From Pedosphaera sp. (GTDB taxonomy: Bacteria > Verrucomicrobiota > Verrucomicrobiia > Limisphaerales > SIBH01), in assembly GCA_031414955.1 (NCBI GenBank), contig JANOQV010000242.1:35459-99458 (forward strand): a stretch of 64,000 nucleotides of DNA, in the 5' to 3' direction. Shown piece after piece: positions 1-64,000 of the stretch. Position 1 is the stretch's first letter, and the number at the start of each line of letters is the position of its first letter. Position numbers and translations under genes: made by a program. Below the pieces are notes generated by a model. The model was not told where the DNA came from and did not search any database. It worked only from the letters and a program-made list of their open reading frames with translations.

Positions 1-2
1 CG

Positions 3-1136
3 TTCCCGACCGCCATTGTCTTCGGACAGGGCGCGGGCGCGGAACTCCCCGCGCGGCTCCGGCAAATGGGCGCGCGCCGTTCCCTCCTCGTCACGGACAA
101 GGCGCTGGCCCAGACCACGGCCTTCGATCTGCTGGCCGATCACCTTGGTCGCGCCAACCTGGGGAAGACCTGGGAGTTGTTCGACGGCGTGCATCCGAAC
201 CCCAGCGAATCGGACGTGGGGGCGGCGGCCCAGGCCTTTCGCGAAGCCAGGTGTGACACCGTGATTGCCTTCGGCGGGGGCAGCGCCATGGACGTGGGGA
301 AAGCCATGCGGCTGCTGGTGAAACGTCCCGAGCTCAAGCTCAAGGATTTCAAATTCAACGACGACTGGAACGGCCTGCCGCGCTGCGTGGCCATTCCCAC
401 CACGGCGGGAACCGGGAGCGAAGTCAGCCGCAGTGTCGTGCTCCAGCTCCACGACTCGCACCAGAAGACGGTGCTCTTTCTCCCGCGCCTGCTGCCCAAG
501 CTGGCCATCCTCGACCCGGATCTGACGCGTGACTTGCCGCCGCAGTTGACGGCCACCACCGGCCTGGGCGCCTTCGCGCACTGTGTCGAGGCCTTCACCT
601 CGCCCAATCTCAATCCGATGTGCGACGGCATCGCGCTGGAGGCGTTGCGGCTGATTGTCGAGGCGCTGCCCCGCGCCGTGGCGCACGGTCACGATGCCGA
701 CGCGCGAGGCAAAATGTTGCTCGCGGCGGCCATGGGCGGCGTGGCTTTCCAGAAAGCACTCGGCGCGACCCACGCGCTGGCCCATCCGTTGACAGCGCTG
801 GCCGGGATGCACTACGGCACGGCCAACGCCGTGCTGCTGCCGCACCTCATGCACTTCAACGCCCAGCGCAAGCCGGGCCTCTACCGGCGCGTGGGCCAGG
901 CCTGTGGCCTGGAGCTGGCTGGCGTGGCCGCCGAACTGGCTGATTTTCGCACCATCGAGTTCGTGCGGAAGTTCATCGGCGATCTCGGGGCCAAACACGC
1001 CCTGCACCAGTATGGAGTCCATGAAACGCAACTCGGCGCGCTGACCGATCAGGCCTTCGCGGATGAATCCCACCTGACCAATCCCGTGCCGGTCAATCGG
1101 GATGAGATCAGCGCTCTCTACCGCGCGGCTTACTGA
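3..1136 (+). CDS. Iron-containing (group III) alcohol dehydrogenase family protein, 5'-truncated by the window edge
   Basis: Frame is open from nt 3 (FPTAIVFGQGA). Motifs GGGSAMD, IPTTAGTGSE and HALAHPL are present. Confidence 0.9.
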   Translation, partial: FPTAIVFGQGAGAELPARLRQMGARRSLLVTDKALAQTTAFDLLADHLGRANLGKTWELFDGVHPNPSESDVGAAAQAFREARCDTVIAFGGGSAMDVGKAMRLLVKRPELKLKDFKFNDDWNGLPRCVAIPTTAGTGSEVSRSVVLQLHDSHQKTVLFLPRLLPKLAILDPDLTRDLPPQLTATTGLGAFAHCVEAFTSPNLNPMCDGIALEALRLIVEALPRAVAHGHDADARGKMLLAAAMGGVAFQKALGATHALAHPLTALAGMHYGTANAVLLPHLMHFNAQRKPGLYRRVGQACGLELAGVAAELADFRTIEFVRKFIGDLGAKHALHQYGVHETQLGALTDQAFADESHLTNPVPVNRDEISALYRAAY

Positions 1137-1145
1137 CCAAGCTCC

Positions 1146-2720
1146 GTGGAGGAGTCCGATCACGACATGAGCCGAAAGCACTTTTATGGTCGTTGGGCGT
1201 TCCGTCTGGCCGCGCTGGGCCTCGTCGCGGCGGTGATCTGGGTCTGGCTGTTCATCGAGAAACAGCGCCAGGACAAATGGATCTTCACGGCGGGAATCGG
1301 CCTGGTGGCCTGGGCGGGTTTTCTGATCTGGGTTCTTCTCCTCTCCCGTTGGCGGGCGCGGGCGCGCTGGTCGGTCTTCCTCGGCACCATGGCTCTCGTG
1401 ATCTTTTGCCGCCTGGGACTGCGCATCAGCGGGGTGACGGGTGATTTGCTGCCCATTGTCGAAGGGCGCTGGACCAAGAGCGCGGCGGTGTCAGCGACGC
1501 AGATTGTGAAGTCCGCACCGGCGGAACCCGCCGCCCTCACGAACCGCTATCCGCAATTCCTCGGGCCGGATCGTAACGGAGTGCTGTCGGGACCGCAGCT
1601 CGCGCGCGACTGGAAGCTGTCCGCGCCCGTGGAACTCTGGCGGTGCGCGGTCGGTCCGGCCTGGTCGGGTTTTGCCCTGGAGGGTTCGCGCGCGGTCACG
1701 CAAGAGCAGCGCGGGGCGGAGGAACTCGTGGTGTGCCGCGAGTTGGCCACCGGACGCGAACTGTGGTCGCACTCGGATCGCTCGCGTTACGCCACGACCA
1801 TTGCCGGCGAAGGGCCGCGCGCCACCCCGACCATCGCCGGGGACCGCGTCTTCACGATGGGTGGGGCCGGCGTGCTGAACTGCCTCGACCTCGCCACCGG
1901 CCGCGTGATTTGGGGCACCAACACGATCCGGCAACTGGCCGCCGAAATTCCGGCCTGGGGCGTGGCCTGCTCGCCGCTCGTCACGGAGCACGCCGTCATC
2001 GTCACCGTGGGCGGCTCCTGGCACACGCTCGTGGCCTACGACCGGAACAATGGCGCGCGCCTTTGGGCGGCGGCGGCTGACGATCCAGAATTGGCCGGGG
2101 CGCACTGGAGTTCCCCGGTGCGCGCGGTGCTGGACGGCGTGCCGCAAATTCTCACCTTCAACCATTCCCTGGCGGCGCACGACGAGCGCACCGGCCGGGT
2201 GCTCTGGCACTCGCCCTGGCCCGGCAAGAATCCGCGCGTCTCCCTGCCGCTCGTGCTGCCGGGAGATCGCGTGCTGCTCTCGACGGGCTACGGCGTCGGC
2301 GCGGAGTTGTTGCAAGTGACGCAGGAGAACAATGGCTGGCGGGCCACGCGCCTTTGGAAATCGCTGCGCATGAAGTCGAAGTTCGGCCACTGCTTCGTCC
2401 TCGACGGTTTTCTCTACGGTCTGGACGACGGGGCGCTGGCCTGCGTGGACCTGACCGATGGAGGATTGAAGTGGAAGGGCGACCGCTATGGTCACGGCCA
2501 GATGATGCTCGTGGGCGGTTTGCTGCTGCTCATGGCCGAGAGCGGCGAGATGGTGCTGCTCGAACCGAGTCCGGCCGGGCCGCGCGAATTGTCCCGGTTC
2601 AAGGTGTTCAAGACCAAGACCTGGAATCCACCCGCCCTTGCCGGCGATTTGCTCGTGGTGCGAAACGACCGCGAAGCCGCCGGCCTGCGCCTGCCGACCG
2701 TGGCGCGAGCCGTCCGCTGA
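1146..2720 (+). CDS. Membrane-anchored PQQ-binding-like (BamB-like) beta-propeller protein
   Basis: Three N-terminal TM segments, then YPQFLGPDRNG, GPRATP and repeated CLDLATGRVIW-type propeller blades. True start may be the ATG at 1167. Confidence 0.85.
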   Translation: MEESDHDMSRKHFYGRWAFRLAALGLVAAVIWVWLFIEKQRQDKWIFTAGIGLVAWAGFLIWVLLLSRWRARARWSVFLGTMALVIFCRLGLRISGVTGDLLPIVEGRWTKSAAVSATQIVKSAPAEPAALTNRYPQFLGPDRNGVLSGPQLARDWKLSAPVELWRCAVGPAWSGFALEGSRAVTQEQRGAEELVVCRELATGRELWSHSDRSRYATTIAGEGPRATPTIAGDRVFTMGGAGVLNCLDLATGRVIWGTNTIRQLAAEIPAWGVACSPLVTEHAVIVTVGGSWHTLVAYDRNNGARLWAAAADDPELAGAHWSSPVRAVLDGVPQILTFNHSLAAHDERTGRVLWHSPWPGKNPRVSLPLVLPGDRVLLSTGYGVGAELLQVTQENNGWRATRLWKSLRMKSKFGHCFVLDGFLYGLDDGALACVDLTDGGLKWKGDRYGHGQMMLVGGLLLLMAESGEMVLLEPSPAGPRELSRFKVFKTKTWNPPALAGDLLVVRNDREAAGLRLPTVARAVR

Positions 2721-2926
2721 TCCCGGAGCGCGTCCGGGCCGCGGTTGATGCTGTGCAACGGGGATTGTGTTCGTATTACGATTCGTCCTGTGCGATTCTC
2801 CCGCCATCCACGATTTGCAAAAGCTCATCCAATTGCTGCGCGGAGCGGGAAGCAGCACGGCTGTTGTGGCCACAACCCGCAGCGAGATGCGAAGCGAACG
2901 AGCGGAATCACTGAAGAATAACAATT

Positions 2927-5900
2927 ATGCGTTTGAACAAACTTGGGTGTGGGTGGCTTTTGCTGGCAGCGGTGTTGCCGCTCCAGGCGGCAACGATCAA
3001 CTACATCGACTACGGCAGCCTTTGGCCGTACCGGATTGGAACCAATGAAGCTTCCGCACCGACTTACGACTGGCGCACCAACTTGAACCTCAACACCGGC
3101 TGGAGCGCGCCCGTGGTCACGGCCATCGGCTACGGCAGTCCCGTTCCGGCGACGGTCATCCCGGGCAGCGCCACGACCACGCCCACATGGCTCTGCATCT
3201 TCATGCGCAAAACCTTTGTCGTGGCCAATCCATCGAACCTCTCGGACCTGACGCTCTCCATCAACATTGATGATGGCTACGTGGTGTGGATCAACGGCAC
3301 GGAAGTGGGGCGCACCAACATGCCCGCCGGTGAACCGACCATCGCCAGCGCCGCCCTGGTCGCGGGGGAGCCAGTCATCCAGGGGCATTTGATTCCGACC
3401 GGCGTGCTGCGGACCGGGACGAACGTCATCGCCATCCAGTCCTTCAACGCCAACACCACCAGTTCCGATCACTACGTGGACGTGCGTCTGGTGGGGACGA
3501 TTGACGACGTGGCTCCAGCCGTCGCGTATCAGCTTCCGTATGCCGGCTCCACCGTTCCTTCGTTGACCCAGATCGAAGTTGATTTCACGGAAAACGTAAC
3601 GGGCGTCAACGCGGCTGATTTGCTGATCAATGGCAGTCCGGCGACCAACGTCACCACGTTCAGCGGTTCAGCGTATGTGTTTCGCTTTCCGCCGCCGGCG
3701 AACGGGCTGGTCTCGGTGCAGTTCATCGGAGGCTCTGGCATTCAGGATTTCGCGGCCCCGCCCAACGTCTTCGCGGGCGCGAGTTGGAACTACACGGTGG
3801 ACCCGAACGTGGTCATCTCCCAGGACGTCCGGCTCAACGAGTTCGTGGCCATCAACGTCACCGGCCTGCGCGACGAGGACAACGAATACAACGACTGGGT
3901 GGAACTGCGAAACCTGAGCACGAACCTGGTCAGCCTGGCCGGCTGGTCGTTGAGCGACGATGCGGGCACTCCGGACAAATGGGTTTTCCCGGCGGTAACG
4001 ATGCAGCCGAGCGGCTATCTGGTGGTGTTTTGTTCGGCCAAGGACCGCAAGCCGACCGCGCCGAACGCCAGGCTGCACACGAATTTCAAGCTGGAGTCGG
4101 AAGGCGGATTCATCGGCCTCTACAATTCTGAAACGCCGCGCCTGTTGATCTCCTCGTTTGCCTCGTACCCGAACCAGCGCCGCGATTATTCGTACGGCTA
4201 CGATCCGGTCGGGCAGTTGCGATACTTCACGCCGCCCACGCCTGGCTCGAACAATCCGCCTAGCAACATCACGGGTCTGGTGGCGGACACGAAATTCAGC
4301 CACGACCGAGGCTTCTACGATACAAACTTTTCGCTTTCGATCACCTGCGCCACGCCGGGCGTGACCATCCGTTACACCCTCGACGGCAAGGCACCGACCA
4401 CGAACGTCGGTGTGACCTACAGCGGACCCATCGCCATCACGAACACGGCCGTGGTGCGCGCGTTCGCTTACGCCTCCGGCCTGCTGCCTTCGGACGTGGA
4501 CAGCCAGACCTATCTTTATGTCCGCACCGTGCCGAACCAGGCGACCAATGGCCAGGCTCCGGCCGGCTGGCCCGCGACCTGGGGCGGCAACGTGGTGGAT
4601 TACGGCATGGATCCGGACATCGTGAACGTGGCGCCGTGGAAGGACACGATCACCAACGACCTGAAGACCATCCCGAGTTTCTCGATCGTGGTGAACCTGG
4701 ATGATTTGTTCAGTGCGGGCACCGGCATCTACGCCAATCCGGGGCAGGATGGGCCGCTCTGGGAAAGGCCCGCCTCGATCGAATTGCTGAACCCGGACGG
4801 CGATCCAGGTTTTCAGATCAATTGCGGCATCCGGCTGCGCGGAGGTTTCAGCCGCAGCACCGACAATCCCAAACATGCCTTCCGCTTTTTCTTCCGCCAG
4901 GAGTATGGCGCCTCGAAGCTGAACTTCCCCTTTTTCGGGCCGACCGGCGCGAAGAGCTTCGACAAGTTCGATCTGCGCACCATGCAGAACTACTCGTGGA
5001 GCTTCGGCGGCGACGGCAACATGATGTGCCTGCGCGACGTGATGAGCCGCGACGCCCAGCTCGCCATGAACGGCCTCGGCACGCGCGGAAATTTCTACCA
5101 CCTCTACATCAACGGCATCTACTGGGGCCTCTACAACAGCGAGGAGCGGCCCGAGGCCGCCTTTGCCGAGAGCTACGTCGGCGGGCGCGAGGAGGACTAC
5201 GACACGATCAAACAGCTCGACGGCTACTTGAGCGGAGCGACCGATGGCAACACCGCGGCGTGGTACCGGCTCTGGGAGGCGGCGACCAACGGGTTCGTCT
5301 CCAACTCGAATTACTTCCGGGTCCAGGGCCGGAACGCCAACGGCACCATCAACACGAACTACGAGAACCTGGTCGATGTGCCCAACATGATCGAATACAT
5401 GCTGGTCATCCTTTACGGCGGCAATCTGGACGCGCCGATCTCGAACTTCCTCGGCAACGATTCGCCCAACAACTGGTACGGCTTCCGGGATCGCAGCGGG
5501 CAGAACGGCGGTTTTCGTTTCGTCTCCCACGACGCCGAGCACACGCTGCTCAATGTCGGCGAGGACCGGACGGGGATTTCCAACCTCGTGGAAACAATTC
5601 CTCCGAACACTTACGGCGCCATCAGGGAAGACTGGACGTGCGGCAATCCGCTCACCCAGGCCGGCGGCGCGGCTGCGGCGCAACAACGGTCCACCCCGCA
5701 ATACATCTGGTTCCGCATGCACCAGAATCCCGAGTTCCGCATCCTCGCGGCGGACCGCATCTTCAAGCATTGCTTCAATGGCGGTCCGCTCTCTGTCCCG
5801 GGAGTGCGCTCCCTGTTCCTGGCCCGCAGCAATGAAATCGAGCGGGCCATCGTCGCCGAGTCGGCCCGTTGGGGCGACTCGAAGGTCGCTTCCCCCTTCA

Positions 5901-8857
5901 CGCGCAACAACTGGCTTTCGGCGATGAACAATGCGGCCAACTTCCTCAGTGGCCGCACCGCCGTTCTGATCAGCCAGCTCCAGGCCGACGGTCTTTACCC
6001 GAGCATCACTCCGCCGGCGTTCAACGCCACCAACGGCGCCGTCGCCAGCGGCTTCGTCTTCCGCATGACCAACAGCAATCCCTCCAGCACGATTTACTAC
6101 ACTCTGGACGGCAGCGATCCGCGGTTGATCGGCGGCGCGGTCGCGCCTTCTGCGGTTGCCTATTCCGGCCCGATCACGGTCAACACCATCACCACTTTTC
6201 GCACCCGGGTCCTCTCCGGCGGCGTCTGGAGCGCGCTCAACGAGGTGACGCTCTATCCGCCACAGGATTTGAGCAAACTGCTCGTCACGGAAATCATGTA
6301 TCATCCGCCCGCCATCGGTCTGACGGATGGCGACGACTTCGAGTTCCTGGAATTGAAGAACACAGGGACGAACGCGCTCGGTCTCGCCGGGATGACCTTC
6401 AGTGGCATCACGTTCACTTTTCCTGCCGGCGCGACGCTGGCTCCGGGCCAGTTTTATGTGTTGGCGGGTAACGCCGCCTTCACCAGCAAGTATCCCGGTG
6501 TCACCGTGAATGGCACCTACAGCGGGCGGCTCGCCAACAGCGGTGAGACGATCGGCCTCTTCCATCCGCTCGGCGCGCAAGTGTGGTCGGTCACGTTTGG
6601 CGATCTGACGCCCTGGCCGGTGACGCCGGACGGCTTTGACTTCTCGCTCGTGCCAGTGAACCCGAACGCGAATCCGGAGTACAACGACCCGGCGAACTGG
6701 CGCGCGAGCAGCAACCTGGGCGGCTCGCCCGGCGCGGACGATCCGGCCTTCACCGTTCCGCCCATTCTCATCAATGAAATCCTGACCCACACCGAAACGA
6801 ACATCGACTTCATCGAGCTGTTCAATCCCACCACCAACCTCGTGGACATCGGCGGCTGGTTCCTGACTGATGACCCGGCGGTGCCGAAGAAATATCGCCT
6901 CCCGGACGCGACCTTCATCAATCCGCTCGGCTACGTGGTGTTTGATGAAACGCACTTCAACGCCACCCCCGGCACCAACAACAGCTTCTCGCTCAACGCC
7001 CACGGCGATGACGTGTATCTGTTCTCCGGCAACGCGAGCACCAACCTCACCGGCTACGATCACGGGTTCAGCTTTGAGGCGGCGGCGGATGAGGAAACTT
7101 TCGGACGGTACGTCATCAGCACGGGCGAAGCGCAGTTCCCGGCGCAGATCACGCCGACGCCCGGCGCAGCCAATGCCGGCCCGCGCATCGGCCCGCTGGT
7201 CATCAACGAAATTCATTACAATCCGGCCGTGCCGCAACTGGAGTTCATCGAACTGCTGAACATCAGCAGCAATGCCGTGCTGCTGTTTGATGTGACGTGG
7301 CCGACCAACACCTGGCGCTTGAACGGACTCGGCTACACCTTCCCGACCAACCTCACGGTGCCGGCCGGCGGCTTCCTGCTCCTCGTGCCCACGAATGTGG
7401 CGGCGTTCACGAATCAATACGCGGTGCCGGCGGGCGTGCAGATTCTGCCGCCCTTTGCCGGCAACTTGCAGGACAGCGGCGAACGCCTGGAGTTGCAGCA
7501 ACCCGACACGACCGGCACGAACGGCGTCGGCTACATCACCATTGATGCCGTGCGGTACAACGACCGCGCCCCGTGGCCGCCGGCCGCCGATGGCAGCGGG
7601 CCTTCGTTGCAAAAGCGTCTGCCCAGCCTCTATGGCAACGAGCCGTTGAATTGGAAGGCCGCCGCGCCCACGCCCGGCTCGGATTCCGTCGGCGGCGATG
7701 AGCCGGTCATCATCGCGCAACCGCAAAGCCAGAGCGTGGTGCTGGGTTCCAACGCCGCCTTTAGTATCACCGTCACCGGCACGCCGCCCTTTCAGTATGT
7801 CTGGCGTTTCAATGGCACCAACCTGCCGGGAGCCTTCGACTCCACGCTGTTGCTCACTGCCGTCCAGTCGAACCAGGCCGGCCTTTACAGCGTGAATGTG
7901 CTCAATCCCGCCGGCTTCGTGACCAGCTCGAACGCGACGCTGGTCATCGTCAATCCTGTCACGTTCACCATCCAGCCCTTGAACACGAACGTGTTCTCCG
8001 GCACCAATGCGACCCTCACCAGCCTGGCCGTCGGCAGCGGCGTGGTGCGCTATCAATGGCGCTTCGAGGGCACCAATATTCCCAATGCGACCAACACGAG
8101 TCTCACTCTCTCCAATATCTCGACCGCCCAGCACGGCAACTATTCCGTGGTGGCCATCGACAACGTGAGCACGGCCATCAGCTCGAACGCGTTTGTCTTC
8201 GTGCTGGTCAAGCCGGGGATCATCGTCGCGCCGCTGCCGCAAACAGTGTTGCAAGGAGGGACCGCGATTTTCAGTTGTGTCGCCACGGGCCAGCCGCCGC
8301 TGTTCTACCGGTGGCTGAGCAACAACGCGCTCTACCTGGTCAGCACTTCCTCCGTCCTCGTGCTGACCAATGTGCAGCCGCGCACGCCGGCGGCGGTGTT
8401 CCGGGTGATTGTCACCAACACGGCCGGCTCGACCACGGCCTCGGCCAGCACCAACGTCGCACTGACCGTGCTGCCGGACTTCGACCGCGACGGCATGGCC
8501 GACGCCTGGGAATTCCAATATGGATTCAACACCAACAATGTGGGCGATGCGCTGCTCGACTTCGACGGCGACCATGTAATCAACCGGGATGAATATGTGT
8601 CGGGGACCATTCCGACCAACGAACTGAGTTATTTGAAAGTGATCATCTCCGAGACCAACGCGACGGAGCTGAACTTCATCGCCCAGTCGAACATCAGCTA
8701 CACGGTGCAATGGCAGGGCAGCCTAGGCGCGTCCGGCTGGAACCACTTCACCAATATCCCGGCGCTGCCGCTGGTGCGGACCATTGTGGTGAACATGGGT
8801 GCGGCTCCGGCCTCGCCCCTGCGATTTTTCCGGGTCGTGACGCCGCTGTTGCAATAG
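2927..8857 (+). CDS. Giant secreted multidomain protein: lamin-tail domains, chitobiase/FN3-associated domains, CotH kinase domain, Ig-like repeats, TSP3-like Ca-binding motif
   Basis: Signal peptide; LTD motifs (LNEFVA..DWVEL, VTEIMYHP, INEIL, INEIHYNP); IRYTLDG motifs; CotH-like core (GIRLRGG, HLYINGIYWGLY, ESARWGD); I-set-like QPQSQSV..YVWRFNG repeats; DFDRDGMADAWE. Confidence 0.85.
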   Translation: MRLNKLGCGWLLLAAVLPLQAATINYIDYGSLWPYRIGTNEASAPTYDWRTNLNLNTGWSAPVVTAIGYGSPVPATVIPGSATTTPTWLCIFMRKTFVVANPSNLSDLTLSINIDDGYVVWINGTEVGRTNMPAGEPTIASAALVAGEPVIQGHLIPTGVLRTGTNVIAIQSFNANTTSSDHYVDVRLVGTIDDVAPAVAYQLPYAGSTVPSLTQIEVDFTENVTGVNAADLLINGSPATNVTTFSGSAYVFRFPPPANGLVSVQFIGGSGIQDFAAPPNVFAGASWNYTVDPNVVISQDVRLNEFVAINVTGLRDEDNEYNDWVELRNLSTNLVSLAGWSLSDDAGTPDKWVFPAVTMQPSGYLVVFCSAKDRKPTAPNARLHTNFKLESEGGFIGLYNSETPRLLISSFASYPNQRRDYSYGYDPVGQLRYFTPPTPGSNNPPSNITGLVADTKFSHDRGFYDTNFSLSITCATPGVTIRYTLDGKAPTTNVGVTYSGPIAITNTAVVRAFAYASGLLPSDVDSQTYLYVRTVPNQATNGQAPAGWPATWGGNVVDYGMDPDIVNVAPWKDTITNDLKTIPSFSIVVNLDDLFSAGTGIYANPGQDGPLWERPASIELLNPDGDPGFQINCGIRLRGGFSRSTDNPKHAFRFFFRQEYGASKLNFPFFGPTGAKSFDKFDLRTMQNYSWSFGGDGNMMCLRDVMSRDAQLAMNGLGTRGNFYHLYINGIYWGLYNSEERPEAAFAESYVGGREEDYDTIKQLDGYLSGATDGNTAAWYRLWEAATNGFVSNSNYFRVQGRNANGTINTNYENLVDVPNMIEYMLVILYGGNLDAPISNFLGNDSPNNWYGFRDRSGQNGGFRFVSHDAEHTLLNVGEDRTGISNLVETIPPNTYGAIREDWTCGNPLTQAGGAAAAQQRSTPQYIWFRMHQNPEFRILAADRIFKHCFNGGPLSVPGVRSLFLARSNEIERAIVAESARWGDSKVASPFTRNNWLSAMNNAANFLSGRTAVLISQLQADGLYPSITPPAFNATNGAVASGFVFRMTNSNPSSTIYYTLDGSDPRLIGGAVAPSAVAYSGPITVNTITTFRTRVLSGGVWSALNEVTLYPPQDLSKLLVTEIMYHPPAIGLTDGDDFEFLELKNTGTNALGLAGMTFSGITFTFPAGATLAPGQFYVLAGNAAFTSKYPGVTVNGTYSGRLANSGETIGLFHPLGAQVWSVTFGDLTPWPVTPDGFDFSLVPVNPNANPEYNDPANWRASSNLGGSPGADDPAFTVPPILINEILTHTETNIDFIELFNPTTNLVDIGGWFLTDDPAVPKKYRLPDATFINPLGYVVFDETHFNATPGTNNSFSLNAHGDDVYLFSGNASTNLTGYDHGFSFEAAADEETFGRYVISTGEAQFPAQITPTPGAANAGPRIGPLVINEIHYNPAVPQLEFIELLNISSNAVLLFDVTWPTNTWRLNGLGYTFPTNLTVPAGGFLLLVPTNVAAFTNQYAVPAGVQILPPFAGNLQDSGERLELQQPDTTGTNGVGYITIDAVRYNDRAPWPPAADGSGPSLQKRLPSLYGNEPLNWKAAAPTPGSDSVGGDEPVIIAQPQSQSVVLGSNAAFSITVTGTPPFQYVWRFNGTNLPGAFDSTLLLTAVQSNQAGLYSVNVLNPAGFVTSSNATLVIVNPVTFTIQPLNTNVFSGTNATLTSLAVGSGVVRYQWRFEGTNIPNATNTSLTLSNISTAQHGNYSVVAIDNVSTAISSNAFVFVLVKPGIIVAPLPQTVLQGGTAIFSCVATGQPPLFYRWLSNNALYLVSTSSVLVLTNVQPRTPAAVFRVIVTNTAGSTTASASTNVALTVLPDFDRDGMADAWEFQYGFNTNNVGDALLDFDGDHVINRDEYVSGTIPTNELSYLKVIISETNATELNFIAQSNISYTVQWQGSLGASGWNHFTNIPALPLVRTIVVNMGAAPASPLRFFRVVTPLLQ

Positions 8858-9091
8858 CCGCCCGGCGTGGGTGGTCCTGGTCCGACTCGTTACGCTCTCG
8901 GGGCGGGGCCGGGTTTGGATCTCAACCGATTACCCCGTTTGGCTGGCCGCCAGAAAACGGCGACTGGAGGGGAAAGACGCGACCCCATGAGTGCCGACAC
9001 ATCCGGACAAGCCAGGGGCGACAATGGCCAAGCAAGGCTTGGTGCGAATAAGTCGGCGGCTGGGAAAGTCTGCCTTTCCCGGTTCTAAACT

Positions 9092-12000
9092 ATGAAAAGC
9101 TTCAGAGGTCCTGGCGGTTGGATGCTGTGTTGCACGGCGGGCAGTCTGCTCGCGGTGGTGGTGCTGCCGGCGGCGGAGAAGGTTCAATTCAACCGCGACG
9201 TGCGGCCCATTTTGTCCGAGCACTGCATCGCCTGCCACGGTCCGGATGCAAACAAACGCAAAGCTGGTCTGCGTCTCGATACGAAGGAAGGGCTTTTCGA
9301 GAAAACACCCAAGCACGAACCCGCCGTGGTGCCAGGAAAACTGGCCCAGAGCGAACTCTGGTCGCGCATCACCACCACCAACCTTGATGATCGGATGCCG
9401 CCGGAGGATTCGCACAAGGAACTCAAGCCGGAACAAATCGCCACCCTCGAGGCCTGGATCGTGGCCGGAGCGCCCTGGCAGGGGCATTGGGCGTTCCTCA
9501 AACCGGAGAGGCCACCCGTTCCTTCAAAGTTCAAAGTTCAGAATCCCATTGATGCGTTCGTGCTGGCGAAGTTGCAGGAGAAAGGGCTGAAGCCAAACAC
9601 CGAGGCGGATCGGCGCACACTCATGCGCCGAGTGTCCCTCGACCTGACCGGACTGCCGCCGACGCCGGAAGAGGTCACGGCCTTCGTGAAGGACCAGTCG
9701 CCGGACGCTTACGGGCAGGTGGTGAAGCGGTTGCTGGCCTCGCCACGTTATGGCGAACATCGCGCGCGTTACTGGCTGGACGCCGCGCGTTACGCGGACA
9801 CGCATGGATTGCACTTCGACAACTACCGCGAGATGTGGCCGTACCGCGATTGGGTCATTCAGGCTTTCAACCGCAACCTGCCTTTCGACCGTTTCACCAA
9901 GATGCAGATCGCGGGCGATCTGTTCGATCATCCGGAGCGCGACGATCTGGTCGCGAGCGGATTTCAGCGCTGCAATCCGACCACGAACGAAGGCGGCACC
10001 ATTGACGACGAGAACCTGGCCAACTACGCCAATGACCGTGTGACGACGTTGAGCTGGGTTTATCTGGGCCTGACGATGAATTGCGCGGCCTGTCACGACC
10101 ACAAGTTTGATCCCATCACGCAGAAGGATTTTTATTCGATGGCGGCCTTCTTCCGAAACACCGTGCAGCCTCCGAAGGACGGCAACTCAAAAGACTCGAC
10201 GCCGAGCGTGCTGGTTCCGCAGACGGAGGCCGACGCGAAACGCTGGGACGTGCTGCCGAAAGAACTGGCCTCGGCCAAGGAAGCCGTCGAGGCGCGCAAG
10301 AAAGCGGCGAAGCCTGATTTCACCAACTGGATCGCGCGGGCCAGTGCGGCGGATCTGCACAAGGATCTGGAGATTTCCAATCTCGTCGTGCATGTGCCGC
10401 TCAATGTGAAGGACACGAATGAGGTCCGGGGCGTGTTTGGCGGTGTGACCAAATCCATCAAGGTCCCGGGCACGAATGATTGGCAGGATGGCGAGCTTGG
10501 GCCGGCGCTGGTCTTGAACAAGGGCGCGACGCTGGACCTCGGTGCCGCGGGCGACTTCGAGAAGGATCAGCCGTTCAGTTACGGCGCCTGGGTGCGGGTG
10601 AGCAAGGCGACGGGCAACGCGGGCATTCTCGCGCGCATGGATGTGGCGGATGCCTTTCGCGGCTGGGATCTTTACCAGAACGACAAGAAGTTCAGCGTCC
10701 ACATTGTCCACAAGTGGCCGGATGACGCTTTCAAGGTCACAACCAAGGCCGACTTGGTGAAGGAGAAAACCTGGCAGCACGTCTTCGTGACCTACGATGG
10801 TTCCGGTAAGGCGTCGGGCGTGAAGATGTATGTGGACGGCAAGGACGTGGCGGTGAAGGCCGAGAGCGATGCGCTCAAGGGATCGATTCGCACCAAGGTT
10901 TCATTGCGCGTCGGACAGCGCAGCCAGGATCATGTGCTGGAGCGCGGGCGGGTGCAGGATGTGCGGTTGTTCGCGCGCAAGCTGGCCGCCAAGGAAGTCC
11001 TGACCCTGGCCAGCGTGCCGCGCGTTCAGACCGTGCTGGGATTGGCGGAGGACAAGCGGACCAAGGCGCAGCAGGACATGGTGTTCGACTTTTGGATCGG
11101 CTCGCGCGATCCGGCGTATGTCGAGCGCTCGAAGCACCAGGCTGCGTTGAAAACGGAGGAGGAGAAGCTCAAGGAACGCAATCCCGTCACGCACATCCAG
11201 CGCGAGAAGACCAACTCCATGCCGATGGCTTACGTGTTGTTTCGCGGGCAGTACGACAAGCAGAAGGATCAGGTGGTGGCGGCCGCACCGGGCGTGCTGC
11301 ACCGCTGGCCGGGCGGCGCTCCGACCAACCGGCTCGGGCTGGCGCAATGGATCATCTCGCCGGAAAATCCGTTGACCGCGCGCGTGACGGTGAATCGCTT
11401 CTGGCAGGATTTTTTCGGCACCGGCCTGGTCAAGAGTACGGAGGATTTTGGCATTACCGGCGACAGCCCGACGCATCCTGAACTGCTCGACTGGCTGGCG
11501 GTGGAGTTCCAACAGAGTGGCTGGGATGTGAAGCACCTCCTCGAGTTGATCGTGACTTCCTCCGCCTATCGTCAGGGTGCGCAAACGACGAAAGAGAAGC
11601 TGGAGAAGGATCCGCAGAATCGTTTCTTCAGCCGCGGCCCGCGCTTCCGCATGGACGCCGAGATGGTGCGCGACTCCGCGCTGGCCGCGAGCGGACTGCT
11701 GGTGGAAAAAATTGGCGGCGCGTCCGTGAAACCTTATCAGCCGGATGGAATCTGGGAAGCCGTGGCCATGCCGGAGAGCAACACCAAGAAGTACAAGCGC
11801 GACACCGGGGAGGGGCTTTACCGGCGCAGCCTCTACACTTTTTGGAAGCGCGCCGCGCCGCCGGCCTCGATGGACATCTTCAACGCGCCCAGTCGCGAGG
11901 TCTGCACGGTGCGACGCGAGCGGACCAACACGCCGCTCCAGGCGCTGGCCACGCTGAACGATCCTCAGTTTATCGAGGCCGCTCGCTTCCTCGCCCAGTT

Positions 12001-12271
12001 GGCGCTGGCGAACTCCAAGCGCGACGAGGATGCCCTGCAACTCATGGGCGAACGGGTCCTCTCCCGGCCGCTGACTTCGAAGGAGCTTTCCATCGTGAAG
12101 GGCACGCTGAAGGAGATGCGGGCTTACTATGACCAGCAGCCGGAGGCGGCGAAGCAGTTCCTCGCGGTGGGTGATGCAAAAGTCTCCGACAAAATTCCGG
12201 CCCCGCAACTCGCCGCGATGACGATGGTCGCGAACCAGTTGATGAACCTGGACGAGGCGCTGAACAAATAA
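9092..12271 (+). CDS. Planctomycete-type cytochrome c protein (PSCyt1, DUF1549, LamG, DUF1553/PSD1)
   Basis: FNRDVRPILSEHCIACHGPD, second heme motif CAACHDHKFDP, WLDAARYADT, a LamG insert (WQHVFVTYDG) and NTPLQALATLND. Confidence 0.92.
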   Translation: MKSFRGPGGWMLCCTAGSLLAVVVLPAAEKVQFNRDVRPILSEHCIACHGPDANKRKAGLRLDTKEGLFEKTPKHEPAVVPGKLAQSELWSRITTTNLDDRMPPEDSHKELKPEQIATLEAWIVAGAPWQGHWAFLKPERPPVPSKFKVQNPIDAFVLAKLQEKGLKPNTEADRRTLMRRVSLDLTGLPPTPEEVTAFVKDQSPDAYGQVVKRLLASPRYGEHRARYWLDAARYADTHGLHFDNYREMWPYRDWVIQAFNRNLPFDRFTKMQIAGDLFDHPERDDLVASGFQRCNPTTNEGGTIDDENLANYANDRVTTLSWVYLGLTMNCAACHDHKFDPITQKDFYSMAAFFRNTVQPPKDGNSKDSTPSVLVPQTEADAKRWDVLPKELASAKEAVEARKKAAKPDFTNWIARASAADLHKDLEISNLVVHVPLNVKDTNEVRGVFGGVTKSIKVPGTNDWQDGELGPALVLNKGATLDLGAAGDFEKDQPFSYGAWVRVSKATGNAGILARMDVADAFRGWDLYQNDKKFSVHIVHKWPDDAFKVTTKADLVKEKTWQHVFVTYDGSGKASGVKMYVDGKDVAVKAESDALKGSIRTKVSLRVGQRSQDHVLERGRVQDVRLFARKLAAKEVLTLASVPRVQTVLGLAEDKRTKAQQDMVFDFWIGSRDPAYVERSKHQAALKTEEEKLKERNPVTHIQREKTNSMPMAYVLFRGQYDKQKDQVVAAAPGVLHRWPGGAPTNRLGLAQWIISPENPLTARVTVNRFWQDFFGTGLVKSTEDFGITGDSPTHPELLDWLAVEFQQSGWDVKHLLELIVTSSAYRQGAQTTKEKLEKDPQNRFFSRGPRFRMDAEMVRDSALAASGLLVEKIGGASVKPYQPDGIWEAVAMPESNTKKYKRDTGEGLYRRSLYTFWKRAAPPASMDIFNAPSREVCTVRRERTNTPLQALATLNDPQFIEAARFLAQLALANSKRDEDALQLMGERVLSRPLTSKELSIVKGTLKEMRAYYDQQPEAAKQFLAVGDAKVSDKIPAPQLAAMTMVANQLMNLDEALNK

Positions 12272-12281
12272 TTCCAACACC

Positions 12282-13754
12282 ATGAGCTCATTCCAAGAGT
12301 ACGCCCGTTACGAAACCCGCCGGCAGTTCTTCGCGCGCGGCAAGAATGTCCTCGGCTACGCCGCGCTCGGTTCCCTGCTGGGCGGCTCGCTGAAATTGCT
12401 GGGCGACACCGCTCATCCGGCCACGCACGCGCTGCCGGGATTGCCGCACTTCCCGCCCAAGGTGAAGAATATCATCTATCTGCACATGGTTGGCGGCCCG
12501 TCCCAGATGGACCTCTACGATTACAAGCCGGTGATGAAGGAGTGGTACGACAAGGACCTCCCCGATTCTGTGCGCGCCGGACAGCGACTCACGACGATGA
12601 CCTCGGGGCAGAAGCGTTTTCCGATCGCGCCCTCCAAGTACAAATTCGCGCAGGCTGGCCAGTGCGGCCTGTGGATGAACACCGAGTTGCTGCCGCACAC
12701 AGCCAAGTGCGTCGATGACATGGCCTTCATCCGCTCCATGCACACCGAGGCCATCAATCATGAGCCGGCCATCTGCGCCATGCAGACGGGCAGCATGGTG
12801 GGCGGCCGGCCCTGCATTGGTTCTTGGGTCAGCTACGGCCTCGGGTCGTTGAACGAGAACCTGCCGACCTTCTGCGTGCTCGTGGCCGAGCCGACGAACA
12901 AGGAGCAAATCCAGGCCATCAGCGCGCGGCTCTGGTCGAGCGGGTTCATCTCCGGTGAGCACGCCGGGGTCTCTTTCCGCAGCCAGGGCGATCCGATTCT
13001 CTTCATCAACAACCCAAGTGGCGTGACCAGCGATCTGCGCCGCCAGCAGCTCAACGGACTGCGCGCGTTGAACGAGTTGAACTACAAGAAAGTCGGCGAC
13101 CCCGAGACCCACACGCGCATCCAGCAGTTCGAGATGGCGTTCAAGATGCAGTCGAGCGTGCCGGACTTGATGTCGGTCAAGAATGAGCCGGAGAGCACCT
13201 ACAAACTCTACGGCGAAGAGGCGAAGAAGCCGGGGACTTTTGCCTTTACGGCTCTGCTTTCACGGCGACTGGTCGAGCGCGGCGTGCGGTTCGTGCAGGT
13301 GTACCTGAACAACTGGGACCATCACTCGAACGTGAATGCGCGCCTGCCCTCGCAGTGCAAGGACATCGATCAGGCTACGTATGGGTTGATCCAGGATCTC
13401 AAGTCGCGCGGGCTTTGGGACAGCACGCTCATCATCTGGGGCGGCGAATTCGGCCGCACCATTTACAGCCAGGGCGGACTGACCAAGGACAACTACGGGC
13501 GCGACCATCATCCGCGCTGCTTCACCATGTGGATGGCGGGAGGCGGCATCAAGGGTGGCACCGTCTATGGTCAGACCGACGACTTCAGCTACAACGTGGT
13601 GGAGAATCCGGTTCACGTTCGCGATCTGCACGCGACCATCCTGCACCAACTCGGCATCGATCACCGCAAGTTTACCATCAAGTGGCAGGGCGTGGACATG
13701 AAGCTGACCGGCGTGGATGCGGAGGCACAAGTGGTGAAGGAGCTTCTCTCGTAG
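12282..13754 (+). CDS. DUF1501 domain (sulfatase-like) protein, Tat-exported
   Basis: Tat-like TRRQFF, GGPSQMDLYDYKP, WGGEFGRT and GRDHHP. This is the usual partner of DUF1553 genes. Confidence 0.92.
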   Translation: MSSFQEYARYETRRQFFARGKNVLGYAALGSLLGGSLKLLGDTAHPATHALPGLPHFPPKVKNIIYLHMVGGPSQMDLYDYKPVMKEWYDKDLPDSVRAGQRLTTMTSGQKRFPIAPSKYKFAQAGQCGLWMNTELLPHTAKCVDDMAFIRSMHTEAINHEPAICAMQTGSMVGGRPCIGSWVSYGLGSLNENLPTFCVLVAEPTNKEQIQAISARLWSSGFISGEHAGVSFRSQGDPILFINNPSGVTSDLRRQQLNGLRALNELNYKKVGDPETHTRIQQFEMAFKMQSSVPDLMSVKNEPESTYKLYGEEAKKPGTFAFTALLSRRLVERGVRFVQVYLNNWDHHSNVNARLPSQCKDIDQATYGLIQDLKSRGLWDSTLIIWGGEFGRTIYSQGGLTKDNYGRDHHPRCFTMWMAGGGIKGGTVYGQTDDFSYNVVENPVHVRDLHATILHQLGIDHRKFTIKWQGVDMKLTGVDAEAQVVKELLS

Positions 13755-13837
13755 TCCGGTGGCTCCGGCCCGAAACAACCCCGACCACATCCTCGTGGCA
13801 GCTCTCTCCCTTGGGGCTGCGCCGTGTCTCGGGAAAT

Positions 13838-14377
13838 CTATTTGGCGGCCAGCGCGTCCTCGATGGATTTGGCGATCTCGGGACTTTCCACCTTGGCCCG
13901 GGGGTCGATGCGTTTGAGGATCTTGCCATCGCGGCCGACGAGGAATTTGCCGAAGTTCCAACCCACATCGCCGGGGAAGGGGGAGTCTTTGCCCGAGAGC
14001 GCCTTGTAGAGCGGATGCTGTTTCGCGCCCTTGACGTCGAGCTTGTCAAACATCGGGAAGGTCACGCTGTAAGTCTTGGCGCAGAACTCCAGAATCTCCG
14101 CGTTGCTCCCCGGCTCCTGCCCGCCGAACTGGTTGCACGGGAAGCCGAGCACGACCAGACCCTTGTCCTTGTTCTTGGCGTAGAGTTCTTCGAGTCCTTT
14201 GTATTGCGGGGTGTTGCCGCACTTGGAGGCCACGTTGACGATGAGCAGCACCTTGCCCTTGTGCTCCTTGAGGGATGTGTCTTTGCCGTGAATGTCCTTC
14301 AACGGGATGTCGTAGATGGATTGGGCAAAAAGCATGGGAGCGAGAAACAGGGCGCCGAGGAGCAAAGTGATTTTCAT
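13838..14377 (-). CDS. Glutathione peroxidase family protein (Cys type, with signal peptide)
   Basis: VNVASKCG, LGFPCNQFGGQEPG and WNFGKFLV signatures. Confidence 0.95.
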   Translation of the reverse strand: MKITLLLGALFLAPMLFAQSIYDIPLKDIHGKDTSLKEHKGKVLLIVNVASKCGNTPQYKGLEELYAKNKDKGLVVLGFPCNQFGGQEPGSNAEILEFCAKTYSVTFPMFDKLDVKGAKQHPLYKALSGKDSPFPGDVGWNFGKFLVGRDGKILKRIDPRAKVESPEIAKSIEDALAAK

Positions 14378-14384
14378 GGAGGGA

Positions 14385-14412
14385 GTATTTGTTGGCCCGG
14401 GGGAATGTCAAT
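14385..14412 (-). promoter_or_regulatory. Putative sigma70-type promoter of the glutathione peroxidase gene
   Basis: On the minus strand, TTGACA then ~16 nt then AATACT, a few nt before the ATG at 14377. Confidence 0.35.
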
Positions 14413-14733
14413 TTTGGTTTTGGACTTTGGTCAGGGTGAGATCGTTTCTCGGCCTGAAGCCTCGGCCCTGTTTCTGCGGGTACGGGGCCGAGGCTGCTTT
14501 CCTCCTCCTCCTTGCGGCGTTATGCAGTGCGTCCGGGCACGACCGGATACCTGCTCTTAGCACAATTAGCCATCAGCCCGATCCAAGGTCACGTTACGTT
14601 GGGAAACTACTTCGTGTCGAAATGCGGCGGCTTCCGTTTGCGTCCGAAAACCATCGCCGCGAATCACGAAGGAGTGACGGCCTGCGCGGAAGGATCCGCG
14701 GCCGGGCCGGCGGGTGGTGAATCAAGAAGCGGC

Positions 14734-15354
14734 CTAGCCGGGGAGGGCGCGTTGGATCAAGGCGCGCTCCCGTTCACTGTAGTTGAGCTTCAGGGCGTGC
14801 TCATGCCCGCTGGGGGTCATCTTGATCCAGGATTTTTGGAGAGCATTGATGACCTTCTCCTCGTCGGTTTTTTGCACGAGATCCGTGAGTTGAAACTGGA
14901 GGAAGAGCAGGCAGAGCGCATCTTCCAGCACGCGGCTTTCGGAATCGGCGGGGAAATTCTTCTTCAGATTCAGTTCGCTCACCCGCCGCCGCAGGCCTTC
15001 CGGATAGCCGGTCGCGTGCAGCACGAGGGAAGATTTTTCGGCGTGAAAATGTTTCAAGCCGGCCCGCCACTGAAGATATCCGGCGCGGGTCATCTCAAAA
15101 CTGCGGCGCGGGATCATCCAGCGGCACAAGTGCTGGCAGCGGGAGGCGAGCCGCAGGGGTTCGGAGGCATCGGGAGCGAGGGTCATCACCCAATGCGACA
15201 GGCGCCCGGCGTTGAGCAGTTCGCGGGGGCGTGGCTCGCCGTCCACTATTTCCTGATTTGGATCGGCGGCGTTTAATTCATCGAAGCGGCGGATCGCGGC
15301 GCGGAAACGCTCGGGGTCGGAGACCTTGGTAAAGAACCGGTCGTCGTTGCTCAC
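14734..15354 (-). CDS. DUF4202 family protein
   Basis: DELNAADPN, LRLASRCQHLCRW, GYLQWR and LEDALCLLFL family motifs. GTG start. Confidence 0.85.
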   Translation of the reverse strand: MSNDDRFFTKVSDPERFRAAIRRFDELNAADPNQEIVDGEPRPRELLNAGRLSHWVMTLAPDASEPLRLASRCQHLCRWMIPRRSFEMTRAGYLQWRAGLKHFHAEKSSLVLHATGYPEGLRRRVSELNLKKNFPADSESRVLEDALCLLFLQFQLTDLVQKTDEEKVINALQKSWIKMTPSGHEHALKLNYSERERALIQRALPG

Positions 15355-15451
15355 GAGGGGCAGCTAAACAGAAGGGCCGGACCGCCGCAATGCCGGCCTG
15401 ACTACTTTGCTTGACGCATCCTCGTCGCCGCCGGGATTCTGGCCCTGACTT

Positions 15452-16441
15452 ATGTTGCCGATCAGCGTTGTGGTTCCCACGCGCAACTCGATGTCGCTTC
15501 TGCCGAAGCATTTCGAGGCCATGCGCTCGTGGGTGGACCTGGCGGAGGAAGTTGTGGCCGTGGACAGCCACTCGAATGATGGCACGCTGGAGTTTTTGCA
15601 GCGCGAGTTAAAGCATCCCAACGTCCGCGTGCTCACTCACCCGCCGGGCCTTTACCAGTCTTGGAACTTTGGCATCGCGCGGTGCCGCGCCAAATACACC
15701 TACGTTTCCACGGTGGGCGAGGAGATCACGCGGGCCGGGCTCACGGAACTGCACGCGGTGGCGGAGCGGTTCACCGCCGAGGTCGTCATTAGCCCGCCGC
15801 GTATGGTGGACATGGCCGGCCAGCCGAAGGAGAAGGAATGGCCGGTGCATACGTTGTTGGAAAAAATTCAGGTGACGGAGCCAGTCGCGCTCGAAGGCTT
15901 GGCGGCCCAGCTTCTCGCGGTGATTTTCGTGCAGCGGGGCATTCTCGGCAGTTCGGCCAGCGACCTCTACCGCACGGAGGTGCTGCAACGGTTTCCGTTC
16001 CGCACCGACTTCGGTACGGCCGGGGACGTGGCCTGGGGTTTGGAGCATCTGGGGCGGGGAAGGATGGCGATCTTGCCGCGGAGTTATTCCACCTTCGTAT
16101 TTCATCCGAAGTCGTATGCGAAGAGCGACTATGCGGTGTCGAATTATTCCGAGAAGTGCATCGAAACGGCCGCGCAAACCGTGGCCGCGCGCTCCTGGGC
16201 GAAAGCGGGAGTGGTGCCAGCGGAGGGGGAGGCTCTGCTGCACGAACTGCTGCGGGCGTGGCGTGAGTTTGTCGCGGCCAAACGCGCCGTGGATGCTTCC
16301 AAGGCGAAGGGGCTCCTTTCTTTTTTTCGTTCTGGCACCTGGCGGGCCCGGGCGGATCGGGAAGCGGAGTCGCGGCGCTTGCTTTTGGTCAGGGTGCGAG
16401 CCTTGGATTTCGTGCAGCGTTCGTTGATGCGCGCCGGTTGA
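15452..16441 (+). CDS. Glycosyltransferase family 2 protein
   Basis: N-terminal ISVVVPTRN..VAVDSHSNDGT..SWNFGI GT-A pattern. Confidence 0.8.
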   Translation: MLPISVVVPTRNSMSLLPKHFEAMRSWVDLAEEVVAVDSHSNDGTLEFLQRELKHPNVRVLTHPPGLYQSWNFGIARCRAKYTYVSTVGEEITRAGLTELHAVAERFTAEVVISPPRMVDMAGQPKEKEWPVHTLLEKIQVTEPVALEGLAAQLLAVIFVQRGILGSSASDLYRTEVLQRFPFRTDFGTAGDVAWGLEHLGRGRMAILPRSYSTFVFHPKSYAKSDYAVSNYSEKCIETAAQTVAARSWAKAGVVPAEGEALLHELLRAWREFVAAKRAVDASKAKGLLSFFRSGTWRARADREAESRRLLLVRVRALDFVQRSLMRAG

Positions 16442-16442
16442 C

Positions 16443-19400
16443 TCAGGCCAACGCCACCGCGCCGTCCATCAACTCGTCCACGGCGCGGGCCAGGTCTGCT
16501 GGGCTGTAGGGCTTGGGCACCACCCCGCCGAAACCGTAGTCGCGGAAATTAGCCATCACCGGATCGTTCGAGTATCCGCTGCACACAATGGCGCGGACGT
16601 TGGGGTCGATTAGCCGCAGTTCGACAATGGTTTCCTGTCCGCCCATGCCGTGCGGAATGGTGAGGTCCATGATGACGACGTCGAACGGTTCGGTGCTGTG
16701 CAGAGCCTCCTGGTAAGTCTGAATGGCCTCGGCGCCATCGGCCGCGGTTTTCACCTTGTGCCCCAGCCGAGCCAGCACTTGGGCCGCGAGTTCGCGCAGG
16801 GGGAGTTCATCATCCATGACCAGGATATGGCGTGGCGTGGTCGAAGCCGGTGATCCCAGGCGGGTCATGGCTGGAGTCGCCGGTGCCTCGACGTCCGCCG
16901 GCAGATAAACATGGAATATCGTCCCTTCTCCGGGCACGGACTCGACCGTGATTTGTCCATCGTGCTTGCGCACGATGGAGTAGGCCGAGGCCAGTTCCAG
17001 ACCGTTCCCGCTGCGCTTGGGATCGAACGAAGGTTCAAATATTTCGCCCAACTGCTCGGGGGCAAGCCCCGCGCCGTAGTCGCGGATCGAGACCAGCAAG
17101 TAGCGGCCTGGAGCAAGCATCATGGTCGGGTCGCTCTGGATTTCCTGATTGAGCACATGAACATCGAGGCGGGGATTGATCGAGAGCGAGGCCCGCACGA
17201 AGCCAAACAGGTTGTGCAGCACTTGTTCGATTTGGGATTCATCCACGACCGCCGGCCAGAGGTTTTCGGCCAGGTAATATTCAGGGATTACGCCGCTGGG
17301 TTGGAGCGCGCGGGCGGCGCATTCCTGCACTAGCGGCAGGAGGGCCTGGCGCTTCCGGATCGGAGCGCCGCCCCGGGCAAAGGTGAGCAGGCGCTGGGTC
17401 AGACTGCGGGCGCGCAGCGAAGCCTGCTCGGCTTCGCCCAGGGCCTCGTGGACCGAGCGCCCGGCGGTCTCACCCAGTCGGGCCAGGGCGATATTGCCGA
17501 GAATAACCGTGAGAATGTTGTTGAAATCATGCGCAATGCTGGCCGCCAGCACTCCGATTGATTCCAGTTGGCTCGCTTTGAGCAGTTCGGCCTCGGTGCG
17601 GAGTTTTTCGGTGATGTCGCGAAATACGAGCACCGCGCCCATCATGTTGCCGTTCGGGTCGATGATCGGGGCGTACGATTGGGAAATGAATTTCTCCGAG
17701 TCATCGCGGGCCAGGAGCAGGCAATCGCGCCCGGGGTGCGACTCCGTGAATTCAGGCGCACTTGCCGCCGGGTGTCCACTCGGAGGCATCTCGGCCAGAC
17801 GGATGACTTCTTCCAGGGGACGGCCCACGGCCTCGGGCTGGCTCCAGCCGCTGAGTTGCTCGGCGACCTTGTTGAAGAGCACGATGCGCCCCTCAAGATC
17901 AGTAGTGATGACGCCATCGGCAATAGAACGCAACGTGACACCCAGCAACTCCTTTTCTTCCTGCAAAGCGTGTTCAATCGATTTGAGGGCGGAGATATCC
18001 TTGGTGATGCCGAAGGTGCCGATGATTTCGCCGTGCTTGTCTCGCAGCGGCATCTTGCTGCTGAGCGCCCAGGAGGTGCGCCCATCCGGCCAGACCTCTT
18101 TCTCCACATGGCCGATGACCGGTTGGCCGGTGCGAATGATGGTTTGCTCCATCTCATAGGCCGGCCGGGCATGCTCCTCGGCGAAGAAGTCGAAATCCGA
18201 CCGTCCCACGGCGGCGGAAGTTGAGGCCACATTCAAGTGCTTCAACATCGCCCGGCTGAAGCGGATGAGGCGCGACTCGGTATTTTTGAAATAGATGCTG
18301 TCGGGTGCGTGCTCCAGCAGTGTGTCGAGCAGATCGCGCTCGTAGGCCAACATTTCCCCGCTCAGGTGCGACTCCGTGATCTTGGTGTGTAATTCGGTGT
18401 TGGCCGCGAGCAGTTGTTCTTCGGAGGCCAGCAGGCGCTGGTTCAGTTTTTCGGCTGCGGATCGCGCATTGCCCTGGGCCCAGGCGATACCGAATATGAG
18501 CAGGCTGAAGCACAGCCCGCCGGCCAGGACCAACTTGGGCAGGTAGGTGTCGGACGTCTCAACAAAGCGCGGCAGCGTGCGAAAGCGCAAGTGCAGGGAC
18601 CGGTCGAACAGGCGCATCGGCAACTCCCTGTGCAGCGCAGCCGGGAAAGCCAGCGCGGGCACGCCGTAGGATGCGAGCAACGCCGGCCCGTTCGTATCCA
18701 CTCCGTCAAACATCTCCACGCTCATCAGGCCATCAAAATGCCGGTTCGAAAGCGTGTGGAAAAAGTGCTGCGGGATGAAGGCGCTAAAGACCACTCCGCG
18801 CAGTTCACCATTGCTGGCCTGGACGGGGATGAAAATGGTGAAGCCATCCACCGTTGGCGCACCATTGATCCAGAGGGCCAGCTTGGGGGTCACGGCCGGC
18901 TGGCGTTTTTGCAGGACGGCTTCGAGCGCCGGGCGCTTGAGGGTCTCCGAGTAGGTGTCCCAGCCGACCCGGCCGTCCACGTTGGTTGGAAACTGCCGCA
19001 TCAGGACGGTCGGAAACATTAATGGCGCGGAAGAGGTCGGGGTAATTTCAAAATCCGGGCCGGCCTGCGCCCGCATCGATCTCACGAAGTGCGCGCGCTG
19101 CTCCGCGCTGACCTTCTGGGCAAATCCGATGGAACGGACGCCTGGGTGCTGGTTGGGGAAGTCGAGCTTGTCCACGAAGGTTTCCCACTCTGCTGGAGCC
19201 ACGGACAACCTGGCTTCAAACAGCCCGCTCACGGCGCGCAGATGCGCGGTGAAACGCTCCAAGGCATTCTGAACATGGACGGCCGAGTTCGTGGCCATGG
19301 AGTTGAAACGCGCCTCCTCGTGGAGCCGCAGGTTGGTCTGCGCGCGCCAATGCACGAGCAACGTCGGCACCAAGGCGATGCCCAAAACCAGGTACGCTGC

Positions 19401-19448
19401 GGCCCGAAAGCGCAGGTGCGCCCAGAGGCCTTGTCGGATTCGCTCCAT
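16443..19448 (-). CDS. Hybrid sensor histidine kinase (CHASE, 2 PAS, HisKA, degenerate HATPase, REC)
   Basis: TM-CHASE-TM, PAS/PAC motifs, H-box AHDFNNIL and a C-terminal receiver (ILVMDDE..MDLTIP..KPY). Confidence 0.9.
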   Translation of the reverse strand: MERIRQGLWAHLRFRAAAYLVLGIALVPTLLVHWRAQTNLRLHEEARFNSMATNSAVHVQNALERFTAHLRAVSGLFEARLSVAPAEWETFVDKLDFPNQHPGVRSIGFAQKVSAEQRAHFVRSMRAQAGPDFEITPTSSAPLMFPTVLMRQFPTNVDGRVGWDTYSETLKRPALEAVLQKRQPAVTPKLALWINGAPTVDGFTIFIPVQASNGELRGVVFSAFIPQHFFHTLSNRHFDGLMSVEMFDGVDTNGPALLASYGVPALAFPAALHRELPMRLFDRSLHLRFRTLPRFVETSDTYLPKLVLAGGLCFSLLIFGIAWAQGNARSAAEKLNQRLLASEEQLLAANTELHTKITESHLSGEMLAYERDLLDTLLEHAPDSIYFKNTESRLIRFSRAMLKHLNVASTSAAVGRSDFDFFAEEHARPAYEMEQTIIRTGQPVIGHVEKEVWPDGRTSWALSSKMPLRDKHGEIIGTFGITKDISALKSIEHALQEEKELLGVTLRSIADGVITTDLEGRIVLFNKVAEQLSGWSQPEAVGRPLEEVIRLAEMPPSGHPAASAPEFTESHPGRDCLLLARDDSEKFISQSYAPIIDPNGNMMGAVLVFRDITEKLRTEAELLKASQLESIGVLAASIAHDFNNILTVILGNIALARLGETAGRSVHEALGEAEQASLRARSLTQRLLTFARGGAPIRKRQALLPLVQECAARALQPSGVIPEYYLAENLWPAVVDESQIEQVLHNLFGFVRASLSINPRLDVHVLNQEIQSDPTMMLAPGRYLLVSIRDYGAGLAPEQLGEIFEPSFDPKRSGNGLELASAYSIVRKHDGQITVESVPGEGTIFHVYLPADVEAPATPAMTRLGSPASTTPRHILVMDDELPLRELAAQVLARLGHKVKTAADGAEAIQTYQEALHSTEPFDVVIMDLTIPHGMGGQETIVELRLIDPNVRAIVCSGYSNDPVMANFRDYGFGGVVPKPYSPADLARAVDELMDGAVALA

Positions 19449-19603
19449 GAAATTCTTCAGCCAACTGACGTGCGATCAGCGTGGATGCTGCCGTAAGTCG
19501 TCGTCTGGCAGGTCTATCGACAGGTTTTTCCGGGGCTTGAGCCGGAAGAAATCTCGAACGCTCTTGCGGGTCGCGCTGTCTTTCTCCATCAATAACCGCT
19601 CGC

Positions 19604-20593
19604 ATGAATACTGGATTGACCGCCATTAACGAAACCGTGCAGAAGGCCGGCGCCTTCCTGCGCCCGCTGACCCTGGAAATGGGCAAAGTCGTCGTCGGCC
19701 AGACCTATTTGGTCGAACGCCTCGTCATTGGCCTGCTGGCCAACGGACACGTCCTGCTCGAAGGCGTGCCCGGCCTGGCGAAAACCTTGTCCGTGAAATC
19801 GCTCGCCGCCTGCCTGAGCGTGAAATTCTCCCGGCTGCAATTCACGCCCGACATGCTGCCCGCCGACGTCATCGGCACACAGATTTACAATCCGCAATCC
19901 GGCGGCTTCACCACGCGCAAGGGACCCATCTTCTCCAACCTCGTGCTCGCCGACGAAATCAATCGCGCCCCCGCCAAGGTGCAGAGCGCGCTCCTCGAAG
20001 CCATGCAGGAGAAGCAAGTCACCATCGGCGACCAAACCTACAAGCTCGAAGAACCGTTCCTCGTCCTCGCCACGCAAAACCCCATCGAGCAGGAAGGCAC
20101 CTACCCGCTGCCCGAGGCGCAAGTTGACCGCTTCATGCTCAAGCTCAAGATCGGCTACCCGTCGCGCGAGGAGGAGCGGAACATTCTCGACTTGATGGCG
20201 AAGACCGGCCCTCCCCCCGCCACACAGGCCGTCGTCGATGCCAAGCAGATTCTCGAAGCCCGCCGCGTCATCAACGACATCTACGTGGACGACAAGGTGA
20301 AGGATTACATCGTCGATCTCGTCTGCTGCACGCGCGACCCGGGCAACTACAAAATCCAACTCCAGGGTCTGATTCAACTCGGTGCCTCGCCCCGCGCCAC
20401 CATCGCCCTCACGCTCGCCGCCAAGGCCCACGCCTTCTTGCGCGGTCGCGGCTACGTCACGCCGCAGGACGTGAAAAGCATCGGCATGGACGTGCTCCGC
20501 CACCGCGTCGCCATCACCTACGAAGCCGAGGCCGAGGAAAAGACGAGCGAGACCATCATCCAGAAGATTTTTGATGAATTGCCGGTGCCGTGA
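19604..20593 (+). CDS. moxR: MoxR family AAA+ ATPase
   Basis: LLEGVPGLAKT, RLQFTPDMLPAD, LADEINRAPAKVQSALLEAM and GTYPLPEAQVDRF. Confidence 0.95.
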   Translation: MNTGLTAINETVQKAGAFLRPLTLEMGKVVVGQTYLVERLVIGLLANGHVLLEGVPGLAKTLSVKSLAACLSVKFSRLQFTPDMLPADVIGTQIYNPQSGGFTTRKGPIFSNLVLADEINRAPAKVQSALLEAMQEKQVTIGDQTYKLEEPFLVLATQNPIEQEGTYPLPEAQVDRFMLKLKIGYPSREEERNILDLMAKTGPPPATQAVVDAKQILEARRVINDIYVDDKVKDYIVDLVCCTRDPGNYKIQLQGLIQLGASPRATIALTLAAKAHAFLRGRGYVTPQDVKSIGMDVLRHRVAITYEAEAEEKTSETIIQKIFDELPVP

Positions 20594-20621
20594 AGCATCG
20601 GCTCGCAGAGTGAAGGAACAA

Positions 20622-20939
20622 TTAGCTGTGAAACGGATTACGCCGCAACCTCGCTTGAAGTACTTCCGGGCTGCGCTTTGCATGGAAGACGGCGATCACA
20701 CCGATGATCGCGCCCGCCTGCGCGTAATAGATGAAATAGGGGAAACGTGGGACGCTCGCCTTGCGGATGGTCGGAGTGAATGGCGCAAACCGGTTTGGCG
20801 TTTCTTGAATTCGTTTCAGGATCGCCCCGACGGCTTTCTGAAGTCGGAAACCCACGCCTGGACTTTGTCGTTCATACCAACCGACGGCCTCATCAATTTC
20901 CGCACGAGCCTCGTCCGAAACGAGCAGGGTGTGGCTCAT
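20622..20939 (-). CDS. Type II toxin, RelE/ParE family
   Basis: EARAEIDEAVGWYE..RFPYFIYY..IAVFHAKRSP. Its ATG overlaps the antitoxin stop (ATGA). Confidence 0.85.
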   Translation of the reverse strand: MSHTLLVSDEARAEIDEAVGWYERQSPGVGFRLQKAVGAILKRIQETPNRFAPFTPTIRKASVPRFPYFIYYAQAGAIIGVIAVFHAKRSPEVLQARLRRNPFHS

Positions 20940-21163
20940 GACCAGCCGTATTTCTGGCGAAGTTCGGCGCGAATCTGTTCCCATGGCACACCCTGGCTTG
21001 GATTCTTTCGGAACTCCTCGGCCCGCCGTTCCAGTTCGGCGATCATCTCCGGCGTCTCCACAAAATCGTCCAAGTTCACTTCCTCTTGGATTTGTTCCGC
21101 CACGAGACGTTGCTCCTCCGGCGGCAAGGCCCGGAACTGTTGCAAAACTTCGGTCGCGCTCAT
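20936..21163 (-). CDS. Putative addiction-module antitoxin
   Basis: 75 aa, LPPEEQRLVAE..ELERRAEE..VPWEQIRAEL, directly upstream of the ParE-like toxin. Confidence 0.82.
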   Translation of the reverse strand: MSATEVLQQFRALPPEEQRLVAEQIQEEVNLDDFVETPEMIAELERRAEEFRKNPSQGVPWEQIRAELRQKYGWS

Positions 21164-21170
21164 GGTGGAT

Positions 21171-21234
21171 AAATTAGCCCGGCCCGTGGCGCTGGCAAGA
21201 CTCCGCTTGTCGCCAATAAGTCCAATGCCATGAT
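21171..21234. promoter_or_regulatory. Possible divergent promoters for the toxin-antitoxin operon (-) and the Ubl-DUF4132 block (+)
   Basis: Minus strand: TTGCCA-N16-TAATTT, 7 nt before the antitoxin ATG. Plus strand: TTGTCG-N16-CATGAT with an upstream TG. Confidence 0.3.
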
Positions 21235-21263
21235 GGCCGCAATCGCGAACCCAACCTGACACC

Positions 21264-21659
21264 ATGCCCACCACCCTCACCATCCACGACGAGACGAGTT
21301 CCGGGCAGAAGACGCACTCGTTCACCCTCGAATGCCTGACTGAGCGGATGACCGTGCGCGAACTCCTCCGCGCCCGCATCTACCAGGAGGTGCAGGACTA
21401 CAACACGCGCGAGCCGGAATACTTCCGTGGCCTCGTGGAGCCGACGCAGGCCGAGCGCACGCTCAACGGCTACCGCCTGCGCGAGCGCCGCCAGCTCGAC
21501 TGGCAGGAACAGTTCCAGCGCGCCACCGAAGCCTTTGAGCGCAACGGCTTCTTCGTCCTCGTGGGCAACCGGCAGGCCGCGACGCTGGACGAGGAGTTCG
21601 AAGTGAAGGTGGACACGGAAGTGAGCTTCGTGAAGCTGGTGCCGCTGGTGGGAGGGTGA
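21264..21659 (+). CDS. Conserved hypothetical protein, probable ubiquitin-like (ThiS/MoaD-like beta-grasp) protein with C-terminal Gly-Gly
   Basis: MTVRELL near the N-terminus. The C-terminus VLVGNRQ..LDEEF....TEVSFVKLVPLVGG-stop parallels the MoaD/ThiS tail. Confidence 0.65.
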   Translation: MPTTLTIHDETSSGQKTHSFTLECLTERMTVRELLRARIYQEVQDYNTREPEYFRGLVEPTQAERTLNGYRLRERRQLDWQEQFQRATEAFERNGFFVLVGNRQAATLDEEFEVKVDTEVSFVKLVPLVGG

Positions 21660-21674
21660 CGACAGCAGGTTTTT

Positions 21675-24311
21675 GTGAAGAAGCGAATTACAGGAGCATC
21701 AGATTCTGAGATGAAGGCTGACGGTTTCAAAAATTCTGAATGCGAGCCATGCGCGAAAGCGGTGTCGTTAGTGCAAGAACTGAGCGCACAAGCGGACGTG
21801 TCTGACTACAAGTGGGAGAAGTTCAAAGACTTGGCAGCCACCAAGGAGATTCTGGCCTCGGATCCGGCAACGAAACGAGCCGTCGTTCGATATACCGTCG
21901 AAACGATCATTGCCATCTGGTCCAAGTGGGATGCCAAAGATGAGTGGCCGCGCTTGTGGTTTAGAAAAATGCTTGAGGCACGACGGCTTCCGGGAGCAGC
22001 CCAAGCAGTTTGCCGGAAACTTCTTTCGCAAGACTTGGCTTTTTCGGAGGAGGAATTCACCGCACTGATTGAAAGAACGGCCAAAGTCCCGCAGCTCTCT
22101 TCGCACGTAGCATTCTTCGAACCTTTGATTACGACTATCGAGGAATCTGCTTCTAGGAATCGAGTTTCACCGCGGATGAGAGCCGCGCTGGAGAATCTTC
22201 GGGGCGCAATATGTTGGGAGAACGCACCAGAAACAAAACTCAGGGGGCGCATTACAGCAGTTCTACGCGGTCCAAAAGAACTTCCGTTACAGCCGGGGGA
22301 AGCATGGTCCGACACCGCCTCTTCTGAATTGAAGGCCATGCCGGAAGCGCAGCGGATGAAATGGGTATCGCTACTCTCGCATTGTCGTACCCAATCGGGA
22401 GGGTCGCCCCCTGCGAAGTGGCTTCAGACTGCATCGAGTTTGGTAAGGGACATTGGTGCCAAGCAATTCAAGCAGCGAATAATTGCTTGGTTGCCGTTGG
22501 TCAACGAACCGCGCACCGAATCCATAGATGATTGGAACCGCGAGTGGCAGCCGGATCCCCATCAACTCATCATTGAGCCTCACTCCGACATCCTCAAAGG
22601 TTTGGCTTGGTGTTGTGGGCTGCGCGAAGGCAAGGAGATCGCCCGCGAGTTGACTGCGCTGGCACTCAGCACGTATCGCAAGATTCCGAAGAAGGGGCCA
22701 CGCGAAGTGAAGGTCGGCAATGCCTGCGTCACCGCGCTTGGCATGATGCCGAGCATGGAAGGTGTCGGGCAATTGGCGCTGCTCAAAGTGCGCGTGAAGT
22801 TCGGCATGGCGCAGAAGATGATCGAGAAAGCGCTGGAGGCCACGGCGGCGCGGGTGGGATTGCCGCGCGAAGAACTCGAAGAGATGGCTGTGCCGGCTTA
22901 CGGGCTGACGGAGGTCGGACGTTGCACCGAGCAGTTCGGCGATTACACGGCGGAGTTGAAAGTCAGCGGCACCGGTTCCACGGAAATCTCCTGGCTCAAG
23001 TCGGATGGCAAACGTCAGCAATCTGTCCCAGCGGTGGTGAAGGAGAAGTTCGCGGACGACTTTAAGGAACTTCAGGCCGCCGCAAAGGACATCCAGCGGA
23101 TGCTGCCCGCGCAACGCGAGCGCATCGACAGCCTGTTCCTGCAACAGAAACGCTGGCCGTTCGCGGTGTGGCGCGAGCGGTATCTCGATCATCCGCTGGT
23201 GGGCGTGCTGGCCCGGCGGCTTCTGTGGGTCTTCACGAACGGGAAGAAAAACACCACCGGCATCTGGTTCAACGGTCAGATCATGGACGTTGATCTCAAA
23301 CCGATAAAAAATCTGGGCGCTGAGACGACGGTCACTCTCTGGCATCCGATCGGACGCGACTTGGACGAGATTGTCGGCTGGCGTGCGTGGCTGGATGCGC
23401 AGCAGATTCAGCAGCCGTTCAAGCAGGCGCATCGCGAAGTCTATGTGCTCACGGACGCCGAGCGCCGCACGAACACCTACTCGAACCGTTTCGCCGCGCA
23501 TCTGCTCAAGCAGCATCAGTTCAACGCGCTCGCCGCCTTGCGTGGCTGGAAGAACAAACTTCGCCTGATGGTCGATGCCGAGTTCCCGCCCGCCACGCGA
23601 TTGCTCCCGCAATGGGGCTTGCGCGCCGAGTTCTGGATCGAGGGCGCGGGCGACGAATACGGCACGGACACGAACGAGACCGGAACGTTCCTTCGCGTGG
23701 CCACGGACCAGGTGCGCTTCTACCCGATGGAAGCCGCTCAACGTACCGCGCACGCTGGAGGTGGAGGGTGTCGCGCCGACCGGCAAGAGGATGGACAACC
23801 GTTGCCGCTCGAAGAAATCCCGGCGCTGGTCTTCTCCGAGATCATGCGCGACGTGGATTTGTTCGTCGGTGTCGCGAGCGTGGGAAATGATCAGGCTTGG
23901 GCCGATGGTGGTCCTGATGGGCGCTATCGCGATTACTGGCAGAGCTATTCCTTTGGCGAACTGGCCGCCACGGCGCAGACACGCAAGGAAGTCCTGCAAC
24001 GGTTGGTGCCACGGCTCAAGATCGCAGGCCAATGTTCCTTTGCCGACAAGTTCCTCGTCGTGAAAGGCAGCCGGCGCACCTACAAGATTCACCTGGGCAG
24101 CGGAAACATTCTCATGGAACCGAACGACCAGTATCTCTGCATCGTGCCGGATCGGAGCAGCGCGTCGGCGAAGGCGGGTGAGAAGGTGTTCCTCCCGTTC
24201 GAGGGCGATGGCACGTTGTCCATCATCCTGAGCAAGGCTTTCCTGCTGGCGGATGATGGGAAGATCAAAGACGAGACGATTCTCCGGCAGATCAAGCTGC
24301 CCAGCTCATGA
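21675..24311 (+). CDS. DUF4132 domain-containing protein
   Basis: ELEEMAVPAYGL, WRERYLDHPLVG..ARRLLW, LWHP, QPFKQAHREVY and FSEIMRDVDLFV. Start is uncertain (GTG 21675 or ATG 21711). Confidence 0.85.
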   Translation: MKKRITGASDSEMKADGFKNSECEPCAKAVSLVQELSAQADVSDYKWEKFKDLAATKEILASDPATKRAVVRYTVETIIAIWSKWDAKDEWPRLWFRKMLEARRLPGAAQAVCRKLLSQDLAFSEEEFTALIERTAKVPQLSSHVAFFEPLITTIEESASRNRVSPRMRAALENLRGAICWENAPETKLRGRITAVLRGPKELPLQPGEAWSDTASSELKAMPEAQRMKWVSLLSHCRTQSGGSPPAKWLQTASSLVRDIGAKQFKQRIIAWLPLVNEPRTESIDDWNREWQPDPHQLIIEPHSDILKGLAWCCGLREGKEIARELTALALSTYRKIPKKGPREVKVGNACVTALGMMPSMEGVGQLALLKVRVKFGMAQKMIEKALEATAARVGLPREELEEMAVPAYGLTEVGRCTEQFGDYTAELKVSGTGSTEISWLKSDGKRQQSVPAVVKEKFADDFKELQAAAKDIQRMLPAQRERIDSLFLQQKRWPFAVWRERYLDHPLVGVLARRLLWVFTNGKKNTTGIWFNGQIMDVDLKPIKNLGAETTVTLWHPIGRDLDEIVGWRAWLDAQQIQQPFKQAHREVYVLTDAERRTNTYSNRFAAHLLKQHQFNALAALRGWKNKLRLMVDAEFPPATRLLPQWGLRAEFWIEGAGDEYGTDTNETGTFLRVATDQVRFYPMEAAQRTAHAGGGGCRADRQEDGQPLPLEEIPALVFSEIMRDVDLFVGVASVGNDQAWADGGPDGRYRDYWQSYSFGELAATAQTRKEVLQRLVPRLKIAGQCSFADKFLVVKGSRRTYKIHLGSGNILMEPNDQYLCIVPDRSSASAKAGEKVFLPFEGDGTLSIILSKAFLLADDGKIKDETILRQIKLPSS

Positions 24312-25141
24312 GCCAACCCAAGAAATCCACCATCGAGGTTCAGGGCACGGCGGTATCCATCGTCTCCGGCAAGGATGGCGACTACATCTCGCTCACGGAC
24401 ATGCTTCGGGCGAAGGACGGCGAGTTCTTTATTTCGGATTGGCTGCGAAACCGGAACACGGTCGAGTTTCTCGGCATCTGGGAATCCGTTTTCAACCCCG
24501 CTTTTAATTATGGCGAATTCGCCACAATTAAAAGTCAGGCGGGGCTGAACAGCTACAAGATCAGCGTGAAGGAGTGGGTCGATAAAACCAATGCCATTGG
24601 CCTCAAAGCCACGCCGGGACGTTACGGCGGCACGTTTGCCCACCCTGACATCGCCTTCGAGTTCGGCATGTGGATCAGCCCGGAGTTCAAGATTTACCTG
24701 GTCAAAGAATTCCGCCGGCTGAAGGAGGACGAGAACCGCCGTCTTTCGCTCGCGTGGAATCTCAACCGCACGTTGTCGAAACTGAATTATCGCATCCACA
24801 CGGACGCGGTGAAGGCGCACCTGATTCCGCCCGAGGTCACGCCCGCGCAGGCGGCCAGCACTTACGCGACCGAGGCGGATTTGCTGAATGTCGCGCTTTT
24901 TGGGCATACCGCCCGTCAGTGGCGCGACGCGAATCCGAAGCTGGAAGGTAACGTGCGCGAGTACGCGAGCGTCGAACAACTGCTCGTGCTCGCGAACATG
25001 GAAGGCATGAACGTGGAGTTCATCCACATGGGATTGCCGCAAGGCGAACGGCTCAAGCGGCTCAATCAAATTGCCATTCGTCAGATGCAGGTGTTGACTT
25101 CGGCGAATTTGAAGGCATTGCCGGGAGTGAAGGGGAAATGA
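24308..25141 (+). CDS. KilA-N domain-containing DNA-binding protein
   Basis: DYISLTDM, WLRNRNTVEFLGIWE and GRYGGTFAHPDIAFEFGMWISPEFK. Confidence 0.92.
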   Translation: MSQPKKSTIEVQGTAVSIVSGKDGDYISLTDMLRAKDGEFFISDWLRNRNTVEFLGIWESVFNPAFNYGEFATIKSQAGLNSYKISVKEWVDKTNAIGLKATPGRYGGTFAHPDIAFEFGMWISPEFKIYLVKEFRRLKEDENRRLSLAWNLNRTLSKLNYRIHTDAVKAHLIPPEVTPAQAASTYATEADLLNVALFGHTARQWRDANPKLEGNVREYASVEQLLVLANMEGMNVEFIHMGLPQGERLKRLNQIAIRQMQVLTSANLKALPGVKGK

Positions 25142-25746
25142 GTCTCATCAATTCATCATCGCAATCACCACGTCCCGCGACACTCGTGCCAAAGTTCGGC
25201 CACTTCGCCTATGCCGAGGTCGCGGCGGGGGAACTGGTCGCAGTTGGGCCGTACCGGCAGACGACACGCATCGTGCAGTTGCAGCGCGCGGCGGCGGAGG
25301 CGCTGGGGCGGATGATTGAAGTGGCGCGGCAGGCGGGGCTGGAACTGGTACCTATCAGCGGATTCAGGAGCGTGGAGTACCAGGCGAAGCTTTGGGCGAA
25401 GGCCATTGAGAAGCGCGGTTCGGAGGTCGAGGCGGCGCGCTGGGTCGCGCCACCGGGACATTCGGAGCATCACACTGGACTGGCTGTCGATATTGGAGAA
25501 GGCCCGGAGCCGGAGTCGGATGTGGAGCCGGCCTTCGGCGACACTGCCGCCTACCGCTGGCTGGCCCAGCACGCCGCGAGCTTCGGCTTCGAGATGTCGT
25601 TCCCGGCGAACAACCCGCAGGGTGTTGGCTGCGAGCCGTGGCACTGGCGTTTCGTCGGCACGCCGGAAGCGGAGAGAACATTCGCTGCCGCGCGCAAGTT
25701 TTCCACCGCTCCGCGTTCCGCATTCCGCGTTCCGCATTCATCATGA
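25138..25746 (+). CDS. D-Ala-D-Ala carboxypeptidase, peptidase M15B (VanY-like)
   Basis: SGFRS, PGHSEHHTGLAVD and EPWHWRF zinc-peptidase motifs. Confidence 0.9.
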   Translation: MSLINSSSQSPRPATLVPKFGHFAYAEVAAGELVAVGPYRQTTRIVQLQRAAAEALGRMIEVARQAGLELVPISGFRSVEYQAKLWAKAIEKRGSEVEAARWVAPPGHSEHHTGLAVDIGEGPEPESDVEPAFGDTAAYRWLAQHAASFGFEMSFPANNPQGVGCEPWHWRFVGTPEAERTFAAARKFSTAPRSAFRVPHSS

Positions 25747-26687
25747 TTCCTCGCGAGATTCTCAAAAAGATTCGTCAGATCGAGCTGCGCACCAACCGGC
25801 TCGTGAACGAGACGCTAGGCGGGCAATACCACTCGGTCTTCAAGGGCCAGGGCATGAACTTCGAGGAGGTGCGCGAGTATCAACCCGGTGACGAGGTGCG
25901 GACGATTGATTGGAACGTCACAGCGCGGATGAACCATCCGTTCGTGAAGAAGTTTGTCGAGGAGCGCGAACTCACGCTCATGCTCGTGGTCGATTTGAGC
26001 GGCTCCGGGCTGTTCGGCTCCGGCGAGCAATCGAAGCGCGAGTTGGCGGCGGAGATCGCCTCGGTGCTCGCCTTCTCGGCCATCCGCAACAATGACAAGG
26101 TGGGGCTGATCCTCTTCACGGACGAGGTGGAGAAATACATGCCGCCGAAGAAGGGCCGACGTCATGTGCTGCGCGTCATCCGCGAGATTCTTTTTTTCGA
26201 ACCGAAGGGGCGTGGGACGAACATCAGTGGCGCGCTGGAATTCATGGGGCGGGTCACGGCGCATCGTGCCATCACCGTTGTCATCTCCGATTTCCTGGAA
26301 CCGGGCGCAGATCTGTCGGCGCTTCACGCCGCGCCAGGGGAGGGCGGTGCCTCGGCGCTCCACGCCAAATTGTCGTCCTCACTGCGGCAGACGAACCGCC
26401 GCCATGACGTGGTGGCGGTGCAGATTGTGGACCCGCACGAAATGGAATTGCCCGCGCTGGGCCGGCTCATTTTACAGGATGCGGAATCGGGCGAAGTGGT
26501 GGAGGTGAACACCAGCGCGGCCACGCGTCGGGCCTTCGCCGCGCAACAGCAGATCCACCAGGCGGAGATGGAGCGGACGCTGCGCCGGGCGCGCGTCGAT
26601 GCTATCCGGCTGCGGACGAGCGAATCGTACGCCGGCGCGCTGGGTCGGTTTTTTGAAACGCGGGAGCGAAGGAGGATGCGTGGTTGA
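25743..26687 (+). CDS. DUF58 domain protein (MoxR-associated, VWA-like)
   Basis: MIPREILKKIRQIEL, GMNFEEVREYQPGD..IDWNVTAR and VVISDF. Confidence 0.93.
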   Translation: MIPREILKKIRQIELRTNRLVNETLGGQYHSVFKGQGMNFEEVREYQPGDEVRTIDWNVTARMNHPFVKKFVEERELTLMLVVDLSGSGLFGSGEQSKRELAAEIASVLAFSAIRNNDKVGLILFTDEVEKYMPPKKGRRHVLRVIREILFFEPKGRGTNISGALEFMGRVTAHRAITVVISDFLEPGADLSALHAAPGEGGASALHAKLSSSLRQTNRRHDVVAVQIVDPHEMELPALGRLILQDAESGEVVEVNTSAATRRAFAAQQQIHQAEMERTLRRARVDAIRLRTSESYAGALGRFFETRERRRMRG

Positions 26688-26723
26688 GATAAATGAACGA
26701 ACCAGTGCGCCGCCGCGCCGCTA

Positions 26724-26855
26724 CTCCCTCTCCCCTCAACGGGGAGAGGGCTGGGGTGAGGGGTGGGAACGTGGCCAGGCTCTGGTCATTGCGAAAGCGT
26801 CCTGGCCGCACCACCCCTCACCCTCATTCCCTCTCCCCGTTGAGGGGAGAGGGAG
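26724..26855. repeat. Intergenic palindromic element (CCCTCTCCCC-TCAAC-GGGGAGAGGG family)
   Basis: Two inverted copies of a hairpin-forming unit flank a spacer. A related copy lies inside the CDS at 57971-58103. Confidence 0.85.
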
Positions 26856-26888
26856 GTTCGCGTTCGGACCTTCACGATTCATCTGAGC

Positions 26889-27518
26889 ATGGCTTCCAAC
26901 TCCGGCATTCTCATCCCGCCGCGCGCGCCCGCCAGCACGGTCGCGAGCACGAATGACATTCGCCCCATCAAGCCGCCCGTGGAGGTGCCGAATCCGTGGG
27001 TCTGGGTGTTCTGGACGGCGGGTGTGCTGCTGGCTCTAGCGATTATCGTCGCCGCCTTGGTCCTGTGGAAGAACCGGCGCAAGCAACTCGCAGTCGTTCC
27101 TCCGGTGCCGCCGCATGTGCGCGCGCGCCAGAAGCTGGAGGCGGCTTTGCTGCTCATCAGTGACCCGCGCGCCTTTGCCATCGCGGTGTCCGACGCGGTG
27201 CGCGTTTATCTTGAGGAGCGGTTCCAACTGCGCGCTCCAGAGCGGACCACCGAGGAGTTCTTGCGCGACTTGCAGAAGACTTCCGTGCTGACGGAACAAC
27301 AGAAGGACAGCCTGAGTGCGTTTCTTGAGCAATGTGATCTGGTGAAGTTCGCCCGCTTCGAGCCGCCGGAGACCATGCTGCGTGAGTTGCAGGAATCAGC
27401 GTTGTGCCTTGTCCATGAAACGCAGTACGAAGCGCTGGCTGTCCCGTCGAGTGTTGCGCCGCCGCTGCCCGAACCTCGCCCGCAGGATGCCGACAGCTCG
27501 TCGCCGCCGACCGTATGA
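26889..27518 (+). CDS. Bat-operon single-TM protein (DUF4381-like)
   Basis: DIRPIKPPV, one TM, ERTTEEFL and CDLVKFA. Lies between DUF58 and batA. Confidence 0.75.
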   Translation: MASNSGILIPPRAPASTVASTNDIRPIKPPVEVPNPWVWVFWTAGVLLALAIIVAALVLWKNRRKQLAVVPPVPPHVRARQKLEAALLLISDPRAFAIAVSDAVRVYLEERFQLRAPERTTEEFLRDLQKTSVLTEQQKDSLSAFLEQCDLVKFARFEPPETMLRELQESALCLVHETQYEALAVPSSVAPPLPEPRPQDADSSSPPTV

Positions 27519-28513
27519 AGTTCACGTTTGCCAACTGGTGGTTTCTTTTTGCGCTGCTCTTGCTGCCGCTGCTGGCCTTTTTGCGCGGCCAGCGCGGGGC
27601 GCGACCGGCCTTTGTCTATTCGTCCGTGACTTTGCTCAAGGGCGTGAGCAAGGCCAGTCGCTCGCGGGCCGGTGCCCTTTTGCACGCGCTGCGCTGGCTC
27701 GCCCTGGCCTTGCTCATTGTGGCCCTGGCGCGTCCGCAGAAGACGCAGACCGAAACCTCGGTGCGCGCCAGCGGTGTGGACATCGTCATCGCGGTTGATT
27801 TGTCGGGCAGCATGGAGTCGGAGGATTTCCAGATCAAAGGCCAGCGCGTGAACCGGCTCGTGGTGGCCAAGGACACGATCAAGCAGTTCATCCAGAAGCG
27901 CCCGAATGATCGCATCGGCCTGGTCGCCTTCGCCGGGCGCGCTTACATCGCCGCGCCGTTGACGCTCGATCACGATTTCCTCCTGAACAACTTGGCCCGG
28001 CTGGAACTGCACACCATCGAGGACGGCACGGCCATCGGCTCGGGCCTTTCGGCGGCGGTGAACCGGCTGCGCGACGTGAAATCCAAGAGCAAGATTGTGG
28101 TCCTGATGACCGACGGCCAGAACAACGCCGGCAAGATTCCCCCCCTGACCGCGGCCGAGGCGGCCAAGGCGCTGGACGTGAAAGTTTACACCATCGGCGT
28201 GGGTATTCGCGGCCAGGCACCGTTCCCTCAGAACACGCCCTTCGGCAAACGCTATGCGATGGTGGAAGTGGACATCGACGAACCGACGCTGACCAGCATC
28301 GCGGAGAAGACTGGCGGCAAATACTATCGCGCCGACAGCACGGACACGCTGCGCAAGGTGTATGAGGAGATTGATCAGTTCGAGAAGACCGAGGCGGTGG
28401 TGAAGAAGTTTGTGCGGCGCGAAGAATTGTTTCACTGGGCGGCGCTGTCCGCTTTGCTGCTGCTGGTGATCGAAGTGATGTTGGCGAACACGATTTGGAG
28501 GAGATTGCCGTGA
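27515..28513 (+). CDS. batA: VWA domain protein, BatA-like
   Basis: N-terminal BatA TM, ALARPQ, MIDAS DLSGSM, DGTAIG, LMTDG and a C-terminal TM. Confidence 0.88.
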   Translation: MKFTFANWWFLFALLLLPLLAFLRGQRGARPAFVYSSVTLLKGVSKASRSRAGALLHALRWLALALLIVALARPQKTQTETSVRASGVDIVIAVDLSGSMESEDFQIKGQRVNRLVVAKDTIKQFIQKRPNDRIGLVAFAGRAYIAAPLTLDHDFLLNNLARLELHTIEDGTAIGSGLSAAVNRLRDVKSKSKIVVLMTDGQNNAGKIPPLTAAEAAKALDVKVYTIGVGIRGQAPFPQNTPFGKRYAMVEVDIDEPTLTSIAEKTGGKYYRADSTDTLRKVYEEIDQFEKTEAVVKKFVRREELFHWAALSALLLLVIEVMLANTIWRRLP

Positions 28514-28519
28514 AACAAC

Positions 28520-28650
28520 CCCCAAGCCCCAAGCCCCAAGCACCAGGGAAGCTCCAAACCCCAAGCACCTGGAAGCGCGCGGTCTTTCGGAGTCCGTTTG
28601 AGGTTTGGAGATTGGAACTTCGCTGGTGCTTGGGGCTTGGGGTTTGGGGC
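28520..28650. repeat. Intergenic palindromic element built from heptamer arrays (CCCCAAG)n ... (CTTGGGG)n
   Basis: CCCCAAGCCCCAAGCACCAG at the left end is mirrored by CTGGTGCTTGGGGCTTGGGG at the right end. Confidence 0.85.
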
Positions 28651-28667
28651 TTTACCCATTTCAACTT

Positions 28668-30566
28668 ATGAACTTCGGCTCACCATCGTGGCTCTGGCTG
28701 CTCTGGCTGCTCCTGCCGCTGGCCGCGCTGCTCATCTGGAGCTGGCGCGTCCGCCAGCGTTTGCTCACCCGGTTCATCAGCCCGCGCTTGCTCGACACGT
28801 TGATGTCCGGCGTGTCGCGGGAACGGCAGAAGCTCCGCCTCCTCTTGTTCGCGCTCGCGGTGGGGGCGCTGATTTTTTCCCTGGCCCGGCCGCAGCTCGG
28901 GTTCTCACTTCAGGAATCCAAGCAGGCCGGCCTGGACATCGTGGTGGCGATCGACACCTCGAAAAGCATGCTGGCGGACGACGTGCAGCCGACCCGTCTG
29001 GCGCGGGCCAAGCTCGCCGCCCTCGACTTGTTGCGCCTGGCTCAGAGTGACCGGCTGGGGCTGGTGGCCTTTGCCGGCGGCGCCTTTCTCCAATGCCCGT
29101 TGTCGCTTGATGAAGAGGCGTACCGCCTGAGCGTGGACTTCCTCGATGTGAACGTGATTCCGCAGGGCGGCACCGCGCTGGCCGAGGCGATCCAAGCTGC
29201 CCGCGCGGCCTTCAAGGAGGACAACGACAATCACAAGATTTTGGTCCTCTTCACCGACGGCGAGGATAATGACGATACCGAGGCGGCGCTCGCCGCGGCG
29301 AAGGAGGGCCGCAAGATCGGGCTGCGCATCTTCACCATCGGAGTGGGCACGCCGGCGGGGGAATTGTTGAGCACGAAAGATCCTTACGGCAATCGCGTCT
29401 TCATCAAGGACACCCAGGGCAACGCCGTGAAGTCGCGCTTGAACGAAGCGTTGCTCCAGCAACTCGCGAAGGAGACGGACGGCTTCTATCTCCCGCTGAC
29501 TGGCGCGCGCACGATGGAGGTGTTGTATGAGCGTGGATTGGCGCCGCTGCCCAAGTCCGAATCGGCCACGCGCACCATCCGGCAGTATCACGAACGCTTT
29601 CAGTGGTTCCTCGGTCTCGCGATCCTGCTATTGTTGACGGAGATGTTTTTTCCAGAACGGACTCGAAGTCCAAAGTCCAAGGCCCAGGGTCCAAAGTCGG
29701 CGGCGGGCGCGGGCGTGGTCATGGTGCTGTTGCTCGGCGCGGTGAGCGCCTTCGGCGCGGCGGGGGACGCGCTCCAGGATTACGAGCGCGGGAAGTATTC
29801 GCGGGCGCGCGGCGAGTTCGAGCGACTGGCGCGCAAGTCGCCGGAGGATGCGCGGCTGCGTTACAACGCCGGGGCGGCGGCCTTCCAGGACGAGGATTAC
29901 GATTCAGCCCTGAAACATTTCAACCAGACCGTCACGGCTCGCGATTTGAAACTCCAGGAGCAGAGCTACTACAACCTCGGCAACACCCATTTCCGCATCG
30001 GAGAGAAATCGGAAGACGCCAAGGAGAAGCAGCAGCAATGGGAGCAGGCGCTTCACCAATACGACAATGCGCTGCGGCTCAATACCAACGACGTGGATGC
30101 GAAGTTCAACCTGGATCTCGTGAAGAAGCGGATCGAGGAGCTGAAGCAACAGCAGCAGAAGCAGGACAGCAAGGAGCAGAACAAGGACGACGAAAAGAAG
30201 GACGAGGAAAAGGACAAGCAGGACCAGCAAAAGAAGGATGACCAGAAAAAGGACGAGAAATCCGAGCAGCAAAAGTCCGAGGAGCAGAAGCAGGAAGAAC
30301 AGAAGAAGCAGGACCAGGCGAAGAAAGACGAGCAAGCCAAGAAGGAAGAGCAGGAGAAAAAGGACCCGCAGCAGGCCCAGGATCAGCGCGGCCAGGAATC
30401 AGAGAAGCCGGACCAGCAACCCAACTACGCCCGCGTGATGCAGATGACGCCCGAGCAGGCGCAGCAGTTGCTCGACGCTCAGAAGACCCAGGAGCGCGCC
30501 ATGATATTCCAGCCGCAGAATCTCCGCACCAACCGGCCGCGCGACAAGGTGTTCAAGGATTGGTAG
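28668..30566 (+). CDS. VWA + TPR protein (BatB-BatC fusion) with a Q/K/E/D-rich linker
   Basis: MIDAS DTSKSM, GGTALAEA, FTDGED, TPRs (YNAG.., YYNLGN), low-complexity region 30130-30420 and terminal KDW. Confidence 0.88.
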   Translation: MNFGSPSWLWLLWLLLPLAALLIWSWRVRQRLLTRFISPRLLDTLMSGVSRERQKLRLLLFALAVGALIFSLARPQLGFSLQESKQAGLDIVVAIDTSKSMLADDVQPTRLARAKLAALDLLRLAQSDRLGLVAFAGGAFLQCPLSLDEEAYRLSVDFLDVNVIPQGGTALAEAIQAARAAFKEDNDNHKILVLFTDGEDNDDTEAALAAAKEGRKIGLRIFTIGVGTPAGELLSTKDPYGNRVFIKDTQGNAVKSRLNEALLQQLAKETDGFYLPLTGARTMEVLYERGLAPLPKSESATRTIRQYHERFQWFLGLAILLLLTEMFFPERTRSPKSKAQGPKSAAGAGVVMVLLLGAVSAFGAAGDALQDYERGKYSRARGEFERLARKSPEDARLRYNAGAAAFQDEDYDSALKHFNQTVTARDLKLQEQSYYNLGNTHFRIGEKSEDAKEKQQQWEQALHQYDNALRLNTNDVDAKFNLDLVKKRIEELKQQQQKQDSKEQNKDDEKKDEEKDKQDQQKKDDQKKDEKSEQQKSEEQKQEEQKKQDQAKKDEQAKKEEQEKKDPQQAQDQRGQESEKPDQQPNYARVMQMTPEQAQQLLDAQKTQERAMIFQPQNLRTNRPRDKVFKDW

Positions 30567-30693
30567 CTGACCAGAGTCCAGGGCTGTCCCGCCCGCTCTC
30601 ACAGCCGGTTGGCTCATTCGAGAAAATCCTTGCTGCCCCGGAGTGTTCCGCCAACATTCGCCCCGAAACAAAACGCCAACTCCGGAGAATTTT

Positions 30694-31677
30694 ATGGGAC
30701 GCATCTACAACAACATCGTTGAAACCGTGGGCCGCACGCCGTTGGTCCGCCTGAACAAAGTCACTGCCGGTGTGGACGCCACAGTGTTGCTAAAGTGCGA
30801 GTTCTTTAACCCGCTCGGCAGCGTCAAAGACCGCATTGGCCTGGCCATGATCGAGGACGCCGAAAATCGCGGCGTGCTCACGAAGGACACCACCATCATC
30901 GAGCCGACCAGCGGCAACACCGGCATTGCGCTGGCTTTTGTCGCCGCGGCCAAGGGCTACAAGATCATCCTCACCATGCCGGAAACCCTGTCGCTGGAAC
31001 GCCGCACGCTGCTCGCCATGCTCGGGGCAAAACTGGTGCTCACTCCCGGCACCGAGGGCATGAAGGGTGCCATTGCCCGCGCCGAGGCGCTGGCCAAGGA
31101 GACACCGAATTCCTGGATTCCGCAGCAGTTTGAAAATCCCGCCAATCCGGAGATTCACAAGAAAACCACGGCCGAGGAAATCTGGGCCGACACCGATGGC
31201 AAGGTGGACATCTTCGTCGCCGCCGTCGGCACGGGCGGAACAATCACCGGTTGCGTGGAAGTCATCAAGGCGCGCAAGCCGTCGTTCACGGCTATTGCCG
31301 TCGAGCCGAAGGATTCTCCGTTCATCTCGCAGACGCTGGCCGGCCAGCCGGTCAAGCCCGGTCCGCACAAGATTCAAGGCACAGGCGCTGGCTTTGTGCC
31401 CAAGAATCTGCACCTCAAGGACAGCGACGGGAACCCGCAGATCGTCGAGTGTATCCAGGTCTCGAACGACGACGCCTTCGCCATGGCCCGCCGCCTGGCC
31501 AAGGAGGAAGGATTGCTCGTCGGTATCTCCACCGGCGCGAATGTCATCGCCGCCCTGGAAGTCGCGCGCCGTCCCGAGAACAAGGGCAAGATGATCGTGA
31601 CCGTGGCCTGCTCGACGGGTGAACGCTACTTGAGCACCGCGCTGGCGGCGGAGGCGAAGGCGGAAGTCGGCGGTTGA
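30694..31677 (+). CDS. cysK: Cysteine synthase A
   Basis: [16 protein letters not shown] (PLP lysine), [18 protein letters not shown] and GERYLST. Confidence 0.95.
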
Positions 31678-31768
31678 GGCTGAGGTCAGCGCCCGTTCCA
31701 AGGACCGGTCCCCGATCCAGCCGGCTGGGAGATCAGTTAAGCATTATTGTTAGGCATCATCACATGCC

Positions 31769-32122
31769 ATGAAGAGCTCCGTTCGATTCGGCATTGCGGC
31801 AGTGCTAATTACCGCCGGTTGCTTGCTTTTACTATGTGGGGTTTCTAGCGGCGGTGCGCTGCTTGGGTTGGCGCCAGTCTTCTTCATGCCACGCGCGGAG
31901 TTGACTCGATCTGCTCCCCGTAGCGAGCTTTGGCTGACGTTTGGAGTTTTGTTTGTTCTCCTCCTGCTGATAGTTGCCGCCAAGCATTTCATCCCGAGTT
32001 CTGCTGCCGATGCAATCCATCGAGTCATTCGTCATCCGGCGGTCGTCGTGCCACTCTGGCTGGTCATGCTTTGGGGGCTTTACCGAAATTGGCTGAGACA
32101 GAAACGAGAAGCTGATGTCTAA
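31769..32122 (+). CDS. Hypothetical membrane protein, carried as an integron-like gene cassette
   Basis: 117 aa with about 4 hydrophobic segments and lower GC than its neighbours. Flanked by GTTAGGC and GTCTAAC. Confidence 0.65.
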   Translation: MKSSVRFGIAAVLITAGCLLLLCGVSSGGALLGLAPVFFMPRAELTRSAPRSELWLTFGVLFVLLLLIVAAKHFIPSSAADAIHRVIRHPAVVVPLWLVMLWGLYRNWLRQKREADV

Positions 32123-32246
32123 CGGAATCTGCGATGCCGACGCCCGGTGTATTGCAGGTATTCGGATGCGTCCTTCACTTTCCGCGGACCCACCGCCGTC
32201 GCAAAGCCTGGCCGATTCATCGGGCTGACTTGGTCGGTCGTTGCGT
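32117..32246 (+). mobile_element. Degenerate integron attC site
   Basis: The RYYYAAC box GTCTAAC overlaps the stop codon. The 130-nt element ends GCTGACTTGGTCGGTCGTTGCGT, an imperfect GTTRRRY. Confidence 0.45.
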
Positions 32247-32510
32247 CTTTCATGGATATGAAGAGTGCAAGTTCTTGAGCATATGGGAACCCGTTGGGAA
32301 ACTTTGGCATGGCCATGAGTTCATTCAGGCAACCCGATTGCCCCTAAATTATTAGTTGCGCCCTCTGTCGCTTTGCCCTCTATTACGCGCGTTGAAGGTC
32401 TGGCCGGAAGCGCGGAGGATATAGTTCCTAGCGCATCGGTTTTCCAAAAGCTCCCAATTCAAATTGGTTCTGGGTTTCTTTGATCCTTCAACGGCACAAC
32501 ACACACACTT

Positions 32511-33701
32511 ATGAGTAACGCCCCACAAGGCAATGCCCAGCAGGGTCATCCCTCACCGGCCGGCGGCAACGGCAACGTCCAAGGCCAAGGCCAGGCTCCG
32601 CTTGAAACCGGTACCGGTTTTCTCGAAATCAACGAGAAGGGCTTCGGTTTCTTGCGCTCGTCTGACCACCATTTCTCCGCCAAACCCTCCGATGTCTTCG
32701 TGACCCCGGACACGATCAAGAGGAATTTTCTGCGCGAAGGTGCGTTGGTCGTGGGTCAGTTGAATCCGCCCCACCGCGGCAGCAATCCCCAGCTTAAGAC
32801 GGTCGAAAAGGTCAATGGGATGCTTTTCCAAGATTACACGAAGGCCGTCCGTTTCGAGAACTTGACCACCATCGACCCAATCGAGAAGTTCCGGCTGGAA
32901 ACCTCGCCTGACCTTCTCGAGACGCGCGTTATCGACATTGTGACCCCCATTGGCAAGGGCACGCGTGGCATCATCGTGGCCCCACCGCGCACGGGCAAAA
33001 CGACGATTCTCAAGCAAATCGCCAATGCCATCGTGGCGAATCATCCCGAAGTCCATGTCATCGTGCTGCTCATCGATGAGCGCCCCGAGGAAGTGACAGA
33101 TTTCCAGCGCTCGGTGAAAGCGGAGGTGGTCGCTTCCTCGAACGACCAGGAACTCGAAACGCACGTTCGCCTCTCCCGCTTCATGATTGAGCGCTGCCGC
33201 CGCGAAGTGGAGGCGGGCAAGGATGTTTTCGTGCTGCTTGATTCATTGACCCGTGTGGCTCGCGCTTACAACTCGGTGCATGGCGGCAGCGGTCGTACCA
33301 TGACCGGCGGCGTGGATGCTCGCGCCCTGGAAATCCCGCGCAAGATGTTCGCCTCCGCGCGCAAGATCGAGAATGGCGGCTCGCTGACCATCATCGCCAC
33401 CGCGCTCGTCGATACCGGGTCGCGTATGGATGAACTCATCTTCCAGGAGTTCAAGGGCACCGGGAACATGGAATTGATCCTCGACCGCAAGCTTTCCGAG
33501 CGCCGCATCTTCCCCTCCATCGACATCCCGAAGAGCGGCACCCGCAAAGAGGAGAAGCTCTACGCCCAGAAGAACATCGAATCGGTGCGCAAGCTCCGTC
33601 GTATGATGGTGGATTTGAACCCGGTTGAGGCGATGGAGACGCTTCTGGCCGCGCTCAAGAAGCACAAGACCAACGACGAACTCCTGGCCAAACTGGGCTG
33701 A
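32511..33701 (+). CDS. rho: Transcription termination factor Rho (short form)
   Basis: GFLEI..GFGFLR, PIGKGTRG, APPRTGKT, LLIDERPEEVTD, DSLTRVARAYN and EFKGTGNME. Confidence 0.95.
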   Translation: MSNAPQGNAQQGHPSPAGGNGNVQGQGQAPLETGTGFLEINEKGFGFLRSSDHHFSAKPSDVFVTPDTIKRNFLREGALVVGQLNPPHRGSNPQLKTVEKVNGMLFQDYTKAVRFENLTTIDPIEKFRLETSPDLLETRVIDIVTPIGKGTRGIIVAPPRTGKTTILKQIANAIVANHPEVHVIVLLIDERPEEVTDFQRSVKAEVVASSNDQELETHVRLSRFMIERCRREVEAGKDVFVLLDSLTRVARAYNSVHGGSGRTMTGGVDARALEIPRKMFASARKIENGGSLTIIATALVDTGSRMDELIFQEFKGTGNMELILDRKLSERRIFPSIDIPKSGTRKEEKLYAQKNIESVRKLRRMMVDLNPVEAMETLLAALKKHKTNDELLAKLG

Positions 33702-33710
33702 TCTGTTCGG

Positions 33711-35891
33711 TCAATTTCCCGCCGGAGGTGGCCCTGCCGCCTCCGGCGTTTTGTTTTCCGCCTTCGGCTGGCGCGTCACGATCGGTTTTCCCTTCTCATC
33801 GAACGGCGGGAACCAGCGCTGGCGATCCGCAGCCTCGCCCAGTTCCGTCTTGCGGCACCGGCGCACGAGCTGCTTGTAGGCGATGTCCGCCAGGTCGAGC
33901 GTGGGTGCGCCCTTGCCCAACTTGTAAAAGGCCATTGCGGTCTCGTCGGTGTTGCGCGGCAGCTTCATGACTTCTTCCAGCCTCAGTTCGAACTCCAGAA
34001 TCCTGGCCTCGGCCCGCAATCCTGGCGCGAACGCCCGGTAATGCCAGCGCTGGTCTGGTTGGGTTCCGTGGGCCTGGGCCCGCTCGATTTCATCCTGCGT
34101 CGCGCCCGCCACCGACGCGGCTGCGTTCGTGGCCCGATCCTGCCAGGTGGGGCCGGCCTCGAAGTTTCCGGCCCAGCAAGTGAAGTCTGGTTGAACCTCG
34201 GTGCCGATCATTTCCATGCCCCGGTGGCGGATCAGGTAGGCCGCGGCGTAATGGTTCGTGATGCGTTGTTCACGCGGCGTACTGGCGTTCAATGCGGCGG
34301 TCACATACTGGATGAACTGGTCATACTCGGCGAGTTGCTCGGGCGGGAAGTAGTGGCGCGCCTCGGCCCCGCGCGCGTCACGGGCCAGCCGGCGGGCCAG
34401 GACGTAGCGGATCTGCCGGGATTGCACACTGGGCTTCAGATCCCCGGGCAGTTCTTTGTCTTCCTCGGTGTCCTTCATCACCTCTGGCCAGTGGCTGTCC
34501 ACGTAGTTTTTGAATTCATCCGTCGTGAGCACGCGCTCGGCGACATAAGCCGCATCGACCCAGAAGCCGGCGCGCAAGAGCGCGTCAAGCGCCTGCGCGT
34601 ATTCGCGCCGATGCAGATGCAGCACGCCCAGTTCACCCCGCAACTGGCGGCCCGTGGGCAGGACTGATTCATCCCGGGCGATGAGCAGGCTCTCGAACAG
34701 CCGGTGGCCGGGCGCATTGGTCGGCTCGACCAGCGGAAAGACCCGCGTCAGTTGGCCGAGAATGGTGGCGGCCTGCTTCACCCTGCCATCGCGCAGGCAC
34801 AGCTTGGCCTGAATCCATTGCGAGACGGGCGCGTTGGTCGAGCGGTTGACCCATCGTTGCGCGAATTCAAAATTGCCGAGTTGATACTGGAGCAGGGCCA
34901 GTTGCTCGGCGGCGTCCACGTCGGTGAGTCCGGCGTGCTCGATCGCTTCGAGGAGCGCCGATGTGCCCTTGGATGTATCGGCCAGGGAGAATCGAGCCGA
35001 GCCCGAGGAGATCAGGTCCGCCATGAAGACCGTGCGGCAGCGTGGATTCGCCACCAGCATCTCCAGATTCTCGGGCGCTTTCTCCAGCGCCATGAACACA
35101 ACCGTGCGCAGCGATTGGTAAGCCGTCTCGTCTCCCAGCGCGAGTTGCTGCAAGTAGAGTTCCATGGCGCGCTCGTGCTCGCCGGCGTGCAGGCAGACGC
35201 GCGCCTCCCACCCGATGCTCGCCGCCGCCAGTCCGAGTGAATCCGGGAAACCGCTTTTCGCCAGGGTGCGGACCAGCGAGTAGTTCGCCCTCGCCTTGGC
35301 GGCGTCTTCATGCTCCCAACTCTTGGCGAGCATGAAGGCCGCCCAGGTGGACTTGAACTGGCGTTCGGCGGCCGGGCGCGCCAGCAGCGCATCCCAATGT
35401 GTCCGGGCCATGTTCGTGTGGCCCCGGTGCCAGGCCAGGGCTCCGCGAAAATAATCCGCGAACTCCGCGGGCAAACCCGCTGGCATCCGCACGTCGGGGA
35501 ATGCCGGGGCTGGATTCCTCGGCTCCCCATCGGAGTCGCAGGGACAGTTCTCCCCCGCCGTGCGCGCCTCGCCGAAGTTCAGGAGTTTTTGCCGGGCCTC
35601 GGCGTAAGCCTCGACCAGTGGCTCCACGGCTGGCTCCTCGTCGGCCCGCCGCTTCAATGCCGCACGCAAGTCCGCCAGGTCCGCCCGCCGCGTGGCTTCC
35701 GCCGAACTGTTCGTCGGGCTGACATAGGGGAACGGCGGGGCGGTGATTTTCAACCGGGCCAGCGCGCGATCCATCTCGCGATGGAACCAGACGCCCGGCG
35801 CCGTGAGCACCGGCCCGTCGCCGCCCACCAGCATCATGTTGGGGAAGTATGGCCCGCACGCGACGGAGACCGTCGCCGCCAGAACCGTCAT
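33711..35891 (-). CDS. Secreted helical/TPR-like hypothetical protein, partner of DUF3142
   Basis: Hydrophobic leader ending VA-CGPYFP, helical repeats, DAAYVAERVLT and RWHYR motifs. The start may be up to ~70 nt further upstream. Confidence 0.7.
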   Translation of the reverse strand: MTVLAATVSVACGPYFPNMMLVGGDGPVLTAPGVWFHREMDRALARLKITAPPFPYVSPTNSSAEATRRADLADLRAALKRRADEEPAVEPLVEAYAEARQKLLNFGEARTAGENCPCDSDGEPRNPAPAFPDVRMPAGLPAEFADYFRGALAWHRGHTNMARTHWDALLARPAAERQFKSTWAAFMLAKSWEHEDAAKARANYSLVRTLAKSGFPDSLGLAAASIGWEARVCLHAGEHERAMELYLQQLALGDETAYQSLRTVVFMALEKAPENLEMLVANPRCRTVFMADLISSGSARFSLADTSKGTSALLEAIEHAGLTDVDAAEQLALLQYQLGNFEFAQRWVNRSTNAPVSQWIQAKLCLRDGRVKQAATILGQLTRVFPLVEPTNAPGHRLFESLLIARDESVLPTGRQLRGELGVLHLHRREYAQALDALLRAGFWVDAAYVAERVLTTDEFKNYVDSHWPEVMKDTEEDKELPGDLKPSVQSRQIRYVLARRLARDARGAEARHYFPPEQLAEYDQFIQYVTAALNASTPREQRITNHYAAAYLIRHRGMEMIGTEVQPDFTCWAGNFEAGPTWQDRATNAAASVAGATQDEIERAQAHGTQPDQRWHYRAFAPGLRAEARILEFELRLEEVMKLPRNTDETAMAFYKLGKGAPTLDLADIAYKQLVRRCRKTELGEAADRQRWFPPFDEKGKPIVTRQPKAENKTPEAAGPPPAGN

Positions 35892-35946
35892 GATCACGAC
35901 TGCCGCGCGCCGCGCCGTTCCGCGCTTCGCATTCCGCCCTCCGCAT

Positions 35947-37170
35947 TTATTTTTCCACTGCAAGTTCCACCTCAGCTTTCCTGTTGGTGCGAAGCCAGCC
36001 GATCTTCCGTTGTTCCCCCGCGCGCAGGACCAACTCCCGTGCTTGGAACAGAACATCGCCGTTCGCGTGTTTGCTGAAGTCGAAACCACCCAGCGAGTCG
36101 CCCGCCACCACGCGCGCCGATCGCACGCGGACGCGGACGTAAAATTCGTTTTGGAAATCCGCCGTCCCGTCGTTGTGCAGAATCACTTCCACCAACTCCG
36201 GTTCGGGAGAGCGGCTTTCGACCTTCAGGTCGGCTTGAGGAACTCGACCCGCAATGACTACGCCGAGCGTGGCGGAACGCCAGTTCAAAGTGTCCTGACT
36301 TATTGACAATCTGTACCAAATCACCCCGCGCAGGCTCGGCGGGTGGTTTGTGTTCCAATAGCCAACCAGCCTCGCCATCTCGCCCGCGTCCGTCCGCACC
36401 TCGCGAATGCGCGTGCCGCGCGGCCACTCGATACTCGGCCCGTCCGCCGCCAGCCCGATAAATTTGTCGCTCGCGTCGAACGCCACGTAATAGCCGTAGG
36501 TCGGCAGGGCTACACGAAAAGGCACGGGGATTTTTGCGGCTTGCTCCACATAGCTTCGCGCCGCTTTTGGATCGCAAAGTGTGAACGGCGCGTTGAATCC
36601 CTTGGGCCGGTCCAGCGAATGCACCTGGAGAATGTAGCCGTCGCTGGCGGCGGCGAGCTTTGCGAAGGCCGGTTGCTTCAGCCAACTCGGCAAGGCCGTG
36701 ACGATCAATGGCACGGGCGCAATCTGCCGGCGGATCGTCTCCACCCAAACCCGGTAACCCTCGAGCTTCGCCGCCGCGCAATCGAAGTCGAGTTGCAGTT
36801 CGGCCAGGCGCACCTCATTCGTCGTGGCTTCGGTGACGAGCGATTTCGCCAGCCTGGTCAGTGCGACCGCCACCACGTCGTTGCTCCGGAACGGTCCAGC
36901 CGACGGTCCAATGCGCAAGGCCAGCCCGACTGGACGCCTGGCCGCGCGAAGTGAATCGTAGTTCACCATCACGCGCGTCACCTGCGGTTGCCGGTCTCTC
37001 CATGTCACCTCCGCTCCGAGCACAACGATGGACTGGAAGTTCGTTGCGTGCTGGGTCACAGCCTCGCGCACCGATTCATTCCAGGCCCGCTGCCAGACGT
37101 AGACATCGTGGGGCAGGGGTGCCGCGGCGGCGATTCCACAGAGCAGGACAAAAAGAAAACAGCGGAGCAT
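35947..37170 (-). CDS. DUF3142 domain protein
   Basis: Signal peptide, [34 protein letters not shown] and IWYRL. Confidence 0.85.
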
Positions 37171-37221
37171 CAGTGGCCGGATGCTCCGCTGTTGTGAAGA
37201 CGTGTCGAGAACGAAACTGGT

Positions 37222-38706
<1,485 letters not shown>

Positions 38707-38757
38707 AACTAATTTCGTGTGCTGATTGTGAGCGAATGAAATGAAGGCGAGAAGGTG

Positions 38758-38954
38758 CCTCGCGTAGCGAGGCTGTGAAGGTAGCCGTGGGCTTTAGCCC
38801 ACGGTTCCGTGCCAGAAAAATTGTTCGTCGCGTAGCGACGATTGATGGGCGTAGTGATGGCGCGGTGTTCAGGCGTCGCTACGCGACGCGGGGCGCGTGG
38901 GTTCGCATCCGTGGGCTGAAGCCCACGGCTACCGTCGGGCCGTCGCTCTGCGAC
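38758..38954. repeat. REP/REPIN-like palindromic element (GTAGCCGTGGG..CCCACGG and CGTCGCGTAGCGACG units)
   Basis: Nested inverted repeats with GTAG/CTAC ends. Confidence 0.85.
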
Positions 38955-38981
38955 TTCGGATGATACTCCGCGCGCGCCCGT

Positions 38982-39198
38982 CGAACCCCAACGGGGTTCC
39001 ATCCTCCAGCCCAGGGTTGCGAGGGACGAGCTACCCTGGGTCATGAACGCAAAATCAGTTTCAACCCTGAAGGGGTTGCATCGGTCCGGCGCGATTGGAT
39101 TCAACCCCTTCAGGGTTGAGGAAAACAGGATCGGCTGACCCAGGGTAGCCTCGCGGACTCGGCAACCCTGGGCTGAGTGATGCAACGCCGTTGGCGTT
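38982..39198. repeat. ~215-bp palindromic element, copy 1 (AGCCCAGGGTTG / AACCCTGAAGGGGTT family)
   Basis: Multi-hairpin, overall inverted-repeat structure. A second copy in the same orientation is at 44799-45012. Confidence 0.9.
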
Positions 39199-39200
39199 GG

Positions 39201-39357
39201 GGGTGGCACAGGCAACCTGCCTGTGCCGTCCGGCGACCCGCCGAACGGAACGGGGAAGGCGCACGGAATTTTCGAGACGGCGTGGCGAGTTCGGGAGCGC
39301 GCCGCCGTGGCGCCGGGCAGGTTGCCCGGCGCGACAGGCCGGTGGCCTGTGCTACCC
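39201..39357. repeat. REP/REPIN-like palindromic element (GGGTGGCACAGG ... CCTGTGCTACCC)
   Basis: Terminal inverted repeats with GT(A/G)G ends and internal hairpins. Confidence 0.8.
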
Positions 39358-39424
39358 GAGGCGGGCTGAAACCCGCGCGCCGGGGCGCGGCGTTCACGCC
39401 TTGATGCGTGGTGTAATGGAATGC

Positions 39425-39829
39425 TCATGCTCGCCTTACCGGTCGCATGTAAATCACCAGACTGATTCCGTGGCGGCCAAACCTTTGAGAACGAGCTTCG
39501 TGTTCCGCGATAATACGATGGTTTGTGGACGGCGGGTGGTCAGTGTGATCGACTGCGTAGTCGCCGACATACTCCCAAAAATTCGGGCGGAGCTTGATGA
39601 ACATTGGGATCGGGTCTTGTTGTGGTTCGCAAAGCCGTTCGGCAGCTTGCTTAACTCTCGATCCCTTGCCAGCCAAAATAATTTCGGGAGCGTCAGGATT
39701 GTGCTTGGACCGCCGGAGACAAGCGCACACGACCCGGCCACCGACGCTGGGTAAGTACTCAACTTGACTGCCACCAAGTTCACGGGCGATCACCAAGCGG
39801 CTGTAAGTTTCATGGAGACGGAATGGCAT
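39425..39829 (-). CDS. Hypothetical protein, possibly SRA/PUA-like nucleic-acid-binding domain
   Basis: 134 aa. The pattern YSR..I...LGG, NPDAP..IL and IPMFIK....WEYVGDY recalls domains fused to HNH nucleases. Confidence 0.5.
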   Translation of the reverse strand: MPFRLHETYSRLVIARELGGSQVEYLPSVGGRVVCACLRRSKHNPDAPEIILAGKGSRVKQAAERLCEPQQDPIPMFIKLRPNFWEYVGDYAVDHTDHPPSTNHRIIAEHEARSQRFGRHGISLVIYMRPVRRA

Positions 39830-39833
39830 ACCC

Positions 39834-40172
39834 TCAATTTGCGTTTGCGCGCATTTTTGAAATCTTCCACGCCAACATCACTGAACCGATGACGAGAAAA
39901 AAAAGTCCGCTGCTCCGAAGGCGGGCGCGTTCCGCATCATCAAACTCGCCGTGCTTATCTGGCAGGCGCACAGTCCCAAGCTCCCGAAGTGAGCCTTCAA
40001 ATGTGTGGTATTGCTCCTCCGTGTAGGTTCCACCGAAATATCCGTCCCAACTCATGCCCAATCCACCAAGCAGCATGAAGGAAGCGACGAAGCCAGTAAT
40101 CCCAAACTTCTTGATCCATGCTACGGCTGGATGAACCGGCGTCGGTCGAGATTTTGATTTATGATTGTCCAT
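39834..40172 (-). CDS. Hypothetical two-TM membrane protein
   Basis: 112 aa with two hydrophobic segments and a GAGGAAG RBS-like sequence. Sits directly after the gltB stop. Confidence 0.55.
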   Translation of the reverse strand: MDNHKSKSRPTPVHPAVAWIKKFGITGFVASFMLLGGLGMSWDGYFGGTYTEEQYHTFEGSLRELGTVRLPDKHGEFDDAERARLRSSGLFFLVIGSVMLAWKISKMRANAN

Positions 40173-40185
40173 TCACTTCCTCACT

Positions 40186-43100
40186 CTATTTCGCCGCCGC
40201 CTGCGTGCTTTCGTGGAACGCCTTCAGCAACGCTTCATCGCCCTTCAGCCCGCTCTTTTGCGCGCGGTCGATGCACTCCAGCATCCGCTTGTAGTCCTTG
40301 GGCATCACCTTCACGAACTTCGGCACCATGTCGTCCCAAAGCTTGAGGATGTGCTGCGCGCGGGTGCTATGGGTGTAGCGCGCGTGGCGGTCGATCATGC
40401 CGCGCACCTCGGCGATTTCGAGCGCCTCGGTGAGCTGGCCGAGTTCGACGAGTTCCTTGTTGCAACGGCTGGGGAAGTCGCCGGTCACGTCGAGCACGTA
40501 GGCCACGCCGCCGCTCATGCCGGCGGCGAAGTTGCGTCCCGTAGCACCGAGCACGACCACGCGTCCGCCGGTCATGTACTCGCAACCGTGATCGCCCACC
40601 GCCTCGACTACCGCGTGGACGCCGGAGTTGCGGACACAGAAGCGTTCGCCCGCCATGCCGCGGATGTAAATCTCGCCGCTCGTCGCGCCGTAGAGCGCGA
40701 CGTTGCCGACGATCATGTTTTCCTCGGCGGCGAAGGTCGAAGCCTTCGGCGGATAGACAATAATTTTGCCGCCGCTCAGACCCTTGCCGATGTAGTCGTT
40801 CGCATCGCCCTCGAGTTCAATCGTGATGCCGCGCGGCACGAACGCGCCGAGGCTCTGCCCCGCCGAGCCGAGGAACTTGAGGTGAATGGTGTCCTCGGGC
40901 AGGCCATCCGCGCCGTATTTGCGCGTGAGCTTGCTGCCGACCTGGGTGCAGACGACGCGGTTCACGTTGCAGATGGGCAGCGTGGCCTTGACCTTCTCGC
41001 CGCGTTCGAGCGCGGGTTCGCAGATGTCGAACAGGTGCGTGCGGTCGAGCGACGCCTCCAGTCCGTGATCCTGATCCATCGTGCGATAGCGCCCGACTTC
41101 GGGACCAACCTGCGGCTGGTGGAACATCTTGCTGAAGTCCAACCCCTTCGCCTTGTAGTGGGCAATGACCTTGTTGGTGTCGAGCTTGTCGGTGCGTCCG
41201 ACCATTTCGTTGATGGTGCGGAAGCCGAGCTTCGCCATTTCCTCGCGCAAGTTTTGCGTCAGCAGCTTGAAGAAATTCACGACGTGATCCGGGTTGCCGG
41301 CAAACTTTTTGCGAAGCTCCGGGTTCTGCGTGGCCACGCCCACCGGGCAGGTGTCGCTGTGGCAGACGCGCATCATGATGCAGCCCATGACGACGAGCGG
41401 CGCGGTCGCGAAACCAAACTGCTCCGCGCCGAGCATCGCGGCAATCGCCACGTCGCGGCCCGTCTTCAACTGGCCGTCCGTCTCGACATACACGCGGCTG
41501 CGCAGATTGTTCAGCACCAGCGTCTGGTGCGCCTCGGCCAGGCCGAGTTCCCACGGCGTGCCCGCGTGCTTGATCGAACTGAGCGGCGACGCGCCCGTGC
41601 CCCCATCGAAACCGCTGATGAGAATCACGTCCGCGTGCCCCTTCGCCACGCCGGACGCGATGGTGCCGACGCCGATTTCCGAAACGAGCTTCACGTTGAT
41701 GCGCGCGTCGGAGTTCGCGTTCTTCAAGTCGTGAATCAGCTCCGCCAAGTCCTCGATGGAATAGATGTCGTGATGCGGCGGCGGTGAAATGAGTTCCACG
41801 CCGGGCGTCGAGTGGCGCACCTTCGCGATCCACGGATACACTTTCTTCGCGGGCAACTGGCCGCCTTCGCCGGGCTTCGCGCCCTGCGCCATCTTGATTT
41901 GAATTTCCTTCGCGTTGACGAGGTAGTTGCTCGTCACGCCGAAGCGTCCGCTCGCGACCTGCTTGATCGCACTGTTCTTCGAGTCGCCCTTCTCGTTGGT
42001 CCAGGTGAAGCGCGCGGGATCTTCGCCGCCTTCGCCCGTGTTGCTGCGTCCGCCGATGCGGTTCATGGCGATGGCCAGCGTCTCGTGCGCCTCGCTGGAG
42101 ATGGAGCCGTAGCTCATCGCGCCGGACTTGAAGCGCGCCATGATGCTCTCGGCCGATTCGACTTCCTCAATCGGAATCGGCGTCGCCGCATACTTCAGAT
42201 CGAACATGCCGCGCAACGTGCAGAGGTGCCGGAGCTGGTCGTTGATTTCCGCCGCGTATTCTTGGAACACCTTGTAGTTGTTCGTGCGCGAGGCGAGCTG
42301 GAGCTTGTGGATGCTCTCCGGGTTGAACAGGTGATACTCGCCGCCCGCGCGATATTGATACTGGCCGCCCACGTCGAGCGTCGGCACATGCGCGCCGCGT
42401 TCGGGGAAGCCGGTCCGATGACGAGCCTTCGACTCCTTCGCCAGCACATCAATGCCCGCGCCCTCCACCTGCGACGAGGTGCCGGTGAAGTATTTCGAGA
42501 TGACGTCCTTGTTCAGTCCGATGGCCTCGAAAATTTGCGCGCCGCGATAGCTCGCCACCGTCGAGATGCCCATCTTGGACATCGTTTTGATGACGCTCTT
42601 GGTGCAGGCCTTGATGAAGTTCTTGACGCCCTTCTTGTGGTCCACGCCTTCGAGCAAGCCCTCGCGAATCATGTCGTCAATGGCCTCGAACGCGAGATAC
42701 GGATTGATGGCGCCGCAACCGTAGCCAATGAGCGCGGCCATGTGATGCACTTCGCGCGGCTCGCCGGATTCGAGCACGAGACCAATCTTGGTGCGCGTGC
42801 CTTCGCGAATGAGGTGGTGATGCAAGCCCGCGACTGCGAGCAACGCGGGAATGGCCGCGAGGTCGTGCGTGATGCCACGGTCGGACAGGATGAGAATGTT
42901 CGCACCGTCCTTAATCGCCTGACTCGCCTTGGCGAACAGCTCGGCCAATGAGGCTTCGAGTCCCGCGCCGTCCTTCTCCACCGGATACAGAATCGGCAGC
43001 GTGACGGACTTGAAGCCCGGCTTATCGATGTGGCGCAACTGTTCAAGTTGCTCGTTATCGAGAATCGGACCGTGAAGCTGGAGCATCCGGCAACTGTCCG

Positions 43101-44781
43101 GGCCGGGCTTCAGCAAATTCTTCTCCGAGCCAATCAGCGTGAACGCCGAGGTAATGATCTCCTCGCGGATTGCGTCAATCGGCGGGTTCGTGACCTGCGC
43201 GAACAACTGCTTGAAGTAGTTGTAGATGATCTGCGGCTTGTCCGAGAGCACTGCCAGCGGCGTGTCGGTGCCCATCGAACCGATCGGTTCACCGCCGTCT
43301 TTCGCCATCGGCAGGATCAGCCGGCGGCAATCCTCGAAGGTGTAGCCGAACGCGAGTTCGCGCTGGAGCACGGTGTCGTGATCGACTTCATGCTGGTGCG
43401 GCGGCACCGGCAACGTGTCGAAGTCGATCAGGTTCTCCGTCAACCACGCGCGATACGGCTGCTGCGTGGAGATGGTATTCTTCAACTCCTCGTCCGAGAT
43501 AATTCTCCCCTGCTCGGTGTCGATGAGGAACATGCGGCCCGGTTGCAAGCGGCCTTTGTAAGCCACGTTCTCCGGCGCGACATCCACCACGCCCACTTCG
43601 GAAGCCATGATGACCAGATCGTCCTTCGTCACGTAGTAGCGCGACGGACGCAGGCCGTTGCGGTCGAGCGAAGCGCCCATGCGAATGCCGTCGGTGAAGG
43701 TCATCGAGGCGGGGCCGTCCCACGGTTCCATCAGGCAACTGTGAAACTGGTAGAACGCGCGCTTCTCGTCGGGCATGGCCGGATGATTTTCCCACGGCTC
43801 GGGAATCATCATCATCATCGCGTGCGGCAGCGAGTAGCCGGAAAGCACGAGCAGCTCGAGACAGTTGTCGAAGACCGCCGAGTCCGAGCCGTCGGTGTTC
43901 GCCACCGGCAGAAGTTTCTTGAGGTCATCGCCCCAGACGTCGCTCTCAAAAAGCATCTGGCGTGCGTTCAACCAGTTCACGTTGCCGCGCAGCGTGTTGA
44001 TCTCGCCGTTGTGCGCTAGGTAGCGGTTCGGATGCGCGCGCGGCCAGCTCGGGAAGGTGTTCGTGCTGAAACGCGAATGCACCAGCGCAATGGCGGTGGT
44101 CATGCCCTCGTCGAGGAGGTCGGGGAAATACTGCGTGACCTGCTCCGGCATCAACATGCCTTTGTAGGTTAGCGTCTTGTACGAGAGCGACGAGACGTAG
44201 AACTGATCACCGCCCGCCACCTGCACGCCGGTGCGGCCGTAGCGGATCAAATTCTCCGCGCGCTTGCGGATGATGTAGAGCTTGCGCTCGAACGCCATGT
44301 CGTCGGCGAGCTTAGCATTGCGCCCGATAAACACCTGGCGCACGAACGGCTCGCTGGCCTTGGCCGTGAAACCAATCGACGCGTTGTTCGTCGGTACCGT
44401 GCGCCAGCCGAGCACGGTCTGGCCTTCTTCGGCGACGATCTGGTTGAACAGCTTCTCGCACTCGGCGCGCTGTCCCGCATCCTGCGGCAGGAAAATTTGG
44501 CCCACGCCATATTCCTTCGCGCCCGGCAGCGAAATTTTGTCCTTCGCTGTGACGGCCCGGAGAAATTCATGCGGCACCTGCATCAAGATGCCCGCGCCGT
44601 CGCCGGTGTTGGTCTCGCAGCCACACGCGCCGCGATGATTCAACCTCACCAGCGCGCCAATGGCGTCGCGAATGATGCCGTGGGATTTCTTGCCCTTGAC
44701 GTGGGCGATGAAACCGACGCCGCAAGCGTCATGTTCGAACTGCGGATCGTAGAGACCTTGAGCTTTGGGTGCGGTTAGCAT
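40186..44781 (-). CDS. gltB: Glutamate synthase large (alpha) subunit
   Basis: EHDACGVG (GATase Cys), [35 protein letters not shown], Fe-S motif [15 protein letters not shown] and GXGXG domain. Confidence 0.97.
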
Positions 44782-44798
44782 AACTGAATTCCTTTCGC

Positions 44799-45012
44799 CG
44801 AACCCCAACGGGGTTCCATCCACCAGCCCAGGGTTGCGACGCAGTCGCTACCCTGGGTCACGGACATAAACTGTGTTTCAACCTTGAAGGGGTTGGATTC
44901 CTTGGGAGCAATTCGATTCAACCCCTTCAGGGTTGAAACAAAATGGCGACTTGAACCCAGGGTAGTCGCTGCGCTCCAACCCTGGGCTGATTGATGCAAC
45001 GCCGTTGGCGTA
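44799..45012. repeat. ~215-bp palindromic element, copy 2
   Basis: Shares arms with 38982-39198 (CGAACCCCAACGGGGTTCCATCC, GATTCAACCCCTTCAGGGTTGA, GATGCAACGCCGTTGGCGT) but has divergent spacers. Confidence 0.9.
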
Positions 45013-45034
45013 GGGAATGAACAAACGCGCGCGC

Positions 45035-45997
45035 TCATACGATCCTCGCTTTCCTCCTCGGCCCCTTAGCCACGCCATTCGTGTGAACACCGTTCCCGTT
45101 CCTCACCGCCGTGCCGTGGGTGCCGTTCTTCAGCACCTCGATGAACGCCTCGGTGTTCGCGTAAAGTTTCCGTCCCTTGCGGTGAATGATGCCGACGGGG
45201 CGGCAGAAGCCGTTGTCCACCAACGGCACGGCCGCGAGCGTGCCCAGTTCGAGTTCGCCTTCGAGCGTCGGCCTCGGCAGCAAGGCGACGCCGGAGCCGG
45301 CCTCCACGGCGCGCTTGATGGCCTCAATATTGTCAAAACGCATCGTCACATTCGCCTCCACGTCGTGGTCCTTAAGAAAGCGATCAATCTTCTTCCAGAT
45401 CACCAACTCCGGGTCGAAGCCGACGAGCGTTTCATCAGAGAGTTGCTGCACGTCGAACTTCTTGAGCCTGGCGAAGCGATGATCGCGGCGGCAGGCCAGG
45501 ACCATCGGTTCCTCGCGCCACGGGATGACCGAAACGCCCTTGCGTTCGTTCGGGTAGGAAAGAATGCCGAGATCCACCTCGTCGCTGAGCACGCGCTCAC
45601 AGACGCGGTCCGGGTGCGCGTATTCCACTTCCACTTTGGCGTCGGGCTGGAGCTGATTGAACCGCTCCACGTAGCGGCCCATGTCGGCAAAGTTCACCGA
45701 GTAGATGGCGGCCACGCGAATCACCGAGTCCACGTTCGCGCGCCGGTTCTTCACCGCCGCCACCACTTCCTGATAGCGCTCCACCAACTCGCGGCAGCCG
45801 TCATAGAAGACCTTGCCCTCGTCCGTCACCGCCCAGGGCCGGCGCGAGCGATCAATCAACGTCACTCCCAGGTTTTCCTCGATGTTTTGGATGCTCTGGC
45901 TGACGGAGGATTGCAAAACGTCGTTGGCCTCAGCTCCCCGGGAGAAGCTGTGGAATCGGACCACGTCGCAATAGATTTTTAAGGCTTCGAGCTGCAT
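45035..45997 (-). CDS. LysR family transcriptional regulator
   Basis: N-terminal HTH (SFSRGA..QSSVSQSIQNIEENLGVTLIDRS) and substrate domain (FDNIEAIKRAVEAGSGVALLP). Start taken at MQLEAL. Confidence 0.92.
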   Translation of the reverse strand: MQLEALKIYCDVVRFHSFSRGAEANDVLQSSVSQSIQNIEENLGVTLIDRSRRPWAVTDEGKVFYDGCRELVERYQEVVAAVKNRRANVDSVIRVAAIYSVNFADMGRYVERFNQLQPDAKVEVEYAHPDRVCERVLSDEVDLGILSYPNERKGVSVIPWREEPMVLACRRDHRFARLKKFDVQQLSDETLVGFDPELVIWKKIDRFLKDHDVEANVTMRFDNIEAIKRAVEAGSGVALLPRPTLEGELELGTLAAVPLVDNGFCRPVGIIHRKGRKLYANTEAFIEVLKNGTHGTAVRNGNGVHTNGVAKGPRRKARIV

Positions 45998-46197
45998 CAG
46001 AATTTCCGATACAAGACCCCTGTGGGTTTGATGTTTGTGATGCAGCACACCGCCATCGTCAACTGCAAATTTTGGAATCTTGTTCACAATCCAAGGCGGG
46101 CCGCGGGCTGAGAAATTCATGGCTCCAAGGCCGGCGGTGGGTAAGCTCCGGGGAACGACGCGGCCATGATGGCCGTATTGAAGCAATTGGAATACTT

Positions 46198-46590
46198 ATG
46201 CACATCGCCACACAACTCGCGCTCTTCCTCGAAAACAAACCCGGCACGCTCGCCCGCATGTGCGACTCCATGGAGGAGGCCGGGATCAACATTTACGCCT
46301 TCACCACCAGCGACACCGTGGATCACAGCGTGGTGCGGATGATCGTGAGCGACACGCGCAAGGCCATGCTCATGTTCGAGGAGCACGCCACGCTCGTCAT
46401 TGAAAACGAGGTGCTGATGATCGAGGGCGACAACAAGCCCGGCTCGCTGGCTCGCATCGCGCACAAGCTCTCCAAGGCCAGAATCAACATCGAATACGCC
46501 TACTGCGCCACCGCGCCCAATTCCAAGAAAGGCCTGCTCGTGCTCCGCGCCTCGAATTGCAAGAAGGCGCTCAAGGTGTTGAACACTTGA
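46198..46590 (+). CDS. Tandem ACT domain protein
   Basis: QLALFLENKPGTL..GINI and DNKPGSL..INIEYAY repeats. Confidence 0.9.
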   Translation: MHIATQLALFLENKPGTLARMCDSMEEAGINIYAFTTSDTVDHSVVRMIVSDTRKAMLMFEEHATLVIENEVLMIEGDNKPGSLARIAHKLSKARINIEYAYCATAPNSKKGLLVLRASNCKKALKVLNT

Positions 46591-46629
46591 TTCCCGGCTC
46601 CTGACCGCCCCACACTGCGCGCACCCAAT

Positions 46630-46941
46630 ATGGACATCACCAAAAACATCACGGGAGAAGTGCATGAATTGCTTGTCTCCGGCCGCATCGACGGCGCGGG
46701 CGCCAACCAACTGGAAATGGAAATTCTCGCCACCATGCGGACCAACGCCCAGACGATTTACGTCAACCTCACTCTGGCTACTTTTCTTTGTTCCGCCGGC
46801 CTGCGGGTGTTGCTCCAATACTGGCGGCAGATGAAGGGCGCGGGAAAGAACCTCCAGGTGTCCAATCCCTCCACCGAGGTGGACGCGGTGCTGGCCATGA
46901 CCGGCTTCCGCGAACAGATCGTCGAGGGCGCGCGCTCTTAG
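46630..46941 (+). CDS. STAS domain anti-sigma-factor antagonist
   Basis: VSGRIDG..FLCSAGLRVLL..VLAMTGF. Confidence 0.88.
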   Translation: MDITKNITGEVHELLVSGRIDGAGANQLEMEILATMRTNAQTIYVNLTLATFLCSAGLRVLLQYWRQMKGAGKNLQVSNPSTEVDAVLAMTGFREQIVEGARS

Positions 46942-46976
46942 TCGCCGGCCTCGGATGCCCCGACCGGACGCCCTGT

Positions 46977-47393
46977 ATGAACCTCACCTCCGAACACCGC
47001 CTCCGCGCGCAGTTGGCGGAGACGAGGCTGGTGGAGGGTTGGCTGCGTGACTTTGCCAGCCGGACGGCCTGGCCGGAGGCGGTCAGGAACGCCTTCGACC
47101 TGGCTCTCGAGGAGTGGCTCACCAATATCATATCCCACGCCTTCACGGATCAGCGCGAGCATTTCATCGTGGTCCGTTTGAACATGACGCCAGGGGAGGC
47201 GCGGGTCGAAGTGGAGGATGACGGCCGTGAATTCAACCCGCTCACGCATCCGCCGGTGGACACGGGCGTGCCCTTGGAGCAGCGCAGCGTCGGGGGCTTG
47301 GGCCTGCACATGATCAAGAAGCTCATGGACGTGGTGGAGTACCGGCGCACGGAAGGGCGAAACATCCTTACGCTGCGCAAGCGCGTGGGCTGA
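46977..47393 (+). CDS. Anti-sigma factor / Ser kinase (RsbW-like, HATPase_c_2)
   Basis: LALEEWLTNIISHA, EDDGREFNP and GGLGLHMI. Confidence 0.88.
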   Translation: MNLTSEHRLRAQLAETRLVEGWLRDFASRTAWPEAVRNAFDLALEEWLTNIISHAFTDQREHFIVVRLNMTPGEARVEVEDDGREFNPLTHPPVDTGVPLEQRSVGGLGLHMIKKLMDVVEYRRTEGRNILTLRKRVG

Positions 47394-47437
47394 CCGCCAG
47401 GGCAGGGGGCCGTCCCCGGCTTTGGGCTTCGAACTGT

Positions 47438-47755
47438 TCAGGCCCGGAGGGCCAGCCGCGCGGCTTCGATTGACTCGAACTTGGGCGCGATTTCCTCCAG
47501 GCCGCAGAGGCGCAGCACCTCGCGCACGGGCGGCCGGCACCCGAGCAGAGCCAGCTTGCCGCGGCGTGCCTCCACCGCTTTCTGCGCCATGAGCAGCGAG
47601 CGCACGCCGGCGCTGCTCAGGTAATCCAAGGCGACCAGATCGAGGATCAGCCGGGTGGCCCCGGCCTCGATCAAATTCGTGAGCAGCAGGCCAAACTCAC
47701 CGGAGTTGACTCCATCCAGCCGCGCGGGCGCGTCCACCAAGACAGTCGTTTGCAT
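47438..47755 (-). CDS. STAS domain anti-sigma-factor antagonist
   Basis: RLD..LILDL..LDYLSSAGVRSLL..VREVLRLCGL. Confidence 0.88.
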   Translation of the reverse strand: MQTTVLVDAPARLDGVNSGEFGLLLTNLIEAGATRLILDLVALDYLSSAGVRSLLMAQKAVEARRGKLALLGCRPPVREVLRLCGLEEIAPKFESIEAARLALRA

Positions 47756-47770
47756 AAAAGGTAGCGGTCG

Positions 47771-48184
47771 TTACTTGAGGCGTTTGCTCAGCGTGACCAC
47801 GTTGTTCGCGCCCAGCCGCTGGTAATCCACACGGTCCACGAGGTGGCGGAGGAGGTGAATGCCCCGACCAACCTGGGCCGCCTCGCGCGTTGCCGCCGCC
47901 ATATCGAGCACTGGAAAATCACACGGGTTGAAGGGTTGACCGTCATCCCTGATTTCCAGCCGCAGTTCAGCGGGGCCGATTTTGCAGGTGACGCTGATGG
48001 GGTGGCTCGCGGTGTCGGCGTAGGCGTATTGGATGATGTTCTCGATCCATTCCCCGAGGGCGACGTTCAGGGCGGAGATGACGCCGAGTCGGACGCCGGA
48101 GGCTTGCAGGGTGGATTGCAACTGGTGCTGCACGTCTTCGAGCTGCGCCGGGTGGTTGCTCAGGCTGAACTGATATTCTTCCAT
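47771..48184 (-). CDS. Anti-sigma factor / Ser kinase (RsbW-like)
   Basis: VALGEWIENIIQYAY, RDDGQPFNP and GRGIHLL. Start taken at MEEYQF. Confidence 0.88.
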   Translation of the reverse strand: MEEYQFSLSNHPAQLEDVQHQLQSTLQASGVRLGVISALNVALGEWIENIIQYAYADTASHPISVTCKIGPAELRLEIRDDGQPFNPCDFPVLDMAAATREAAQVGRGIHLLRHLVDRVDYQRLGANNVVTLSKRLK

Positions 48185-48188
48185 GTGA

Positions 48189-49856
48189 TTAAGGGATGCT
48201 GATTTCCAGGATCGAAATGTCGTCTTCAAAGCCCGCACCGGCGCGAATCTGGGTGGCCCAGTGCAGGATGGCGTCCAGCTTGGAGCCGGCCTCGGGAAGC
48301 GCAAGCTCCGAGATGAATTCCGGCAACTGGACGGTGGTGCCGTCCGGGCGGGCCAGCTCATACACGCCATCACTGAAGACCAGGAGGCGACAGCCGGGCG
48401 GCAGGGATCGCTTCAGCGTCGGGTAGCTGGTCTCCATGAAGCCGACGATGGCTCCCGGCGCGCTCAAGGGTTGCGGCCCCGGCTCGACCGACGACACGAG
48501 CATGACGGGCGGATGCCCGCCGCAGGCGAAGGCCAGTTCGCGCCGGGCCGGCGCGTAAACGCCGTACCAGATGGTGAAGAACATGTTGTTCTGCTTCTCC
48601 ATGGTGAAGGTGCGGTTGAGCGCGGAGAGCACGGATCCCGGATCGTGGAAGTCCACGTTCGGAATGGAGCGGTTGTTCAACACGTTCATCACGGACACCG
48701 AGAGCAGGGCTGCACCGACGCCGTGGCCGCACACATCGAGCAGGTAGAAGGCGAAATGTTCCTCGTCCAGCCAGTGATAACTGAAGGCGTCCCCGCCGAG
48801 CTGTTCGCTGGGCAGGAACCGCCAGTCCGTGCGCACCGGGCCATCCGCGAGCGGCGCGGGCAGCAGCGAGCGGACGTACTGCGCGGCCTCGGCCAGTTGA
48901 TCGGAGAGAGCCTTCTGACTGCGCTGCAAAGCCGCGAAGGCTTCCCGCTCACGCGTGCGAAGCTGGTTCTTCTCCAGGCAGGCGTGAATGCGCGCGCGCA
49001 GCAGGATCGGATCAAACGGCTTGGACAGATAATCCTCCGCGCCCATCTCGATGCACCGCACCACCCGCGCGGTCTCGTCGGAGGCGGAGAGGACGATGAC
49101 CGGCACCTGGGCCAGGGCCGGGTCGGATTTCATGGTTTCGAGCACCTGGTAGCCGTTCATGCCCGGCATCTGGATGTCGAGCAACAGCAGGTCAAAGGTG
49201 CCGCAGCGCAACCGGGCCAGCGCCTCCTGGCCATCGCCGGCGAGTGTCACCTCGTGCCCGAGCCGGGTCAGACGGCGGAGCAGCATGGTACGATTGCCTT
49301 CGTCGTCATCCGTGACCAGCACCCGGCCCTTGGGCGTGGGCGGCCCGGCGACGGACGGTTCGGGGCGGTACCTTTGGAAGACGGTGGTGGCGCTATCCGC
49401 CGCCGAGGAGGCCGCGGCGGCGGCGCGGGCCTTGTGGGGACTGAAATGCTCGACCACGCGTCCCAGCAACTCACGGGCGGCGTGGTGAATGCGCTCCAGA
49501 TCGCCGATGAAACTCTCGTGCCCGCTGGTCCGCGCCTCCTCCTGCAACATTTCCGCGTAGCCGATGATCTGATTGAGCGGCGTGCGCACGTCGTGATCGA
49601 TCAGGCTGGGATTTGACAGATAGACCGGTGTCTTCTCCGGGTCGCAAATCTCGTTGATCACGCCGAGCAGGTTGCGCCCGGCATCGTGGATGCGCTTCAA
49701 GTCCGGCAGAAATTTCTCCCCGCCCGTGTCCTCCGCCTCCTCGGTCAGCATCTCGCAATAGCCGATGATGTGATTGAGCGGCGTGCGCAATTCATGCTTG
49801 AGGCTAGAGACGGCGGGGCGCGACCCCGGCGCGGATGTTGGATTCGGATCGCTCAT
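48189..49856 (-). CDS. HisKA-HisKA-REC-PP2C (SpoIIE/RsbU-type) phosphatase
   Basis: [13 protein letters not shown] and HDVRTPLNQIIGY; receiver VTDDD..LLDIQMP..KP; PP2C motifs GGD, DVCGHG, FSDGVYE and DDIS. Confidence 0.9.
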   Translation of the reverse strand: MSDPNPTSAPGSRPAVSSLKHELRTPLNHIIGYCEMLTEEAEDTGGEKFLPDLKRIHDAGRNLLGVINEICDPEKTPVYLSNPSLIDHDVRTPLNQIIGYAEMLQEEARTSGHESFIGDLERIHHAARELLGRVVEHFSPHKARAAAAASSAADSATTVFQRYRPEPSVAGPPTPKGRVLVTDDDEGNRTMLLRRLTRLGHEVTLAGDGQEALARLRCGTFDLLLLDIQMPGMNGYQVLETMKSDPALAQVPVIVLSASDETARVVRCIEMGAEDYLSKPFDPILLRARIHACLEKNQLRTREREAFAALQRSQKALSDQLAEAAQYVRSLLPAPLADGPVRTDWRFLPSEQLGGDAFSYHWLDEEHFAFYLLDVCGHGVGAALLSVSVMNVLNNRSIPNVDFHDPGSVLSALNRTFTMEKQNNMFFTIWYGVYAPARRELAFACGGHPPVMLVSSVEPGPQPLSAPGAIVGFMETSYPTLKRSLPPGCRLLVFSDGVYELARPDGTTVQLPEFISELALPEAGSKLDAILHWATQIRAGAGFEDDISILEISIP

Positions 49857-50230
49857 GCTGTGGGCGGCCCTCCGAGCAACGCCTCCATCTTGCCCAGCAG
49901 GCGGGGCAGTTCGATGGGCTTGGTGTCGAAATCATTGCAGCCGGCGGCGCGGGCCTTCTCCTCGTCGCGGGCCATGGCGTGGGCGGTGAGGGCGATGATG
50001 GGAATGGCCTGTGTCTCCGGCGCGGCCTTCAACCGGCGCGTCGCCTCCCAGCCATCCAGCACCGGCAGGCTCATGTCCATGAGGATGAGCGCGGGATTCT
50101 CCGAGCGCGCCATGGTCAGCGCCTGTTCCCCGTCCATGGCCATGGCCACCGTGTAGCCCTTGCGTTCCAGCCGGCGCGAGAGCATGTCGCGGTTCATTTC
50201 GTTGTCTTCGACGAGCAGGATTTTAGTCAT
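49853..50230 (-). CDS. Single-domain response regulator (DivK/CheY-like)
   Basis: ILLVEDN..LMDMSLP..LTAHAM..TKP. Confidence 0.95.
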   Translation of the reverse strand: MTKILLVEDNEMNRDMLSRRLERKGYTVAMAMDGEQALTMARSENPALILMDMSLPVLDGWEATRRLKAAPETQAIPIIALTAHAMARDEEKARAAGCNDFDTKPIELPRLLGKMEALLGGPPTA

Positions 50231-50244
50231 AGGGCTGGGGAATT

Positions 50245-50466
50245 TTTAACCACGAATGGACACGAAGGAACACGAAACACGGAACGGCAGACAACGAGGC
50301 CTGAAAGGCCGTCCTGCGATAGCCCAGGGTGAAGTCCTGGGTTTTGGAAACGCAAAGAACCTCAAGCCCTGAAAGGGCGACATCAATCTGGAAAGCCTGG
50401 AACGCCCCTTCAGGGCTGAACGAAATGTCCCTCCGCATTCATGTCCGTTGGTGTCCATGCGTGGTT

Positions 50467-50468
<2 letters not shown>
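50245..50468. repeat. Nested intergenic palindromic elements
   Basis: Outer inverted repeat AACCACGAATGGACAC ... GTGTCCATGCGTGGTT. Inner units GGCCTGAAAGGCC, AGCCCAGGG..CCTGGG, GCCCTGAAAGGGC and GCCCCTTCAGGGC. Confidence 0.8.
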
Positions 50469-52830
<2,362 letters not shown>

Positions 52831-52832
52831 GG

Positions 52833-53396
52833 CTAGCGGGTCACCTTGGCGATCCGGAGGAGCTTGGAATTAATTTCCAGCCCGGCCCGCTTGGCGTTCT
52901 TGAGGTTGATCTCCAGTTTCTGCTGGCTGACCAGCAGGTTGAAGACGCCGCCGCTCTTGGTGAAAGTTTCACTCTCGCCCACCGTGAGCAGGCCGAAGGT
53001 GTTCGCGTCCTTGGTCAGTAACTGCCATTGCGGCTCTTGTTCCGCAGGGATGAAAAGCAGATGGCAGCGACGCAGTGCATTGGTGTCGGCGGGGAAAGTT
53101 TGTACGACCACGTCGCGCCCACCCACTTTCTGCCCCTTGAGCAGGGCTGTGAGCATCGGCTCGAGGGAGTTGGTGCCGAAGATGCCGACCACGAAATTCG
53201 TGTCCGAATCGGCCAGCACCGCCTTGGGCCACTGGACGTAGGGGGAGACCTTGGCCAGGGTGATGGCCTTGAATTCTTCGGGATTCAGGATGGCTTCCGC
53301 GCTCCAAACGCGCGCCAGTCCGGCGGCCAGCGCCAAGGCCGGCAGCCACCGGCGCCAGGCTGTCCACGTTTCGCGCGCTGAAGCCGGGTCAATCAT
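52833..53396 (-). CDS. YfiR family (DUF4154) periplasmic protein
   Basis: Signal peptide, E.KA..L...[37 protein letters not shown]. Confidence 0.9.
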
Positions 53397-53473
53397 GCAG
53401 AGGTCGGCACGGATGAGAGCGTTGTTCGCGAAGGTTGCATGGCGGGGAAATTATCATGACCCAGTGAGGAAAC

Positions 53474-54709
53474 TCAACGCGGTTGCTGTTCCGTCGTCGC
53501 TGGCCGGCCCGTCGTCGTGGCCACGAGTTCGCGCAAATCCCGCAGCCGTTGTGGCACGAGGAAGGTGGCTTCGCCGCCATAGCTCCGCTGAATCAGTTCG
53601 TGCAAAAACAACGCGCTCAATTTCTCGTGCAGCTTCTTCAGCGGCTTCAGCTTGTCCGCCTCCTTCCAGAATACGCGCAGCAACCACGGAATCAGGTGCA
53701 GCAGAAAGCGCGGGAAGAATCTCACCGGCTTCTGGCCGAGGGCCGTCATCGCCTCCGGGCCGATGAGGTCCTCCATGTAAAGTCGGGCCAGGTGGGACAG
53801 GCCGAGATGTTTCAGGAAAGTGTCCGGCAGGAGCGACGTCACCATCGCCAGCAGATGCGTGGCGAGTTCCACCCCGGCGGGATTCTCGGCGGCGGGTTTG
53901 TAATGCCGCCGCGCATAGGCCCGGTAGAACTCGCGCGCCTCCGCCAGCGTCTGCGGCACGAACGACGTGTCCGCCGGCCGGCCCGGCGGGTGAATGCCCA
54001 TGAGCAGCGCGAAGTTCGTCCACACGTAGTAATAGTCCGCCGCCTCCTGCTCGGTGAGCCCGGCCTCCAGTTCCTGCACACCTTCCACCACCAGCAGCGA
54101 GAAACCCATGATGGTGCCGAGCATGTCCTCCAGATTCACCGGCTCGCCGAAGCGCGCCCGGTAATCGGGGATTTTTCGAACCACGATCTGCCTGATGCCG
54201 GCGTGCAGCAGGCGCAGCTTGTTCGCCGTGACGATGGCTTCGCCCTTCGGCTCGAAGCCGCCGATGGAGCAGACGTTCACCACCATCTGCAAGACGCCGA
54301 GCAGCCGCACGTAGGTGTGATCATCGAGGTCGCGGGTCCGGTGCAGGATCGTGGTGAGACACGGTGCCTGGTAGCCCTCGGGCACGCTCTTGAGCAGCAG
54401 GGCCACGCAGGATTGGAAACAATTCTCGAGGAAAACTTTCTGTCCGGCGCGAAGGCGCTTCAGGTCAGCCGGCTTCCCGTCCGGATCGGGCAACCGGTGG
54501 AATTTCTGGAAAAAATCATCCGCCACCTGCGGCAGGCCAACCGGCATCTTCGCGTCGTTGGTTGTGAGCTGATGGAACTGCGCGCGGAAATCATCTTCTC
54601 CGCTGACCCGGTGCAGCTCGCGCAGGCAAAGGTCGGCGTCCGGATCGCCGAGCGCGCGCAGTTGATTCAGGAAACTGTCATCCGACCATTTCGTGCTCAC
54701 GGTTTTCAT
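53474..54709 (-). CDS. MpaB / rubber-oxygenase (Lcp)-like heme oxygenase (DUF2236 family)
   Basis: LRALGDPDAD, KLRLLHAGIR (heme-ligand His), PVNLEDMLGT..GFS and DYYYVW...ALLMGI. Confidence 0.82.
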   Translation of the reverse strand: MKTVSTKWSDDSFLNQLRALGDPDADLCLRELHRVSGEDDFRAQFHQLTTNDAKMPVGLPQVADDFFQKFHRLPDPDGKPADLKRLRAGQKVFLENCFQSCVALLLKSVPEGYQAPCLTTILHRTRDLDDHTYVRLLGVLQMVVNVCSIGGFEPKGEAIVTANKLRLLHAGIRQIVVRKIPDYRARFGEPVNLEDMLGTIMGFSLLVVEGVQELEAGLTEQEAADYYYVWTNFALLMGIHPPGRPADTSFVPQTLAEAREFYRAYARRHYKPAAENPAGVELATHLLAMVTSLLPDTFLKHLGLSHLARLYMEDLIGPEAMTALGQKPVRFFPRFLLHLIPWLLRVFWKEADKLKPLKKLHEKLSALFLHELIQRSYGGEATFLVPQRLRDLRELVATTTGRPATTEQQPR

Positions 54710-54723
54710 TCTCGCGGAGCTGA

Positions 54724-57417
54724 TCAAAAGCGGCAGGTCAGTTGGCCGTAAATCGCGCGGTCCACCCCGATGGCGCTCGTCTGGTAGAAGAGCGGATCGT
54801 TCGATTCCTTGTGGCCCTCTTCGAGGAGATTTCTGCCCACCAGCGCCAGCTCCCAGTGCTTGCTGAACCGCCAGGCGATCCGCGCGCCGAGGTCGAAGTA
54901 ATCATGCACCTGGATCGGACTGCGTTCATCGACCCAGCGCACCGTCACGTCGAAATCAACATCCCGGTGCGGGTTCCACGAGGTGCGCAACGAGACCTGG
55001 TTCTGCGGGTTCATGTCCGTCTCGTTCACGCTGAACGGATCTTCAGCTTCAAAAATCGTGTACGTGTAAGCCAGCGTGAGACGCACGTCCTGGAGCACCT
55101 GCCAGGAGCTGGCCAACTCCGCGCCGTAGCTCTGCGCCGTGGCAGTGTTGACCGCCACCACCGGGATACGGACGTGGGGAAAGGGCGCGGCGTGAAACGT
55201 CGCCTTGCTCGTCTGGACACTGCCGGTGATGAGGTCGGTGTAGTCATTGTAAAAGCCGGCGAGATCAAACGACAGCCGGTCGCTGGCCAGCCAGCGATGG
55301 CCCGCCTCGTAAGCCAGCACTTTCTCCGGTTTTGAGTCCGGGCTGCCGGTGCCGTAGAAAAACGCCGGGAGCGGCGAGCCGGGAGAATAGAACGGCCCGG
55401 CCAGCGGCGAATTGCGCGTGTCGAGCTGCTCGCGGTCGGCGATGACCGCCGCGCGCGACACGGACGCCCAAGTCGTGTGGTGCTCGTTCACCAGCCAACT
55501 GAGCCGCGCGTTCGGCAGGATCTCCCAGCCCGTTAGGTTGTAATGCTCGAAGCGCGACCCCAGCACCAGCTTCAGCCGCTCGGGCCAGAGCGTGATTTCA
55601 TCCTGGAGGAACAGCGTGAGCAGGTGGAGGTGTCTCGTCTCGGGCGTAAAATAGACGCGCGGATCGCCCCGTTGCTCCACCGTGCTCGGGAAGTAGCGGT
55701 AGCCGATGCCGTACTGCACGTCCTGGCGGAGCGGCAGCGGGAACCGGTGCCGCACCTCCACGTCGTACTTGTCCTCGACCAGATTGTCGCTGATGTCCCC
55801 GCGCCGGTCGGTGTGGTCGTAAAACATCTGCGCGTTCAACTCCGAGCCTTCCCCCAGCGGCTTGCGCCAGGCCAGCATCGCGTGCGCGGCCAGCGCATCG
55901 AACTCATCCTTCACGAAATCCGTGTGCGCATTGGTGGCCAGGCTTGGATAAAACCGCTCGACGCCCATGCGTCCCTGATAATAGCCGGCGTCGAAGGTCA
56001 GGAAATTCTTTCCCTTCAATTCCCAGTCGCCCCGCACTCCGGCGCTCCAGGAACTCCAGCCGTTCCCAATCGCATCCTTCTGATCCACGCTGGCTCCCTT
56101 GACGAAGCCGCGCAGCGCGCCGTCCTTCCCGGCCGCCATGCCGTAGCGCACCTCCGCGAAGCCCTGATACAACTCGCCGCCGCCGATGCTGGCGTAGGTG
56201 CCCTTGGTCGCGTGGGCGTCCTTGGTGATGATGTTGACCACGCCCGCCGCCGCATTCGCGCCCCAGGTCGCACCGCCCGGCCCGCGAATGACCTCGATGC
56301 GATCGATGTCTTCATAGAGATAATCCACCGAATCCCAGTACACGCCGCCCATCGACGGGCTGAAAACGGTCCGGCCATCCACCAGCACCTGCAACCCGCG
56401 CTCGAAGCGCCGCTTGCCCAGCCCGCGCGCGTTCACGATCCAGGTGTGCTCGTCCACCTGGGCCACAAACATGCCCGGCACCATGCGCAGCAGATCGGGA
56501 ACGCTCCGCGCGCCGGAGCGCTGGATGTCCTCCGAGTTGATCACGAACACCGCGCTGGGCGATTCGAAGACCGTGCCGGACTTGCGCAGCACCGAAGTGA
56601 CCTCCGTGTTCAACACGTCCTCGATGGAAAGCTGGCGCAGTTGCTCGATGCGATTGGTGTTGGTGTCCGCCTGCTGCGCCTGGATCGCGCCGGCCGTGCC
56701 CAGCCACAACACCGCGGCCGCGGCGGCCCCAGCCCGGAGGCCGCCGACCGCGCCGGAGGTCGAACCAGCCGCCCGCTTGCGCAGGAACACGGCGATGAAG
56801 ATCGCGTCCAGCACCGTCGAGGTCGCACACATCACCATGAGGCAGTTGTGCTGCCCGTCCCAATAATGCATGACCATGAAGAGCGTCACCAACCCGGTGC
56901 CGATCACCCGCAGCCACATGGCCGGGGCGGAGAACCGTTGGGTGTCCTCCGACTTCAGCAGCAGGAGCAGATAAAACACCGAGATGAGAAGCTGCGCGAT
57001 GTAGGCCGAGTTCGCTCCGATGGGCGAGTCGTGTCCCTCGCGGGTGAAGAAAAAGTAGAAGGCCAGCCAGAACAGCAACGAGCCGATGAACACGGGACGA
57101 TAATGCTTCCGCAGCCGCGCGTCGCTGATCTGCCAGTCCGCGTACTTCCAGATGCCGACGATGATCACCAGGTCGAAGACGAGCCAGGCGCGGTAGCCCC
57201 ACTGGACCAGCGGCCCCATGTCCGGGACAAACACGCCGCTCCACAGGAACTCCCAGGCCAGATTGCTCACCGCCGCGAAGAACGGCATCTCCGCGCTTTG
57301 TTTCTTGAACATGTCACGGACAAAAATGCCGTACACCACCACCCACAGAAAACAGCCGGTCAGGAAGACGGCCAATTCAAGGTGGGTGTACTTTTCGAAG
57401 TTCAGCAATTTATCCAT
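54724..57417 (-). CDS. Fusion protein: N-terminal membrane-type terpene cyclase (Pyr4/PaxB/XiaE-like) and C-terminal TonB-dependent receptor
   Basis: Residues ~1-215 have about 7 TMs with W...Y, MP......NLAWEF and a late LD motif. Residues ~248-897 have a plug (EVTSV, DIDRIEVIRGPG..WGANA..GVVNIITK) and a beta-barrel ending in F. Confidence 0.82.
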   Translation of the reverse strand: MDKLLNFEKYTHLELAVFLTGCFLWVVVYGIFVRDMFKKQSAEMPFFAAVSNLAWEFLWSGVFVPDMGPLVQWGYRAWLVFDLVIIVGIWKYADWQISDARLRKHYRPVFIGSLLFWLAFYFFFTREGHDSPIGANSAYIAQLLISVFYLLLLLKSEDTQRFSAPAMWLRVIGTGLVTLFMVMHYWDGQHNCLMVMCATSTVLDAIFIAVFLRKRAAGSTSGAVGGLRAGAAAAAVLWLGTAGAIQAQQADTNTNRIEQLRQLSIEDVLNTEVTSVLRKSGTVFESPSAVFVINSEDIQRSGARSVPDLLRMVPGMFVAQVDEHTWIVNARGLGKRRFERGLQVLVDGRTVFSPSMGGVYWDSVDYLYEDIDRIEVIRGPGGATWGANAAAGVVNIITKDAHATKGTYASIGGGELYQGFAEVRYGMAAGKDGALRGFVKGASVDQKDAIGNGWSSWSAGVRGDWELKGKNFLTFDAGYYQGRMGVERFYPSLATNAHTDFVKDEFDALAAHAMLAWRKPLGEGSELNAQMFYDHTDRRGDISDNLVEDKYDVEVRHRFPLPLRQDVQYGIGYRYFPSTVEQRGDPRVYFTPETRHLHLLTLFLQDEITLWPERLKLVLGSRFEHYNLTGWEILPNARLSWLVNEHHTTWASVSRAAVIADREQLDTRNSPLAGPFYSPGSPLPAFFYGTGSPDSKPEKVLAYEAGHRWLASDRLSFDLAGFYNDYTDLITGSVQTSKATFHAAPFPHVRIPVVAVNTATAQSYGAELASSWQVLQDVRLTLAYTYTIFEAEDPFSVNETDMNPQNQVSLRTSWNPHRDVDFDVTVRWVDERSPIQVHDYFDLGARIAWRFSKHWELALVGRNLLEEGHKESNDPLFYQTSAIGVDRAIYGQLTCRF

Positions 57418-57679
57418 AGGAGTCAGTCGGGGTGAGAGGTGGTTGCGAACGAGGCCGGCATGACCGCGACATGGAACGACGGACGTTCATGCGTTGGTAT
57501 TGGTTTGGCCCACATTTGTTTCAATCCCGTCGTGGCAAAAATTGCCCCCACTCCAAGCGCCGGGATGCCGCGAAATTTGTTGGCCGCCGCCGGAACGGTC
57601 AAGGTTCGTTTTCCGTCGGTGCCGACATGGCGCGTGAGCACCGGTGCGACGGCTCCGGACTCCGGTTGCGACTTTGCCA

Positions 57680-64000
<6,321 letters not shown>

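Follow-up and report, generated by a model that had tools for sequence, protein, structure and literature searches.

A conserved bacterial fusion of a Pyr4-like seven-helix membrane domain to a TonB-dependent receptor through a signal-peptide-like linker

The common view of outer-membrane barrels is that each is synthesised as a precursor of its own, with a signal peptide at the N-terminus. The cytochrome b-c1 polyprotein FbcH of Bradyrhizobium japonicum, by comparison, is a single chain split at an internal signal peptide. The Pyr4 family has seven transmembrane (TM) helices, and the MpaB/Lcp-like enzyme family attacks isoprenoid double bonds. Pyr4-like cyclases (PF25129) include the fungal Pyr4 and PaxB and the bacterial XiaH, TylF, GroF and ZigF. 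As given in the main text of a 2026 JACS survey, the bacterial members kept for study were only those near terpenoid genes (264 of 1107 sequences), 69% of them from Actinomycetota, and the word 'TonB' is absent from that main text. A further point of reference is the TOL_0244 cassette, represented by the protein models NF053590, NF053591 and NF053592. Here we describe a gene that bears on all of these, found in a 64,000-nucleotide stretch of DNA from Pedosphaera sp. that we analysed as a whole and refer to as the window.

An earlier note on this DNA, made from the letters alone, had claimed one stop-free frame of 897 codons in which a terpene cyclase precedes a TonB receptor, and the list of open reading frames and their translations bear this out: the minus-strand frame (P0001) runs from an ATG start through 897 codons to its stop codon with no internal stop. 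Pfam finds Pyr4-TMTC (PF25129) at residues 6-208 (profile positions 6-211 of 227; E 1.7e-21, 77.4 bits against a gathering score of 27), Plug (PF07715) at residues 284-393 (E 8.5e-20) and TonB_dep_Rec_b-barrel (PF00593) at residues 448-864 (E 6e-36). A search with residues 1-300 returned five proteins including the window's own, and three further clusters (P0002-P0004, 897-900 aa), 67-72% identical to P0001 over those residues, carry the identical trio of domains, so the closest homologues are themselves fused rather than split. Identity to P0001 is 69-75% in the cyclase part and 73-83% in the receptor part but 33-51% in the linker; in this first clade of fusions, both halves are thus conserved while the linker is free to vary. 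We also looked for a stop or frameshift at the junction in contigs from runs X3, X4 and X5, which come from another study than X1, the likely source run. They cover 56585-57210 and differ by substitutions only, with no indel within 56585-56950; the linker is spanned by X3 record 3 (56632-57210), X4 record 9 (56632-56944) and X5 records 15 and 16 (56585-56878). The fused clusters and these contigs confirm that the frame is neither a chance reading frame nor an assembly error, and the fusion is real and conserved. The sequence occurs in freshwater sediments, and no RNA run was found to contain the stretch. A metagenome scan for DNA of fused homologues gave one unrelated Plug match only.

Table 1. 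Positions in the window of the fusion gene, its parts and the neighbouring genes
Feature	Position	Strand	Basis
Fusion gene P0001	54724..57417	-	ORF list, translation; Pfam and NCBIfam domain content
Pyr4-like 7-TM domain, residues 1-212	56782..57417	-	PF25129 77.4 bits; AF2; acid conservation
In-frame GTG (V210) inside TM7, proposed alternative start	56788-56790	-	Sequence
Linker n-region, residues 213-228 (RKRAAGSTSGAVGGLR)	56734..56781	-	4 K/R, 0 acidic residues
Linker h-region, residues 229-243 (AGAAAAAVLWLGTAG)	56689..56733	-	Hydrophobic core
Linker c-region AIQA, residues 244-247	56677..56688	-	Predicted signal peptidase I site A247/Q248
Predicted mature TonB-dependent receptor, residues 248-897	54727..56676	-	Pfam, NF053590, AF2, Foldseek
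Receptor sub-features	Plug 56239-56568; barrel 54826-56076; TonB-box-like EVTSVLRK 56581-56604	-	
MpaB/Lcp-like oxygenase, 417 aa	53474..54727	-	PF09995 E 9.4e-13
YfiR-like periplasmic protein (DUF4154)	52833..53396	-	PF13689 E 1.7e-30
Hybrid histidine kinase, N-terminal part 'HK, YfiR-like protein-associated'	50467..52830	-	NF053592
Response-regulator/SpoIIE (PP2C) phosphatase	48189..49856	-	Domain scan
Sensor histidine kinase, 2102 aa	57680..63988	-	PA14, Laminin_G_3, Reg_prop, HisKA, HATPase_c

Looking for other cyclase-receptor fusions, as the earlier note had proposed, yielded not only the three clusters above but a second, divergent fused clade, made up of a 917-aa frame in locus L111 and the 921-aa protein P0035, which has a signal-peptide linker of its own. 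The tree of the cyclase halves gives clade 1 the stand-alone P0006 as its sister (support 99/98) and puts clade 2 outside that group. A quick tree of the receptors sets non-fused proteins between the two, with P0021/P0022 falling beside clade 1 and P0029/P0050 beside clade 2. Because the trees of both halves separate the clades, the phylogenies favour two independent fusions, with the receptor tree lending weaker support since P0021 and P0029 have no signal peptide and may be truncated gene calls. Two other candidates, P0098 (875 aa) and P0094 (755 aa), were rejected as fusions; their N-terminal extensions are of low complexity and have no PF25129 match.

The C-terminal half, which had been read as a TonB receptor, is a complete TonB-dependent receptor with Plug and barrel: the Pfam matches, the AlphaFold (AF2) model (pLDDT 90.2, pTM 0.91) and Foldseek, which matches the model to Cir, PirA, FepA and BtuB at about E 1e-38 with TM-scores of 0.72-0.88, all agree, and the chain ends in a terminal phenylalanine (...QLTCRF). 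Near its start, LSIEDVLNTEVTSVLRK aligns with the LSLEELL..VTSVSKK motif of receptor homologues, which we take to be the TonB box. The receptor covers the whole of NF053590 (TOL_0244; model positions 1-604 of 604) with 455.3 bits, below the cut-off of 645, and is therefore a relative, not a member, of that equivalog family. Since nothing else in the genome matches this model, the receptor of the cassette must come from the fusion.

The fusion is part of a conserved module that comprises a TOL_0244-related receptor, a 7-TM protein, an MpaB/Lcp-like protein, a YfiR-like protein and sensor kinases. The TTG start of the MpaB/Lcp-like gene, to which an ATG at 54709 is an alternative, overlaps the stop of the fusion by 4 nt, and a homologue of this gene is found less than 1 kb from the cyclase gene in 57 of 80 loci. 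The YfiR-like protein scores 100.9 bits against NF053591 (cut-off 125) and the hybrid histidine kinase 169.7 bits against NF053592 (cut-off 194), with a reported 4-nt overlap between the start of the kinase gene and the stop of the YfiR-like gene. The gene for the 2102-aa sensor kinase lies 262 nt upstream of the fusion on the same strand, and the response-regulator/SpoIIE phosphatase is likely the output of the kinases. Elsewhere in the order, 12 of the 14 other genomes with PF25129 have an adjoining receptor that is 35-41% identical over its full length; the YfiR-like and kinase genes are also present in four of those loci, and MpaB/Lcp-like genes often accompany the cyclase-receptor pair. 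In the literature searched, we found nothing joining DUF4154 to TonB-dependent receptors or tying MpaB/DUF2236 to kinases. The predicted complex of the 7-TM domain with the MpaB-like protein scored 0.00, which gives no verdict and counts neither way. What the module senses or processes is probably an isoprenoid-type lipid.

For the N-terminal half, the earlier assignment to a polytopic Pyr4-family domain stands, with a PF25129 score well above threshold and seven TM helices in the AF2 model (pLDDT 89.9; residues 12-39, 46-61, 69-92, 106-126, 135-155, 164-184 and 191-222). The acidic residues said to lie in NLAWEF and STVLD were located as E56 (57250-57252) and D204 (56806-56808). E56 is invariant in all 69 sequences compared, as is D82, and D130 and D204 are retained in at least 90% of them. 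E56 and D204 may correspond to E63 and D218, the catalytic acids of Pyr4, although neither number was found in PMC11109268.

The name 'terpene cyclase' is only a family label for this half, and the surrounding genes suggest signalling and the oxidation of isoprenoids rather than a meroterpenoid pathway of the classical kind. That the domain is instead an inner-membrane permease or lipid sensor serving import by the receptor is an alternative that we consider unlikely, though it is the one that survives best; it concerns function and is compatible with cleavage of the chain. Its adjacency to this receptor type in the 12 of 14 genomes fits such a role, as do the kinases beside the PF25129 gene in 14 of 15 hand-picked loci from other phyla, and none of the window genes scanned (33.7-64 kb) encodes a prenyltransferase, terpene synthase or epoxidase. 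By structure, the model matches 7-TM carriers and receptors best, with Z-scores of 14.2 for the KDEL receptor (rmsd 3.9, 182 residues aligned), 11.2 and 10.2 for SWEET, and 9.6 and 9.5 for cystinosin. However, a shared fold is no proof of function and Z-scores below about 13 are common among helical bundles; the PF25129 match is well above threshold, the invariant E56 (WEF) and D82 and the largely retained D130 and D204 fit acid catalysis, and the usual partner is the oxygenase. A Foldseek search of the model against the PDB gave no match at E <=0.001 and no Pyr4-like entry among the matches listed. In a distant relative from the order (locus L099), the PF25129 gene lies beside a UbiA prenyltransferase.

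The two halves are joined by a linker of 35 residues (RKRAAG...AGAIQA) followed by QQ, spanning residues 213-249, for which the earlier note had proposed the layout of a Sec signal peptide and a mature receptor beginning near nt 56676. The n/h/c pattern recurs throughout the fused proteins, and the codon of Q248, the predicted first residue of the mature receptor, begins exactly at that nucleotide. The best 15-residue segment of the h-region has a Kyte-Doolittle mean of 1.77, within an uncharged stretch of 22 residues. In each of the six fused proteins, 2-6 K/R precede the core, 19-24 residues in a row carry no charge, and small residues occupy positions -3 and -1. In P0035 the linker, MREGAALLGLALLLCATSAANA followed by AE, is a full signal peptide with its Met included. 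The site was called by the -3/-1 rule and by collinearity with homologues, with AGA/I after A244 as an alternative predicted cut. Of the 150 top-ranking receptor representatives, 146 stand alone, with lengths of 628-718 aa, most of 70 N-termini show an ordinary signal peptide immediately before the LSLEELL..VTSV motif, and several stand-alone receptors align to the linker from their residues 3-5. The linker is thus collinear with the signal peptides at the N-termini of stand-alone receptors.

Given a 7-TM protein, an intact export signal and a complete receptor in one chain, the product is probably cut in two, and we put the probability that it is a polyprotein cleaved by signal peptidase I near A247/Q248 at about 0.6. 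The model of the 7-TM domain and its charge distribution (10 K/R on the predicted cytoplasmic side against 3 on the periplasmic side) give an N-out/C-in topology, with which the linker could insert as a signal peptide, N-in/C-out; stand-alone cyclases have a basic tail directly after TM7. The 7-TM part would insert co-translationally with a periplasmic N-terminus and a cytoplasmic C-terminus, the basic RKR...R segment would remain cytoplasmic, and the Ala-rich residues 229-243 would insert N-in/C-out as an eighth helix, initiating translocation of the receptor half. Signal peptidase I would then cleave after AIQA or a few residues earlier, freeing a receptor of ~650 aa to fold into the outer membrane via BAM and leaving a 247-aa inner-membrane protein with the signal peptide as its C-terminal helix. 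The genome contains four signal peptidase I loci above cut-off and one Omp85/BamA. A 1:1 stoichiometry may be the purpose of such cleavage. On the other side, the h-region is Ala-rich and, with a mean hydropathy of 1.77, only moderately hydrophobic; as it lies 16 residues past TM7, it might fold back into a hairpin and be cut poorly by the peptidase.

It is improbable, but deserves weighing, that the receptor comes mainly from an internal start (the GTG at 56790 here, a linker Met elsewhere), in which case the linker would be an ordinary signal peptide and the read-through fusion a by-product. The earlier note's alternative start is indeed in frame, at V210, and would yield a signal peptide of 38 residues, but it is not conserved, the position being V, V, Q and L in P0001-P0004. 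A Met is present in the linkers of P0003 and P0035 (2 of 6), so internal initiation is possible in some lineages, whereas those of P0002, P0004 and the L111 frame have none. The annotated ATG at 57417 likewise has no Shine-Dalgarno sequence, so that its absence upstream of the GTG says nothing. None of the six fused proteins has a stop between the halves, and ribosomes starting at codon 1 would therefore still make the fusion, a product that needs handling; moreover, the stop codon has been lost for good in two separate clades. V236 (GTG) and L237 (TTG) were rejected as internal starts, because a protein begun at either would have no n-region and only part of the h-region.

Less probable again is that the linker stays uncut and serves as a signal-anchor, forming an eighth TM helix that keeps the receptor tethered to the inner-membrane protein, whether periplasmic, mis-localised or at membrane contact sites. 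The uncharged stretch is long enough for a TM helix, and AF2 draws a separate, continuous helix at residues 231-261 after the seven TM helices, at low confidence (pLDDT about 53-57). However, only ~15 residues separate the predicted site from the LSIEDVL motif in clade 1, which is too short to span the periplasm. Outer-membrane assembly, which a complete and conserved Plug and barrel ending in Phe fits, requires a free periplasmic intermediate, and all six linkers, for all their sequence drift, have retained small residues at -3 and -1. Finally, that the fusion is a non-functional accident, through misassembly or because a gene turning into a pseudogene has recently lost a stop codon, is hardly credible and largely refuted, for although the family occurs sporadically (PF25129 was matched in none of the 11 further genomes searched in the genus and in just 1 of 400 others in the phylum), the whole frame is kept in four clusters down to 67% identity with a linker less conserved than either half, strain variants from another study show substitutions and no indels across the junction, a second clade is likewise fused, and the gene is the genome's sole match to the receptor model paired with the YfiR-like/HK cassette.

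Beyond cleavage of the polyprotein itself, we tentatively entertain a wider reading, which as a whole we would call doubtful: a two-membrane polyprotein that arose twice and whose 7-TM part, with the oxygenase, turns an isoprenoid into a signal read by the kinases. The lipid-modifying protein would keep the signal peptide in the inner membrane while the receptor goes to the outer membrane, exported co-translationally because of the upstream TM helices. An isoprenoid, either imported or from the membrane, would become a signal for the YfiR-like/HK, Ser/Thr-kinase and SpoIIE-type modules, and the arrangement would have arisen twice because both proteins pair in a widespread undescribed system. 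Whatever the ligand may be, the gene serves as a 'Rosetta stone' tying a Pyr4-like membrane protein to a TonB-dependent receptor, and together with the order-wide adjacency and the neighbouring genes it suggests an uncharacterised module for the uptake or signalling of a lipid, probably an isoprenoid. Searches of genomes for terpene cyclases have until now screened out sequences of this sort. With a complete polytopic inner-membrane protein in front of a barrel's signal peptide in two clades, nature also offers a test of two questions: can an internal signal peptide be cut when seven TM helices precede it, and is co-translational, SRP-type targeting compatible with a barrel protein?

In the literature searched, we found no report of a receptor sharing one chain with an inner-membrane protein or with a terpene cyclase, and on that literature the arrangement of an inner-membrane and an outer-membrane protein in a single gene has not been described before. 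With the known Pyr4-like cyclases the N-terminal half shares the seven TM helices, as modelled, and the conserved intramembrane Glu and Asp; unlike them it is fused to an outer-membrane receptor, its cyclase activity is putative, and its neighbours within 33.7-64 kb of the window are MpaB-like, YfiR-like and kinase genes instead of those for terpenoid biosynthesis. The pairing of an MpaB/Lcp oxygenase with a Pyr4-like protein is seen across loci that include Acidobacteria, where the cyclase and receptor genes are separate rather than in one reading frame; the receptor of the acidobacterial locus L011 is of another type (CarboxypepD_reg). Compared with the TOL_0244 cassette, the genes here are the best or near-best matches, in the same order and on one strand, but they score below the equivalog cut-offs (455/645, 101/125 and 170/194), the receptor and YfiR-like genes have an MpaB-like gene between them, and the receptor bears an N-terminal 7-TM domain. 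The likeness to FbcH lies in a polytopic inner-membrane protein, an internal signal sequence and a second exported protein in one chain. The FbcH chain has been shown by experiment to be processed into two subunits, whereas processing is here predicted from the sequence; and while the products of FbcH stay in one inner-membrane complex, the second product here would be a beta-barrel of the outer membrane.

The single stop-free frame described in the earlier note is present on the minus strand (see table), and its product matches three Pfam families: Pyr4-TMTC (PF25129) at residues 6-208 (E 1.7e-21, 77.4 bits against a cut-off of 27), Plug at residues 284-393 and a TonB-dependent barrel at residues 448-864. 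The TOL_0244-family receptor model of NCBIfam is covered in full (604/604 positions) by residues 259-897, with a score of 455 bits that lies under the model cut-off of 645, and the fusion gene is its sole match in the whole genome. We also located the acidic residues that had been picked out by eye (E56 within NLAWEF and D204 within STVLD), the linker (RKRAAG from residue 213), the proposed mature start (AIQA|QQ, with the bar at the predicted cut and Q248 at nt 56676) and the in-frame GTG (V210, 56788-56790). As far as computation reaches, the earlier interpretation of a cyclase-receptor fusion with an internal signal peptide is supported.

Features of the fusion loci in the window and at the second fused locus, L111
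Feature	Location	Strand	Remarks
Fusion ORF	window 54724..57417	minus	ATG start, 897 codons, single open frame
2102-aa sensor kinase	window 57680-63988		PA14, three Laminin_G_3, CarboxypepD_reg-like, Reg_prop repeats, then HisKA/HATPase_c
Response-regulator/SpoIIE phosphatase with HisKA segment, and RsbW-like HATPase_c_2 kinase on the opposite strand	window 46788-49856		downstream of cassette
Second fused gene, 917 aa	L111:5842-8595	minus	genome G397
795-aa protein, MpaB-like domain and C-terminal hydrophobic segments	L111:8625-11012	minus	precedes second fused gene
FAD amine-oxidase-type gene	L111:3371-5092	minus	after second fused gene

When residues 1-300 were searched against proteins of 493-1570 aa (8000 candidates scored), we found five proteins: the window's own, three fused clusters of 897, 899 and 900 aa (72, 70 and 67% identical) that contain all three Pfam domains, and one ordinary receptor aligned at the Plug end only. 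The suggested search for other cyclase-receptor fusions yielded three more clusters with an identical domain set, plus a second clade. Between the window's protein (P0001) and these three (P0002-P0004), which together form clade 1, identity is 69-75% in the cyclase part, 73-83% in the receptor part and just 33-51% in the linker. The stretch lies within one contig of the likely source run, X1, and the junction, which had been singled out as a possible assembly error, is crossed with substitutions and no gaps by contigs of three runs from another study: X3 record 3 (56632-57210, 30 differences), X4 record 9 (56632-56944) and X5 records 15 and 16 (56585-56878). Given the frame conserved in fused homologues and these gap-free independent contigs, the fusion is very unlikely to be an assembly artefact or a recent pseudogene. 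The sole indels among the run contigs, a 1-nt insertion and a 1-nt deletion separated by 6 nt (56962/56968), occur inside the cyclase domain in a single X5 contig of low depth, reflecting either a compensated frameshift that alters two codons or an assembly error.

We compared the linkers of six fused proteins, namely the four of clade 1 and two of clade 2 (P0035 and the ORF at L111). All six have 2-6 Lys/Arg in the 20 residues ahead of the hydrophobic core and an uncharged stretch of 19-24 residues closed by small residues at -3/-1. The predicted sites end in IQA|Q, ATA|Q, AMA|Q, AAA|E or similar, ANA|A and VGA|D; the P0035 linker keeps a Met (MREGAALLGLALLLCATSAANA|AE), and that of L111 ends in TTTCVGA|D. 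The residue after the predicted site is Gln in three of the four clade 1 proteins (window 56674-56676, P0002 and P0004), and a Gln/pyroglutamate rule has reportedly been published for signal peptidase I substrates in Bacteroidetes (PMC5837995). Among the 44,856 relatives of the receptor half found by a full phmmer search (E <= 0.001), 146 of the best 150 representatives are 628-718 aa long, and two of the other four, P0003 and P0035, are cyclase fusions. In most of the 70 receptor N-termini inspected, the LSLEELL..VTSV motif is closely preceded by a normal signal peptide (a few N-termini appear truncated), and several phmmer alignments extend into the linker from homologue residues 3-5. The linker therefore stands where the receptor would have its own signal peptide, and by sequence comparison is predicted to be that signal peptide, retained within the fusion.

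An AlphaFold2 model of residues 1-262 built with 69 sequences (mean pLDDT 89.9) agrees with the claim of a polytopic N-terminal half, giving seven transmembrane helices followed by a low-confidence break at 223-230 and a separate helix at 231-261. Stand-alone cyclase relatives (224-248 aa) have a short basic tail directly after the seventh helix. Loops and flanks carry 10 Lys/Arg on the side of the C-terminal tail versus 3 on the opposite side, so that by the positive-inside rule the modelled domain is predicted to be N-out/C-in. This is the orientation that the following hydrophobic segment needs if it is to insert in the manner of a signal peptide, its c-region facing periplasmic signal peptidase I. 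Four loci in the genome score above the cut-off for signal peptidase I, and there is one Omp85/BamA. Modelled alone, the receptor half (pLDDT 90.2, pTM 0.91) matches solved structures of TonB-dependent transporters, among them Cir, PirA, FepA and BtuB, at E of about 1e-38. The best structural matches of the seven-helix model (56632-57417) are the KDEL receptor (VIA Z 14.2), SWEET transporters (Z 11.2/10.2) and cystinosin (Z 9.6/9.5), below which the list falls to unrelated helical proteins; the Pyr4-like fold may be distantly related to the PQ-loop/SWEET-type fold or merely share a common helix arrangement.

A PF25129 profile search across the order, covering 400 other genomes, gave matches in 14, including the 917-aa ORF at L111, which joins a PF25129 domain (53 bits) to a receptor through a signal-peptide-like linker. 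This ORF, to which P0035 (921 aa) is related, is about 28% identical to the window's fusion in the cyclase part and about 36% in the receptor part. In a cyclase tree of 33 rows from a careful search, clade 1 is nested among stand-alone cyclases as sister to the 226-aa P0006 (support 99/98), and clade 2 falls outside this assemblage. In a receptor tree of 44 rows, based on a quick search only and built without the split L107 receptor, P0021/P0022 are the neighbours of clade 1 and P0029/P0050 those of clade 2; P0021 and P0029 lack a signal peptide and are possibly truncated gene calls. Two independent fusions would be the most economical reading of the cyclase tree and the quick receptor tree.

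In 12 of the 14 other genomes with PF25129, the immediate neighbour of the cyclase gene is a receptor with 35-41% identity along its full length; the exceptions are G179 and G145, the latter with a match that is weak, partial and located at the end of a contig. The receptor precedes the cyclase on one strand in five loci, the two are convergent in six and fused in one, with the L108 cyclase position taken from the order-wide PF25129 search. In the window, one strand carries the Reg_prop kinase, the fusion, an MpaB/Lcp-like (MpaB-like) oxygenase gene that overlaps it by 4 nt (the two genes span 53474-57417), a YfiR-like periplasmic protein, a hybrid kinase and the response-regulator/SpoIIE phosphatase; the last of these, with the RsbW-like kinase opposite, suggests partner-switching output. 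In Algoriphagus (L064) and Saccharicrinis (L067), too, Reg_prop/Y_Y_Y kinases are found close to the MpaB-cyclase pair. The receptor-cyclase pair is joined by YfiR-like and kinase genes in L102, L103, L104 and L106, and large MpaB-like proteins occur in L101, L102, L105 and L111. At L084 (genome G050, 8751-12361), two proteins of 615 and 588 aa with the short RoxA-like cytochrome c motif PF21419 (39 positions) come right after the pair; rubber oxygenases of the other known type are RoxA enzymes, so at this locus the MpaB/Lcp-like enzyme may be substituted by a second oxygenase family. The receptor beside the cyclase at L107:266-2397 (genome G280) is split into two ORFs (434 and 283 aa) that are not in the same frame, by either pseudogene frameshift or sequencing error. 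A distant Pyr4-like gene of the order, on a long branch of the cyclase tree, adjoins a UbiA prenyltransferase with no receptor nearby (L099:7956-9491; genome G263, contig 32), a pairing of the classical meroterpenoid type.

The nearest stand-alone cyclases from beyond the order share 35-53% identity and belong to Bacteroidota, Fibrobacterota, Acidobacteriota, Ignavibacteriota, Chromobacteriales and other groups. Of 80 such loci from many phyla (L003-L082), 57 have an MpaB-like gene no more than 1 kb from the Pyr4-like gene, and in 52 of these it is upstream on the same strand; the 23 loci lacking this neighbour include several short contigs. Among 15 loci hand-picked for taxonomic spread, whose neighbours were scanned with Pfam, a kinase-type signalling gene flanks the pair in 14 (all except L032), the types being Ser/Thr kinase-AAA_16-GAF-SpoIIE giants, 7TMR-DISM or plain histidine kinases, and nucleotide cyclases. 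The MpaB-like and Pyr4-like pair thus resembles an input module of signal transduction that has yet to be described. Tandem duplicate Pyr4-like genes stand beside one MpaB-like gene at L011:5327-6618, L036:3051-4362 and L051:711-2002 (Acidobacteriota, Bacteroidota).

These data establish the architecture of the fusion, its conservation, a predicted topology that would permit the linker to act as a signal peptide, and the tight order-wide linkage of its halves; cleavage, localisation and function are inferred. Signal peptidase I would cut the protein near A247|Q248, the freed receptor would go to the outer membrane and the 247-aa remainder would stay behind as an inner-membrane protein that has gained a helix from the signal peptide, an arrangement that may secure co-expression and co-targeting of the two partners. 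Enzymes related to MpaB and Lcp break the double bonds of isoprenoids, and those related to Pyr4 use acid catalysis to cyclise prenyl chains; all of 69 sequences share E56 and D82, and at least 90% retain D130 and D204. From this family chemistry and these conserved residues, the most coherent guess by analogy is that an isoprenoid-type lipid is imported, oxidised, cyclised and then sensed by kinases.

By profile and predicted fold, the N-terminal half is a member of PF25129. The characterised members are defined by a terpenoid gene cluster context that it lacks. A 2026 survey of bacterial Pyr4-like cyclases retained only 264 of 1107 sequences, those with terpenoid genes nearby, and TonB goes unmentioned in its main text. 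The window's receptor, YfiR-like protein and kinase are relatives of the TOL_0244/0243 cassette of NCBIfam, all three under the equivalog cut-offs. We found no description of a TonB-dependent receptor fused to an inner-membrane protein in the literature searched. The observation itself, a single-frame fusion of known families around a putative internal signal peptide, is confirmed. It would be of the polyprotein kind, and for the proposed processing the closest precedent known to us is FbcH, the Bradyrhizobium cytochrome b-c1 polyprotein.
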